Shown: positions 1 through 54,574 of the stretch, piece by piece
Layout: each line of letters opens with the position of its first letter
Position numbering within the stretch: the stretch's first letter is position 1
Assembly: GCA_032128375.1 (NCBI GenBank)
Contig: JAQBGU010000037.1
Span: 1 to 54,574 of the forward strand
Source of the DNA: Deltaproteobacteria bacterium
Lineage (GTDB): Bacteria > Myxococcota_A > UBA9160 > SMWR01
DNA: 54,574 bases
Direction of reading: 5' to 3'
Translations under genes and position numbers: made by a program
Notes under the pieces: model-generated
Told to the model about the DNA's origin: nothing
Database searches by the model: none
Seen by the model: the letters and a program-made list of their open reading frames with translations, nothing else

Positions 1-59
1 GGGTAGTAGGGCGTAGTAGGGTAGTAGGGCGTAGTAGGGTAGTAGGGTAGTAGGGTAGT
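1..59. repeat. Short tandem repeat (GGGTAGTA / GGGCGTAGTA units), about 7 copies, runs off the window edge
   Basis: Directly visible 8/10-nt units downstream of the AFOR stop. Confidence 0.9.
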
Positions 60-141
60 CGGGCGGTGGCCGGACGCTGGAATCATGGGCTGCAGCGTTC
101 CGCGTCGGATTCGAACGCGTTCGCGAATCTGACGGCGCCGC

Positions 142-1869
142 TCAGCCGGACCCGACGAAGGTGTATAGCTCGTCGCCCACTGGGATTCGCTGATAGACCG
201 CTTGGATCGTCTCATCCGGGACGTCGAAGACGACCTGGTTTGGCCCGAGACCCTCGGTGGCCATCCAAGCCGGCAAGTGGTCGTCGGCAGCCGTAAAACC
301 GGCGCGTCGGTTGAACTCCCACTCGTCTGCGAGGATCTGCCACGCCATGTCACCGATCAGTTCACGGGGTACTTCGATTCCGTAGAGCGCAGCGTAGAGC
401 TCGCGCAGGTCGTCGAGGTGCACACCGAGAAACAGACAGCAACCCGAGGAATCTCCCGCCGCAACGACGAGCTGCATCATTTGCGATGTGACCGCGAGCT
501 TGTCCGGAGCGATCGACGGATCCAGGATCAATCCCGCGGTGTGATCCGCTCCTTGGGGGCTGGTCGCGTAGGTGACACCGGTTGCGTTGAGCGAACGCGG
601 CTCCCAGGCCGCGATCGCCTGGCCTTTGACGACCGGGATTCGGTCGTGACCGATCGCTTCGCCGGTCGATGCGGCTCCGTTGCCGATCATCTTGCCGAGC
701 TGCGAGCCGGACGCAATCTCGTCGAATAGCTTCTTCATGCCGGCGAGATCGCCGTATTCCATCTCGCCCTTGTCCATGTAGACACCGATGGCGGCGCCGG
801 TCTCGATGGTGTCGAGCCCGATGTCATCACACAGCCGGTCGAGGTCGGCGACATCGTCCCAGGTCTTGATGCCGCAATTCGAGCCGAGCAGTGCCAACGT
901 TTCGAATTCGAGCGCCGAGGTCTTGTATTCGCCGTCGGCTCCGTGCACGCGATTGCTGCACTGCACGATGCAACCGGTCATGCAGTTGTGCATGCCGCCA
1001 CCGCGACTCTCGAAACTCTCGGCGATACCGGTCCCATCGAGGTCCGCCGCGTAGTCGGCCTGACCGGCTCGGCGGTTATTCGTTGGCAGTGACACGAGCA
1101 GGTTTGCGACGTTGACAAACGAACTCGTACCAATCTCGAACACGTTGGGTTGCGACTTCCATTGCTTGGTGAAGCCTTTGATCTTCTGGCTGAATGCCTT
1201 GGCGTCGCCGGCCTTCCTCACGCCCGCGCTGCCGGGCTCGATCGCGACGAACTTCAGCCCCTTCGAACCCATCACACCGCCTACACCACCGCGGGCCGCG
1301 TGCCGGGTGGGGAGCCGCGGTTCGCGGTCCGTGCACGCGATCGACGCCCCCTTCAGGCCCAGCTCGCCCGCCGGGCCGATCACGATGAATGAGGCTTTGC
1401 TCGAGTATTCGGTGCAGAGTCCCTCGCAAAGTGCGTAGTTCCACTGGCCGGCTCGGTCGTTCGCGTCGACGATACGCGCGCCTTGCGGGTCGATGGCCAG
1501 GCCGTAGCGGCGGCTTCTATCCTCGGGCTGGCCCGTCACACAGATGGCGCGAATGCCGAGCTTCATCAGGTGCTGGCCGGGTTCGCCGCCGGCGTTCGCT
1601 TCCTTCACGCCACCGGTGAGCGGGCTCTTGCACCCAAACGAAATCCGGCCCGACGTGGGAACCGCGGTGCCCGAAAGGACTCCGGGCGCCATGATCAGCA
1701 GATTGTCGGGGCCGAGCGGATCACAGGTCGGATCGCAACGCTCGAGCAACACGCGCGCCACCAGCGAGCGGCCCCCGAGCAGGTTCCAATCCACGGGGTA
1801 GTCCTCGAACCAGACCCGCTGGGTCGTCATGTCCACATGCAGGATACGGTCGCCCGTCGGTCCGGCCAT
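142..1869 (-). CDS. Aldehyde:ferredoxin oxidoreductase family protein (W/Mo-bis-pyranopterin AFOR)
   Basis: Motifs KSPLTGGVKEANAGG, ARGGVGGVMGSKGLK, CMTGCIVQC (Fe-S), EFET, DDIGLDTI, GADH; GGAGG RBS upstream of ATG. Confidence 0.92.
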   Translation of the reverse strand: MAGPTGDRILHVDMTTQRVWFEDYPVDWNLLGGRSLVARVLLERCDPTCDPLGPDNLLIMAPGVLSGTAVPTSGRISFGCKSPLTGGVKEANAGGEPGQHLMKLGIRAICVTGQPEDRSRRYGLAIDPQGARIVDANDRAGQWNYALCEGLCTEYSSKASFIVIGPAGELGLKGASIACTDREPRLPTRHAARGGVGGVMGSKGLKFVAIEPGSAGVRKAGDAKAFSQKIKGFTKQWKSQPNVFEIGTSSFVNVANLLVSLPTNNRRAGQADYAADLDGTGIAESFESRGGGMHNCMTGCIVQCSNRVHGADGEYKTSALEFETLALLGSNCGIKTWDDVADLDRLCDDIGLDTIETGAAIGVYMDKGEMEYGDLAGMKKLFDEIASGSQLGKMIGNGAASTGEAIGHDRIPVVKGQAIAAWEPRSLNATGVTYATSPQGADHTAGLILDPSIAPDKLAVTSQMMQLVVAAGDSSGCCLFLGVHLDDLRELYAALYGIEVPRELIGDMAWQILADEWEFNRRAGFTAADDHLPAWMATEGLGPNQVVFDVPDETIQAVYQRIPVGDELYTFVGSG

Positions 1870-2168
1870 TTGGTGGCCTCCTGGTCTTGTGTTTTGCGTT
1901 TCGCGTTTCGTGTTGGCTCGAGTTCGCGGCGCGCTTGGATGTCCGGCGCCACTCTACCCGCCGTCCGTGGTCAGTGTCCACGCCGGCGAGCATGGAGTGG
2001 CCCTCGAAAGGCTGAATGTGTTGGAAATCGGACGATTCGTATCTGCACCGTGTGCTCGCGGCGTCCCACGGTTCCCGGACGAGCTGTGCCGCGAGTATGC
2101 GGGCCGGCTCGGCACGGTAGCGGTATCCTGCTGCCCCGATTCGCAACTGGCTTGTTTTTGGAGATCCA

Positions 2169-3638
2169 GTGGACCCCGCGCGCACCCCCGTCATCTTGGC
2201 GGCCGGCCATTCCATCGCAAGAGAAGAAGTCGTCGATGTGATCGAACTCGCCGCGCGTGCGTCGCAAAGCGCACTTGCAGCCGCCAGCGGTCTGCGTGAC
2301 AAGATCCAGCGGCTCAGCATGGTCTCCGTGGTGTTCTCGCCGGTCTCGGCCAACCCAGCGACCCAGCTGGCCGAGCGGCTCGGGCTGAAAGACGTAGACC
2401 GGGAGGTCACGACGCCGGGCGGGAACCTGCCGCAATGGCTCGTAACGCGCGCTGCGGCGCAGATCGCGGCGGGCCAGCTCGACGTCACGTTGATCGCTGG
2501 AGCGGAGGCCACGCGCTCGATGCGCGCCGTGGATCCGAGTGCAGCCATCATGAAAAACCGAAGCAACCCGGGTGACGCGAACCCGGACCCGGTCGTCGGT
2601 CCGTCGATCAGCGGCACACTGGGAGAAGTCGAACTCGCGGTGCGCTTGTACAAACCTACTGAAGTGTACCCACTGTTCGAGAGCGCACTCGCGCACGCCG
2701 AAGGGCGCAGTTTCGCTGAACAACGCGAGTTTCTGGGGCCGCTGATGTCACGCTTTTCGCAGGTGGCGGCCGATCACCCCTTCGCGTGGTTCGGCGACGC
2801 ACAGACCGCTCAGCAGATCAGCGAGGTGAGCGCCACGAACAGACTGGTCGCAGAGCCATACCCGAAGAGGATGAACGCGTTTCCCAATGTCGATCAGGGC
2901 TGCGCGGTGGTTGTGGCCTCGCTGGCGGTTGCGCGCGAGTTGGGGTTGGAAGATCGCTGTGTGTTTGTCTGGTCGGGCGCCAACAACACCGAGCCCACGC
3001 CGGCCACGCGGCCGAACCTCGCGGACGCTCCGGCGATGCGCGTCGCGAGTGCGGCTGCGCTCGAAGCGGCGGGTATCGTTGCCGACGATCTGGGTCTGAT
3101 CGATCTGTACTCCTGTTTTCCGATCGCAGTCGAGATCGCCGCGAAGGGGCTGGGAATCGAACTCGATGACCCACGCGGACTGACACTCACCGGCGGGTTG
3201 CCCTTTTTCGGCGGTCCGGGCAACAACTACTCGATGCACGCAATCGCGACGCTGTTCGAGCGGCTGCCAGAGCGTGGTGGGCTTGGATACATCGGAGCCA
3301 ATGGCGGATTGTTATCCAAACACGCGATCGGCGTCTACGGCGCCGAGCCCCCGCCCGCCGGATTCGTGCAGGCCGACACCACGCGGCAACAAGCCGAAAT
3401 CGATGCGTCGGCGATCACCGCGGTACTGGATGGCAGCGGCGATGCGACGGTCGTGGCGTCAACGGTGGTCTATGAGCGCGACGGTGCCCGCAGCGCGGTC
3501 CCGGTGATCGCAACGCTCGATGATGGTCGTCGCGTGGTCGCGAAGGCCGATGCGGCGACGCTCGCGAAGCTTCCCAGCACCAGCCTGATCGGCGAGCGCA
3601 TCCGAGTATCGGGCTCGCCGTGTAGTTTCGAGGTCTGA
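2169..3638 (+). CDS. Thiolase-superfamily protein (acetyl-CoA acetyltransferase-like) with C-terminal extension
   Basis: GGNLPQ, AGAEA, NVDQG, DLYSCFP, LTLTGGLPFFGGPGNNYSMH motifs; GTG start after GGAG. Confidence 0.85.
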   Translation: MDPARTPVILAAGHSIAREEVVDVIELAARASQSALAAASGLRDKIQRLSMVSVVFSPVSANPATQLAERLGLKDVDREVTTPGGNLPQWLVTRAAAQIAAGQLDVTLIAGAEATRSMRAVDPSAAIMKNRSNPGDANPDPVVGPSISGTLGEVELAVRLYKPTEVYPLFESALAHAEGRSFAEQREFLGPLMSRFSQVAADHPFAWFGDAQTAQQISEVSATNRLVAEPYPKRMNAFPNVDQGCAVVVASLAVARELGLEDRCVFVWSGANNTEPTPATRPNLADAPAMRVASAAALEAAGIVADDLGLIDLYSCFPIAVEIAAKGLGIELDDPRGLTLTGGLPFFGGPGNNYSMHAIATLFERLPERGGLGYIGANGGLLSKHAIGVYGAEPPPAGFVQADTTRQQAEIDASAITAVLDGSGDATVVASTVVYERDGARSAVPVIATLDDGRRVVAKADAATLAKLPSTSLIGERIRVSGSPCSFEV

Positions 3639-3661
3639 CCGTCTCACCCTCGGCACCCAAC

Positions 3662-3723
3662 CACCATCAGCGCACACCACAGCGCACACCACAGCGCACA
3701 CCATCAGCGCACACCGCAGCGCG
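3662..3723. repeat. Tandem repeat CACCA(T)CAGCGCA, 5 copies of 12-13 bp
   Basis: Directly visible between convergent genes. Confidence 0.9.
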
Positions 3724-3812
3724 CCGTCAACGCCCGGCGTCAGCCGAGATCGCCTGCCCAGACCGCAGATTCACACGTCCCGACCCAACCCACACACCGA
3801 CGCGTGATCTTT

Positions 3813-4328
3813 CTAGCGTGTGAGTATTTCGGCGGTCGACCCGCTGGCCGGCTCCGCGTCCGAGGTGATCGCAACGAACTCGCTGGTGCCATCCGCGCTG
3901 GCCGTGCGTGCAATTTCCGCGGCCTGATGCAGTTTACCGCGGTTCATGCCCGGGCATTCCTCTGCTTCTTCGCTCCAACGGTCTGGTGTCTCCACGACTC
4001 CGTGCCAAAACGGCCAGGTCCGACATTGACGCGGTCGCTGTTCGTAGACCGTGCAACCCCGCTTTCGATCGAAGAACACGCACTCCTGGTTGCGCTTTTC
4101 GCGCAGGCTGATACCGCCCTTGCGCAGAGGTCGCGTGTATACCGCCCGAAACTCGTCGACACCGAGTGAGACATGTCGAGCCAGCGCTTCGATTTCGGAA
4201 TCGCTGACCCGCACCGTGCCCGGGGTTCCCGAGCAACAATTGCCGCAGCGCGTGCACTCGAACCGGAGTCCGTCTCGGTACCACGGGGTCTGGGTATCAA
4301 CGCTGTCGATTTCGCGCTCTTCTTTCAC
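3813..4328 (-). CDS. YkgJ-family cysteine-cluster (Zn/Fe-chelating) protein
   Basis: WYxDGLRFECTRCGNCC, ECVFF, GCTVYEQRPRQCRTWPFW, CPG; start uncertain (GTG 4328 chosen). Confidence 0.88.
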   Translation of the reverse strand: MKEEREIDSVDTQTPWYRDGLRFECTRCGNCCSGTPGTVRVSDSEIEALARHVSLGVDEFRAVYTRPLRKGGISLREKRNQECVFFDRKRGCTVYEQRPRQCRTWPFWHGVVETPDRWSEEAEECPGMNRGKLHQAAEIARTASADGTSEFVAITSDAEPASGSTAEILTR

Positions 4329-4455
4329 GCCCGCGAGTTTGCCTGCAAGAGCGGGATTGCGAAAGCCCGGGTCCAGAATCGGCATTCGGTGTCTCGACCA
4401 CGCGTCAGAACCTGCCGTGTTATCGTCGGCGGTTCGGACCGGGCGAGGAGAAGCC

Positions 4456-5613
4456 ATGCGACGGGGTGCCGCAGTAGCAGGGGTCGGAGAGTCGGCGTAC
4501 TACGTACGCGGCCGGTCTCCCGACAGCGAATTCAAGCTGTGTATTGCGGCGATTCGGGCGGCTGTAGCCGATGCGGGTCTGGAACTCGCGGACATCGACG
4601 GGTTCGTGTCGTATATGGACCAGCGCAACGACCCGCTGCGGCTGGCTCACACGCTGGGGATCCGCGAGCTTCGCTGGGCGGCACAGACCTGGGCGGGCGG
4701 GGGCAACAACGCGGCCGCAGCGGTACAGATTGCAGATGCCGCCGTGTGCGCGGGGTACGCGAAACATGTGGTCGTGTTTCGCGCGCTGGCACAGGGACAA
4801 TTCGGCCGTTTCGGCCAGGCCCGGGGGGCCGCTCTACCCGGCGACATGGCATGGAAGGCACCCTACGGGCTGCTCTCTCCGGCACAGGAGTGCGCACTTC
4901 ACACGGCCCGTTTCATGCACGATTACGGTATCTCGCAAGAGGCACTGTGTGACATCTCGATGGCCTGTTATGCGAACGCGCAGCGCAATCCGCGGGCGAC
5001 CCGCTATGGCAAGCCACTCACCCGGGAGAAGTATCACGCGTCGCGCTGGATCGTCGAGCCGTTTCACCTCTACGATTGCTGTCCGGAAAACGACGGGGCG
5101 GCTGCTCTGGTGTTGACGACGCTGGAACGCGCTCGTGACCTGAAGAGCGGAGCGGTGCCCATCCTGTCCGCCGCGCAAGGGCTCGGTCCGAAGTACGGAT
5201 CGCCGGCATTTCAGCCACGCTGGCTGGGGAAGATGTTCTACCAGAACGTGGGTGAGGCGATCTGGGAAAGGGCAGGGGTGCGGCCGAGCGATGTCGATGT
5301 CGTACAGATGTATGAAAACTTCACCGGACCGGTCTTGATCGCGTTGTGCGAGATGGGGTTTTGCGAACCCGGCGATGTCGAAGCGTTCGTCGCCGACGGC
5401 GCGCTGGTCGGACCAGACGCGCGCTTCCCATTCAATACCAGCGGCGGAAACATCGGAGAGGCTTACATCCACGGCTTCGAGTTGGTGGTCGAAGCCGTGC
5501 GCCAGGTGCGCGGTGACTCGACGTGCCAGGTCACTGACGTGTCGACCTCGCTGGCGGTGGCCGGCCCCGGCTATGCGCCCGGGAGTGCCATCTTGTTTGG
5601 CAAGGATGCGTAG
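4456..5613 (+). CDS. SCP-x/Ltp2-like thiolase-fold protein (probable aldolase)
   Basis: AVAGVGES, LYDCCPENDGA, YENFT, NTSGGNIGEAYIHG, EAVRQVRG; GAGGAG RBS before ATG 4456. Confidence 0.88.
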   Translation: MRRGAAVAGVGESAYYVRGRSPDSEFKLCIAAIRAAVADAGLELADIDGFVSYMDQRNDPLRLAHTLGIRELRWAAQTWAGGGNNAAAAVQIADAAVCAGYAKHVVVFRALAQGQFGRFGQARGAALPGDMAWKAPYGLLSPAQECALHTARFMHDYGISQEALCDISMACYANAQRNPRATRYGKPLTREKYHASRWIVEPFHLYDCCPENDGAAALVLTTLERARDLKSGAVPILSAAQGLGPKYGSPAFQPRWLGKMFYQNVGEAIWERAGVRPSDVDVVQMYENFTGPVLIALCEMGFCEPGDVEAFVADGALVGPDARFPFNTSGGNIGEAYIHGFELVVEAVRQVRGDSTCQVTDVSTSLAVAGPGYAPGSAILFGKDA

Positions 5614-5662
5614 CGGTGCGCGGTGATGTACCGGGAATCAAATCGGAGTGAGAAGTGAATCG

Positions 5663-6103
5663 ATGACGATCAGAACCACACGTACCCTGGGTGAATCGGC
5701 GCTGCTGCCGGTGTTGGACCCGCTGAACCGCGAGTGGTTCACGCGCGGAGTGATCACGATCCAGCGCTGTTCCGATTGTGAGGCGCTCCAGCATCCGCCC
5801 GACGAGCATTGCGGCGCGTGTCAGGGGTCCGATTTGCACTGGCGCGAATGTGCGGGTGGAGGTCGCGTGGAGAGCGTCGCAGTGGTCCACCAGGCCGTGC
5901 ATCCGGCATTCAAAATATCGGTTCCGTACGCGGTCGTCGTCGTTTCACTCGACGATGCGCCCGGCATCAACGCGATTGGTAACGTCGTCAATTGCGATCC
6001 CCAAGACATCGAAATCGGCCAGCGCGTCCGTGCCGTATTCGAAGAGATCGAGCCGACCGACGATCGCGAACGAATGCTCGTCCCGCAGTGGGAGGTCGTG
6101 TAG
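5663..6103 (+). CDS. DUF35 Zn-ribbon/OB-fold protein (thiolase/aldolase partner)
   Basis: IQRCSDC...HPP...CGAC zinc ribbon, VPYAVVVVSL, IEIGQRVRAVF; directly downstream of the thiolase-fold gene. Confidence 0.9.
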   Translation: MTIRTTRTLGESALLPVLDPLNREWFTRGVITIQRCSDCEALQHPPDEHCGACQGSDLHWRECAGGGRVESVAVVHQAVHPAFKISVPYAVVVVSLDDAPGINAIGNVVNCDPQDIEIGQRVRAVFEEIEPTDDRERMLVPQWEVV

Positions 6104-6196
6104 TACCGAAACAGTACCGAAACAGTACCGAGAGAGTACCGAGAGAGCACCGAGAGAGCACCGAAAGAGCACCGAAACAGCACCGAAACAGTACCG
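6102..6196. repeat. 11-bp tandem repeat AG(T/C)ACCGA(A/G)A(C/G), about 8.6 copies
   Basis: Units start at 6102, 6113, 6124, 6135, 6146, 6157, 6168, 6179 and 6190. Confidence 0.95.
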
Positions 6197-6225
6197 GCAC
6201 CATTCGGGATCGGTGTAGAGCCCGA

Positions 6226-7014
6226 CTATTTCAAGCCCATCATGTCCGTGATGCCGACCCAATGGCCGGCGGTGAACCCACCGTCGACAGCGAGCGACTG
6301 GCCGCTGACAAAAGACGCATCGTCGGACGCCAGGAAGAACGCGGCTCCAGCAATTTCTTCCGGTCGACCGAATCGACCCAGCTTGTGCTGCGCTCGAATG
6401 CGATCCTTGATTTCCGCGAAGCCTTCGGCATTCATCACCGAAGCGAACATCGGTGTCTCGATGAAGCCCGGACAGATCGCATTTGCGCGGATCCCCATGC
6501 GTCCGTAGTCGAGCGCCAGGTTTTTGGTCAGGATGACCACGCCGCCCTTCGACGCGTTGTAGGTGCTGGCCCCTTCGCCCCCCTCGAGTCCTTCGATGCT
6601 CGCGATCGTGATGATGCTGCCGGAACGCTGCTCCATCATCGTCGGAAGTACCGCTTTGGCGGACAGGAACGTCCCCTTCAGGTTCACGTCCTGCACGTGT
6701 TGCCATGCCTCGAGCGAAAGCAGATGGACCGGACCGCCGCCGGCGACACCGGCTGCGGTGACCAGAATGTCGATCCGACCAAACGCTGCGACGGCAGCGG
6801 CGACCATCGCCTGCTGGGCCGCTTCGTCGCGAACGTCGACTTCGTGAAACTGTGACCCCTTGGCGGCAGTGGCAACGGCGTCCCAGTCTGCACACACAGC
6901 CAGATCGCTTCCGACCACCGCTGCACCCTCCTGCGCGTAGCGCTTTGCGCATGCGAAGCCGATCCCGGATGCGGCGCCGGTTACGATTGCGACTTTCCCT
7001 TCCAACCTGCCCAT
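6226..7014 (-). CDS. SDR family NAD(P)-dependent oxidoreductase
   Basis: TGAASGIG, YNASK, ICPGFIET, LAVDGG; ATG 7014 preceded by GGAG. Confidence 0.93.
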   Translation of the reverse strand: MGRLEGKVAIVTGAASGIGFACAKRYAQEGAAVVGSDLAVCADWDAVATAAKGSQFHEVDVRDEAAQQAMVAAAVAAFGRIDILVTAAGVAGGGPVHLLSLEAWQHVQDVNLKGTFLSAKAVLPTMMEQRSGSIITIASIEGLEGGEGASTYNASKGGVVILTKNLALDYGRMGIRANAICPGFIETPMFASVMNAEGFAEIKDRIRAQHKLGRFGRPEEIAGAAFFLASDDASFVSGQSLAVDGGFTAGHWVGITDMMGLK

Positions 7015-7385
7015 GGGTTTCTCCGTGAGAGTGATTCGAGTGCCCACGATACCGGACGCGAGGTCGACTGGCGGGCCGAACCGCTCTGGAAATATCTGCT
7101 ATGGCACCCCCTTTTGCGCCGATCGGCCGATGCGTCGCAGGTTATTCGCCAATTCTGCGCTGAGGCGGCAGGGCGCCGCGTGGGTGGCAGAAGATCGCCT
7201 CCACATCTCCAGTCGGTACGCACGGATGGGTCGAGCGGTGGCTACCCAACACCAGCGATAGGCTGCACAACGATGATGAGCGAACAGCAGCAGTAAGGTC
7301 AAACCGCATCGAGCGAGGATCTCATGGGCACCGAAGACGCGCGAGGAGCTGATCGGTGTCGGGCAGCGGGCGCATTCAGTGCCGC

Positions 7386-7811
7386 TCAGTTCCTGATGAA
7401 CCCGGGAATGTCTCCGGGCTCCGGGTCTAGGCACTCGAGCAGACGCCGAGGTGTATCCAGATGGATATCCCGTCTCCGGATCACGTTCTCCTGAAGAGGT
7501 GCCCGGCTGCCTCCGCGCACTACCACACCAATCGGCGTGCGGCAGAGGACCTCGATGACCCCGACAGGAAAAGTCGGCGTTGGAATTCTCACCTGGTAGA
7601 ACCCGTTGCCGTCGGTGACGTCCTCTCCCAGCAAGAACGGTACAGGACCGACGGTAACGTTCTCGTAGATTACAACGACGGCTCCTTCGATGGGAACACC
7701 GCTTCGCTTATTGAAGACGTGGCCCTCGATATCCGCCGTCTGGGCGACGGCGCTGCCGGACCACAGGGTCGCGGCGCTGCAGATCAATACGATCATCCTG
7801 CGAAGACGCAT
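7386..7811 (-). CDS. Small secreted hypothetical protein (carboxypeptidase-regulatory/transthyretin-like beta-sandwich)
   Basis: Signal peptide ending AVA-Q; IEGHV..KRSGVPIEGAVV...TDGNGFY pattern; GAGGA RBS. Confidence 0.65.
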   Translation of the reverse strand: MRLRRMIVLICSAATLWSGSAVAQTADIEGHVFNKRSGVPIEGAVVVIYENVTVGPVPFLLGEDVTDGNGFYQVRIPTPTFPVGVIEVLCRTPIGVVVRGGSRAPLQENVIRRRDIHLDTPRRLLECLDPEPGDIPGFIRN

Positions 7812-8076
7812 GCGGATTCCTCTGTTCTCTAGGGCTTGGCTCCCCGAGTGTAGGCCGTGACTCGGATCCCGCTGCCCAACTCGTTCGTAGCCAACTGCCA
7901 GTGTCATCGAGATTATCCCGCCCCGTGCTGCCGGATACTGTTCCTTTGGGATGTGAGCTGTCAGCCAGAATCTCTCGTTGCGACCGGGAGCTGGGGAGTG
8001 GTGGTAGCTGACTTGTCGCGATGTGATACAAGCGCGACGGGCGCTGGATAACCGGAGCAACGCCGTGCTCGCCGTC

Positions 8077-9537
8077 CTACAGCTTCCGCTGGTAGAAGCG
8101 ATCGTCGACCGCCATCCGCGGGAAGTCGGGTGGAAGCTCGCCTGCATCGATGCGTTCGAAGCCGGATTTTTCGTAGAAGCGGTGTGCGGCGCGCAAGATC
8201 GAGAGCGTTCCGAGGGTGATCGAATCGATGCCTGTTGCGCGTGCGTGAACCGAGACCGCGTCGAGTAGGCGTCCGGCCAGCTGGGTACCGCGGTAGTCGC
8301 GCTGCACGAACATTTTGCGGATCGCACCCGCGTGTGGCGCGAAACGAATCATTCCGATCGTGCCCACCACGCGCGTTGCGTCGAGCGCCACGAAGAAGCA
8401 GCCCTGTTTCTGGTATGCGCGCGGGATATCGTCGAGATCGGGCTGGTCGGCGGCCGTGATCGGAATGCTGAACTCGCCCGCCTGAATGCCCAGAATCAAA
8501 TGGACGACCTGCGGTTGGTGAGCGGGCTCGAACGCCACGATCCGAACCGGTCCATCGAACGCAGCCTCGCGCCGGCCGCGGCTGTGTTCTGTGTCGAGTT
8601 CAATCTGCATCCACACGTCGGCTCGTTCGTGGACGAACGCCGCATTCGGGGATTGGCGAAATCCCAGGCGTTTATACAGCCGTAGCGCGGGGGCGAGGCC
8701 GCTGTGGGTCTCCAACACGACGCGGCTCGCTCCCAGCTGGCGTGCGCGGCGCAGAGCGACGCGTCCCAGATGAGCTCCGATCCCCGTGCCGCGGCTGTGC
8801 TCATCAACAGCCATTTTGACCAGCTCCATTTGACCGGCCCCTCGCGGCACCAAGCCGCAACAGCCGACGATTCGGCCGAGTTGGCGGGCCATCAAGACAG
8901 CCCCGCCCGGGTCGATGATCTCGCGCTGGGGATCGTCCAGGATCTTGCGATCGAGGGCGTCGACTGAAAACCAGCGCTCGAGCCAGGCCACGTTCAGCCG
9001 CGTGAAGTCGGTCTGGTGTTCGGGCTCGAAGTCGACGATTTCGAGCGGCACATCATTTCGCGTTCGCGTACGCGCCAGCACCCGGTCTGCGAGGCCTTGC
9101 TGGTCGAGAGCGCGCTCGAAGGCAGCGATGGCCGAAAGCAGGTCGTGCCCGGAGTCGTCGATCAAGGCTTGTGTGGCGGTCTCGAAATCGTTCCAGACCG
9201 GTCGCAGCGCCGGAAGCATCGCGCGCGCGGGCTCGGTCAAGCGCAGTCTGCGGCGTCGTTCGTCGCGCGGGTCTCGGGTCGACGACACCAGGCGCTTTCG
9301 CTGCAGCTCGCGGACCAGTTGGCTCACGGCCGCGTGGCTGACGCCGAGCGCATCGGCCGCCTCGCGGACGGACAGCGGCGAGCGGTAGCTCAGCAGGTAG
9401 AAGAGGGTGAACCAGCGCGGTTCGAAGTCGAAGGCCTGTTCGCGGTAGACGCGTGCGCCGTCTGGAAACATCCGATCGGTCAGCCTGCGCAGTCGGCTGC
9501 CGAGAGCGAGCGATCCCAGTGACTGAAGAGTATCCAT
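8077..9537 (-). CDS. MarR-type winged HTH fused to two GNAT acetyltransferase domains
   Basis: ALGSRLRRL, SHAAVSQ, DERRRRLRLT (MarR); KMAVDEHSRGTGIG and LYKRLGF (GNAT1); RKMFVQRDYRG and FYEKSGF (GNAT2). Confidence 0.88.
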   Translation of the reverse strand: MDTLQSLGSLALGSRLRRLTDRMFPDGARVYREQAFDFEPRWFTLFYLLSYRSPLSVREAADALGVSHAAVSQLVRELQRKRLVSSTRDPRDERRRRLRLTEPARAMLPALRPVWNDFETATQALIDDSGHDLLSAIAAFERALDQQGLADRVLARTRTRNDVPLEIVDFEPEHQTDFTRLNVAWLERWFSVDALDRKILDDPQREIIDPGGAVLMARQLGRIVGCCGLVPRGAGQMELVKMAVDEHSRGTGIGAHLGRVALRRARQLGASRVVLETHSGLAPALRLYKRLGFRQSPNAAFVHERADVWMQIELDTEHSRGRREAAFDGPVRIVAFEPAHQPQVVHLILGIQAGEFSIPITAADQPDLDDIPRAYQKQGCFFVALDATRVVGTIGMIRFAPHAGAIRKMFVQRDYRGTQLAGRLLDAVSVHARATGIDSITLGTLSILRAAHRFYEKSGFERIDAGELPPDFPRMAVDDRFYQRKL

Positions 9538-9605
9538 CGAGCCTCCGGCTTCGATTGCTTCCGATGTTTCTGATGCGGTTGATTTTCCGACTCTGCTTCT
9601 GGAAA

Positions 9606-9647
9606 TTCATGTAATAACTTACGCAATATATTATAGATTGACATGAA
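9606..9647. promoter_or_regulatory. AT-rich divergent control region: GTAA-N4-TTAC palindrome, minus-strand TATAAT, plus-strand TTGACA
   Basis: GTAATAACTTAC 9611-9622; ATTATA 9630-9635; TTGACA 9638-9643; flanking TTCATGT/ACATGAA. Matching partner hexamers are weak. Confidence 0.45.
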
Positions 9648-9761
9648 GACGCACACCCCGACGCTTGCGCGAGCCCTGGATCGCGCGGTGATGGCCGCAT
9701 GGCGACCCGCTGCCCGGCCCCTGTGATAGATTCACGCGACTGGAACCGAGGTATCACGCCC

Positions 9762-10346
9762 ATGCAAGACCTGGTGATTCGCGGCGGCAAGATCGCAGAC
9801 GGAACCCAAGCGCCGAGTTTCTCTGGAGACATTGCGGTCCGCGACGGGGTGATCGTCGAGGGTCGGGTCGCCGGCGCCTCCCGTGAGACCATCGATGCGG
9901 ATGGCTTGTTGGTGACGCCCGGCTTCGTCGATATCCACACCCACTACGACGCGCAGGCCACCTGGGATCCGCACCTGTTGCCGACCGGTTGGCACGGGGT
10001 CACGACCGCAACTGTGGCGTCGGCTTCGCGCCGGCGCGTCCAGAACGTCGCGATTGGCTGATCGGTTTGATGGAGGGCGTCGAGGACATTCCAGGTTCTG
10101 CGCTTTCTGAGGGCATCGAGTGGTCGTGGGAGACCTTTCCCGAGTATCTCGATGCGCTCGAGCGTTGCCCGCATGCGTTCGATATCGGAACCCACGTCCC
10201 GCACGGCGCCGTCCGCGCATACGTGATGGGCGAACGGCTACCGCAGCAAGATTGTCCGCGGCGAAGCCGTGATGTGTGATGGGGAGCCGACCGGTGCGAT
10301 GCCCGGCCGATTGCTGAGAGGTGCCCAACCGGCGTCGACGCTGTAG
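9762..10346 (+). pseudogene. N-acyl-D-amino-acid deacylase (amidohydrolase) pseudogene with frameshift and large internal deletion
   Basis: [23 protein letters not shown], then frame change to [28 protein letters not shown], then frame change straight into the family C-terminus [25 protein letters not shown]. Confidence 0.88.
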
Positions 10347-10408
10347 TTTCGGAAACTGTCGCGGTTTGCCGCGAAAAAAGCCGCGCGCTACGAACCGAGG
10401 AGTTCTAC

Positions 10409-11650
10409 GTGTACGAAGAATATGATCCCTACGATGACACCTGGAGGGCCGACCCCTATCCGGTGTTTCGCGCATTGCGCGACGAGCGTCGCGTCCACTA
10501 CGCGGCCGATTCCAAGAGCTGGTGCGTCTCGCGCCACGAAGACGTCGCGTACGTGTTTCGGCACCCCGAGCTCTTCTCATCGAAAACGCAGCAATTCCTG
10601 ATGCCGATGGAAGGCCGAAATCTGATCACGGGTCTTCGCCAGGCGGCTCGATTCATGTGGCAGATGAAGGTTGGCCCCCGGACGATGCGCGACTCGCGAA
10701 TGTTGATCCAGGAAGACGGGGATATTCACGCCGCGATGCGCGCGTTCGTGAATCGTGGCTTTACACCTCGCAACATCGCTCGACTCGAAAAGCGCATCGC
10801 CGAGATCGTTGCGACGTGTATGGACGATATGCGCGGTCGCGATTCGTTCGACCTGGTGACCGAACTGAATGTCCCTTTGCCCGTCACGGTGATCGCCGAG
10901 ATGCTCGGCGTCGAGCCCGAGCGCCGCGAACAATTCAAGACCTGGAGCGACAATTTGATCCAGGGGGCATCCAATCCCGATCAAGCGCTCAGCAAGCAGA
11001 TGATCGACACGATGGTCGAGATGCGCGGCTACCTGCAGCCGATCGTCGATGCGCGGCGCGCGAATCCCACCGATGACCTGATCAGCACCCTGGTCATGAC
11101 GGACGGGGAGGGCGCCCTGAGCGATTTCGAGGTCTTCTTCTTCTTCGTGCTGTTGCTCGTGGCGGGTAACGAAACGACCACGAACCTGCTCGGCAACGCA
11201 GTCGATGCGCTGCTCGACCATCCCGATATGCTCGCGAAAGTACTCGCCGATCCGGGTCTGGTTCCGGCAGTCATCGAAGAGACGCTGCGTTGGGATTCGC
11301 CCGTCCAGTCCATCACCCGGCGCACTGAACGCGACGTCGAATTGGCTGGCACCCAGATTCCCGCGAACGCGAAGGTCATTGTGTTGATCGGTTCGGCGAA
11401 CCGCGACGAACGTTTCTTCGCGGACCCGGATCGCTTCGACCTGGGTCGTGATACCCGGGGCCACCTGGCATTCGCAGTGGGCAAGCATTTTTGTCTGGGA
11501 GCGTCGCTCGCGCGGCTCGAAGCGCGAGTTGCACTGGAGGCTTTGATTCCGGAGCTCGGCCAACTGACCCGGCTGCGTCCGGAACGCGAATTTCTCGATT
11601 CGTTCATCATTCGCGGTCGGTCGCGCCTGGAGCTGCGCCGGACTGGATGA
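10409..11650 (+). CDS. Cytochrome P450
   Basis: I-helix LLVAGNETT, EETLR (ExxR), SANRDE, heme motif FAVGKHFCLG; GAGGAG RBS before GTG. Confidence 0.96.
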   Translation: MYEEYDPYDDTWRADPYPVFRALRDERRVHYAADSKSWCVSRHEDVAYVFRHPELFSSKTQQFLMPMEGRNLITGLRQAARFMWQMKVGPRTMRDSRMLIQEDGDIHAAMRAFVNRGFTPRNIARLEKRIAEIVATCMDDMRGRDSFDLVTELNVPLPVTVIAEMLGVEPERREQFKTWSDNLIQGASNPDQALSKQMIDTMVEMRGYLQPIVDARRANPTDDLISTLVMTDGEGALSDFEVFFFFVLLLVAGNETTTNLLGNAVDALLDHPDMLAKVLADPGLVPAVIEETLRWDSPVQSITRRTERDVELAGTQIPANAKVIVLIGSANRDERFFADPDRFDLGRDTRGHLAFAVGKHFCLGASLARLEARVALEALIPELGQLTRLRPEREFLDSFIIRGRSRLELRRTG

Positions 11651-11678
11651 GCGCTGACAACGAAGCGGCCGTGTTCGT

Positions 11679-12590
11679 GTGAGCCCGACGACCGGAAGGG
11701 CTGAAGTGCGCGGGCGATATCGTCTGGGACTGGGGTTTGGGCTGGGTGCGGTCGCGGCCGCCGCCGCGTTTTTCATACTTCGTGGAAGTGATTCTGATTC
11801 AGTTCCGGTTTCGCCCAGCGATCCTGGCCAGATCGTCGATGCCGAGCGCGGGCCCGCGCGACGCGCGACGCTGCTCGACTCCGCCGCTTCGGATGATCGG
11901 CTCGCGCAACTGACTCACGTAGCTGGCATGGCCGTTGACTCGCGCGCAGACCGAGTCGGCCCAATCGACCGCCCCGACTCCTTCGAGCTACCGGAGCGCA
12001 AGCAATCGGATGCCGACGAGCTTGGCGGCGCGAACGCGATCGTCTTGAACAGGCTCTCGATCGCATCCGGCAGCCCCAGCATCGAATTGTCTGGCTTCGA
12101 CCCACTGGGTCCGCGCGATCTCGTTGCATGGAGACTCAAGAATGGCCGGCGTGCGATCATTGCGCGCGGCTCGAGCGACCGGGCCGGTGAGATCCACTTT
12201 CCGGAACTGGTGGCGCCTCGCAATGGGCTGGTGATTGTGGTGACCGCAGCCGACAGCAAGCCGGAAAATCCGGGCGCTTCGTCAGCGCGACGCTCGAATG
12301 GATTGCTTCCGTCGGCGCCCGATGCGGTGGTCTTGGATGCGTACGGCTCCGAGTACGCGGTACGCATCGTTCCCAGCGAGGCGACCGGCGAGATTTGGCT
12401 CGCAGATGCGGAGGGTCGGGTGTTCGCACAGTACGCGGTTCCCAACACCCCCATCGCGTCGAGCCGGGTGCTGGATGTGACGCTCGGCCTGCTCGCCGAT
12501 GACACCCACGTACTCGTCGCGCACGTGCTCGCGGATGGCCGCAGGTCGGATTGGCGGGAAATCGAGCTGGGAACGCCGGACGGAGGCTGA
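11679..12590 (+). CDS. Hypothetical membrane-anchored protein
   Basis: 303-aa ORF with N-terminal hydrophobic segment and coding-like composition; no family recognised. Confidence 0.6.
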   Translation: MSPTTGRAEVRGRYRLGLGFGLGAVAAAAAFFILRGSDSDSVPVSPSDPGQIVDAERGPARRATLLDSAASDDRLAQLTHVAGMAVDSRADRVGPIDRPDSFELPERKQSDADELGGANAIVLNRLSIASGSPSIELSGFDPLGPRDLVAWRLKNGRRAIIARGSSDRAGEIHFPELVAPRNGLVIVVTAADSKPENPGASSARRSNGLLPSAPDAVVLDAYGSEYAVRIVPSEATGEIWLADAEGRVFAQYAVPNTPIASSRVLDVTLGLLADDTHVLVAHVLADGRRSDWREIELGTPDGG

Positions 12591-12613
12591 CGCGACGCGC
12601 CAACGAAGCGCGT

Positions 12614-12642
12614 TTGACCCGAGCGTCCAGCCCGTGTATACG
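12614..12642 (+). promoter_or_regulatory. Putative sigma70 promoter of the B12 operon
   Basis: TTGACC (12614-12619), 17-nt spacer, TATACG (12637-12642), just upstream of the riboswitch. Confidence 0.55.
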
Positions 12643-12667
12643 AACCAGACAACTAAATATGGAAATG

Positions 12668-12974
12668 CAGCCGGGTGCTCTGCGTGGGCCGGAGAATGAA
12701 TTTTCGGAACTCTTTCTTGTACTACGCAGCGCAAAAGGGAAGGCCGTGAAAATCGGCCGCGGTCCCGCCACTGTGAATCGGTAGCACCACCCGCAACATG
12801 TCACTGAACGAGGGTTTGGGAAGGCGCGGGTGGGGCGATCGCGAATCGGTCGTTCGAAGCAACTGTTCTTGACGAACAGTTCGTTAGTCGCAAAGAACGG
12901 CGCGCTTCGCGGAGAACCGTGAGCCAGGAAACCTGCCCGGCCGCTACGCAATCAGCTCTTCGCGGAAATGGAGC
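12668..12974 (+). ncRNA. Cobalamin riboswitch (class I/AdoCbl-type) including P13 kissing hairpin
   Basis: GGGTGC...AAAAGGGAA-GGCCGTGAAAATCGGCC-GCGGTCCCGCCACTGT...TCACTG...TGGGAAGG...GAGCCAGGAAACCTGCC; L5 CCGCGG (12757-12762) complementary to L13 TCGCGG (12960-12965); upstream of a TonB-dependent receptor. Confidence 0.92.
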
Positions 12975-13081
12975 GGTGCAGCGGCGTTTCGATCATTCGA
13001 CTGGCCCGCCATTCGGGGCAGGTGAACCGACCGCTCCAGCGCTTCGTCCGCGGACGGCAATTGACAGGCGTTGGAGCTTCG

Positions 13082-15217
13082 ATGCTTCACAAATTTGCGC
13101 CCCGCCGCGTGGAAACGGCGGAAGGCTTGGGTCGGACGTGCGATCGGCTGCGGGTACTCGTGACCTGCATCGTGCCGGCCGTCTGGCTTGCGATCGGCTC
13201 GGCGTCCGCGGAGCCCATCGATTCCGAACTGGAGGCGGATCGCGAACCGCATGTCGAAGAAACGACCGAGGTCACGGTCGAAGCCGGAATCGAAGCCATG
13301 CCCAGCAGCTTGACGACCGATCCGGTGGTGTTCGACGCGATCCGGCCCGTGGATCTGCCCGACGATCCGTCTGCGTTTACCACGGTGATCGAAATGAAAG
13401 CCTACGAAGGCGAGTCGAAGGATCTCGCGGAGATTCTCGGCAACAGCGTTGGCGTGCAGGTGCGGCGCTTCGGGGGCACGAGCGATCGCTCCGAAATTTC
13501 GATTCGAGGTTCCACATCGAGCCAGGTCGTGATCCTGCTCGATGGCGTGCGGCTGAATTCCGCCCAGTCCGGCGGTGTCGATCTTTCGACGGTGCCGGTC
13601 GATCTGGTCGAGCGCATCGAAATCTCCCGCGGCGGCGGCTCGGCGCAGGCGGGAAGCGACGCGATTGGCGGTGTCGTTCACATCATCACGAAACGGCCGG
13701 GTGGCCCGCCGCGTACGACCGCCGCATTTTCCGGCGAGTCATTCGGAACCTGGACAGGTTCTGCGAGCCAATCGGGTAGCGCGCTCGGGACGGAATTCGC
13801 GCTCGGGTACACCGGCTTCACCACCGACGGTGACTGGGAATTTCAGGCGGTGGATCGAGAGATCCGGTCCGGCGCTGGCGGTTTCGACTTGCCGGGGCCC
13901 GACGGCGACATCAAACGAGTGAACAACGACAGCGAATCCCACGCGGCCCAACTTCAGCTTGGGGGTGACCTCGGCAGTTGGGGACATGTCGGTCTGATCG
14001 ACAACTTCTTCTTCAGAAGCGCCGGCCAACCTGGGACGGACATCCTGGAGCAGAACCGAACGGCGCACCAGCGTCGCACGCGCAACGTGGCCAGCCTGCG
14101 GGTCGAAGCCGCCAAGGTGACACCGCTCGAACTCGACGGCGATTTTCGGGTCTTTCACCGATTCGATCGGAGTCGATTCACGGACAGAAACCCGATCCTC
14201 GGACCTGCAATCGACAGTGACGACCGCAACCACTCGATCGGTATTCGCGCAGGTTTGAGTGGGGGCTCGACGATCGGCTTTGCCGAGCAGGTTCTGTCGG
14301 TCGACGGAGAGCTCCGCAACGACCTGCTGTTCGCAGATTCGCAGCGTGACCGGAATCGTCGCACGCTTGGCCTGGTCGTGCAGGACGACGTCAGCCTGTT
14401 CGACGCAGCGATTCGTTTGATTCCTGCGCTGCGTATCGACGACACGCAGGGGTTCGGTACAGAGTGGATCCCGCGCCTCGGGGTGATCGTTCGTCCGCTG
14501 GCGTGGCTCGAATTCAAGGGAAACGTGGAAAGGTCGTATCGCGTTCCAAACTTCGACGAGCTGTATTTCAACGAAGGCGGCATTCGCGGGAACCCGAACC
14601 TCGACCCCGAGGACGCCTTCAACGCGGACGTCGGTTTCGAGCTCCGTTTCGAAAAGCTCGGCCCCGCTACCGACATGTGGCTGGAGTTTGCAGCGTTTCG
14701 CAACGAGATAGACGATTCGATCATCTTCGGCGTTCGACCGCTCGGCGTGGTGATCGCCGAAAATACCGGCCGGGCCCGAGCGGACGGAATCGAGTTGGCC
14801 GGTGGCTTTCGGCTATTCGACTGGGTCGGTGTCGGGGCGAATTGGACAACCCTCGACGCCGAATTGAGGCCCTCTGGACGTCCGCTTCAGGGGCGCGCGC
14901 GTACCGAGTATTTCGTGCGGACCGAGATCGGTCCAGCGGACCCACTGTTCAAACTGGTTGGCGAAGTCGCCTACAGGAGCGCGGTTCCCGTCAGCGCGTC
15001 GGGCAATACGAGCTTGGAGTCGGGTTCGAACACGACCTATGGATTGAGTCTCGTCGTTGACGTGGTGCAGATCCCCGGCCTGGCCGCGCTGATCCCCGGT
15101 AGTCATCTGCGCCTGTCGGCCGCGGTGACGAATCTGACAGACGAAAGCGTGCGCGACGCGCAGTTCTTCCCGCAACCGGGACGAACGCTCGCGTTTCGCG
15201 CGGAATGGGAGAGATAG
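13082..15217 (+). CDS. TonB-dependent receptor, BtuB-like cobalamin transporter
   Basis: Plug motifs ISIRGS, VVILLDGVRLN, VERIEISRG, AIGGVVHIITK; barrel SYRVPNFDELY, GNPNLDPE; C-terminal PQPGRT...W; riboswitch upstream. ATG 12968 lies inside P13, whereas ATG 13082 has a GGAG RBS. Confidence 0.9.
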   Translation: MLHKFAPRRVETAEGLGRTCDRLRVLVTCIVPAVWLAIGSASAEPIDSELEADREPHVEETTEVTVEAGIEAMPSSLTTDPVVFDAIRPVDLPDDPSAFTTVIEMKAYEGESKDLAEILGNSVGVQVRRFGGTSDRSEISIRGSTSSQVVILLDGVRLNSAQSGGVDLSTVPVDLVERIEISRGGGSAQAGSDAIGGVVHIITKRPGGPPRTTAAFSGESFGTWTGSASQSGSALGTEFALGYTGFTTDGDWEFQAVDREIRSGAGGFDLPGPDGDIKRVNNDSESHAAQLQLGGDLGSWGHVGLIDNFFFRSAGQPGTDILEQNRTAHQRRTRNVASLRVEAAKVTPLELDGDFRVFHRFDRSRFTDRNPILGPAIDSDDRNHSIGIRAGLSGGSTIGFAEQVLSVDGELRNDLLFADSQRDRNRRTLGLVVQDDVSLFDAAIRLIPALRIDDTQGFGTEWIPRLGVIVRPLAWLEFKGNVERSYRVPNFDELYFNEGGIRGNPNLDPEDAFNADVGFELRFEKLGPATDMWLEFAAFRNEIDDSIIFGVRPLGVVIAENTGRARADGIELAGGFRLFDWVGVGANWTTLDAELRPSGRPLQGRARTEYFVRTEIGPADPLFKLVGEVAYRSAVPVSASGNTSLESGSNTTYGLSLVVDVVQIPGLAALIPGSHLRLSAAVTNLTDESVRDAQFFPQPGRTLAFRAEWER

Positions 15218-16786
15218 ATGAGCCACAACAGCGTCAGCAAATTCCCTCTGTTCGCAGCGATCGGCGTGGCCGCCGCGCTTTGTCTGGGCAGCAAGTGCGG
15301 AGGCGGCAGTGGGGGAGGCGGCGGGAAAGCGACGATCGTCATCGAGAGCCCCGACGATCGCTGTACGGCGGTCGGCGACGCCTTTCCGCCGGGCTTCGCG
15401 TTCGCAGGCATCGGTGCGCTGCTGTGGGTCGTCGATTTCCCCGCGACGCTGGTCCCGTTCGACGTCAGCGCAAAGACCCCCCAGGCGCCCATCGGACTCG
15501 CTCCGTTCGCGCTGCCGGTCGACAGCGATTCGGACGGGCGCGCCGATTTTCCGCTTCGGCCCGTGTTGGACGACATCGAGATCGATTCGCCCGAACTCGC
15601 ACTGGTCACGGCGAGCTCTTACGAAGAAGTGCTGTTCTTTCGGCCGGACACCGGAGCGCTGATCCCCTTCGACGTATCCGTCGCGGCTTCGTTCGAGAAG
15701 GCCGACAACCCGTTGTTGCCCGATCCCGGAACGCTGGAATCGAGAACCGGATTGTCGACATTCGCTTGTGTGCGTCCACCCGCCGGCGCACTCGATTCGC
15801 GCGGCGATCCGATCGCGATGTCGGTTCCGGCAGCCGGCTACTGCGACCCCGCGACACCCAGTTACCGATCGTCGTTTACGTCCGGTGCGCAGATCGTCGG
15901 TGATCGCTTGTTCGTGTCGTCATCGAACCTGGGTGACGACCCGGGCACCCTGAACACGCAATTCCTGCCGGCCTCTGTCGAGGTCTACGACATCGACCCG
16001 GCGTCGAATCCACCGACAGTGGAGCCCAATGAGTTCGTCCCGGTGATTCTGACGACCGGTTTCAACGCGACTCACGTGACGCGCTACGAGGTCGGATCGC
16101 GTCGGTTCGCATTGATCACCATCACTGGCGCACTCGGAATCGTTCGAGACGATCCGGACACCGACGAGGTCGAGGCGTTCGGGCTCCCGCTGACACAAGC
16201 CGCCATCGACGTGATCGATGCGGATACACTCGAACTGGTCGCCAGCTATCCGCTCGGGTTGTCTTCACCGAGTACATCGGGAGTGACGGTCGACCCGACC
16301 GGTCGCATCGGCGTCGTGGGTAGCTTGATCGGTCGCGCGCTGCTGGCGATCGATCTGTCACCGCTCGAGTCGCTGCCCGGCTCGGTTGCGCAGCCGGTCG
16401 ATCTCGCCGGTGCGGTGATCTTCGATGCGGACGAGGGCTTCCCGATTCCTGCGCGCGCGGGTGGCGCACCTGTGTCCGCGTGCCCTGGGTTCGTTTCCGA
16501 CGTGGCGTTCGATGGCGGCACGATCTACGCGACGGAGGCGTGCGATGGCACGATCGCCGTGATCGATGTCGATCTGGACGGCAACCCGCCGGTGCCTGTC
16601 CCCGCCGATCGGTTCACCGCGGTGGAGTTGGTTCCCTTCGCGTCACCGGTAACGGCGTCGACGTTTGGCGATCGACGCCAGCCGGGTGCGATCGCCGTTC
16701 GCCCGGGGCCGCCGGGCCCGGGTCCCGAAATTGTGTTCCTGGTCGGAGACCCCGATGGCGAGTTATGCGGAGTGGACGCGATTTGA
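15218..16786 (+). CDS. Putative lipoprotein, beta-propeller-like (YncE/YVTN-type repeats), in the B12 operon
   Basis: Signal peptide ending LGSK-C plus Gly linker; blade-like strands LFVSSSN, IDVIDADTLELVASYPLG, IYATEACDGTIAVIDV; starts right after the receptor stop. Confidence 0.65.
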   Translation: MSHNSVSKFPLFAAIGVAAALCLGSKCGGGSGGGGGKATIVIESPDDRCTAVGDAFPPGFAFAGIGALLWVVDFPATLVPFDVSAKTPQAPIGLAPFALPVDSDSDGRADFPLRPVLDDIEIDSPELALVTASSYEEVLFFRPDTGALIPFDVSVAASFEKADNPLLPDPGTLESRTGLSTFACVRPPAGALDSRGDPIAMSVPAAGYCDPATPSYRSSFTSGAQIVGDRLFVSSSNLGDDPGTLNTQFLPASVEVYDIDPASNPPTVEPNEFVPVILTTGFNATHVTRYEVGSRRFALITITGALGIVRDDPDTDEVEAFGLPLTQAAIDVIDADTLELVASYPLGLSSPSTSGVTVDPTGRIGVVGSLIGRALLAIDLSPLESLPGSVAQPVDLAGAVIFDADEGFPIPARAGGAPVSACPGFVSDVAFDGGTIYATEACDGTIAVIDVDLDGNPPVPVPADRFTAVELVPFASPVTASTFGDRRQPGAIAVRPGPPGPGPEIVFLVGDPDGELCGVDAI

Positions 16787-16843
16787 GGCGAGCCAGGGCA
16801 GACGCAGGCGGGCGTGGCTGAACTGGGCCAACTGGAGGTCGGA

Positions 16844-17671
16844 ATGCGCGAAATGACAATCAGCGGTGTGGCGGCATGGGTAGTGCTGCTCGGAATCAGT
16901 GGAGCGATTGGAGCCGCCCAGGCCGCGGCGGACCCATACGTGGACTCGGTGGTCAGCTACATCCAAGGCGCCAACGGCGGATTCAACGCCGGCGCGCTTC
17001 CGGGGATCGTACTCGGCAGCCCCGCTGGCAATGGACTGTTTCTGGGCGGGCTCGATGTGGTGTCGCTCGGACGCTCGGGCCGCATCGACTTGCGTTTCGA
17101 CGACAACGTCATCGTCGATGGTCCGGGCGTCGATTTCACGGTCTTCGAAAACGCATTTCTCGAGATCGGTGCGGGTAACCTCACCGTCCCACCCTTTGCC
17201 GAACCCGGTCGTATCAGTGTCAGCCAGGATGGAACCGAGTGGTTCGCGTTCCCCTGTACGCTGGAACCCCTGGCCGCTCCCTACTGGCCGGGCTGCGCCG
17301 GTGTGTACCCGGTGTTGTCAGATGGGACGCTCGCTACACCCGATGCAACGATTCCGACCTCGCTACCGATCGAAGATCTGGTCGGCGTATCGGTCTTCAC
17401 GATCGAAGCGCCGCCGGGTTCCGGCGGGGATTCGTTCGATCTGGCGGACGTGGGCTTGGGTTGGGCGCGTTATGTGCGGATCGAAGCCGCGGATTTCGAT
17501 GTGAACGTTGTCGGCAGCGGCAATTCCGGGTTCGACCTCGATGCGGTGGTTGCCGTGAACTCGGCGGTTTCGGCCCCGGTTCCCGCGATGGCGGCGCCGG
17601 CGCTGTGTTTGTTGGCGGTCGCTTTCATCGCAGTCGGCAGAGTTTGTCTGCGCGGAACTCGAGGGCTGTGA
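16844..17671 (+). CDS. Cell-surface protein with BtuH/LIC13355-like domain and IPTL-CTERM-like sorting tail
   Basis: Signal AAA-D; VSLGxxG.I.L.F...IVDGPGVDFTVFENAF; GGDSFDLADVG..ARYVRI..GFDLDAV; tail VPAM + hydrophobic helix + basic residues; GGAGG RBS. Confidence 0.72.
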   Translation: MREMTISGVAAWVVLLGISGAIGAAQAAADPYVDSVVSYIQGANGGFNAGALPGIVLGSPAGNGLFLGGLDVVSLGRSGRIDLRFDDNVIVDGPGVDFTVFENAFLEIGAGNLTVPPFAEPGRISVSQDGTEWFAFPCTLEPLAAPYWPGCAGVYPVLSDGTLATPDATIPTSLPIEDLVGVSVFTIEAPPGSGGDSFDLADVGLGWARYVRIEAADFDVNVVGSGNSGFDLDAVVAVNSAVSAPVPAMAAPALCLLAVAFIAVGRVCLRGTRGL

Positions 17672-18093
17672 TGAATCGCAGTCAGCTGTGCAGTTTGCTC
17701 GCGTGGGCGATGATTTCGCTCGGATCGATGTGCTGGGTGGTGCCGGCGCGTGCCGACAATTTGCCCGATGTATCGGCGCACCCCTCTGGTATCGAGGATG
17801 CGAGTCTGCGCGGACCGAGCCTCTCGCAGCGTCTCGCCGAAATCCGACAGCGCGTCCAGCGAGCGAAGACTTACCCGTCGATTGCACGCAAACGTGGAGT
17901 CGAGGGTCAAACCAGTGTCGCGTTCGAGATTGATCGATCCGGCGCGCCGCACGACATCGTCACGGTGGAATCGTCCGGCCATGGCGCGCTCGACCGCGCC
18001 GCGCTGCAAGCGGTCGAACGCGCCGGTGTGTTGCCGTGGGTCTATGGTCGGGTCACTGTTCCGGTCCGGTTCACGCTGCGTGAATCGGACTGA
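17671..18093 (+). CDS. Short energy transducer TonB (C-terminal domain with N-terminal hydrophobic segment)
   Basis: YPSIARKRGVEG, SSGHGALDRAALQAV, VPVRFTL; TGATG coupling with the upstream gene. Confidence 0.85.
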   Translation: MNRSQLCSLLAWAMISLGSMCWVVPARADNLPDVSAHPSGIEDASLRGPSLSQRLAEIRQRVQRAKTYPSIARKRGVEGQTSVAFEIDRSGAPHDIVTVESSGHGALDRAALQAVERAGVLPWVYGRVTVPVRFTLRESD

Positions 18094-19139
18094 CGGAGCG
18101 GTTGGCGTCGGCGCCGTAGCGCCAGTCCTACCACGCCCCCGGCAAGCAGGAGTGCGGTGCCCGGTTCGGGAATTGCCGAAAGCACCCAGATCCGGTTCTC
18201 CTCACCCAGCGCTGCGAAACCGTCGATCGCGTAAATGGTTCCGTCAGCGGCCGCGAACAGTCCCGCCGCGAAACCGAAGCCACTGGCCACGAGAGAGCTG
18301 GTTCCGGTGATCGGGTCGACGCGCAGGATCGAGCCACCGCTGCTGATCAGCAGCGAACCATCGGGCGCGTATTCGGCGTCGAACAGGCCGCCGGCGTAAC
18401 TCCCGATGAAGCTGGCAACATCGGTCGGAGACCCGACCGGCACCGAACTGAGATCGCCGCCGCCAGCCAAGAGCGCGTTTCCGATGAACAGCGATGTGCC
18501 ATCGGTCGCGAGGCCCGCTGAGAACTCGAGCCCGGTCTGAATCGTCGTCACGACCTGGGTCGAGAGGACGACCTGCAGTACGACACCCAGTGGCGGAAAG
18601 AACCCCGATGCGTCGCTGACGAACACCGTGTCACCGGTGGGGTCGCTCGGGTCGAGGACGATATCCGCGTAGCCGGGCACCGACCCGGCGGCCAACAGCT
18701 CGAGTCCCAGCGCGGCGGCCGGGCTGCCCGGGCTCCCGAACGGATTGGGGACCTCGTAGAGCGTGTCGCCGGTACTGGCGCCCAGAAAGTTGTCGCCGAC
18801 GAGTAGTCGGTCGTTGACGGCGTCGTATGCGAATCCGCCGAGAGCGCTGAACCCGTCGGCCAATACAGTCTCACCACCGCCATCGATTCGGACGATCGAC
18901 TGCGCGCCGAAACTGCCGACCGCCGCAAACACGGCCCCGCCAACCTCGAGTACATCTCCAGCCGCGGGACCCGAGGTTGGGATGAAACTGACGTTGTAGC
19001 TACCCGAAGTGGGTGTCGCCGATGCGATCGATGCGATCGATGCGATCAACAGGGACAACAAGGACAAAAACGACCGCAAGGCTGTGACGGCGACCCGCGA
19101 TCCAATGGTTGATTCTTCTCCCTTTTTGTTACGCAGCAT
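18042..19139 (-). CDS. PEP-CTERM exosortase substrate, beta-propeller-like, B12-riboswitch controlled
   Basis: IPEPGTALLLAGGVVGLALRRRR tail; signal peptide ending ASA-T; repeated blade-like motifs (VLADGFSALGGFAYD, IQTGLEFSAGLATDG, LVASGFGFAAGL); start uncertain. Confidence 0.82.
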   Translation of the reverse strand: MLRNKKGEESTIGSRVAVTALRSFLSLLSLLIASIASIASATPTSGSYNVSFIPTSGPAAGDVLEVGGAVFAAVGSFGAQSIVRIDGGGETVLADGFSALGGFAYDAVNDRLLVGDNFLGASTGDTLYEVPNPFGSPGSPAAALGLELLAAGSVPGYADIVLDPSDPTGDTVFVSDASGFFPPLGVVLQVVLSTQVVTTIQTGLEFSAGLATDGTSLFIGNALLAGGGDLSSVPVGSPTDVASFIGSYAGGLFDAEYAPDGSLLISSGGSILRVDPITGTSSLVASGFGFAAGLFAAADGTIYAIDGFAALGEENRIWVLSAIPEPGTALLLAGGVVGLALRRRRQPLRQSDSRSVNRTGTVTRP

Positions 19140-19256
19140 GCGATTCCTTCCATGCACCCGTACGCGGGGTGCGTGACCTGCCATTTTGGAGCTCTCGCAT
19201 TCGGGAGAATCTGCGCTCGAAGGCGCCACTTTGATCGGGGCCAGCGGCCCGTCCCG

Positions 19257-19530
19257 GTTCCCTTTCGCGAGGAACTCCGCCCATTGGCCCAAGTTGGGCC
19301 CGGCGTTGGGCAGGTCTTCCGGCTGGGGCCTTCACTCCGATCGCCTTCCCGCCCGGCTGGGAGCCGAGCAGTGGCCGATGACCGAGAGTGTCGCGAACCG
19401 AAGATTCGATCCGCGGACCCATTACGGCGGCGCGTCCGCGGTGGAATTCCCGACGGTGCAACCGACGGGGTACCACACTTCCCTTTTGGTCCTCTCCCGC
19501 CGGCAAGCCGGAATGGAGCGGACACCCAAA
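19257..19530 (-). ncRNA. Second cobalamin riboswitch including P13 kissing hairpin
   Basis: Minus strand: GGGTGTCC...GGACCAAAAGGGAA-GTGTGG...AATTCCAC-CGCGGACGCGCCGCCGTAA...GCCACTG...GGGAAGG...CAGCCGGAAGACCTGCCC; P1 TTGGG/CCCAA; P13 GTTCC-TCGCGAAAG-GGAAC. Confidence 0.9.
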
Positions 19531-19539
19531 ACCGAATCG

Positions 19540-19569
19540 ATACTAACGCGCTGGCGCGCTGACTGGCAA
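19540..19569 (-). promoter_or_regulatory. Putative sigma70 promoter for the second riboswitch
   Basis: Minus strand TTGCCA (19569-19564), 18-nt spacer, TAGTAT (19545-19540), about 10 nt before P1. Confidence 0.55.
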
Positions 19570-19810
19570 GGCCGACGCGTTGATGGCTCGGCGCGGATTC
19601 GTCGGTGAAGCGCCGGTTCTCGTCGGCGTTGCTGAACACGCGAAGGCCGAGCCGGTCTGCAGGCAGCGCACAGGCCCACGGCACGCCAGCCTCCAGCGAC
19701 GCAATGCGCAAGTTCCCGTCGTTGGTAGCCGGAACCCGGATCGACCCGGAGTCAGACCTTGCGGCCGGGCCGCAGCCAGGCGTCCGACCCAAGATGGATC
19801 GGGCGGCGAC

Positions 19811-19847
19811 GTGGAAGCTTTCGCCGCGCAGCGGCGAAAGCGCAACT
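19811..19847. repeat. REP-like palindrome, copy 1 (possible terminator for the GH3 gene)
   Basis: Stem GCTTTCGCCGC/GCGGCGAAAGC; flanks shared with the copy at 24153. Confidence 0.55.
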
Positions 19848-19848
19848 A

Positions 19849-22377
19849 TTAATATGGATAGGCGAGCCGTTGGAACAGAAGTCGATTGCGGATATCGCGA
19901 GACGAGGAGCCCGCCAGTATTTCGAATGCCCCCGGCTGCGCGTTCCAGTCATGTCGCTGCACGTCCCACCATGCGAAAGCGCGTTCGGGGACCGTCAACG
20001 CAACGCGGCGGGTTTCGCCCGCTTCGAGGAAGATTTTCGCAAAGGCCGCGAGTTCGCGGTCGGGCCGTGGCACGCGTGGATGGATTTCGCGCAAATACAG
20101 CTGAACGACTTCGGCACCGGCGCGCTGGCCTGTGTTGGTCACGTCGATTTCGATGCCGAAATCCGCCCCGATTCGCGGAATCGAAGTCGCAAGTAATTCG
20201 CCGTAGGCAAACGTCGTGTACGAAAGGCCGTGCCCGAACGGCAGTCGCGGCTCGATCTGGCGGGTTTCCCTCCCTCGAAAAGAGCCTGAAGCGGAGCCAG
20301 CAGCGTAGCCCCGGTAGCCGACGAACACGCCTTCACCGTAGCGAAGCTCATTGTCTCGGCCCGGGTAGTAGGCATGAGCGGGCGTATCCTCGAGTGCTCT
20401 CGGAATCGTGATCGGGAGCTTGCCAGAGGGATTCGCGTCGCCGAACAGCACGTCGCAAAGCGCGTCGCCGAACTCTTGGCCGGCGAACCAGACCTGGAGC
20501 GCGGCGGGTACCGAATCCAGCCACTCTGTATTGACGGGGCTACCCGCGTTGACGACAACGATGGTGTTGGGATTTGCGCGGGCGACTTTCTCGATGAGTT
20601 CGGATTGCGCTCCGGGCAGCGCCATGCTTTCGCGGTCGTTGCCCTCGGTCTCCCAATCGTCGTTGGTCCCGACGACCAACACGACCGTATCGGCCGTCTC
20701 CGCGGCGCGAACCGCATCGGCGAGCGGGTCGGCGGACATCGGGGGAAGCACGCCGAATTGAATCCCGGCCATCTGGGGATCCGCCGGTCGTTGAAAGTCG
20801 AACTGGATCGGGTAATCGTCGCCGGCCTCGAGGTCGACATCGGCGCGCTGCTCCGTAGAACCGTTTGCATAGAACGACTCGCCAGGCGTCTGCGAACTCC
20901 AGTTGTCGATCAGCGGCTTTCCGTCGAAGTGCATCCGGCTCTTGCCGGCACTCATCAGCCCGAACGTGTGCCGACCGGACGTTTCGGCTGTGAAGCTGCC
21001 GGATACTCGCACTGAGAACTGGCGGGTCGTCAGAAAGTCGGCACCGAAGCCGTCGAACCAGGTCATCTTCGAGCGTGTTGAAACGCGTCTGCGCACCGGC
21101 GTGCCGGCGAAATCCGGGTTGTCGAAATACTCGATCGCGAGGCCGGGGCGATCGATCGGGTCGGGTGCTTGGTTTGGAACGAGTTGGCGAGAGTCGAATG
21201 CCGGCAGGTACTTGTGGATCAGACAACCGACTTCGAACACAACCTCGGCACGGCCTGCCAGCCGTGTTTCGATTGCGGCCAGCGGGTGAACCTGGTGTTG
21301 CGGTAGCGCCGCCGAACTGCCGCCACCCTGGAGCCGACCGATTTTCGCATTGGGACCGATCACCGCGACTCTGCGAAGCGAGTTGATATCGAGTGGCAGC
21401 AGCGCTGTGGCCGAATCGGCTGCCGCATCGTTTTTGAGCAGCACGCATCCTTCGATGGCGGCGCGACGCGCGAGGGCCCGATTCTCGGGCTTGTCGTCGG
21501 TGCGCTCGACTGGCTCGCCGGGTGCATCGAAGCGCCCGGTGCGGACCAGCAGTCGCAGCAGCCGGCTGACCTTGTCATCCAGTTCGGTTTCGCTGACGCG
21601 TTTGCTGCGGACGGCCTCGAGCAGTTTGTCGCCCATGCTTCGCGCGGGGCCGGGCATTTCGAGATCCAGGCCCCCGTTCGCATTCTCCACGGTGTGCAGC
21701 GATGCGCCCCAGTCGCTGATCACCACGCCGTCGAAGCCCCACTGCTGTTTCAAAATGTCGATGAGCAGTTTTCGGTGACTGCTCGCGAACACACCGTTGA
21801 TTCGGTTGTAGGCCGACATCACCGACCACGCACCGCTCTGCTTCACGGCGATTTCGAACGGGCGCAAATAGACCTCGCGCAGCGTTCGCTCGTCAACTTC
21901 GGAGCTCACGACGTGGCGTTTGTATTCCGTGTCATTGCAGACGAAATGCTTCAGGCAGGCTGCGACCTGCTTCGATTGAACGCCCGCCGTGAACGCGGCC
22001 GCGAGCAGTCCGGTGAGCAGCGGATCTTCCGAATAGCACTCGAAGCCGCGCCCGCCGATGGGGGTTCGCTGGAGATTGATGGTCGGACCCAGAAGTACCT
22101 GGGCGCCCTTCGAGCGCGCTTCGTCTCCGAGGGCCGCGCCGACCGCCTCGAGCAACTCGACGTTCCAACTCGCGCCGAGCGCAACCCCAACCGGAAAGCA
22201 GCAGGCGCGCTCTCCGCTGCTGGCATCCCCGCGGGCAGCGTTTGGCCCGTCGGTCATCTTGAACGCGGGGATTCCCAGCCTTTCGATACCTGTCGAATGC
22301 CAGGGCCCGGACCCTGCCACCATCGCCACTTTCTCTTCCAGGGTCAGCTTCTCGAGCATCGCCGCGACGCGGTGCAT
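19849..22377 (-). CDS. GH3 beta-glucosidase with PA14 insertion and FnIII-like C-terminal domain
   Basis: MTDGP, GRGFECYSEDP, LKHFVCND, MSAYN, ISDW nucleophile motif, ETEGNDR, PFGHGLSYTTF. Confidence 0.95.
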   Translation of the reverse strand: MHRVAAMLEKLTLEEKVAMVAGSGPWHSTGIERLGIPAFKMTDGPNAARGDASSGERACCFPVGVALGASWNVELLEAVGAALGDEARSKGAQVLLGPTINLQRTPIGGRGFECYSEDPLLTGLLAAAFTAGVQSKQVAACLKHFVCNDTEYKRHVVSSEVDERTLREVYLRPFEIAVKQSGAWSVMSAYNRINGVFASSHRKLLIDILKQQWGFDGVVISDWGASLHTVENANGGLDLEMPGPARSMGDKLLEAVRSKRVSETELDDKVSRLLRLLVRTGRFDAPGEPVERTDDKPENRALARRAAIEGCVLLKNDAAADSATALLPLDINSLRRVAVIGPNAKIGRLQGGGSSAALPQHQVHPLAAIETRLAGRAEVVFEVGCLIHKYLPAFDSRQLVPNQAPDPIDRPGLAIEYFDNPDFAGTPVRRRVSTRSKMTWFDGFGADFLTTRQFSVRVSGSFTAETSGRHTFGLMSAGKSRMHFDGKPLIDNWSSQTPGESFYANGSTEQRADVDLEAGDDYPIQFDFQRPADPQMAGIQFGVLPPMSADPLADAVRAAETADTVVLVVGTNDDWETEGNDRESMALPGAQSELIEKVARANPNTIVVVNAGSPVNTEWLDSVPAALQVWFAGQEFGDALCDVLFGDANPSGKLPITIPRALEDTPAHAYYPGRDNELRYGEGVFVGYRGYAAGSASGSFRGRETRQIEPRLPFGHGLSYTTFAYGELLATSIPRIGADFGIEIDVTNTGQRAGAEVVQLYLREIHPRVPRPDRELAAFAKIFLEAGETRRVALTVPERAFAWWDVQRHDWNAQPGAFEILAGSSSRDIRNRLLFQRLAYPY

Positions 22378-22555
22378 CGGCAGTTCCTCGCATGCGTTCC
22401 GAAACTCGATGATGGGTTCCGGATTCGAATCAGGGTACTGCTTCGGGACCGCGATTCCGATGGCTTACGTAGAGATCAGGTAGAGATCAGGCAGGTATCG
22501 ACTAGGCGCTCGAAAGCTGTCGACCCGCCGGTTGCTACGCTACGACGAGGCTTCG

Positions 22556-23296
22556 ATGTTTCCCATTCGCGATGAAAATCCGCACTTTCTCACGCCGATC
22601 GTCAGCTATGGAATCATCGCTGCCAATATCGCAGCCTGGTACTTCTGGCAGGGTCTCGGAACGCATCCGGCGATGATCGACTCGCTGTGCGAGATGGGAA
22701 TGATACCGGGAGAATTCCTGCATCGACTGCCAGCCGGGCTGGAGGTGCCGCTCGGTCCGGGTTCGTTTTGTATTATCGGTGCCTCGCAAACGTGGTTCAT
22801 GCCGCTGACTTCGATCTTTCTCCACGGCGGCTGGCTGCACTTGCTCGGCAACATGTGGTTCATGTGGATCTTCGCAAACAATGTCGAGGATTCGATGGGT
22901 CATTTCCGCTTCGCAGTTTTCTATCTGGTGTGCGGCCTCGCTGCGACCGCTGTACAGGTCGCTTCAGATCCGAATTCCGGCGTGCCTGTGGTCGGTGCTT
23001 CGGGCGCGATCGGCGGCGTGATGGGTGCCTACATCATGCTGTATCCGCGCGTCCGGGTACACATGGTGCTGTTTTTTGGCTTTTTCTTCTTTCGAATCGT
23101 GGTCCCAGCGTTCTTCATGTTGGGTTATTGGTTCCTGATCCAGGTCCTGGGTGGGTACTCGAGCATCGGCGTTCAGGTGGGAACCGCATTCTGGGCACAC
23201 ATCGGTGGATTCGCTGCCGGTGCCGTACTGGTTCTGTTCTTTCGCGATCCCGAACTCGTGCGACGCCATCCCAACTACGGGTGGTGGCGATCTTGA
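22556..23296 (+). CDS. Rhomboid family intramembrane serine protease
   Basis: MFPIRDENP, FLHGGWLHLLGNM, GASGAI, WAHIGGF. Confidence 0.93.
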   Translation: MFPIRDENPHFLTPIVSYGIIAANIAAWYFWQGLGTHPAMIDSLCEMGMIPGEFLHRLPAGLEVPLGPGSFCIIGASQTWFMPLTSIFLHGGWLHLLGNMWFMWIFANNVEDSMGHFRFAVFYLVCGLAATAVQVASDPNSGVPVVGASGAIGGVMGAYIMLYPRVRVHMVLFFGFFFFRIVVPAFFMLGYWFLIQVLGGYSSIGVQVGTAFWAHIGGFAAGAVLVLFFRDPELVRRHPNYGWWRS

Positions 23297-23396
23297 TCCG
23301 CGGCCGCAGACGTCTGTAGTTGGCTCTAGGGATCGAACCTCCGGAATGATTCTCGATCATCCTCGAGCTGGCTCGAATCGCATGTAGAATTGATGC

Positions 23397-24104
23397 ATGC
23401 AGATGAATGGGAGCCGGCTGATGGATGGGATTTCTTGTTCGATGACATCGATGACATCGATGCTGTTGCGGACGCTGTTGACGCTGTTGACGCTGTTGAT
23501 CGGGTTGATTCTGTTCATCGCGCCCATGGCCGGCGCACAGGCGGTCGAACCGCAATTGTCAGGGCCGGAACTAGTCGCTGCGCTGAAGAACGGTGGCCTC
23601 GTGATCTTGATGCGACACATGTCGACTGACAGCGTCGCTCCAGAAGAGGGCACCCATGAAGACACGGATTGCGCGACGCAGCGCAACCTCGATGCGCACG
23701 GCCGGCAGCAGGCGACCTCTGTCGGCGAGGCGATCAAATCGCTCGGAATCCCGATCGACACAGTCATGACCAGCCCGTACTGCCGGTGTGTCGACACCGG
23801 CATGCTGGTGTTCGGTAAGGCGACCCAGACGGACGACCTCGGAGTGTTCGCCGGGTTGACGGGGTCGGCTAAGGAAGACCGCGCCAAATTGGTTCGGGGC
23901 CTGCTCAACAAGCCGCCCGAAACGAATACGAACGACGTGCTCATTACGCACACGGGTGCGCTGCTGTACACGTTCGGCCTGCAGACCCGGCCAGAGGGTA
24001 TCGCTCATGTGTTCCGACCCGCAGAATATGGCGCGCCCGTGTATGTGGGCCGCGTTTCGCCGGAACAATGGCTCGAACTGGCGGGTGCGGTGCCGGACGT
24101 CTGA
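23397..24104 (+). CDS. Secreted histidine phosphatase superfamily protein
   Basis: LMRH, CATQRNL, TSPYCRCVDT, LITH; signal peptide; start uncertain. Confidence 0.85.
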   Translation: MQMNGSRLMDGISCSMTSMTSMLLRTLLTLLTLLIGLILFIAPMAGAQAVEPQLSGPELVAALKNGGLVILMRHMSTDSVAPEEGTHEDTDCATQRNLDAHGRQQATSVGEAIKSLGIPIDTVMTSPYCRCVDTGMLVFGKATQTDDLGVFAGLTGSAKEDRAKLVRGLLNKPPETNTNDVLITHTGALLYTFGLQTRPEGIAHVFRPAEYGAPVYVGRVSPEQWLELAGAVPDV

Positions 24105-24152
24105 ACGCAATCCCGAAAATAGCGTTCGGACTGGAGACTGGAAGAGAACGGC

Positions 24153-24185
24153 GTGAAGCTTTCGCGAAGAGGCGAAAGCGCGACT
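24153..24185. repeat. REP-like palindrome, copy 2
   Basis: GTGAAGCTTTCGC-GAAGAG-GCGAAAGCGCGACT between convergent genes. Confidence 0.55.
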
Positions 24186-24207
24186 CGCGACGCGCGACGC
24201 GCGAGAG

Positions 24208-26205
24208 TCAATCCTCGTGGTCAGATGTCGGCAGCGTGTAAGCGATCACGTAGTCACCCAGCTTGCTGCCGATTCCCACATGCCCTCCAGGTGCAATGAC
24301 CAGGTACTGCTTGCCGTCGGAGCGAAGTTTGTAGGTGACTGGACCGGCGTGCAGCCCGGCTGGCAGAGCGAAATGGCTGATGACGCGACCGGTGTCGACA
24401 TCGTGAGCGCGCATTCTCAGATCTTCGTTGCCCGCGTGGAAAACCAATCCGCCGGCGGTGACCAGTGGTGAGCCAAAACTCATCAGCCCTTCGACCATGC
24501 CGTCATCCGATTCGCCGGTCGGAACACTCCAGGCGATTTCGCCCGCGCTGACATCGATGGCGACGAGGCTTCCCCACGGTGGCTTGTTGCACGGGACGCC
24601 GTCTTCGGCGAAGGTCGTGCGTCCGTTGAGCGGCGACAGGAAGTAGCGCAACCCGGTGCCGCGGCCGCGCAGCACGTACCACGCGGCGCGCAGCCCGATT
24701 CGCAGTGGCCGCACGTGGTTCACATCGAAGTTCGAGTCCGGAAGCTTCTTCAACCGGATCACATGTGCGAGGTTCGCTGCCGGGATGAACAGCCGCCCGC
24801 TGCGGGGATCGTAGGCCGATCCGGACCAGTTCGCGCCCCCTGCGGTGAACGGATACAGGATCGAACCTTTTTCGTTCGGAGGTGTAAATAGCCCGTCGTT
24901 GCGCAGGTTTTTCAGCTTTTTGATGCAGGCTTTGTGATGTGCATGGCTGAACATCGCGACGTCGTCTTCGGTCAATCGTTGAGGCACGAACGGCGGCGGA
25001 CGGGTCGGCATGGGCTGAGTCAGCGACGTTCTTTCGCCCGGGACACCAGCCTGTGGTACGGGTCGCTCCTCGACGGGGAACAGCGGCGCACCGGTGTCGC
25101 GGTCCAACACGAACAGGAAGCCCGACTTGGTTGCCTGGGTGACGGCGTCGATGGACTTGCCGTCGCGCTCGACCGTTACCAGCACAGGGGGAGCGGCCAG
25201 ATCGTAGTCCCACAGGTCGTGATGGACCGTCTGGAAGTGCCATTTGCGCCGGCCGGTTTGCACGTCGAGCGCGACGACCGAATCCGAGAACCAGTTGTTG
25301 CCCGGCCTGTCGCCGCCATAGAAGTCGGGTGTCGCGGTGCTGACCGGTAGGAAGACCAGGCCGCGATCGGGGTCGGCGGTGATCGTCGACCATACGTTGG
25401 CGCCGCCGGAATGCACCGCGCTGCCGTCTTCCCAGGTTTCGTATCCCGTTTCACCTTCGTGTGGGATCGTGTGGAAGGTCCAGCGCAATGCACCGCTGCG
25501 CGCGTCGTAGGCGCGCACGTCGCCGGGTGGCGCTGCGCGACGGATCGTATCTGCAATCGACGAGCCGACCACGACCACGTCGCCGACGACCGTGACAGGA
25601 GAGGTCACGTTGTACTCCCAGCGGTCCACGATACCCGTCAGGCCGTCGAACAGATCGACGCTCCCGTCGTGTCCAAAACCCGGGCAGTACTGGCCGGTGG
25701 CCGCATCGAGGGCGATCAGGCGGGCATCCAGGGTCGCGAGGAACACCCGCGGCCTGCAGCTCACAGGCGGGCCGCTATCGCTCGAGCGCCAGTACGCGAC
25801 CCCGCGATTGATGATCATGTTTGCAAACGTCCGGTCGAGGTCGATTTCGGGATCGAACGTCCAGAGTTCGCCGCCGGTTTCGGGATCGAGCGCGATGACG
25901 CGGTTGTACGGCGTCGTGAATATCAGCCGGCCGTCGACGACGAGCGGTGTAGTCTCCATCGCCGTGCCCGTATTGACGCGAAGCGGGAACCTTCCCTCGT
26001 GGAAGTCGCCGTGGCGGTAGGTCCACGCGACTTCGAGCGACGCGACATTTCCGCGGTGGATGTCGTCCAGTGGTGAGTAGCGACCGCCGCCGGCTGCGCC
26101 TTCGGTATGTGTCCAGCCCGCCGTCTTCGGAGCGGCCGTTGCCGGGGCTACCGAGACGGTCATCATTGCGACGAGGGCAATGGCCGCGCCGAGAATCGCA
26201 CGCAT
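24208..26205 (-). CDS. PQQ-dependent dehydrogenase (quinoprotein glucose/quinate dehydrogenase family, soluble form)
   Basis: RYSPL..I...NV..LEVAW, WHFQTVHHDLWDYD, GGANW, PCNKPPWG, GKQYLVIAPGGH; signal peptide. Confidence 0.93.
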   Translation of the reverse strand: MRAILGAAIALVAMMTVSVAPATAAPKTAGWTHTEGAAGGGRYSPLDDIHRGNVASLEVAWTYRHGDFHEGRFPLRVNTGTAMETTPLVVDGRLIFTTPYNRVIALDPETGGELWTFDPEIDLDRTFANMIINRGVAYWRSSDSGPPVSCRPRVFLATLDARLIALDAATGQYCPGFGHDGSVDLFDGLTGIVDRWEYNVTSPVTVVGDVVVVGSSIADTIRRAAPPGDVRAYDARSGALRWTFHTIPHEGETGYETWEDGSAVHSGGANVWSTITADPDRGLVFLPVSTATPDFYGGDRPGNNWFSDSVVALDVQTGRRKWHFQTVHHDLWDYDLAAPPVLVTVERDGKSIDAVTQATKSGFLFVLDRDTGAPLFPVEERPVPQAGVPGERTSLTQPMPTRPPPFVPQRLTEDDVAMFSHAHHKACIKKLKNLRNDGLFTPPNEKGSILYPFTAGGANWSGSAYDPRSGRLFIPAANLAHVIRLKKLPDSNFDVNHVRPLRIGLRAAWYVLRGRGTGLRYFLSPLNGRTTFAEDGVPCNKPPWGSLVAIDVSAGEIAWSVPTGESDDGMVEGLMSFGSPLVTAGGLVFHAGNEDLRMRAHDVDTGRVISHFALPAGLHAGPVTYKLRSDGKQYLVIAPGGHVGIGSKLGDYVIAYTLPTSDHED

Positions 26206-26207
26206 CG

Positions 26208-27005
26208 TCAGTCGCTCGTCCGCCCATCCGGAACGAGCGCGCCGACGAAGCGCTTCTGCAGCCTGCGCATTCCACTGAGCCAGCGGTCGTAGTCGCCCGC
26301 CTTGCGCTGCAGATAAGTCAGTACTTCGGGATGCGGCAGGATCAGGAACTTCTCTTCGGCTAGTCCCTGGATGACCGATTCGGCGACCTGCTCGGGTTCG
26401 ATCATTCCGTCGACCCCGGCCACGCCGCCCTGCTTGCTACCCGCCGTCATCGCAGTGCGCACGGCTTGAGGACATAGCACCGACACTTTCAGGCCCTGGT
26501 CGCCGTGTGTGATCGCCAGCCACTCCGCAAATGCCACGGCAGCGTGCTTGGTGACCGCATACGGTGCTGAGCCCAGCTGGGTCAACAAACCCGCGGCAGA
26601 AGCGGTGTTCAATAGGTAGCCGCGGCCCCGCTCGAGCATCGCGGGCAAGACGGCGCGCGCTGCGTGGACGTGCGCCATCACATTGACATCCCAGATTTTC
26701 TGCCAGTTGTCGTCGGATACTTCGGCGCCGCCAGCCATTCCGATACCGGCGTTCGAGCAGAACAGATCGATCGGACCGTACTTCTCGATCGCCGCGGCGA
26801 CGAGCTGCCGGACACTACCTTGTGATGAGACGTCGCATCCGACCCCGAGTCCGCCAACTTCCGCCGCGACGGCCCGCGCGCCGATTCCGTTGAGATCCGA
26901 GACGACGATCCCGCGTGCACCCTCTGCGGCGAATCGAATGGCCAATGCGCGGCCGATGCCGCCAGCGCCCCCGGTGATGACGACGTGTTGGTTGCGTACA
27001 TTCAT
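26208..27005 (-). CDS. SDR family oxidoreductase
   Basis: [32 protein letters not shown]. Confidence 0.93.
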
Positions 27006-27074
27006 GGTCGGATCATACGGAACCCGCGCGCTTCACACCGGTTTCGATCGATTGGGTTGTCACCCGGTACGCGT

Positions 27075-28160
27075 CTACTGGTCCATGATGATGACGCTGC
27101 GAGCCAATTCGCCCTTCTTCAGGGCTTCGAAGCCCTCTTGGACCTGGTCGAGTGCGATGCGCTGCGAGACGAGATCGTCGAGGTTGAGCCTGCCGGAGAG
27201 GTACATGTCGACGTAGCGAGGCATATCGGTCCGGAATCGGTTCGATCCCATCGCCGAGCCCTGGATCTTCCTTTCGGACAGAAAATCGACGCCGTGGATC
27301 TCGATCTTCGTGCCGATCGGGATCATGCCGATGATGGTCGCCGTGCCGCCCGAGCGCAGCATCCGCCAGGCCTGTTCGGTCGAGACCTTCAGGCCGATCG
27401 CTTCGAAAGAATACTCGACACCGCCGCTGGTCAGTTCGCGGACCTGCTCGACGGGGTCGCCCTCGCTCGCGTTGACGACATCTGTCGCGCCGAACTTCTT
27501 GGCCAACTCGAGCTTGTTCGGCACCCTGTCGACGGCAATCACCCGGCTGGCGCCGGCCATCTGCGCCCCCTGCACGCAGTTCAGCCCGACGCCGCCACAA
27601 CCAACCACCGCGACCGTCGAACCGGCATGGATCCGAGCGGTGTTGAAAACCGCCCCCACACCCGTCGTCACACCGCAGCCGATCAGGGCCGCACAATCGA
27701 GCGGCATGTCCTTTCGGATCTTCACGACGGCGTTCTCGTGCACGAGCATCTGCTCAGCGTACGAGGACAGCTCGAGAAACTGGTTGATCGTTTCGTCAGC
27801 TTTGGTCAAGCGCGGCGGAGCATCCGGCCCGCGACGCAAGCCATGCTTGGCACACAGCGACGGCCGACCCGACAAGCAGTACTCACACTGGCCGCAGAAG
27901 GCCGACAAACAGGTGATGACGTGGTCGCCCGGCACAACGTGCGTCACGTCCGGGCCGATCTGCTCCACGACCCCGGCGGATTCGTGACCGAGCACGGTGG
28001 GCATGGGATGGAAATATGCGCCAGTCTGAAAGTGCAGATCGCTGTGGCAGACGCCAGCCGCTGCGGTGCGGATCAGCACCTCCTTGCGCTGCGGCTTGCT
28101 GATCTGGATGTCTTCGATTGCGAGGGGCTCGTTCACGCCCCGGAGTACTGCAGCTTTCAT
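27075..28160 (-). CDS. Zn-dependent alcohol dehydrogenase (MDR family)
   Basis: GVCHSD, GHES, CGQCEYC...C, IGCGVTTG, GCGGVG; GGAGG RBS. Confidence 0.95.
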   Translation of the reverse strand: MKAAVLRGVNEPLAIEDIQISKPQRKEVLIRTAAAGVCHSDLHFQTGAYFHPMPTVLGHESAGVVEQIGPDVTHVVPGDHVITCLSAFCGQCEYCLSGRPSLCAKHGLRRGPDAPPRLTKADETINQFLELSSYAEQMLVHENAVVKIRKDMPLDCAALIGCGVTTGVGAVFNTARIHAGSTVAVVGCGGVGLNCVQGAQMAGASRVIAVDRVPNKLELAKKFGATDVVNASEGDPVEQVRELTSGGVEYSFEAIGLKVSTEQAWRMLRSGGTATIIGMIPIGTKIEIHGVDFLSERKIQGSAMGSNRFRTDMPRYVDMYLSGRLNLDDLVSQRIALDQVQEGFEALKKGELARSVIIMDQ

Positions 28161-28211
28161 GTTGACCTCCTCAGTGAGGGACTTCCTTTCGGTACACCTG
28201 ATTTCCCATCT

Positions 28212-28227
28212 TGGACCAAAGGGTCCA
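28212..28227. promoter_or_regulatory. Candidate operator palindrome TGGACC-N4-GGTCCA
   Basis: Perfect 6-bp arms in the divergent ADH/VOC intergenic region. Confidence 0.4.
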
Positions 28228-28294
28228 GTCGGGTCAATCGTCGGAACCCCCCGATCTGATCTACGCTCTGATTCGAAGGAAGGAGGTACGACCC

Positions 28295-28573
28295 ATGCTC
28301 GTTGGGATTCACCGCACCGCGATTTCGACTCCCGATCTCGATCGCTGCGCGACGTTCTATCGCGACCTGTTCGGTTTCGAGACGGCCTTCGACTTTTCGT
28401 GGGACGCCGGCCATGAGAGCTTCAAGCGGACTCACGCCGAGCCGGAGACGGCCGGGCGCGTGGTGATGCCGGTACCAAAGGCTTATATCAAGTGCTGCTA
28501 TGGCCGAGACCCGGACGGCAATCTGATCGAATTGATCGAGTACTTCGACCACGTCGTGGACGGGTCGGACTGA
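28295..28573 (+). pseudogene. VOC/glyoxalase family gene, probably internally deleted (92 aa)
   Basis: N-terminal GIHRTAISTPDL..FYRDLFGF and C-terminal YGRDPDGNLIELIE are present, but the central E..H metal-binding segment is absent; AGGAGG RBS. Confidence 0.6.
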
Positions 28574-28588
28574 ATCGGTCCCGCCGGG

Positions 28589-30559
28589 ATGGAGTTCGAG
28601 CCGATACTGATTTCAACGGCGCTCGCGCTGGCCATGTTCCCGCTGCTGGTGATCGGGTTGACGGGTGCGGGGCGTGCGGCGATTGCGACCGTGCTCGTGT
28701 TCGGCGTCTCGCTGCCTGTCGTGACGTTCGCTCGCCAGGCGTATTTGTCGCCGACTGCGATCGACCCAGCGGTACTCGACCGGCCAACGGTCGCACCCCA
28801 TCAGGACTACGTATCGTCGTCGCGCTGTCGCTCGTGTCATCCGTCAGAATATGCGAGTTGGGATCACTCCTACCACCAGAGCATGACGCAGGAGGCGGTC
28901 GTCGGGTCGGTCGCGGGGAAATTCGATGACGTGACGCTCACCGCGGGAGACTGGAGCTATCACCTCGAGCGCCGAGGCGACGAATTCTGGGCGATCATCG
29001 AAAGGCCAGATAACCCCAGCGGCGAGGGCGCGGGCCCGCGGGTAGTCGAGAAGCCCATCGTGCTGACGACGGGATCGCATCACTACCAGGTGTATTGGCT
29101 TCCCGATACCAAGAAGGGCGTGTTGCGTGCATTTCCGTTCGCGTTTCTGCTCGATGAGCAGAAATGGATTCCGCGCAAAGCAGCGTTCCTGTCGCCGCCC
29201 ACTGGCCCTCGGCACGAAGAGCAGGCGCGCTGGAACAACGGGTGCGCGAAGTGCCATTCGCTGGATGCGAAGTGGCGTCCGATTCGGCCGAAGACGGATA
29301 CGCAGACCGCAGAACTGGGGATCTCGTGCGAGGCGTGTCACGGCCCTGGGCAAGAGCACGTGCGCGCGAATCGAGATCCGTCGCGTCGCTACGCGCAACA
29401 CTGGGCCGCGGACGGCGACCCGTCGATCGTGCAACCCGAGCGAGTCGATGCGCGGCGCGCATCGGAGATCTGCGGTCAGTGCCACGCGATTTCGCGCTTC
29501 CCGAACCGCGATGAGTTCAACCAATGGGCCCACAACGGCTATGCGTTCCGTCCGGGCGATGTGCTCGCCGATACCCGCGCCATTGTTCGCGGCGTCATGG
29601 ATCGAAATTCGCCGCAGATGCAGGCGCATCTGTCAGAGCTGCCGGATTTCATCGAGGACAGCTTCTGGCCCGATGGCGCCGTGCGTATTGCGGGGCGCGA
29701 ATACAACGGGCTGCTCGAAACACCCTGCTACCAGCGCGGCGAGATGTCCTGCCTTTCCTGTCACTCGATGCACCAGCAAGCGGACGATCCGCGGCCGGTT
29801 GCCGAGTGGGCCGACGACCAGTTGAAACCCGGCATGCGCGGAAACCGCGCGTGCGTACAGTGCCACGAACGCTTCGAGAGCGAGCAGAGTCTGACCGCGC
29901 ACTCGAATCACTCTGCTGGCTCGAGCGGCAGCGAGTGCCAGAACTGTCATATGCCGTACACCACCTACGGTCTGCTGAAGGCGATCCGCAGCCATACCAT
30001 AGACAGTCCGTCGGTGGAGGGGAGCGCCACATCGCGACGCCCGAACGCATGCAATCAATGTCACCTCGACAAGACGCTGGCGTGGGCGGCCGAGCATCTG
30101 GAGGCGGACTACGGGATCGCTCAGCCGGTTCTGTCTGAAGACGAAAGGACGGTGGCCGCGTCGTTGTTGTGGTTACTTCGCGGCCACGCGGGCCAGCGCG
30201 CACTGGCGGCTTGGACGATGGGCTGGGAGCCGGCGCGCCAAACCGGCGGCGGCGACTGGTTGGCCCCATATCTCGGCCATCTGCTGTTGGATCCTTACGA
30301 TGCCGTGCGCTTGGTCGCCCACCGCGCGCTGCGCCGCCAACCGGGCTTCGAAGACTTTGCGTACGACGCTCTCTGGGAGCCCGCGCAGCGTGTGCAGGCC
30401 TCTCGGCGAGCGATTGCGATCTGGAGCCGGATCGGCCGAAACGAGAACCTCACGACCGGCGACAACGTGCTGATCGAGCGGGGCGGAGAGCTGAATCGAT
30501 CGCGTATCAGGGCACTGCTGGCTCAGCGCGACGACCGCCCGGTCACGTTCCGGGAGTAG
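28589..30559 (+). CDS. Membrane-anchored octaheme c-type cytochrome
   Basis: 8 CxxCH motifs: CRSCH, CAKCH, CEACH, CGQCH, CLSCH, CVQCH, CQNCH, CNQCH; two N-terminal hydrophobic helices; helical C-terminus. Confidence 0.92.
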   Translation: MEFEPILISTALALAMFPLLVIGLTGAGRAAIATVLVFGVSLPVVTFARQAYLSPTAIDPAVLDRPTVAPHQDYVSSSRCRSCHPSEYASWDHSYHQSMTQEAVVGSVAGKFDDVTLTAGDWSYHLERRGDEFWAIIERPDNPSGEGAGPRVVEKPIVLTTGSHHYQVYWLPDTKKGVLRAFPFAFLLDEQKWIPRKAAFLSPPTGPRHEEQARWNNGCAKCHSLDAKWRPIRPKTDTQTAELGISCEACHGPGQEHVRANRDPSRRYAQHWAADGDPSIVQPERVDARRASEICGQCHAISRFPNRDEFNQWAHNGYAFRPGDVLADTRAIVRGVMDRNSPQMQAHLSELPDFIEDSFWPDGAVRIAGREYNGLLETPCYQRGEMSCLSCHSMHQQADDPRPVAEWADDQLKPGMRGNRACVQCHERFESEQSLTAHSNHSAGSSGSECQNCHMPYTTYGLLKAIRSHTIDSPSVEGSATSRRPNACNQCHLDKTLAWAAEHLEADYGIAQPVLSEDERTVAASLLWLLRGHAGQRALAAWTMGWEPARQTGGGDWLAPYLGHLLLDPYDAVRLVAHRALRRQPGFEDFAYDALWEPAQRVQASRRAIAIWSRIGRNENLTTGDNVLIERGGELNRSRIRALLAQRDDRPVTFRE

Positions 30560-30664
30560 GCCGCGTTTCTTCCGAACCCCAGCGTCCGAAGTCTCTTGCA
30601 CTGGGTACTCCGGTCTGAGTAGACTGATGACAGGGATGACGCTCCGTGTTGTCACCACGTGGTC

Positions 30665-30955
30665 ATGAGTCATTGGCGCGGAGTCGCATCCGCGATTGCT
30701 TCGGCGGCGTTGGTCCTTCTTCTCGGATGCACCGGTGTTCTTCCCGTCGAGCCGGGCGGAGCTGTCGCGCTCGAGGCGAGCCAGGGCATTTTCGTCGTCC
30801 ACATCTCGTCGGAAGTCGAGATCGCCTCGATGGACTTTGGTCCCGGCGGATCAGTCGAGGGTCTGCCCGCTGGCAACCACATCGCGCTGTTCGTCGTCCG
30901 TTGCCAGAGCGACCTCGAAACAAGATTTGCCTACTGGACGATCGGATCCAGATAG
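30665..30955 (+). CDS. Small putative lipoprotein, possibly truncated
   Basis: LLG-C lipobox after a hydrophobic stretch; 3' end overlaps the convergent gene. Confidence 0.45.
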   Translation: MSHWRGVASAIASAALVLLLGCTGVLPVEPGGAVALEASQGIFVVHISSEVEIASMDFGPGGSVEGLPAGNHIALFVVRCQSDLETRFAYWTIGSR

Positions 30956-33189
30956 ATCGGTGATGACCAGGCGCGCTCGCGGGCCGGTGCCAGGCAGTCA
31001 TCGTCGATTGCCGTACGGAAATCGCCGTGACAAGGTGTCGTTTGCAGCGGGTTGCCGGCGTCGTCGAAGACGGTTCGCAAGTTGTCGGCGTTGATCGCCG
31101 GCCTCGCGGTTTGAATCGCGCGTGCGTAGTAGCTGACACTGGAAGCTGAGCCAGAACGGCCGTCGCGTGCAGAGATCGGGAATTCGGGGTCGTCGAAAGT
31201 GAACGCACAGCCGGCAGGGTGGGGCGGGCATTGGATCCGACGCCATGGGTCGTCGATCAGTGCCGCTAGCACCTCGGGGGCGGCCCCGCGCATATCCGCC
31301 GGTTGCGAACGCACTCGAACGATTTCGATTGTCTCGATCCGCTCGCGCTGGTCGCTCGGGTTGTAGCATTCGCCGCGGCACAGTCGTTCGTGGCGATCGG
31401 GCGACAAAGCCGCGATCGACTCGTCGCTACAGCCGGGCTCCTGGATCAGCGAGCCGACTGCGCGCACTTCGAATCTGGGAATCGTCCCCATCTCGACTTC
31501 ACTTCCCATCGGGGCACGCCCTCCGGGCGCATTCAGCAAGTCGAACCACAACAGCATCCGCGGCCCACTGGTTCCGTAGACCTCGCGTCGCATCAACGCG
31601 TCCCAGATCGAGCGCCGATCTCGACCGGTCGCGTGAACGCCGACGATGCCGCCTGGATACAGGAAACTCCCGCCGCGCTCGACATCGAGCAATCCGGCGA
31701 AGCTACGGGGTTCGCGATCGGCCGGTTGCGCGCGATCGGGCTGCTGCTGTCGCCCCATCACGAAGGGGCGTAGCCAATTCTCGATGGTGGGGCTGGCGAT
31801 GCCACGGGCATCGGTCATCAGTCGCCGCTGATCCTGCTTGTAGCCTGTGCCCGGACGCGACGCGTGGTTGTCGGTCGACGCGATGAATCCGAAGCGCAGC
31901 TCGTCCGAGCGCGTAAGTGCGTACTGCGCGGTTTGTTGCGGCCGGTAGTTCATCGCCGGCTTGAAGCAGTCGCGACATTGGTCGCAGTCGAGCCAGTCTT
32001 CCGGAGTGGTGTCGGGCAGCACCAGGTGGGGAGAAGTTCCCGCCTCCAGCGCAAAGCGCCGGGCGTCGCGCACGCGCGCGTTGCACTCGTGTTCCGGAAT
32101 ATCGCCGCAGCGCTCGCGCACGATTTCGCCGGCGCGCCAACAGCACGGATAGAAGTCGCGCGTCGGCGCCTGACAAATGGCCTGTCCCGCCGCGTCGGTT
32201 GCAAGGCCGACGCCGCTGCGAAACTCCTCGCTGTTGCCATGGCCCGACATGATTTCGAGCAGTCGCTCGGTCTCGGGCTCGTGGTTGCCCCCTTCGAGCA
32301 GAGAGTCGAGGCTCGCTCCGGGGGGTGCGTGAATCCCCCAGGCCATGCCGTGTGGAATGACCAGGTTCTCGAAGCCCCACGCAGAGAGTTTCGCGTAGAG
32401 CTCTGCAGGCGTGGACGCGTTTTCTCGGCAATCATCGGGAAGCGCGGGACCTGAGGCGTGGGTCGGGCAATCGGGAAGCTCCGCGATTTGGCGCGTCAGC
32501 GCCAGAAAGTCCGCGTATTCCCCCAGGCCGAGTGGTCCCGTTTTTTCCAACACGCGGACAACACCCATCGCGCGCGCCCGCTGCGTGACACCGGGAGGAA
32601 GCGCCGTGATGGGTCGCGTGGGAAGTTCCGTGTCCTCGAGACCGGGGAATATGACATTTCGGTGTCCATAGTGGGTCTCGGGCGTCGGTCCGGTTTGCGT
32701 CCACTCGAAACCCGTGAATGCGACCAGGTCCGGATTCTTCGGGTCGCCGGCCCGCTCATTGCACTCGCGAATGCTTTCGCGCGTCTCCTGCCAGTTGTGT
32801 CGAGTGAGGCCCTCGGCGTGATCATTGATCGAAAAGAAGTCCAAACCCGCGCAGTAGCGCGCGAAGTCGCACGCGTCGGCGGGCGGGTGCGCGCCCTCGC
32901 CCGCAAACATCGGCAGCGCGTACACGAACGCGTCGATGGAGAAAGTCGAATGTACGTGGAGATCGCCGAACAGGATCTGGCGCGCGTCAGCTTCGGGTTC
33001 CCAACTGGACTGATCTTCGATGGCGAGCCGCGCGACTTCTCGCGCTGAACGGATGGCTTCCACGCTGTCGGTCGATCGAGGCCCACCCTGAATGAGCCCC
33101 GCCGAACGGTCGGTTTCCGGAGCCGCGATGATGATGAGGATGGCGCCAACGAGAGCACCGGCCAGAGCGAAAAACGCGAGTCGTAGCAT
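30931..33189 (-). CDS. DUF3604 domain protein (PHP-like metallohydrolase fold)
   Basis: FGDLHVHS..S.DA, NDHAE, GFEWT, HRNVIF, FGFIASTDNH, REVYGTSGPR, YYARA, ERAWSSPI; N-terminal TM segment. Confidence 0.88.
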   Translation of the reverse strand: MLRLAFFALAGALVGAILIIIAAPETDRSAGLIQGGPRSTDSVEAIRSAREVARLAIEDQSSWEPEADARQILFGDLHVHSTFSIDAFVYALPMFAGEGAHPPADACDFARYCAGLDFFSINDHAEGLTRHNWQETRESIRECNERAGDPKNPDLVAFTGFEWTQTGPTPETHYGHRNVIFPGLEDTELPTRPITALPPGVTQRARAMGVVRVLEKTGPLGLGEYADFLALTRQIAELPDCPTHASGPALPDDCRENASTPAELYAKLSAWGFENLVIPHGMAWGIHAPPGASLDSLLEGGNHEPETERLLEIMSGHGNSEEFRSGVGLATDAAGQAICQAPTRDFYPCCWRAGEIVRERCGDIPEHECNARVRDARRFALEAGTSPHLVLPDTTPEDWLDCDQCRDCFKPAMNYRPQQTAQYALTRSDELRFGFIASTDNHASRPGTGYKQDQRRLMTDARGIASPTIENWLRPFVMGRQQQPDRAQPADREPRSFAGLLDVERGGSFLYPGGIVGVHATGRDRRSIWDALMRREVYGTSGPRMLLWFDLLNAPGGRAPMGSEVEMGTIPRFEVRAVGSLIQEPGCSDESIAALSPDRHERLCRGECYNPSDQRERIETIEIVRVRSQPADMRGAAPEVLAALIDDPWRRIQCPPHPAGCAFTFDDPEFPISARDGRSGSASSVSYYARAIQTARPAINADNLRTVFDDAGNPLQTTPCHGDFRTAIDDDCLAPARERAWSSPIYLDPIVQ

Positions 33190-33223
33190 TCGAATCAAGT
33201 TTCGGCTCGATCGCCCGGGCCAG

Positions 33224-34447
33224 TCAAACCCGGAAACGCCTCCATACTGCCCAACGGCGCCGAGCCAGCTGTTCCGCGCGTGTCGCGGGGTCGATCCGAG
33301 GTGTGTCGGCCGGAAGTTCACCGAGCACATGATCGATCGCAACTACACGCAACGACGGGACCGGTGCGACATCCGCACGCAGGAACCGCGCGGTCAATGT
33401 CCCACTGCGATGCCCGGCGGTGTCGAGCCAGTTGGGAACGCCCGGGTCGATCTCCGAGATGACCGCGCGAAACACGCCGTCGCTATCGATCACCCCCTGG
33501 TGTCCATTGATCGAACTCTGTCGGGACGCGTATTCGATGGCCTCCCAGTAGTAGTTCGCGAGTCCGACACTCCAGTGGTGACACTGCGGAAGCTCAACCT
33601 CGAGGATGACCGCCCGACCCGCTTCGCAGGCGAAGTTCCCCATCCCATAGGCCTGACCGCTCATCCCTGCGCGTTCGCCGGCGCCCTCGGGCTTGTGAAC
33701 GACGAGCGTGTTGGGCGGCATTCCGAGCATGCCGCGGCTCATCGTCTCCCAGAGCGTGCCAGCCTTGTCGAACCAACGAGCCAGTCGGTCGAGACGCTCG
33801 GCGACCTGCCCTGTGCGGGGTGGCGGGATCGGGTAGGGTGCGTCGATGCGCTCGATGTAGAGTTCCGCGGGCCGCTCGTTCTCCCAGTCATTGAAGTATT
33901 GTCGGACCAGCACGAACTCGGCGTTCGCTTCGAGTTGTAATTGCTGATTTCCACTGCCGGCGCCATCGGGGGATAGCGTGAGTTCGAACGAACCGTCGTG
34001 CTCGGTGACGAGATCGAAACCGTCGATCGATGCCAGGGTTCCCCAAGAGGAGATGTCGCCGTTGGCGAAATGTCCGAAATTCGCCTGAATGTCGATGTGG
34101 TTCGCGCTGCCGCGATTGCCGCTGATGCGGTAGCTGCAATCGCCGCGAATCGCAGCGAAGTGATACAGGCAATCGGGGTTGTCCAGGCCCCACGGCGTCG
34201 AGTAATCGATCATTCGGACGAAGATCGGGTAGTCGGGGTCGCCGTGCGTGACACATTGGGCGTTGCCCGATGCCAGAAAGCGTGAGAGGTATCGGAAACC
34301 TTCGGCCCGATCTCGCGCGGTGTCGGGAACCCCGTCTCCCAGAACCAGACGACCCGCGTTCTTCAGGCTGTCGCAAAAGTGGTCCCACGCTTGTCCGGAC
34401 ACCAGGCGAGTTTCTCCGGGATCGCCTTCGCTGTTGGGGTCAAACAT
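33224..34447 (-). CDS. DUF1214 domain protein
   Basis: RAEGFRYL, WGLDNPD..Y, YRISGNRG, VRQYFNDW, DPGVPNWLDTAG; GGAG RBS. Confidence 0.85.
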   Translation of the reverse strand: MFDPNSEGDPGETRLVSGQAWDHFCDSLKNAGRLVLGDGVPDTARDRAEGFRYLSRFLASGNAQCVTHGDPDYPIFVRMIDYSTPWGLDNPDCLYHFAAIRGDCSYRISGNRGSANHIDIQANFGHFANGDISSWGTLASIDGFDLVTEHDGSFELTLSPDGAGSGNQQLQLEANAEFVLVRQYFNDWENERPAELYIERIDAPYPIPPPRTGQVAERLDRLARWFDKAGTLWETMSRGMLGMPPNTLVVHKPEGAGERAGMSGQAYGMGNFACEAGRAVILEVELPQCHHWSVGLANYYWEAIEYASRQSSINGHQGVIDSDGVFRAVISEIDPGVPNWLDTAGHRSGTLTARFLRADVAPVPSLRVVAIDHVLGELPADTPRIDPATRAEQLARRRWAVWRRFRV

Positions 34448-34493
34448 GGGGGCTCCAATCGCGCAGTCGGACAGCGTATCATGGCCGTCGAAT

Positions 34494-34532
34494 TTCACCC
34501 TCCATTCACCCTCCATTCACCCTCCATTCACC
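34494..34532. repeat. 11-bp tandem repeat TTCACCCTCCA x3.5
   Basis: Perfect units in the divergent promoter region. Confidence 0.92.
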
Positions 34533-34564
34533 GGCCAGTCACCCGCTCATCACTGAGGTGTGTG

Positions 34565-35605
34565 TTGGATCGAATCATTGTTGGAAGCGGACGCTGTGGC
34601 TCGACACTGCTGTCGCGGATGCTCGCAGAGAACCCGGACACGCTCAGTGTGTTCGAGTATTTCAACGGTCTCGACATCGGCACCCGGTTCGCTGGCGAAG
34701 GGGTGACTGGCGACGCCTTCGCGCAGCTGATTTCGGCCGAGCAGCCTTTCGTCACGGCGGTGTTGCGCCGCGGCTACGAGGTGGCCGAAATCACCTATCC
34801 ATTCGGCCCTTCGGCGCGCTACCTCCGAGCAGCGCCGCTGCCATGGATTCTGGTGTCGACATTGCCCCGCCTATCAGACGCGCCAGACGGGCTTTTTGAC
34901 GAGGCGATTGCATTCGCACGGTCGCTTCGACCGGCGCCGATGATCGCGCAGCATCGCGCACTATTTGATTGGCTGGTCGCGCGATTCGAACGCAAGTTCT
35001 GGATCGAGCGCTCGGGGTCGTCGATCGATTATCTCGGAGAGCTCGCTGAGCAGTTCCCCGAGGCGCGCTTCGTGCACATTCATCGCGACGGACGCGAGGC
35101 GGCATTGTCCATGCGCGAACATCACGCCTATCGGCTGCCAATTTCGCTGATGTATGGGGCGCCCACGGACGCGGGCGTAGCGCTCGCCGAACTGGGGCCA
35201 CTGGATCTGCACGCGGAGCCGTCCGGTGAGGATCCGATTTCGCTGGTCCTGAAGTCGCGGCCCTCGGCGCACTACTTCGGCCAGTATTGGAACGACCAGA
35301 TCCTGCGCGGCGATGCGGCACGGGCGAGGATGGGGCCGGGTCGATACCAGGAGCTGCGATTCGAGGATCTCGTGCGTGATCCTCGAGCGGAGCTGGAGAG
35401 GATCGCCGAATTTTTCGAGATCGATTCAGCGCGCGGTGGATGGATCGAGCGTGCGAGTGCGCTGATCCATGAAATGCCGGCAACGCGATTTCAAGATCTC
35501 CGCGATCAGGAAGCCGAAGCCCTGTCGGATGCAGTTCGCCCGGGACAGAAGCTACTCGGACGCATCGCTGAGGCTGGCCACAGCAAAGGGGCGACTGCAG
35601 GGTAG
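34565..35605 (+). CDS. Sulfotransferase family protein
   Basis: 5'-PSB motif IVGSGRCGSTLL, 3'-PB motif FVHIHRDGREAALS, LRFEDLV; TTG/GTG start after GAGG. Confidence 0.9.
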   Translation: MDRIIVGSGRCGSTLLSRMLAENPDTLSVFEYFNGLDIGTRFAGEGVTGDAFAQLISAEQPFVTAVLRRGYEVAEITYPFGPSARYLRAAPLPWILVSTLPRLSDAPDGLFDEAIAFARSLRPAPMIAQHRALFDWLVARFERKFWIERSGSSIDYLGELAEQFPEARFVHIHRDGREAALSMREHHAYRLPISLMYGAPTDAGVALAELGPLDLHAEPSGEDPISLVLKSRPSAHYFGQYWNDQILRGDAARARMGPGRYQELRFEDLVRDPRAELERIAEFFEIDSARGGWIERASALIHEMPATRFQDLRDQEAEALSDAVRPGQKLLGRIAEAGHSKGATAG

Positions 35606-35730
35606 GGGTGGCGAACGCGATGTTGTGTCCAGCCATGCCGCGGGCGACACTAGTGCGTGCAACACGATGAGCGCGAAGCCGGAGGTGTCGATGCCGGCAT
35701 GCAATCCTGTCGCACCGGGTGAAGCCGACA

Positions 35731-38067
35731 CTAAAGTTCATCGCAAGCCGAAAACGCTTGGCGGCGTACCGTGCCTTCCAAGCAAGCGAGGCTGCCCGGC
35801 CCGGCGAGGCGGGTCTCGGCTGACTCGAAGTGCAGCACCAGGTCCTCGAAGCCGTCGCCGTTCCAGTCGGTTCGGTGATTTCTGCCCACGAGCTTCGGTG
35901 GTTCGTGCAGCGGCCTGGCTGTCCCGGTCTCCAGGCGCAGCGACAAGACCTCGATCTCGTCCAGGTCGAGATTCGCGGAACCGAGCAGCGTGACCTGTAT
36001 CCGTCGCAGCATTCCGGAGGGTCGCTGCCGGTTCCTGCCTTTCCGCGTTTCGCCGTGGATGTCGATGACGATGACGATGTCGCTTCGCATCGCTTCGGAG
36101 ACGTCGGTTGCACTCTCACAGCCCGGATCTTCGCCGAAGTCGACCAGGCGATCGCCATCGTTATCGATTCCGTCGTCGCAGGGCAGGCCGAGTTCGCGCT
36201 CGGAGTCGTCCATGGGCCCGTTGCAACCGAGATCGCCGGGTGCGTCGATCGTTCCGTCGCCATCGTTGTCGAGGCCGTCGTCGCAACCCGGCAACACGCT
36301 CGGGTCCAGCGAGATGGCCTCCAAGAATGAGACGATGTCGTCGATATCCTGGTCCGTCATCTCCACTGGAGACGGCAGCAGCTGTCCGGCGGGTGACGCT
36401 GCGAACTCATCGCTGGTATAGAAGGCCACCGCGTCCCGCAGTTCCGCGACCGAGTTGTCGTGGAAAAAGGGCGCTGTACGGGCGGCTCCGACCAGCGGGG
36501 GCGTTTCGAACTCGCGCGCGCCGTCGGCCTCTGCTGGAAGCGCCAGTGTCGGATCTCCCGAACCCCCGACACATCCATCGTCATCGTTTTGCGCAAGCTG
36601 CGACACGCCGGTGTTGAAGGTGAGATTGCCGGCACCCGTCCCGAGCGACCCGTCCGCCTTGGATCGCGTCGGCCCGCCGTGACACCGGAAACAATGCCCC
36701 TTTCCGAGGGTTCCACCGACGAGCAGACGGCCGCGATCGATCGACTCCTTGTTTCCCCCCTGCTCGACCGCGAAGTCCATCATGCGATTCTGGCTGAGGT
36801 TGCCGTCGGCGGGGAACTCGATGTCGTCCATGAACGCCTGCAAGGCCTGTAGCTCGAAGTCGCTGGGAATTCGGAAGTCCGGCGGGCCGTCCACGGGGTC
36901 GGAGTTGCGAGCCAGCGTCTTCGGGAGGTGTTGCTCCACAGCGCCCCGACTGAAGGCGCGGAGATCCGTCACGTTCCCACTCAGTCCATACGGTGCGGTC
37001 CGCCGGATATTCAGCAGATGCGGAGCGCTCCTGAACACGGGCGCCGTCGAGAAGCCGTCGATGTTCTCCAGAAACAGGCCGCGCTCGTCTCCGCCGCGCA
37101 TCAGACACGCATTTTCGAGCCCGCTGAGCGCGGGGTCGAATTCGGCAGCGAATAACACCTCGTGCGGTGAAGCGGCGAAGCGATCCGCAATGCCCGCCGG
37201 CGTGAGCCCGAAGCCGTCAGCGTCGATGTGACAGGTGACGCAGGTGCGTCCGTTGCCGTTGAACAGCTCGTGCCGGAACAGGTTTGCACCCTGTCGCTCG
37301 ATGGACAGCTCGGTGAGGACCGCCGTCTCGTCGAAGCGATTGACGGGCGACGGCGGGGCCAGTTCGAAATCGGCGTTGTTGGGTCCGAGAGAGAAACAGC
37401 CGAATTGGTCCGTGGTACCCGCGTTTTGAAACCGACTCAGGCTGACCGGTAACAAGCCCGCTACCGCAAGCGCAGGCGCTGGTGACCCGTTGGTATGGCC
37501 ACAAGCGTCCGGCTGTTCCGGTCCATGGTAGTTTCCGTAGGAGAGGCAGACATGGGTCGGCGTCGCTCTTTGGTTAGCGGGATTGTTGCGGAAACAGACC
37601 ATCCCATCGACCGATTGGAGGTCCGGCGGCATCAGGTAATCGGCGCCCAGACCGGTCTGGTCTTCGAAGGCGATCGTCGCGAGCAGGATCGATCGGTTCG
37701 CGCCGCCGTAGCGCGGGATCTGCGGCGGATCGGCGGGAAACCCGAAGATGCCGGTGGGCAGTCCGGTCGCGTCGTGGAAAGTGAGCAACATGCGAGGCTC
37801 GGGGAAATCGGGGTCGGTTTTCTGAGGGCCCCACCTGGCGCCGCGAATGCGGCGCACGCGCAGCTCAATGAACTGGACGCGCGAGTCGCCGTTTCCCCCA
37901 GCGAACACCTCATCGATCCGAACCAGCTGCCTGCTGGAACGCGCCTCTGCTGGGCCAGCCAGTGCGAAAAAGGCCAGCAAGGCGAATACCAGAAAAGCGA
38001 ATACCCGAAAAGCGAATAGGAGGCGGGACACTCCTCGTCGCGGCCGTCGCGCCGGCAGACGTGACAT
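35731..38067 (-). CDS. Secreted multidomain diheme cytochrome c peroxidase-like (bCcP/MauG superfamily) protein with Asp-rich Ca-binding repeats
   Basis: GNGRTCVTCH, CFRCH, PHLLNI..TAPYG, FETPPL..AARTAPFFHD; CDDGLDNDGDG and CDDGIDNDGD repeats; lamin-tail-like N-terminal IDEVF..QFIEL; signal peptide ending AEA. Confidence 0.8.
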   Translation of the reverse strand: MSRLPARRPRRGVSRLLFAFRVFAFLVFALLAFFALAGPAEARSSRQLVRIDEVFAGGNGDSRVQFIELRVRRIRGARWGPQKTDPDFPEPRMLLTFHDATGLPTGIFGFPADPPQIPRYGGANRSILLATIAFEDQTGLGADYLMPPDLQSVDGMVCFRNNPANQRATPTHVCLSYGNYHGPEQPDACGHTNGSPAPALAVAGLLPVSLSRFQNAGTTDQFGCFSLGPNNADFELAPPSPVNRFDETAVLTELSIERQGANLFRHELFNGNGRTCVTCHIDADGFGLTPAGIADRFAASPHEVLFAAEFDPALSGLENACLMRGGDERGLFLENIDGFSTAPVFRSAPHLLNIRRTAPYGLSGNVTDLRAFSRGAVEQHLPKTLARNSDPVDGPPDFRIPSDFELQALQAFMDDIEFPADGNLSQNRMMDFAVEQGGNKESIDRGRLLVGGTLGKGHCFRCHGGPTRSKADGSLGTGAGNLTFNTGVSQLAQNDDDGCVGGSGDPTLALPAEADGAREFETPPLVGAARTAPFFHDNSVAELRDAVAFYTSDEFAASPAGQLLPSPVEMTDQDIDDIVSFLEAISLDPSVLPGCDDGLDNDGDGTIDAPGDLGCNGPMDDSERELGLPCDDGIDNDGDRLVDFGEDPGCESATDVSEAMRSDIVIVIDIHGETRKGRNRQRPSGMLRRIQVTLLGSANLDLDEIEVLSLRLETGTARPLHEPPKLVGRNHRTDWNGDGFEDLVLHFESAETRLAGPGSLACLEGTVRRQAFSACDEL

Positions 38068-38323
38068 CGCTACATCGCTCCAGCTAGAAACCGCACCCAC
38101 CAACACCAGCACATGGCTTCATCCTACAACGAGGCGCCGCTGCTGAAGACCCCGGGGCAACTCAGCAGCGCCAGAGCTCAATGGGACGCCGGTCGGGAGC
38201 CCTGAGAGCCTGTTGGCGTCCAAAAAAAGGAACTTCGACTCGCCGTCTGGCAACAAGCGAACGCGAAATAATATGGTACGTTCCGAGCCGCCACCTGGGA
38301 AGGGCAGATGCGATGGAGTTCGC

Positions 38324-39631
38324 ATGTTCAGGGCGTTTTCCGGGTTCAAGCCCCTTCGCGGTGCGCTGCCGATAGGTTCCCGCACCGCCCGCGCGGCCGT
38401 CTTGTTGGCTAGCGTCCTGGCCAGCGTCCTGGTCAGCGTTGGCAGTGTCGCGCGGGCTGAAGTCAGCTTCGATTGGGCGACCGTGGGTTACCCGAACAAC
38501 GCGCCGGACACCGAAGTCATGGCCTGCTGTGATGACGCGATCGGTACGACTGGCTTCGGGGCTGTCCCCTACGTGTACGAATTGGCCACGAAAGAGGTCA
38601 CGAACGCCCAGTACGCGGAGTTCTTGAATGCGGTCGACCCGACCGGGGCGAACCTGCTGGGACTCTACCCCTCCGAAATGGCATTCGAGCCGTGGGCTGG
38701 TATCGACCGCGTCCCGACAAACCCGGTCGGTTCGAAATTTGTGACAGACCCGATCGCTGCCAGCTGGCCGGCGATTCCGGTGACGTTCTGGGGAGCGGTG
38801 CGCTTTGCGAACTGGATGCACAACGGCCAAGGCAGCGGCGATGTGCAAGACGGGGCCTACACACTGACAGGCGGGGGAGGTTTTCCGGGCAATGCGAATA
38901 CGGTCGTGCGCAACACGGGTGCCCGATTCTTCGTGCCGAGCGAGAACGAGTGGTACAAGGCGGCCTACTACGATGGGTCCACCGACACCTGGCGCGACTA
39001 CCCAGAGGACTCCGACACCGTGACGGCTTGTGGGCTGCCGTCTGCGATTCCGGGGACGGCCAACTGTGATTTCTCGGTCGACGGACCGAGCGATGTGGGC
39101 TCCTACAGCGGCGAGCCGGGTCTGTACGGGATCTTCGACATGGGCGGCAATGCGCTCGAGTGGAGCGAGACGATCGCCACGATCGGAGAACGTGAGGCCC
39201 GCGGCGGATCCTGGTCCAAGGGAGTCGACTTCAACGCATCTAGCTTTACCTACGACGGCCTGCACACGACAGCACAGGAGCCGAGTCTCGGATTTCGGTT
39301 GGGGCGCCAGCTGTGTCCGGATTCGGACGGCGACACTATTGGGGATTGCTTGGACAACTGCATCGACAAGTTCAACCCGGCACAGGACGACACGGATGGT
39401 GACTTTTGCGGGAACGTCTGCGACCTGAGCTACGACGGCGACGGCATTGTCGGTTTCCCCGACTTCGGCGCACTCACTTCGGCATTCGGCACGTTCGACC
39501 TGGACAAGGACCACACTGAACCGGTAACGGGCCCCGTCGGCTTCCCCGATTTCGGTGCATTTTCGGGCCGCTTCGGTCAGACGGCGGGACCCTCTGGTAC
39601 CACGCCCGGCACGGCGGAGTGCCCGAAGTAG
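38324..39631 (+). CDS. Secreted FGE-sulfatase (SUMF1-fold) domain protein with TSP3-like and dockerin/EF-hand-like tail
   Basis: EVTNAQYAEFLN, PSENEWYKAAY, GIFDMGGNALEW, RGGSW, GFRL; DSDGD..DNC..NPAQDDTDGD..GNVCD and two VGFPDFGA motifs; GGAG RBS. Confidence 0.87.
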   Translation: MFRAFSGFKPLRGALPIGSRTARAAVLLASVLASVLVSVGSVARAEVSFDWATVGYPNNAPDTEVMACCDDAIGTTGFGAVPYVYELATKEVTNAQYAEFLNAVDPTGANLLGLYPSEMAFEPWAGIDRVPTNPVGSKFVTDPIAASWPAIPVTFWGAVRFANWMHNGQGSGDVQDGAYTLTGGGGFPGNANTVVRNTGARFFVPSENEWYKAAYYDGSTDTWRDYPEDSDTVTACGLPSAIPGTANCDFSVDGPSDVGSYSGEPGLYGIFDMGGNALEWSETIATIGEREARGGSWSKGVDFNASSFTYDGLHTTAQEPSLGFRLGRQLCPDSDGDTIGDCLDNCIDKFNPAQDDTDGDFCGNVCDLSYDGDGIVGFPDFGALTSAFGTFDLDKDHTEPVTGPVGFPDFGAFSGRFGQTAGPSGTTPGTAECPK

Positions 39632-39633
39632 GG

Positions 39634-39676
39634 CAATCCACTTCAATTCACCTCAATTCACCTCAACTTACTTCAA
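39634..39676. repeat. 10-bp degenerate tandem repeat CAATTCACCT, about 4 copies
   Basis: Directly after the stop codon. Confidence 0.8.
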
Positions 39677-39786
39677 ATTCCCAGTCGATTAGCACGACCG
39701 GGTGCGAGCCGTCTGCTGCTGTATTCGATCGCGGGAATCACCGTGGCATGTCCGGTCTTGCTATCCCCGTTGCGAAGCCGAGCCCG

Positions 39787-40380
39787 TCAGACTTCCGCGC
39801 TGTAGGGCGGTGCCGGGTCGTACTCGATTCCGTGTTGCACCGCTCGAGCGATCTTCGGAGAGTAGAGCTGACCGACCAACCACAGAGCCATGTCGATGCC
39901 AGCGGAGACTCCGGCGGAAGTCACGAGGTTGCCGTCTCGCACGTAGCGCACGTGCTTCAGGACCTCGGCGTCGCCGCGCGCACGTAGGGTTTCGATGAAC
40001 GCGTGGTGTGTGGTGATCCGCTTGCCCCGCGCGATACCGGCTTCGTGGAGCAGCAGCGATCCGGTGCATACGCTCGTTACCCATTCGCAGCCATCGGCAA
40101 CCTTGCGCAGCCAAGCGATCAGTTCCGGGTTGTCGACTTCACGCCGCGTTCCCTGGCCCCCGGGTACGAGCAGGATTTCGAGGTCGGGGGCGTTTGCAAA
40201 CGAGTGATCGGGCACGACACGCAGTCCCTTTGCGCAGCGGACGGTGTCGCCACTTTGGGAGATCGTCACGACGCGAAGCTCCGCGTCGACCTCACGCGTG
40301 GAGGCGAAGACCTCCCACGGGCCCGCGAAGTCGAGTTCTTCCACGTCGTCGAACAAGAGTATTCCGATGGTGCGGCTCAT
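39787..40380 (-). CDS. DJ-1/PfpI family protein (isonitrile hydratase-like)
   Basis: ELDFAGPWEVF, LVPGG, SVCTG, TSAGVSAGID, IEYDPAPP; ATGA coupling. Confidence 0.92.
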   Translation of the reverse strand: MSRTIGILLFDDVEELDFAGPWEVFASTREVDAELRVVTISQSGDTVRCAKGLRVVPDHSFANAPDLEILLVPGGQGTRREVDNPELIAWLRKVADGCEWVTSVCTGSLLLHEAGIARGKRITTHHAFIETLRARGDAEVLKHVRYVRDGNLVTSAGVSAGIDMALWLVGQLYSPKIARAVQHGIEYDPAPPYSAEV

Positions 40381-41054
40381 CTCGCGTCTCCGTTTTTGGC
40401 GTACCCTCGTTGATAGTCTCGGACGTAGCTCGGGACGGCAATGCCGGGCGCGAGACGCGGGTCGTCGACAGGTGCCTCGAATCGGGTCTGTGTCGGAATC
40501 ACGCCAGCCCAGCAAGCGATCTCATAGTCCGCCTCGTCATCGACCGGGGGACCGCTGCGAACCTTGGCCGAACCCTCGTCGATCGAAAGTGCCAGAACGA
40601 GCGTGCGCTTCGCCTCCGTTGCATTTGGGGCTCGCACGTCATCCCAGCGGCCAGGCACCATGTGTTCGATGATGGCGCGTAATCCGGCGAGCCACTCCTT
40701 GTGGTCGGTCACTTCGCGCATCGCTCCGTACAGGACGACCGATCGGTAGTTCATCGAGTGGTGGAACGCCGATCGGGCCAGCACCAGTCCATCGATGTGA
40801 GTCACCGAGAGGCACGCAGGTTCACCGTTACACAGCGCGCGCAATGCCCTGTTGGCGGCGGCACCGTGGACGTACAGCGTCGAGCCTATTCTGGCGTACG
40901 CGGTCGGTATGACGTGCGGGGAATCATTTTCGACGAACGCGAGTTGGCAGATCAGGCCCTCATCGAGAATCGTCTGAATGTCGTCGACCTGGTAGCTGCC
41001 GCGATCTTTGCCCCGCTTGAGTGTGGTTCGGGGGGTGGGTTCGAGTTGTGACAT
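40377..41054 (-). CDS. Pyridoxamine 5'-phosphate oxidase-like flavin-binding protein
   Basis: LYVHG, DGLVLARSAFHHSMNYRSVV, SAKVRSGPP, WAGVIP. Confidence 0.92.
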   Translation of the reverse strand: MSQLEPTPRTTLKRGKDRGSYQVDDIQTILDEGLICQLAFVENDSPHVIPTAYARIGSTLYVHGAAANRALRALCNGEPACLSVTHIDGLVLARSAFHHSMNYRSVVLYGAMREVTDHKEWLAGLRAIIEHMVPGRWDDVRAPNATEAKRTLVLALSIDEGSAKVRSGPPVDDEADYEIACWAGVIPTQTRFEAPVDDPRLAPGIAVPSYVRDYQRGYAKNGDAR

Positions 41055-41065
41055 GATTTGGCTCC

Positions 41066-41098
41066 GTATGGGCTGTGTAGGGGCTGTGTATGGGCTGC
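41066..41098. repeat. 11-bp tandem repeat GTA(T/G)GGGCTGT x3
   Basis: Directly visible in the divergent intergenic region. Confidence 0.85.
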
Positions 41099-41167
41099 GA
41101 GTTGTCTTTGAATTGGCTTGCGTTTCTCGAACTGTCAGCTGTGATCGGGATTGTGATCAAGACGATG

Positions 41168-41203
41168 TTTGTTACAGTACAAAAGTATGGCTGTATTAGT
41201 ACA
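41168..41203. promoter_or_regulatory. Candidate MocR operator: two TGT-N6-ACA boxes 22 bp apart
   Basis: TGTTACAGTACA (41170-41181) and TGTATTAGTACA (41192-41203). Confidence 0.55.
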
Positions 41204-42527
41204 TAGTGAGAATCGGAAGTATATCCAGGGATCGAGCGCTGTCGAGATCTGTTCCAGCGTCGAGCGTGCCATCCATCACGAGCGCCTTGCGCCCGGCGAC
41301 GCGCTTCCCACGGTGCGCGTGCTGGCTGGGGCGTTGAGCGTGAGTCCGGCCACGGTGTCTTCGGCCTACCGAACCCTGCGCGAGCGCGGTTTGATCGTGA
41401 CCCGTGGCCGCCGCGGCACGCAGGTGGCAGGGCGCCCACCGCTCGCAGCCCGAGCTCCGGCCGCGTTGCCCAGCGGTGTGCTCGACCTGGCCGATGGCAA
41501 TCCGGACCCGCAATTGCTTCCAGGCCTCGCCGGCGCGCTAACGCAGGCCGATCCGGGCAAGCGATTGTACGGAGAGCCGGTCAGTTACGGACCGCTGAAG
41601 CAGGCTTTCGTGCGGGCCTTCGAAGCAGACGGCATTCCCGCCGAGCATCTGATCGTCGTCAGCGGTGCGCTCGACGGCCTCGAGCGCGCGCTGAAGGTGC
41701 ACCTGCGTCCGGGCGCCAAAGTGGCCGTCGAGGATCCGGCATTCATCGGTGTTCTCGACTTGCTGCAGGCGATGGGGATGACTCCGGTACCGATCGCAAT
41801 CGACGACTCGGGGCCGGAACCCGACGCGATGCGGACCGCATTGGAGCGCGGTGCTGCCGCTGTCATCGTGACCCCGCGCGCCCAGAATCCCACCGGGGCT
41901 GCGCTCGATGCACCGCGGGTCCGAGCACTTCGGAAAGTGTTGCGCGACTACCCCGACGTATTGATTCTCGAAGACGACCATGCCGGTCCGGTCGCCGGTG
42001 TCGATGTGCACACGCTGTGTGATGCGAAGCGTTCCGCGTGGGCTGTGGTGCGATCCGTCTCCAAATCGCTGGGGCCGGACCTGCGGGTCGCCGTACTGAC
42101 CGGCGATGCTACGACGGTCGCGCGCGTCGAAGGCGGAACGATCATCGGGATGCGCTGGGTGTCGCACGTACTGCAGCGCCTGGTGGTCGCGCTGCTGTCG
42201 GAAACCGGCATGAACGCAATGCTGCGAAATGCGTCGCGCACCTACTCGAGCCGGCGTAAGGCGCTGCTGGACGCACTGGCGTCGTTCGGGATCGCCGCAC
42301 ACGGCCGTTCGGGGCTGAACGTCTGGGTGCCAGTTCCCGATGAAGCAGAGACAGTGAGTCTGCTGCTCGATCGCGGCTGGGCGGTTACGGCCGGGCAGCG
42401 GTTCCGTATCGACAGTCAGCCGGCGATTCGGGTCTGCGTCGCATCGCTTCGACCACAGGATGCCCGGAAGCTGGCTGTGGAAATCGCGAGCATCGTTCGG
42501 CCACGCTCGGCGAGCTCTCAGGTTTGA
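41187..42527 (+). CDS. MocR/GabR family (GntR wHTH + PLP aminotransferase-like) regulator, PtsJ-like
   Basis: LPTVRVLA..VSPATV..AY, DLADGNPDP, TPRAQNPTG, EDDH, RSVSKSLGPDLR. Confidence 0.92.
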   Translation: MAVLVHSENRKYIQGSSAVEICSSVERAIHHERLAPGDALPTVRVLAGALSVSPATVSSAYRTLRERGLIVTRGRRGTQVAGRPPLAARAPAALPSGVLDLADGNPDPQLLPGLAGALTQADPGKRLYGEPVSYGPLKQAFVRAFEADGIPAEHLIVVSGALDGLERALKVHLRPGAKVAVEDPAFIGVLDLLQAMGMTPVPIAIDDSGPEPDAMRTALERGAAAVIVTPRAQNPTGAALDAPRVRALRKVLRDYPDVLILEDDHAGPVAGVDVHTLCDAKRSAWAVVRSVSKSLGPDLRVAVLTGDATTVARVEGGTIIGMRWVSHVLQRLVVALLSETGMNAMLRNASRTYSSRRKALLDALASFGIAAHGRSGLNVWVPVPDEAETVSLLLDRGWAVTAGQRFRIDSQPAIRVCVASLRPQDARKLAVEIASIVRPRSASSQV

Positions 42528-42599
42528 TGGGTCGGATCGAGAACTCAGACACAGTCCAGTCAGCTCAGGCAACCCAGATGGCTACGACGCGCGCGATCC

Positions 42600-43301
42600 C
42601 TACGCGGATTTACGGTACTGATCGCGCTGCGCGGAATCGCGCAGGAACTCGGCCAGGTTGATATCGCCGTCGACATCGAACTTGTGATCGAGGAGCCGAA
42701 CGTTCGACATTCGATCGGGCCGGAAACTGCGGTAGTCGCGGCGCATCTCGCACCAGGTGGCCAACGTCCACTTGTCGCCCCAGAAGAACAACCCGAGCGC
42801 GCGTACGCGGCGTTCGGTCGCTTCCCCATCTGCACGCGTATAGGCAAATTGCAACAGCCTGTGCCCGCTGATTGCCCGTCGAATCACCGCGACCTCGCGT
42901 GCCATGACGGCCTGGCGCGGAAAGTCGGGAGCGAATAGCGGTGTGTCGAGCAAGATTTTTCGCAGGGGTAGCGGCAGCACGGCTTCGATTCGGTTCATCG
43001 CACTACTCACAGCCGAAGCCAATTCCGGGTCACCCCAGGCCGCGACGATACGCGCGCCGAGCGCGAGTCCCTCCAGCTCGACGCTGCTGAATGTCATCGG
43101 GGGCAGGTCGAAGCGTTTATCGAGTGCATAGCCAACACCGGCCTCGCCGCGAATCGGCACGCCTGAATGCTGCAGATCCTGGACGTCGCGGTAGATGGTC
43201 CGTTTCGAAACACCCAGATCTTTCGCCAGGTGACCACCGGTGGTGACCGGTCGAGAGCGAAGCATTCGAACGATTTGGAATAGTCGGTCGGCTCGGCGCA
43301 T
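42600..43301 (-). CDS. YafY-family HTH-WYL transcriptional regulator
   Basis: MRRADRLFQIV, VSKRTIYRD, GEAGVGY, WTLATWCE.R.DYRSFRPDR. Confidence 0.94.
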   Translation of the reverse strand: MRRADRLFQIVRMLRSRPVTTGGHLAKDLGVSKRTIYRDVQDLQHSGVPIRGEAGVGYALDKRFDLPPMTFSSVELEGLALGARIVAAWGDPELASAVSSAMNRIEAVLPLPLRKILLDTPLFAPDFPRQAVMAREVAVIRRAISGHRLLQFAYTRADGEATERRVRALGLFFWGDKWTLATWCEMRRDYRSFRPDRMSNVRLLDHKFDVDGDINLAEFLRDSAQRDQYRKSA

Positions 43302-43315
43302 TGGGGGACCTCTGA

Positions 43316-43368
43316 GGTTGAGGGGTTGAGAGGGTTGAGGGGTTGAGAGGGTTGAGAGGGTTGAGAGG
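43316..43368. repeat. G-rich tandem repeat GGTTGA(GA)G, 6 copies of 8-9 bp
   Basis: GGTTGA starts at 43316, 43324, 43333, 43341, 43350 and 43359, immediately upstream of the WYL start. Confidence 0.9.
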
Positions 43369-43558
43369 AGTTGGCAACTCTCGAGATGTCAGCAGCTTGG
43401 CGTCAGTTCAACCAGCAATCAGCTGGCTCGAAGCCTCCGATCGGCAAGAAATCATAACCGTTTCAGTGCTTTGATCCGAATTTGGCGAGACGCGGGGGAA
43501 CCGGTTCGAAAACGAGTTTGGCAGGTTCTCGTCATCAGCACGTCCGCAGCCGCGATGC

Positions 43559-43583
43559 GCTGTTGACATTTCGTGTCAGCAGC
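43559..43583. promoter_or_regulatory. Candidate WYL-regulator operator GCTGTTGACA-N5-TGTCAGCAGC
   Basis: 9/10 inverted repeat; identical half-site TGTCAGCAGC also at 43387-43396. Confidence 0.45.
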
Positions 43584-43702
43584 GAAAAGCCCGGATCGGG
43601 CCAGAGGTGCCTGGGTTCCGGATGCGAACGCGATTCAACCGGCACGGCTGGCTGGCTGGGGCGTTTCGACGCGGTTTCTCAACAGGCTGCTAGAGTCGAG
43701 CG

Positions 43703-44293
43703 GTGTCCGGGTATCTCGAGCGACCTCCTGCCGATCACACCCTGGTCGGCCGCATGATTCGGGCGGCTCGGCTGGAAACGGACTTGTATGCCGAGGTCGA
43801 GGCGGATACGACTGCCACCCAGCAAGCGGCTGCGGTGGTATTTCTGGCGTCGCTCGCGGGGGGAATCAGCAGCGGTGCGCAGCCGCTCGAGGTCATTCTC
43901 GGTGCGCTGCTGGGGCTCGGCGGCTGGTACCTGTTTTCCTATGTGGTTTTTTGGGTCGGCGCCCGGTTGCTTCCCGAACCCAGCACCAACACGAATTTTA
44001 TGGCGATCTTGCGCGCGGTGGGCTTCGCGAATGCGCCGGGCATCCTGCGACTATTCGGCGTTCTCACGCCGATTCGCGAGGTGGTGCTCATCGTCGCTTG
44101 GATCTGGAGCCTGGTGGCGATGATCACCGCGGTGCGCCACGCGCTGTCGTATTCCAGTCCGTGGCGGGCCCTCGGCGTCTGCACCATTCCGCTTCTCGGC
44201 AGCCTGCTGTTGCAGGTGATCGCCATCGCGATGTACGGCCAGAGTGAAGTGGTCCCCGGCATGGAAGAGCCGCCGGTCAAGACGCCCTGGTAG
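43703..44293 (+). CDS. YIP1 family membrane protein
   Basis: RMIRAARL...LY.EVEAD..AT.QA, LRAVGFANAPG, AVRHAL; several TM segments. Confidence 0.82.
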   Translation: MSGYLERPPADHTLVGRMIRAARLETDLYAEVEADTTATQQAAAVVFLASLAGGISSGAQPLEVILGALLGLGGWYLFSYVVFWVGARLLPEPSTNTNFMAILRAVGFANAPGILRLFGVLTPIREVVLIVAWIWSLVAMITAVRHALSYSSPWRALGVCTIPLLGSLLLQVIAIAMYGQSEVVPGMEEPPVKTPW

Positions 44294-44386
44294 CTCATTC
44301 AAGGTTCCGCCGGCACGGTTATTCCCACACGGTTAGTCCCGCATAGTCATGTGACCCGGTTTTGATTGCACTCCAAGGAGAATCTC

Positions 44387-45595
44387 ATGACCACCCAATC
44401 AGGGCTGTTGCCCGAACGCCTCGCGCGAATCGATGAGCACCTCAAGAACCGTTATCTGGATTCTGGGAAGATCGCCGGCGCGCTGACGCTGGTGTATCGA
44501 CGCGACGAACTCGCCTACTTCTCCCCGGTCGGCCTGATGGATCTAGAGCGCGGCGTTCCGATGGCCGAGGATACGATCTTTCGCATCTATTCGATGTCGA
44601 AACCCATTACATCGGTGGCGCTGATGATGTTGTACGAGCATGGACACTTTCAACTCAACGACCCCGTACACCGTTGGATTCCCGCCTGGCGCGATCTGGG
44701 GGTGTTCGAAGCTGGCAACGATCCCAGCTTCTTGACGAAACCGTGCGATCGGCCGATGACGATTCGCGACCTGCTCAGCCACCAGTCGGGACTGACGTAC
44801 GGATTCATGGAGCGGACCAACGTCGACGCCGCGTACCGAAAGCGGGATATCGGCAGCCGGTTCGATCGGGATCTGGCCGCGACGATGCAAGAGCTGGCGT
44901 CGCTGCCGCTCGAGTTCTCGCCCGGCACGGCCTGGAATTATTCGGTGTCGACCGATGTAGTCGGTCACCTCGTCGAGTTGATCAGCGGTGAGCGTTTCGA
45001 CGAATACCTCAGGCGTCACATCTTCGAGCCGCTGGGAATGATCGACACGGGCTTCGTCGTCCCGGGCGCGAAGCTGGATCGCTTTGCCGCCTGCTACGAA
45101 CGCAATCGCAAAAAGGAGCTGCGACTTCAAGACGATCCGCACAAGAGCCCCTACTCGAAAGAGCCGAAGTTCTTCTCCGGCGGCGGTGGCCTGGTTTCGA
45201 CCGCGTCGGACTACTTGCAGTTCTGCCGGATGTTGCTCCATGGCGGAGAATTGGACGGCGCCCGTCTGCTCGGACCCAAGACGATCGAATGGATGGCGCA
45301 AAATCACATCGAAGACGGACGCGACATCAGCTCGGTCTCGGCGGGCGGATTCAGCGAGACGACTTACGACGGCATCGGTTTCGGTCTCGGGTTCTCCGTG
45401 ATGCTCGACACCTCGCGCGCACAACTCATCGGGTCGCCCGGTGAATTCGCTTGGGGGGGCGCGGCGAGCACGGCGTTTTGGATCGACCCCGTCGAGGAGT
45501 TGATCGTCATCTTCATGACCCAGTTCATGCCGTCAGCGACGTTCAACTTCCGGGGCCAGTTGAAGTCGATCATCTACCCGGCGATCGTCGACTGA
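44387..45595 (+). CDS. Serine hydrolase (beta-lactamase class C/esterase family)
   Basis: FRIYSMSK (SxxK), PGTAWNYS, SGGGGLVST, WGGAAST; AAGGAG RBS. Confidence 0.93.
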   Translation: MTTQSGLLPERLARIDEHLKNRYLDSGKIAGALTLVYRRDELAYFSPVGLMDLERGVPMAEDTIFRIYSMSKPITSVALMMLYEHGHFQLNDPVHRWIPAWRDLGVFEAGNDPSFLTKPCDRPMTIRDLLSHQSGLTYGFMERTNVDAAYRKRDIGSRFDRDLAATMQELASLPLEFSPGTAWNYSVSTDVVGHLVELISGERFDEYLRRHIFEPLGMIDTGFVVPGAKLDRFAACYERNRKKELRLQDDPHKSPYSKEPKFFSGGGGLVSTASDYLQFCRMLLHGGELDGARLLGPKTIEWMAQNHIEDGRDISSVSAGGFSETTYDGIGFGLGFSVMLDTSRAQLIGSPGEFAWGGAASTAFWIDPVEELIVIFMTQFMPSATFNFRGQLKSIIYPAIVD

Positions 45596-45628
45596 CGTTG
45601 CGGCGCTGGAACTCTTGGTTGTCCGACG

Positions 45629-46609
45629 CTAGCCCTTTGCTTCGAAGACCGTGGGCTCGCTGACGTAGGTGCGTGCGAGCACGTCGACGAGTTCGGGATC
45701 GTCTATCGGCGTATCCGATCGAGCAAATGGCACGCCGCGCGCATCGAGATCGGTGTAGAAGCGCTCGAAGACTTCGTCGATGCTGAGGTCTTCGAGGTGT
45801 TCGTCGTACAGTTTGCGTTCGCGTTCGTCTCGAAAGACTTGCGCCTTCCACGACACGCTGATCCGCAACTCGTCGTAGCCGAGTTCGGCGCGACGCTCGT
45901 CTCCATCGGCGATGACCCAATCGTCACCGCCCTGGTGTTCGAGGCGCGTATCGAGCGTCATTCCCATCAACAAGCCCTTGTCGCGCGCCCCGACCGGGCG
46001 CACCCGGTGGTACATCCGATCGTTGTCACCGACGACTGCCGTATTGAAGATTTCGCCTTCGTGGATCTTCGGGGGTTGATCCGGCCCATCGGGCCAGTAG
46101 GTAAAGCCGCCGTCGGTTCCGCGGTAGAACCAGGCAACCGCAGTCGCGATCTGCACGCGCTCGGCTTCAAACAACCGCGAGTGACCCATCGCGTTCAGGA
46201 TCCAGATCGGGTATTCGGTGCGCTCCACACCGCGGAAGGCCGGGACGTCGGTGTGTCCACCCCCTTGATCGAATGGAAGCTGCCAGGTGAGGTTCGTGTA
46301 AACGATCTGGGGGCGAACCAGTGGAGTCCCGAACATCTGGGCGGCGGCTTGCGCGAACCCGTCGTGCGCGAGAAGGGGCCCGACCCCATCGACGAGGGGG
46401 GTGTCGTACGCCCAATCGCCGCGAAAGTTCGGCGCGACGATCATCTTCTGGCCGCTGCCGGAACTCGCGCGGTACTCGGCGTCACTCGCGAAGTAGCGCT
46501 GTACCGGCCAGTAGGGGGAGTGCCGTTCGATCAGATCTCGAAAGATGCTCGGGTCGTCGAGCACGCAGTCGATGAAGATCGGCGGAAGCGAAGTCGGACT
46601 TTCGGGCAT
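45629..46609 (-). CDS. Hypothetical protein, possible 2OG/Fe(II) oxygenase (DSBH) fold
   Basis: GHTDVP (HxD), GGFTYW, DRMYHRV (distal H), RISVSWK. Confidence 0.6.
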   Translation of the reverse strand: MPESPTSLPPIFIDCVLDDPSIFRDLIERHSPYWPVQRYFASDAEYRASSGSGQKMIVAPNFRGDWAYDTPLVDGVGPLLAHDGFAQAAAQMFGTPLVRPQIVYTNLTWQLPFDQGGGHTDVPAFRGVERTEYPIWILNAMGHSRLFEAERVQIATAVAWFYRGTDGGFTYWPDGPDQPPKIHEGEIFNTAVVGDNDRMYHRVRPVGARDKGLLMGMTLDTRLEHQGGDDWVIADGDERRAELGYDELRISVSWKAQVFRDERERKLYDEHLEDLSIDEVFERFYTDLDARGVPFARSDTPIDDPELVDVLARTYVSEPTVFEAKG

Positions 46610-46719
46610 GCCAAAAGCCTACGAGCGCGGGCGCCCGAGCGCCACCCGGCCCGTGATGGCGATCGCCTTGCCAGGGCTCAGCCCAGGGCGGCGAGCCTTG
46701 GCCGGCCAGACCGAGGTGC

Positions 46720-48432
46720 TCAGTGCGCGCGTTCGATTTTTCGGTGCTTGAATGCCTTGGAAGCACCCTGACCGCCTTCTTCGCGCCTGGCGCGCTGCTC
46801 CGCATAGGCCTCCCAGGATCCGGGGCAGTACTCGATGCGTCCGTCGCCCTCGAAACCGAGGATGTGGGTCGCGACCCGATCCAAGAAATACCGGTCATGA
46901 GTGATCACGATCGCGCAACCGGGAAATGCGCCAAGCGCTTCTTCGAGAATGCGCAGGGTGGTGAGATCGAGATCGTTGGTGGGTTCGTCCAGAATGATGA
47001 AATTCGAAGAACTGCGCAGACTCTTGGCCAATTGGACCCGAGCGCGCTCGCCCCCCGAGAGCCTGCCGACGGGCGTCTGTTGGATGCTGCCCGAAAACAG
47101 AAAACGCGCGAGATAGAGGCGGACGGACAGCTCCTTGTCTCCGTACTCGATGATTTCCGAGCCGCCGGAAACCTCTTCGTACACCGTACTCTCGGGCTTG
47201 AGTTCCTGTCGATTCTGGTCCACGTAACAAAATTTCGTGTTCCTACCGACATCGACTACGCCGGCGTCAGCGCTGTCGCGACCGGTAATCAGATTGATCA
47301 GGGTCGTCTTGCCGAGGCCGTTGGCCCCGGTGATCCCGACGATTGCGCCGGGTGGCATATCCCAGTCCAGGTTTTCGAATAGCGTCTTGCCGTCGTAGGC
47401 CTTGCTGACTCCGCGGAGCGAAACGACCTTGCTACCCAGCCGGGGGCCGAAGGGAATGCGCAGGTCGATTTCCTCTGTCGGAATGATCTTCGACGCCTCT
47501 TCGACGAGCTTGTCGTAGGCCTCGATGCGCGCCTTGGATTTGGTGCGGCGAGCCTGCGGGGTCGAGCGCATCCATTCGAGCTCGCGCGCGACCGTCTTCA
47601 GCAGGTTGGCCTCGGTGCGGTCCTGTACGCCCTGCTGCTTTTCCTTGGCTTCGAGAAAGCTCGAGTAGTTGCCCACGTAGGACTTCATGAGTCCGTTGTG
47701 CACCTCGATCATGCGGTTCGCCACGCGATCGAGAAAGTAGCGATCGTGCGTGACCAGCATGTACGTACCGGAGTAGTTCGAAAGGAAATTCTCGAGCCAG
47801 GTGATGGTGTCGGCATCGAGATGGTTCGTGGGTTCGTCCAGGATCAGCAGGTCGGGTTGAGCCAGAAGTTCCTTGCATAGTGAAACGCGCCGCCGCTCGC
47901 CGCCCGAAAGATGCGCGGTCAGTTTGTCGCCCGGAGGCAAGCGCAAGGCCTGCATGGCCATCTCGATCTTCGCATCGAGTTTCGACGGGTCCATTGCATC
48001 GCGATGGTCGAGAATTTCCTGCACCTCGCCTTGTTCCTCGAGCAACGCATTCATCTTCTCCTCGTTTTCGAGGACCTCGGGGTCTTCCCAGCGAATCAGG
48101 ATCTCTTCGTAGCGCGCGATGCAGGCGCGGGTTTCGGCCACCGCGAGTTCGACGTTCTCCCGCACCGTGTTGTCGAGATCGAGCACGGGTTCCTGGGGGA
48201 CGTATCCGACAGTCGCGCCCTTGGCGGGGACGCAGACGCCCTCGAAATCCGGATCGTGGCCGGCGACGATGCGCATCAGCGACGATTTGCCCGCGCCGTT
48301 TACCCCCAGCACGCCCACGCGGTCGCCCGGCTGCAGACTGAAACTGATGTCTTTGAGAATCACGCGCTCGCCGAATTTTCGTTTGAGATGGTTCACTGTC
48401 AGGATCGGCTGACCCGGCTTCAGGCTCTTCAT
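46720..48432 (-). CDS. ettA: ABC-F ATPase, energy-dependent translational throttle EttA/ChvD
   Basis: Two ABC domains (GVNGAGKS, LSGGERRR, LDEPTNHLD; GANGLGKT, LSGGE, LDEPTNDLD); linker ELEWMRSTPQARRTKSKARI; GPRLG; no TM segments. Confidence 0.85.
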   Translation of the reverse strand: MKSLKPGQPILTVNHLKRKFGERVILKDISFSLQPGDRVGVLGVNGAGKSSLMRIVAGHDPDFEGVCVPAKGATVGYVPQEPVLDLDNTVRENVELAVAETRACIARYEEILIRWEDPEVLENEEKMNALLEEQGEVQEILDHRDAMDPSKLDAKIEMAMQALRLPPGDKLTAHLSGGERRRVSLCKELLAQPDLLILDEPTNHLDADTITWLENFLSNYSGTYMLVTHDRYFLDRVANRMIEVHNGLMKSYVGNYSSFLEAKEKQQGVQDRTEANLLKTVARELEWMRSTPQARRTKSKARIEAYDKLVEEASKIIPTEEIDLRIPFGPRLGSKVVSLRGVSKAYDGKTLFENLDWDMPPGAIVGITGANGLGKTTLINLITGRDSADAGVVDVGRNTKFCYVDQNRQELKPESTVYEEVSGGSEIIEYGDKELSVRLYLARFLFSGSIQQTPVGRLSGGERARVQLAKSLRSSSNFIILDEPTNDLDLTTLRILEEALGAFPGCAIVITHDRYFLDRVATHILGFEGDGRIEYCPGSWEAYAEQRARREEGGQGASKAFKHRKIERAH

Positions 48433-48771
48433 GCTGTTCTCCGTGAGACGCGTCTGCCCGCGTGTATCGACCGTGTTCTGCGTGCGGTTGAGTTCGCGCC
48501 AGGCGCGCGGGTACTGCGGGGTTGCGAAAGGCGCCTGGGCGATGTCCCAACGGGGCTTCGAATGGAGCCGAAGCCGGGATCCGCGATTAGATAGCATTCG
48601 CGCTGCGAAATGGCCGCAACGCGCAATGCGCGGGCCGATCTTCCGCCTGCAGCCGGCGAGCGTTATGGGCTAGTTTGCGATCCCGCTTCCCGGGATCGTC
48701 CACGTCGTCGCCCGACCCATGTTGGCTCGGGCTGCTTGGGGCGCGTTCGATTGATCACTCGCGGGTGTCCC

Positions 48772-51180
48772 TCAACCGGCTGGCGCCGGGCGTTGCTTCG
48801 ACAGCAACACCAACAGCGCGGGTGTGATCAGGATGTCGATCAGGAATGCGTCGACGATCGTGAAGCTCGTCAGCAATCCGAAATAGAAGAGATTGTCCAT
48901 GTCCGACAGCGTGAAAACGGCAAAACCGCTGGCGAGTACGACGGACGTGACCAGCAGGGCTCGACCGGTGGTTTCCAGCGTCGCTCTCACCGCTGCCCGG
49001 GTGTCGCCCAGCCTAGCGAAGTCCCGCTGGAAGCTGTGAATGAAGTGGATCGTATCGTCGACGGAGAGACCGATCGCGATACTTCCGATCATCATCGTGA
49101 ACATGTCCATCGAAACACCAAGCCAGCCCATCATCGCCAATGTGACCATGATCGGCGTCAGGTTCGGCACCATACTGACGAGTCCGCCGCGCAGGTTGCC
49201 GATCAGCAGGATCATCAACGGCGTGATGATCGCCAGCGCGAGCATGTAGCTGTTCGCCAATCCGATGATCACCTGCTTGATCGTCTGGCCCATCATGCCC
49301 ATGAATCCGGTCGTGACGACCGCAACTTCGTCTCCGAAAACGCTATGGAATTCCGCCTCCACCTTGTCGATGAACTCGGGATAACGAATGGGGTCCGCAT
49401 AGGGGACCTTCAGCGTGAAGCGGGTCAACCGGAACTGGCTGTCGACCACCTCCTCTAGATCATCGGTTCCGGTGTTTTCGAACAGCAGCAATTCCTGTGA
49501 CACCAATCGGTCGTCTTGCGGGATTGCGTAGAAGTCCGGCCGGTTCTCATTGAGCGCCTTGTGGATCTCCTTCAGGATGTCCGATATCGCGATCGTCTTG
49601 CCCACGTACAAGTCTTCGCCGAGTGTGATGGCGGCGGAACGCTCGCGAAACGTCTCCAACCTGTTCAGGAACGCCGCAGCCTTGACCGCGTCATCGGATC
49701 CCGTGTCGGCGATGAGTTCGAGTGTCATCGAACCGCGCAGTTCGCGGTCGATGATTTCCGTCGCGGTTACCAGCGGATCGCCGTCTGCCAGCCAGCTCAT
49801 GACATCGTTGCTGAAGCTCAGCCTGCGAATGCCATCGATCGACCCGACGATCAGCAGCACGGCAACGCAGACCATCCGCCACGGATGCGTAGCCGCGAAA
49901 TCACCACCCGCTACTATCGAGCGCTCCAGGACGCCGCCGCGTTCGGACTGTGCGTGCTCGGGCACGCGCCGAAGCGGAAGCACCGACACCAGTGCCGGCA
50001 GCAGCACCAGGCAGTACATCAGCGACAACAAGATTCCGAACGGCGCGAACATGCCCAGGTGAACGATTGGCATCAGCCCGGCCGAGAGAAACGACAGCAG
50101 CCCCCCTGCGGTCGTCAGGCTGGTCATCAACACCGCCAGCCCAGAGTGGCGTATCGCGTATACGACCGCGTCTTGCGCCGAATCACCCGTATCGAACTGG
50201 AGATAGAAAATTTTCAGGATATGCACCGCTGCACCGGTTCCGGCAGCGAGCAGCAGCGTCGGCAGAACCTGTGTGGGGGGTGTCAACATGGCTCCGCTGG
50301 CCGCGAAGGCACCCATCGTCGAGACCAACGAGAGCACCACCATCAGCATCGGGAGCAAGACGCCCGACAGTCGCCGGAACATCGCAAACAGCACGATTGC
50401 AACGGTTGCGAGCATCATCGCAATAAAGCGCGGCATGTCTCGCCCCATCTTGCCTGCGACGGCTTGCTGCAGCGGGGGCGCGCCGGCGAAGTAGATCGAG
50501 AAATCGTCTGCGCGGTATTTTTCGGCAATTTCGGCGATCACCGCCAAGCTCTCCGCGATCTCTGCGCCGGTCAACAACACAGGCTGTACTTCGACGCTGT
50601 CAGCGTCGAGATCGTCGAAACCGTCGAGTTCCTCCCCGCCGTCTGCGTCGCTCGAGTACAGGCTCAGCGTGATGACCAGCGATGTGAACGATGCGCTCTC
50701 GGAGATGACTGTGTTCAGGTACAAGGGCGTCGACATCACCCGTCCGCGCATCGCCTCGAGCGCCTGCTCCGTCTCGGGGAAGTTTTCGAGCAGATCTTCG
50801 ACGATCAGTTCGTCGTCGGATCCGTACGTGGCGCGGACGTTGATCAGGCTCTGCACTTCGTCGAGGTGCGGAACCTTCGACTCGAGCTCCGCGTGGAGAT
50901 CGCGGAGTTTCGCCAGAAAGCCGAGGTCGAATACTGCCGGTGGATCGATCGCGAGGATGATCAGCTCTTCGCGGCCGAACTGCTCGCGGAAGTGCATGTA
51001 CGCGATACGAGCGGGGGAGTCCTCTGGCAGGAAATTTTCGACCGCCGTATCGATACGCATCTTGGGCAGTTGAGTCCCGAAGCCCACCGCGATCGCGAGA
51101 CAGATCGCGATCGCCGCGTAGCGGTTGGCGATGACGAAACGGCCATGTCTTTCGAACAGGTCTTCGATCCGTTCGCGCAT
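48772..51180 (-). CDS. MMPL/RND superfamily transporter
   Basis: Two repeats of a periplasmic domain plus TM bundle; TSLTTAGGLLS, SIAIGLSVDDTIH, TGRALLVTS; TGATG coupling to TetR. Confidence 0.9.
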   Translation of the reverse strand: MRERIEDLFERHGRFVIANRYAAIAICLAIAVGFGTQLPKMRIDTAVENFLPEDSPARIAYMHFREQFGREELIILAIDPPAVFDLGFLAKLRDLHAELESKVPHLDEVQSLINVRATYGSDDELIVEDLLENFPETEQALEAMRGRVMSTPLYLNTVISESASFTSLVITLSLYSSDADGGEELDGFDDLDADSVEVQPVLLTGAEIAESLAVIAEIAEKYRADDFSIYFAGAPPLQQAVAGKMGRDMPRFIAMMLATVAIVLFAMFRRLSGVLLPMLMVVLSLVSTMGAFAASGAMLTPPTQVLPTLLLAAGTGAAVHILKIFYLQFDTGDSAQDAVVYAIRHSGLAVLMTSLTTAGGLLSFLSAGLMPIVHLGMFAPFGILLSLMYCLVLLPALVSVLPLRRVPEHAQSERGGVLERSIVAGGDFAATHPWRMVCVAVLLIVGSIDGIRRLSFSNDVMSWLADGDPLVTATEIIDRELRGSMTLELIADTGSDDAVKAAAFLNRLETFRERSAAITLGEDLYVGKTIAISDILKEIHKALNENRPDFYAIPQDDRLVSQELLLFENTGTDDLEEVVDSQFRLTRFTLKVPYADPIRYPEFIDKVEAEFHSVFGDEVAVVTTGFMGMMGQTIKQVIIGLANSYMLALAIITPLMILLIGNLRGGLVSMVPNLTPIMVTLAMMGWLGVSMDMFTMMIGSIAIGLSVDDTIHFIHSFQRDFARLGDTRAAVRATLETTGRALLVTSVVLASGFAVFTLSDMDNLFYFGLLTSFTIVDAFLIDILITPALLVLLSKQRPAPAG

Positions 51181-51860
51181 CAATTCTCCTGGGATGACTC
51201 TTCCAATGTTTCTCGAGAAGGCCGAGCCGAGACCCCGTGCAGCAACAGCTCGCCGACGTACGCCGCGTAGCGTTCCACCGCTTTCGGATCGAGCGGGTCG
51301 GAGTCCATGATTCTTCGCAGCGCGGGCGCGCCGAGGAAATAGAAGAAACAGCAGCCGAGCAAAGCCGGTGCCAGCAGTTGGGGATCAATCGGGCCGAACG
51401 CGCCGGACGTGATTCCATCTTCCAACACCTGACGAAGCGAGGCCAGGTTGGGCTCGCCGACGTCGCGGACAAATCGATCTGTGCGCTCGTCGTCTGGGAA
51501 GAAGACCAGCTCGGCGATCAGCCGCGGAGCAAACGGATCGGCCGCCATCGTGTGAATCACACCCGCTATGTACTCCCGAAAGCGCGCTTCGGGCGATTCG
51601 CTGTGTGTGGCAACGGCCCGCAGTCGGGCGCGAAGGCGAGAGCCCACTTCATCGATCACCGCGTCAAACAATTCCGCCTTGCTTCCGAAGTAGTAGTTGA
51701 CCAGCGGCGCTCGCACGCCGGCGCGCTCGGCGACCATCCGCAAGGTGACGCGGGCGGTTCCGCGCTCGGCCAGCAGTTCGCGCGCGGCAGTGAGAATCGC
51801 CTCTCGGCCCAATTGTTGACTACCCGAGCCAGCAGGGCGTCCCGGGCCGCGTTCAGACAT
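51180..51860 (-). CDS. TetR/AcrR family transcriptional regulator
   Basis: GRP...REAILTAARELL....TLRMVAERAGV...LVNYYFGSK. Confidence 0.93.
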   Translation of the reverse strand: MSERGPGRPAGSGSQQLGREAILTAARELLAERGTARVTLRMVAERAGVRAPLVNYYFGSKAELFDAVIDEVGSRLRARLRAVATHSESPEARFREYIAGVIHTMAADPFAPRLIAELVFFPDDERTDRFVRDVGEPNLASLRQVLEDGITSGAFGPIDPQLLAPALLGCCFFYFLGAPALRRIMDSDPLDPKAVERYAAYVGELLLHGVSARPSRETLEESSQEN

Positions 51861-51887
51861 TAATTTATTTTACATTCAATAAATTAA
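51860..51887. promoter_or_regulatory. Candidate TetR operator TTAATTTATT-N8-AATAAATTAA abutting the start codon
   Basis: Perfect 10-bp AT-rich inverted repeat in a GC-rich background. Confidence 0.7.
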
Positions 51888-51894
51888 ATCCGCC

Positions 51895-51962
51895 ATGCAC
51901 CTGCCATGCACCACCTGGAATGCACCTGCCATGGACCACCTGGAATGCACCTGTCATGCACC
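51895..51962. repeat. Higher-order tandem repeat: alternating 11-bp ATGCACCTGCC and 14-bp ATGCACCACCTGGA (25-bp period)
   Basis: A-B-A-B-A-partial pattern. Confidence 0.9.
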
Positions 51963-51981
51963 AACGGGTGGGTCCAGCCAT

Positions 51982-54574
51982 CTACGGCTCGGGCACCGAT
52001 GCTCCGGTCTTGGGCCCGATTCGGATGAATTCGCGTCCCTTCCAGATCGCGAACAGCGCGGGATAGACCAGGAGTTCGAGCGCGAAAGAACTCGCAAGCC
52101 CTCCAACCATTGGAGCAGCCACCCGCTTCATGACGTCGGAGCCGGTACCGGTGCTCCACAGCAGGGGCAGCAGGCCGGCTCCCAGCGCCAACACCGTCAT
52201 GAGTTTGGGGCGAATCCGGCGGGCGGCACCTTCCACGATGACCTCTTCGAGGTCCGCCACGCCGCGCAGGGTTCCGGCTATCTGTCTCTTGCGGTGCGCG
52301 AGTGTGAGGTAGAGCAGCATGACCACCCCGGTCTGTGCATCGAGTCCGGCGAGAGCGATGATGCCCACCCAGACCGCGATACTGAGGTTGTACTCGAGAA
52401 ACCACAGCAGCCAGACGGCGCCGACCAGCGAGAACGGGACCGCCAGCAGCACGATCGCGGTCTCGACCGCGGACCCGGTGTTGAGATAGAGAAGCAGCGC
52501 CACCAGAAAAAGTGTGATCGGAACGACGAGATAGAGACGTTCCTTGGCGCGTTCGAAGTACTGAAACTGGCCGGCCCATTCGAGGCGTGTACCCGGTGCC
52601 AGGATTGCACTCTCCGAGACCGCTTGCCTCGCATCGGCGACGTAATCCACGACGGCACGCTCCGCGATATCGACGAACACGAATCCGACCATCTGACCCG
52701 ACTCGCTGCGCACGAACGGTGGACCCATCGCGAACGCGATGTCCGCGACCTGCGCTATCGGCACCTGAACTCCGGTCGGAGTCGTCACGAGTACCCGGCC
52801 GAGTGCATCGAGGTCCTCGCGATAGTCGCGCCCATAGCGGACGTTGATCGGGTAGCGGGCCCGCCCCTCGACGCTTTGCGAAATGTTCAGGCCGCCAATC
52901 GCCGACTCTACGATTGCGTTGACGTCGGCGACGCGGAGTCCGAGCCGGGCAGCCTGTTCGCGCTTGGTGTGGAAATCGAGGAAGAAACCGCCGGTGAGTC
53001 GCTCGGCAATCGCGCTGCGTGTGCCCGGTACTTCCAACAGCACCTTCTCGATTTCGAGCGCGGTCCGCTCGATGCTCTCCAGGTCATCGCCGAACACCTT
53101 GACGCCGAGTTGGCTGCGGATGCCTGTAGCGAGCATTTCGGTCCGCGTTTGAATCGGCATCCACCAGTTGTTCGGCATACCCGGGTAGCGCAGCGTCTGG
53201 TTCATCTCGCGGATCAGGCCATTCCAGGTCATGCCCGCTCGCCACTCGGAGCGCGGCTTGAGCGTGATCACCGTCTCGACCATCGAAAGTGGCGCGGGGT
53301 CGGTGGGGGTCCTCGCCCGACCGATCTTGCCGAAGACGCGCTCGACTTCGGGAAATTGCTTGAGTTCGCGATCCATCTGCTGAAGGACGCGCGAGGCCTC
53401 AGTGATCGACATACCCGGCGGCGCCGTTGGCATGTAGAGAATGCTTCCCTCGTTCAGCGGCGGCATGAATTCCGAGCCCAGTTGAAGAAAGGGGGGCACC
53501 GACAGCGCCATCAGAAGAACTGCCGTGGCCAACACCCAGCGGCGCCGGCGAACGACGAATCGAACGGTGGGCGCATAGGCGGCAACGAGCACGCGGTTGA
53601 TGGGGTTCTCGTGCTCTTTGCGCATGCGCCCACGGATGAACAGCACCGCGAGGGCCGGCGTCAGTGTCACGGTCAACAACGCAGCGAACCCCATCGCATA
53701 GGTCTTGGTGAAGGCCAACGGTTTGAATAGGCGGCCCTCGGTCGATTCGAGGGTGAATATCGGAAGAAATGAGATGGTGATGACGAGCAGCGCAAAGAAC
53801 ACGCTCGGCCCGACCTCCTGCATGGCGCCAATCACGACAGCTTGCCGCGAGCCGGATCGGTCGCTGTCCTCCCACTCTTCGACGCGCTTGTGGATGTTCT
53901 CGACGACGATGATCGATGCGTCGACCATGGCTCCGATGGCGACTGCAATCCCGCCGAGCGACATGATATTGGCCGTCAACCCCTGGTAGAACATCGGGAC
54001 GAATGCCAGCAAAATCCCGACGGGAATGGTCAGGATCGGAATCAGTGCACTGCGGGCGTGAAGCAAAAACACGAAGATGACGATCGAGACGATGACCATC
54101 TCCTCGATCAGCGTCGATCGAAGGGTTTGGATGGACTCCCGAATCAACGTGGAACGGTCGTAGGTCGCAACGACTTCGACACCCTCCGGGAGCCCCGAGG
54201 CGAGTTCCGCCAGTCGCTGCTTGACCGACTCGATCACGCGAAGGGCGTTTTCGCCGTAGCGCATCACGACGATGCCGCCGACGACTTCTCCGTCTCCGTC
54301 GAGTTCGACGAGCCCGCGTCTCATGTCGGGACCGAATGCGACGGTCGAGACGTCCTTTACGTAGACGGGTGTCCCCGTCGCCGTAGCTCGGACCACGATG
54401 TTCCGCAGGTCGTCCAGGCTTTCGATGTAGCCGCGACCGCGAATGACGAATTCGTGCCCGGCCAACTCGAGCGTGCGCCCGCCAACGTCCTCGTTCGATT
54501 CGCGTATCGCTGCGATGACGGACGGGGTGGAGATGCCGAGAGCATTCAGCTTGTTCGGGTCGAGTTGGACCTGG
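51982..54574 (-). CDS. cusA: CusA/CzcA heavy-metal RND efflux permease (5' end outside the window)
   Basis: NIMSLGGIAVAIGAMVDA, GSEFMPPLNEG, TDPAPLSMVET, IQTRTEMLATGIR, GTGSDVMKRVAAPMVGG. Confidence 0.9.
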   Translation of the reverse strand, partial: QVQLDPNKLNALGISTPSVIAAIRESNEDVGGRTLELAGHEFVIRGRGYIESLDDLRNIVVRATATGTPVYVKDVSTVAFGPDMRRGLVELDGDGEVVGGIVVMRYGENALRVIESVKQRLAELASGLPEGVEVVATYDRSTLIRESIQTLRSTLIEEMVIVSIVIFVFLLHARSALIPILTIPVGILLAFVPMFYQGLTANIMSLGGIAVAIGAMVDASIIVVENIHKRVEEWEDSDRSGSRQAVVIGAMQEVGPSVFFALLVITISFLPIFTLESTEGRLFKPLAFTKTYAMGFAALLTVTLTPALAVLFIRGRMRKEHENPINRVLVAAYAPTVRFVVRRRRWVLATAVLLMALSVPPFLQLGSEFMPPLNEGSILYMPTAPPGMSITEASRVLQQMDRELKQFPEVERVFGKIGRARTPTDPAPLSMVETVITLKPRSEWRAGMTWNGLIREMNQTLRYPGMPNNWWMPIQTRTEMLATGIRSQLGVKVFGDDLESIERTALEIEKVLLEVPGTRSAIAERLTGGFFLDFHTKREQAARLGLRVADVNAIVESAIGGLNISQSVEGRARYPINVRYGRDYREDLDALGRVLVTTPTGVQVPIAQVADIAFAMGPPFVRSESGQMVGFVFVDIAERAVVDYVADARQAVSESAILAPGTRLEWAGQFQYFERAKERLYLVVPITLFLVALLLYLNTGSAVETAIVLLAVPFSLVGAVWLLWFLEYNLSIAVWVGIIALAGLDAQTGVVMLLYLTLAHRKRQIAGTLRGVADLEEVIVEGAARRIRPKLMTVLALGAGLLPLLWSTGTGSDVMKRVAAPMVGGLASSFALELLVYPALFAIWKGREFIRIGPKTGASVPEP

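Follow-up and report, generated by a model that had tools for sequence, protein, structure and literature searches.

The presence of two cobalamin riboswitches that face each other across a single gene cluster raises the question of whether a deltaproteobacterium captures vitamin B12 at its surface in the way described for gut Bacteroides. The window, i.e. the whole stretch of DNA that was analysed, spans 54,574 nucleotides and belongs to a 6.2-Mb, 91%-complete genome. A previous sequence-only reading had proposed that lipid-, IPTL-CTERM- and PEP-CTERM-anchored proteins feed a BtuB-type receptor here. The features on which the answer depends are the following.

11679..12590, + strand: protein X, 303 aa, with an N-terminal membrane anchor; open reading frame upstream of riboswitch 1
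12614..12648, + strand: promoter-like hexamers (TTGACC, 17 nt, TATACG), weak, read from the sequence
12719..12936, + strand: cobalamin riboswitch aptamer 1 (RF00174, 72.7 bits, E 4.7e-16, model positions 20-171)
13082..15217, + strand: BtuB-like TonB-dependent receptor (Plug PF07715, E 6.8e-21; barrel PF00593, E 3.7e-34)
15218..16786, + strand: P2, 522 aa, likely lipoprotein, predicted seven-bladed beta-propeller of an unnamed family (AlphaFold2 pLDDT 89.6)
16787..16843, no strand: P2-P3 spacer, 9-nt repeat with a copy number that varies between runs
16844..17671, + strand: P3, secreted, ~210-aa conserved domain, fold not assigned (275-aa database form P0214)
17671..18093, + strand: TonB_C-domain protein, 140 aa (PF03544, E 1.1e-16; TIGR01352, E 8.4e-17)
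18042..19139, - strand: P5, 365 aa, PEP-CTERM protein, predicted six-bladed beta-propeller (PF07589, TIGR02595; AlphaFold2 pLDDT 88.3)
19292..19544, - strand: cobalamin riboswitch aptamer 2 (RF00174, 66.7 bits, E 2.4e-14, full model 1-189)
19540..19569, - strand: promoter-like site (TTGCCA, 18 nt, TAGTAT)

The two inward-facing riboswitches are well established. Both lie far above the RF00174 gathering score of 31.5 bits and are the only matches to this family in the genome, and their sequences are distinct, the plus-strand copy carrying an insertion of ~75 nt and the minus-strand copy two insertions. The promoters that had been assigned to them fared less well: the plus-strand hexamers do not reach the threshold of a consensus scan, while the minus-strand site, which ends at the start of aptamer 2, passes with 9/12 matches as the sole such site in 8.4 kb, a number equal to the 1.0 expected by chance from shuffled sequences.

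Riboswitch 1 is followed by the genes of the receptor, P2, P3 and the TonB_C protein, in that order and as tightly packed as had been claimed. P2 starts at 15218 directly after the receptor stop, and the TonB_C ATG overlaps the P3 stop (TGATG, 17669-17673), an arrangement indicative of translational coupling. The unit of riboswitch 2 consists of P5 (starting at 19139 in its database form P0102), which converges with the plus-strand unit and overlaps the TonB_C gene by 52 nt at its 3' end. The junction between TonB_C, P5 and riboswitch 2 is spanned by contigs from three public runs, so that a misassembly in a single data set does not account for the convergent arrangement. The P2-P3 spacer differs among runs, with one or two extra 9-nt units at 16820 in contigs of runs X1 and X3. 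In agreement with the reported lack of BtuF/C/D, ExbBD and exosortase genes in the window, all corresponding matches are located on other contigs, namely a single BtuF/C-like pair (Peripla_BP_2 and FecCD), ExbB homologues and five exosortase matches over cut-off. The genome also encodes four proteins with a B12-binding domain, and neither CbiC nor CobS was found in it.

The longest open reading frame of the receptor begins at 12968, and a signal-peptide-like stretch follows the ATG at 13082. Its top NCBIfam match is TonB-B12 (TIGR01779), with 159.5 bits, below the cut-off of 599.7. Among solved structures, E. coli BtuB is the best match to a profile of the receptor family (E 4.5e-45), which also aligns with B. 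thetaiotaomicron BtuB1 over its full length (E 1.6e-28); Cir and heme receptors come almost as near as BtuB. The protein is thus a TonB-dependent transporter, and BtuB proteins are its closest characterised relatives.

P2 lies directly downstream of the receptor in 33/33 related loci. It has no Pfam or NCBIfam match, and its predicted fold resembles the seven-bladed propellers of dozens of unrelated proteins (VIA Z 26-28.5). The early description as a Cys-lipoprotein with propeller-like strands is supported by this model and by a conserved Cys27 that precedes a GGGSGGGG linker. The residue before the Cys is a Lys in 15 of 41 sequences, which is unusual for a lipobox, and six further invariant Cys were counted as an extracytoplasmic sign. 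The suggested analogy with BtuG stands for fold, gene position and lipoprotein signal, but it does not extend to sequence: PF16819, the BtuG family, is matched by 0/44 P2-family members, 0/36 distant P2 relatives and no protein of the genome, and BtuG (3DSM) is absent from the 50 matches listed for the P2 fold. Among the 36 distant P2-like proteins, TSP3 modules occur in seven and dockerin in two. The P2 and P3 families both swap anchors between a lipobox, a PEP-CTERM signal and dockerin.

P3 ends with a hydrophobic stretch and a basic tail that had been taken for an IPTL-CTERM signal. This label is not supported: no IPTL-CTERM or PEP-CTERM model matches the protein, not even when its last 40 aa are used as the sole query at E<=10. 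P3 shows a weak match to LIC_13355 (36 bits at E 3.2e-9, where the cut-off is 120 bits) and a probability of 0.4% against DUF4465 in hhalign. In place of this tail, its relatives have a lipobox, a genuine PEP-CTERM signal or a fusion to TonB_C, the latter in 4 of 16 aligned homologues (P0219, P0223, P0228 and P0234). The separate TonB_C protein of the window has an N-terminal signal or anchor and lacks a proline-rich spacer.

For P5, the claim of a propeller-like PEP-CTERM protein was verified on both counts. The sorting signal is recognised by PF07589 (E 1.1e-4) and, with the tail searched alone, by TIGR02595 (27 bits). Foldseek relates the predicted structure to six-bladed propellers of the YWTD, strictosidine-synthase and DFPase types, with megalin YWTD propellers on top. 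P5 has no SGL or NHL Pfam match at E<=0.1, its family alignment contains invariant Asp, Asn and Arg columns, and one relative bears the source annotation 'sugar lactone lactonase YvrE'. The propeller folds of P2 and P5 are both generic. Across the order, P5 is essentially single-copy and resides in the cluster, with 17 matches in 16 of 121 genomes, 13 of them beside a P3 gene and one within 5 kb of one.

All 33 loci retrieved with the P2 profile contain the receptor, and a same-strand RF00174 match precedes the cluster in 21, which are all those with enough upstream DNA; the remaining 12 have less than ~350 nt of sequence ahead of the first cluster gene. Four additional loci taken from genomes have the riboswitch in every case. 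P3 or a P3-like gene is present in 26 of the 33 loci, X in 15, DUF4465 in 13, TonB_C in 12 (on either strand) and P5 in 10, where it shares an operon with the receptor and P2. All four of P5, P3, TonB_C and X thus recur in the clusters of relatives. X, a sixth member just beyond the coordinates of the sequence-only reading, had been missed. It has no Pfam or NCBIfam match and is homologous (BLASTP E 6e-15) to the relatives' gene between P2 and P5/P3. In the window, X is not visibly B12-regulated because it lies upstream of riboswitch 1.

The first gene of the relatives' operon encodes a DUF4465 protein, and the combination of DUF4465 with PEP-CTERM was confirmed by Pfam in 6/6 tested proteins (E 1e-41 to 1e-51); PF14717 (DUF4465) is absent from the window's genome. 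According to the available text of PMC13398666, DUF4465 experimentally binds B12, which is also supported by that of PMC8941943. Five more distant loci, drawn from two families of which one is the sister family, encode proteins with 28-31% identity to those of the window. All five keep the riboswitch, the receptor and P2-like and P3-like genes, and four have two divergent riboswitches, one of which serves a P3-like PEP-CTERM gene alone. In the same vein, a genome of the same family has a second riboswitch ahead of another PEP-CTERM protein. The link of the accessory proteins to B12 is thus strongly supported by synteny, riboswitches and the relatives' DUF4465. New here are the receptor-P2 synteny with its riboswitch, the recurrent members, the PEP-CTERM DUF4465 proteins of relatives, the divergent riboswitch of the sister family and the B12-related and exosortase genes elsewhere in the genome. 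A literature search retrieved no paper linking PEP-CTERM proteins to cobalamin riboswitches; the two papers with both terms concern a denitrifying reactor. The sequence-only reading was confirmed in part: it holds for the riboswitches, the operon, P2 and P5 as well as for the B12 link, and its analogy of P2 with BtuG fits, while the IPTL-CTERM anchor of P3 and the two promoters were not confirmed.

With some reserve, we favour a B12 (corrinoid) uptake cluster in which a BtuB-like receptor is probably served by anchored, putative corrinoid-capturing envelope proteins. Low cellular adenosylcobalamin would permit expression from both switches and high levels would shut it off. P2 may sit as a BtuG-like lid atop the receptor. 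After export, P5 and P3 would be attached to the surface of the cell or to its matrix by an exosortase, of which the genome encodes at least five at other sites, and would serve there as corrinoid catchers or reservoirs. Corrinoids captured outside the cell would be handed to the receptor, which the short TonB_C protein could couple to ExbBD systems encoded elsewhere. The single BtuF/FecCD-type system would finally move them across the inner membrane towards MetH-type and other B12-dependent enzymes. Several observations speak against this scenario. P2, P3, P5 and X match no known B12-binding family, and the proven binder DUF4465 is found in relatives and missing here. The receptor scores far under the BtuB equivalog cut-off and almost equally with Cir. 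The Lys before the P2 Cys, the lack of a sorting-signal match for the P3 tail, the generic propeller folds and the position of X upstream of riboswitch 1 also count against it.

The accessory proteins of a B12-regulated import cluster might alternatively work inside the periplasm or at the inward-facing side of the outer membrane and not on the surface, a placement that we regard as rather unlikely. P2 would then be a periplasm-facing lipoprotein taking corrinoid from the receptor in a BtuF-like role, with P3 and TonB_C as membrane-tethered energy-coupling or hand-over parts. Such a topology agrees with the periplasm-facing orientation of lipoproteins in most diderms except Bacteroidota and spirochaetes, with the lack of a BtuF gene in the cluster, with the P3 tail ignored by exosortase sorting models, and with the ties of P3 to the periplasmic TonB_C module by fusion and translational coupling. 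However, it is at odds with the bona fide PEP-CTERM signals on P5, the relatives' DUF4465 proteins and P3-like proteins, with the extracellular TSP3 and dockerin modules that end distant P2-like proteins, and with the BtuF-type binding protein encoded elsewhere in the genome. Moreover, BtuG, of the same fold and gene position, is described as a surface lid in the available parts of PMC6143338 and PMC13616437.

It is less probable still that the P5 and P2 propellers are enzymes that act outside the cell on corrinoids or their carriers, modifying or releasing them before import, for instance by stripping B12 off environmental binding proteins or by remodelling corrinoid analogues. The strictosidine synthase, DFPase and gluconolactonase-type enzymes among the top P5 Foldseek matches, the lactonase label of one relative and the invariant polar columns point in that direction. 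Yet no catalytic residues were identified and SGL/NHL models are silent on P5, pure binding modules such as the megalin propellers share the fold, and the sole cluster member of known activity, DUF4465, is a binder. Finally, B12 could merely regulate a receptor for cobalt, heme or another tetrapyrrole, as B12 riboswitches also regulate B12-independent isozymes. The low equivalog score and the proximity to Cir and heme receptors would fit, but we consider this very improbable: BtuB is the best match in both libraries searched, a proven B12 binder leads the relatives' operon, and cobalt for B12 synthesis would be purposeless here because CbiC and CobS were not found in the genome.

As a corrinoid-uptake cluster, the locus is probably the equivalent, in a deltaproteobacterium (Myxococcota), of the relay by which gut Bacteroides scavenge B12. 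In B. thetaiotaomicron, riboswitch-controlled Btu loci encode BtuB and the surface lipoproteins BtuG, BtuH and BtuJ (PMC6143338; PMC13616437; bioRxiv 10.1101/2022.11.17.516869), and BtuG was reported as exclusive to Bacteroidetes. Both systems place a cobalamin riboswitch ahead of a TonB-dependent receptor, followed by a seven-bladed propeller that bears a lipoprotein signal and by more anchored accessory proteins within the regulated unit; both hosts are apparently unable to make B12, and the BtuJ/BtuH domain, DUF4465, occurs in relatives of this cluster. Unlike the Btu loci, the cluster has a P2 without detectable sequence relation to PF16819, and for P3, P5 and X the Btu relay offers no equivalent. 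Its anchoring does not rely on lipid alone but in part on PEP-CTERM and exosortase, or on dockerin in distant relatives, its BtuFCD functions lie outside the locus, and it includes a TonB_C protein and two riboswitches on opposite strands.

DUF4465 is reported in eight clades, Myxococcota among them, and its genes are co-located with those of TonB-dependent receptors and beta-propellers (available text of PMC13398666, where PEP-CTERM has 0 occurrences). The relatives' first operon gene conforms to these non-Bacteroidota systems, whereas the window's genome has no DUF4465, and the co-located propellers of that paper belong to PF16819, which P2 does not. With the E. coli BtuB-TonB-ExbBD and BtuFCD pathway, the cluster shares a riboswitch-regulated TonB-dependent corrinoid receptor, BtuB being the best solved relative, and an inner-membrane FecCD/Peripla_BP_2 system encoded elsewhere; accessory surface proteins, a cluster-encoded TonB_C protein and exosortase substrates are all missing from E. 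coli. PEP-CTERM/exosortase sorting (TIGR02595, PF09721) is matched by the P5 signal and by at least five exosortase-family proteins in the genome. PEP-CTERM proteins are usually associated with exopolysaccharide loci, whereas P5 is placed under a cobalamin riboswitch.

The cluster lies between two cobalamin riboswitches, the only Rfam matches in the whole window, both of which exceed the RF00174 gathering score of 31.5 bits; the inward-facing pair proposed by the sequence-only reading is thus confirmed with the covariance model. The two switches face one another with 6.4 kb between them, and a search of the genome from which the window comes (6.2 Mb, 249 contigs, 91% complete) found RF00174 nowhere beyond these sites. 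Features were assigned as follows, the genes from open reading frames and domain matches.

Features of the window
142-1869, minus strand: flanking aldehyde:ferredoxin oxidoreductase
10409-11650, plus strand: flanking cytochrome P450
11679-12590, plus strand: X, a membrane-anchored protein
12719-12936, plus strand: cobalamin riboswitch 1 (RF00174, 72.7 bits), followed by the four genes of the plus unit
13082-15217, plus strand: TonB-dependent, BtuB-like receptor
15218-16786, plus strand: P2, a propeller protein
16844-17671, plus strand: P3, a protein with a hydrophobic tail
17671-18093, plus strand: short TonB_C-domain protein
18042-19139, minus strand: P5, 365 aa with a PEP-CTERM end, the minus unit downstream of riboswitch 2
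19292-19544, minus strand: cobalamin riboswitch 2 (RF00174, 66.7 bits)
19849-22377, minus strand: flanking GH3 glycosidase with a PA14 insert
24208-26205, minus strand: flanking PQQ-dependent dehydrogenase

The plus-strand genes form a tightly coupled operon as had been described, since P2 begins one base past the receptor stop codon and the ATG of the TonB_C gene overlaps the stop of P3 (TGATG). Contigs from three public runs span the convergent junction, and the layout is therefore real. At this junction, the TonB_C and P5 frames converge with a 52-nt 3' overlap (18042-18093) in which a terminator has no space. The P2-P3 spacer (16787-16843) contains, around 16820 and immediately 5' of the P3 start, the 9-nt unit AACTGGGCC, of which contigs from the public runs X1 and X3 hold one or two additional copies; these differences between runs are copy-number variation inside the population. 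Concerning the switches themselves, the expression-platform folds of the two leaders are no more stable than shuffled sequences (z of -1.2 and -1.0), and a consensus scan detected no intrinsic terminator beside either aptamer. The plus-strand promoter that had been proposed fails the consensus scan and, together with an IPTL-CTERM label for the P3 tail, is the exception to an observation that is otherwise real. The genes flanking the cluster belong to metabolism unrelated to it.

A P2 profile retrieved 33 related loci from one-genome-per-species contigs, mostly of Myxococcota or Deltaproteobacteria MAGs. The synteny check proposed for homologues, on riboswitch and btuB side by side, came out positive in this set: the receptor gene stands directly upstream of P2 in 33/33 loci, and a same-strand RF00174 match lies upstream in 21/33, the other 12 having under about 350 nt upstream of the first cluster gene, so that a switch is seen in every locus able to show one (21/21 with enough upstream DNA). 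P3 or a P3-like gene is found in 26/33 loci, X in 15, DUF4465 in 13 (by tblastn), TonB_C in 12 and P5 in 10. The common gene order is riboswitch, receptor, P2, X, P5, P3 and TonB_C. By comparison, the window looks like a rearranged cluster, with P5 inverted under its own switch and X shifted ahead of riboswitch 1, where its homologue (directly upstream of the switch) had escaped the stretch delimited earlier.

Five more distant loci, from a sister family and one further family with 28-31% identity to the window proteins, all retain the riboswitch and the receptor, P2-like and P3-like genes. Doubled switches recur. Four of these five carry two back-to-back riboswitches on opposite strands, one for the receptor operon and the other for a P3-like PEP-CTERM gene alone, and those of the sister family are separated by less than 100 nt and serve the receptor with the P2-like gene on one side and the P3-like PEP-CTERM gene on the other.

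Back-to-back RF00174 switches in distant loci (opposite strands)
L043: 3157-3556
L044: 3101-3573
L045: 9602-10057
L047: 9363-9779

Each of P2, P3 and P5 thus lies directly beneath a cobalamin switch in one lineage or another. In L036, a locus of the window's own family, a second cobalamin riboswitch follows the TonB_C gene and precedes a gene for a 189-aa protein whose sole family match is PEP-CTERM (3566-4570, minus strand). Two translations from L043 were read by eye, one of a 521-aa frame after the P3-like gene that resembles a metallophosphoesterase (776-2341, minus strand) and one of a 421-aa frame after the P2-like gene that resembles a multi-pass membrane transporter (7483-8748, plus strand); both may belong to the distant cluster as well. 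A tmRNA gene lies immediately downstream of the P2-like gene of L046 (5271-5629, minus strand).

The receptor carries a plug (PF07715, E 6.8e-21) and a barrel (PF00593, E 3.7e-34), the N-terminal plug and 22-strand barrel domains that define TonB-dependent receptors. Its top NCBIfam family is the B12 receptor model TIGR01779, with scores far below the BtuB equivalog cut-offs (159.5 bits against 599.7 for TIGR01779, and 106.7 against 836 for NF007926). When a profile of 26 orthologues was compared with solved structures, E. coli BtuB ranked first (E 4.5e-45) and the colicin I receptor second (E 3.6e-41), while B. thetaiotaomicron BtuB1 aligned over its full length (E 1.6e-28). A complex prediction between the receptor barrel (residues 262-749) and the P2 propeller (residues 45-522), both with alignments, scored 0.28 against a mark of 0.32 and speaks neither for nor against an interaction. 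The short protein at the end of the plus unit (140 aa) has a TonB_C domain (PF03544, E 1.1e-16) preceded by about 28 hydrophobic N-terminal residues and about 35 residues devoid of a proline-rich run. On reading its sequence, it has no long proline-rich spacer to span the periplasm and falls outside TonB transducers as defined by an anchor plus such a spacer.

P2 (522 aa) belongs to no Pfam or NCBIfam family. Its AlphaFold2 model, built from 44 homologues, is a seven-bladed beta-propeller with a pLDDT of 89.6, which VIA aligned to seven-bladed propellers over about 280-308 residues with Z scores of 26-28.5, the structural matches including YncE, Lp49 and many WD40 propellers. BtuG (3DSM) is absent among the matches listed by Foldseek and by VIA (best 50 for the latter); since all seven-bladed propellers tie, this absence neither excludes nor supports kinship. 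At the sequence level, neither P2 nor P5 matches the BtuG family PF16819 (DUF5074) at E<=0.1, nor do any of the 44 P2-family members at E<=1 or any of 36 distant P2 relatives. The same family is absent from the window's genome at E<=1, with the B. thetaiotaomicron control detected. In the PDB, the P2 profile recovered no BtuG chain at E<=10 and nothing below E 0.099. An exhaustive profile search among 1.84 billion representatives returned 292 relatives at E<=0.001. P2 and P5 were also considered as paralogues, a relationship that we rejected (BLASTP best E only 2.0). The claim that P2 is a propeller-like Cys-lipoprotein holds for the fold and for the cysteine, which ends the signal peptide in 41/44 sequences and is followed by a glycine/serine linker of the GGGSGGGG type; the lipoprotein assignment is qualified by the preceding residue, which is Lys in 15 sequences and Ser/Ala/Gly in 17. 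Six more cysteines are invariant in P2. Distant P2-like proteins are devoid of the Cys and have C-terminal TSP3 repeats (7/36) or dockerin modules (2/36).

A domain of about 210 aa in P3 (275 aa) is strongly conserved, and P3 occurs in 120/201 sampled genomes of the class. The sole family match of this domain is the LIC_13355 lipoprotein model NF033170 (36.4 bits against a cut-off of 120), and membership was discarded as the score is far under the subfamily cut-off and denotes a distant resemblance only. Comparison of the P3 profile with solved structures gave nothing at E<=10, and the protein atlas returned hypothetical PEP-CTERM clusters of Planctomycetota and Verrucomicrobiota and nothing else (score 0.95); for X, a protein of about 300 aa with no known family, it returned nothing over 0.76. 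The P3 tail (VPAMAAPAL followed by a hydrophobic stretch and an Arg) had been labelled as IPTL-CTERM. Searched alone at E<=10, the 40-aa tail matches no sorting-signal model above cut-off, nor the presumed IPTL-CTERM model, and the label is therefore unsupported. The one match of this search, 'midcut-by-XrtH' (E 0.025), was tempting given the fusions of P3 to TonB_C but was set aside as too weak, at 14.6 bits where the cut-off is 45.

The anchors of P3 relatives are diverse: some have an N-terminal lipobox and an Ig-like domain but lack a tail, some have a C-terminal tail, and others a genuine PEP-CTERM or a TonB_C fusion. These varied anchors, along with the invariant cysteines, point indirectly to the P2 and P3 families being tethered extracytoplasmic proteins, whose exposure at the surface is putative. 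A periplasmic role for P3 is also in play, as the TonB_C fusions are compatible with it. In four metagenomic relatives (P0219, P0223, P0228 and P0234; 390-473 aa), the P3 domain, a hydrophobic tail and TonB_C share one frame, whereas P3 and TonB_C are coupled separate genes in the window; these relatives are either genuine fusions, with an anchor or a cleavage site in the middle of the protein, or the product of gene calling over a frameshift.

The PEP-CTERM propeller-like protein described on the converging strand, P5, was corroborated on both counts. Its tail passes both PF07589 (22.5 bits against 20.7) and TIGR02595 (27 bits against 16), and the genome has five exosortase matches above cut-off. 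P5 thus qualifies as the bearer of a PEP-CTERM sorting signal, for which the C-terminus should fit the model in its PEP motif, hydrophobic helix and basic cluster and the genome should encode an exosortase. Its predicted fold is a six-bladed propeller of the YWTD, strictosidine-synthase or DFPase kind (pLDDT 88.3). P5 gave 17 matches over 16/121 sampled genomes of the order, and a P3 gene adjoins 13/17 of them.

In relatives, the first gene past the switch often encodes a protein of about 280 aa that combines a DUF4465 domain with a PEP-CTERM tail, the domain being confirmed by Pfam in 6/6 tested (E 1e-41 to 1e-51). DUF4465 is the beta-jellyroll by which BtuH and BtuJ bind B12, and eight divergent members bind the vitamin experimentally according to PMC13398666. 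DUF4465 (PF14717) is found neither among the window proteins nor in the window's genome, and the P3 profile is unrelated to that of DUF4465 by profile comparison (probability 0.4%). The genome (91% complete) encodes four PF02310 (B12-binding domain) proteins, one of them in a 1248-aa frame, ExbB homologues, and one FecCD permease beside a BtuF-type binding protein; neither CbiC nor CobS was found. All these genes and those of the exosortases are on contigs other than the window's, in agreement with the earlier statement that the window has no BtuF/C, ExbB or exosortase. This gene content fits a B12 user obliged to scavenge.

Taken together, regulation and synteny lend good support to reading the cluster as a B12-capture array, with corrinoid binding, surface exposure and relay as its putative components. 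We class it as a candidate BtuB-centred, switch-controlled scavenging system made from unnamed families and partly exosortase-anchored. A broader reading, which we advance tentatively and as somewhat less probable than its opposite, is that one Myxococcota order may have assembled, around BtuB, an extracellular machinery of its own for capturing B12, whose parts show no sequence relationship to those of the Bacteroides relay. They would comprise P2 as a convergent BtuG-like lid, two new corrinoid-binding families (the domain of P3 and the six-bladed P5) and the membrane protein X, held at the cell surface by interchangeable lipid, PEP-CTERM/exosortase or dockerin anchors. If so, exosortase sorting would be a vitamin-scavenging device and three unnamed families would receive their first ligand. 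In the main texts of the literature searched, no report was found that joins cobalamin riboswitches to PEP-CTERM proteins or that deals with this cluster of Myxococcota. Confirmed binding would name several unannotated families (about 290 representatives for P2, 120/201 genomes for P3), provide new B12-binding scaffolds and connect the substrates of exosortases with competition for micronutrients in sediments.

To our knowledge, gut Bacteroides are the only bacteria in which it is established how accessory proteins around BtuB capture B12 at the surface. The same logic, a switch-controlled receptor with a putative propeller lid and putative tethered catchers, would operate in sediment and soil Myxococcota with other proteins and another anchoring system. 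The Bacteroides Btu relay is the closest known system, and its BtuG is a seven-bladed propeller lipoprotein encoded beside btuB, described in PMC6143338 as restricted to Bacteroidetes. The analogy drawn earlier between P2 and BtuG stands in part: unlike BtuG, P2 is no detectable member of PF16819, but it shares with BtuG the seven-bladed fold, the btuB-adjacent gene position and, putatively, a similar signal.
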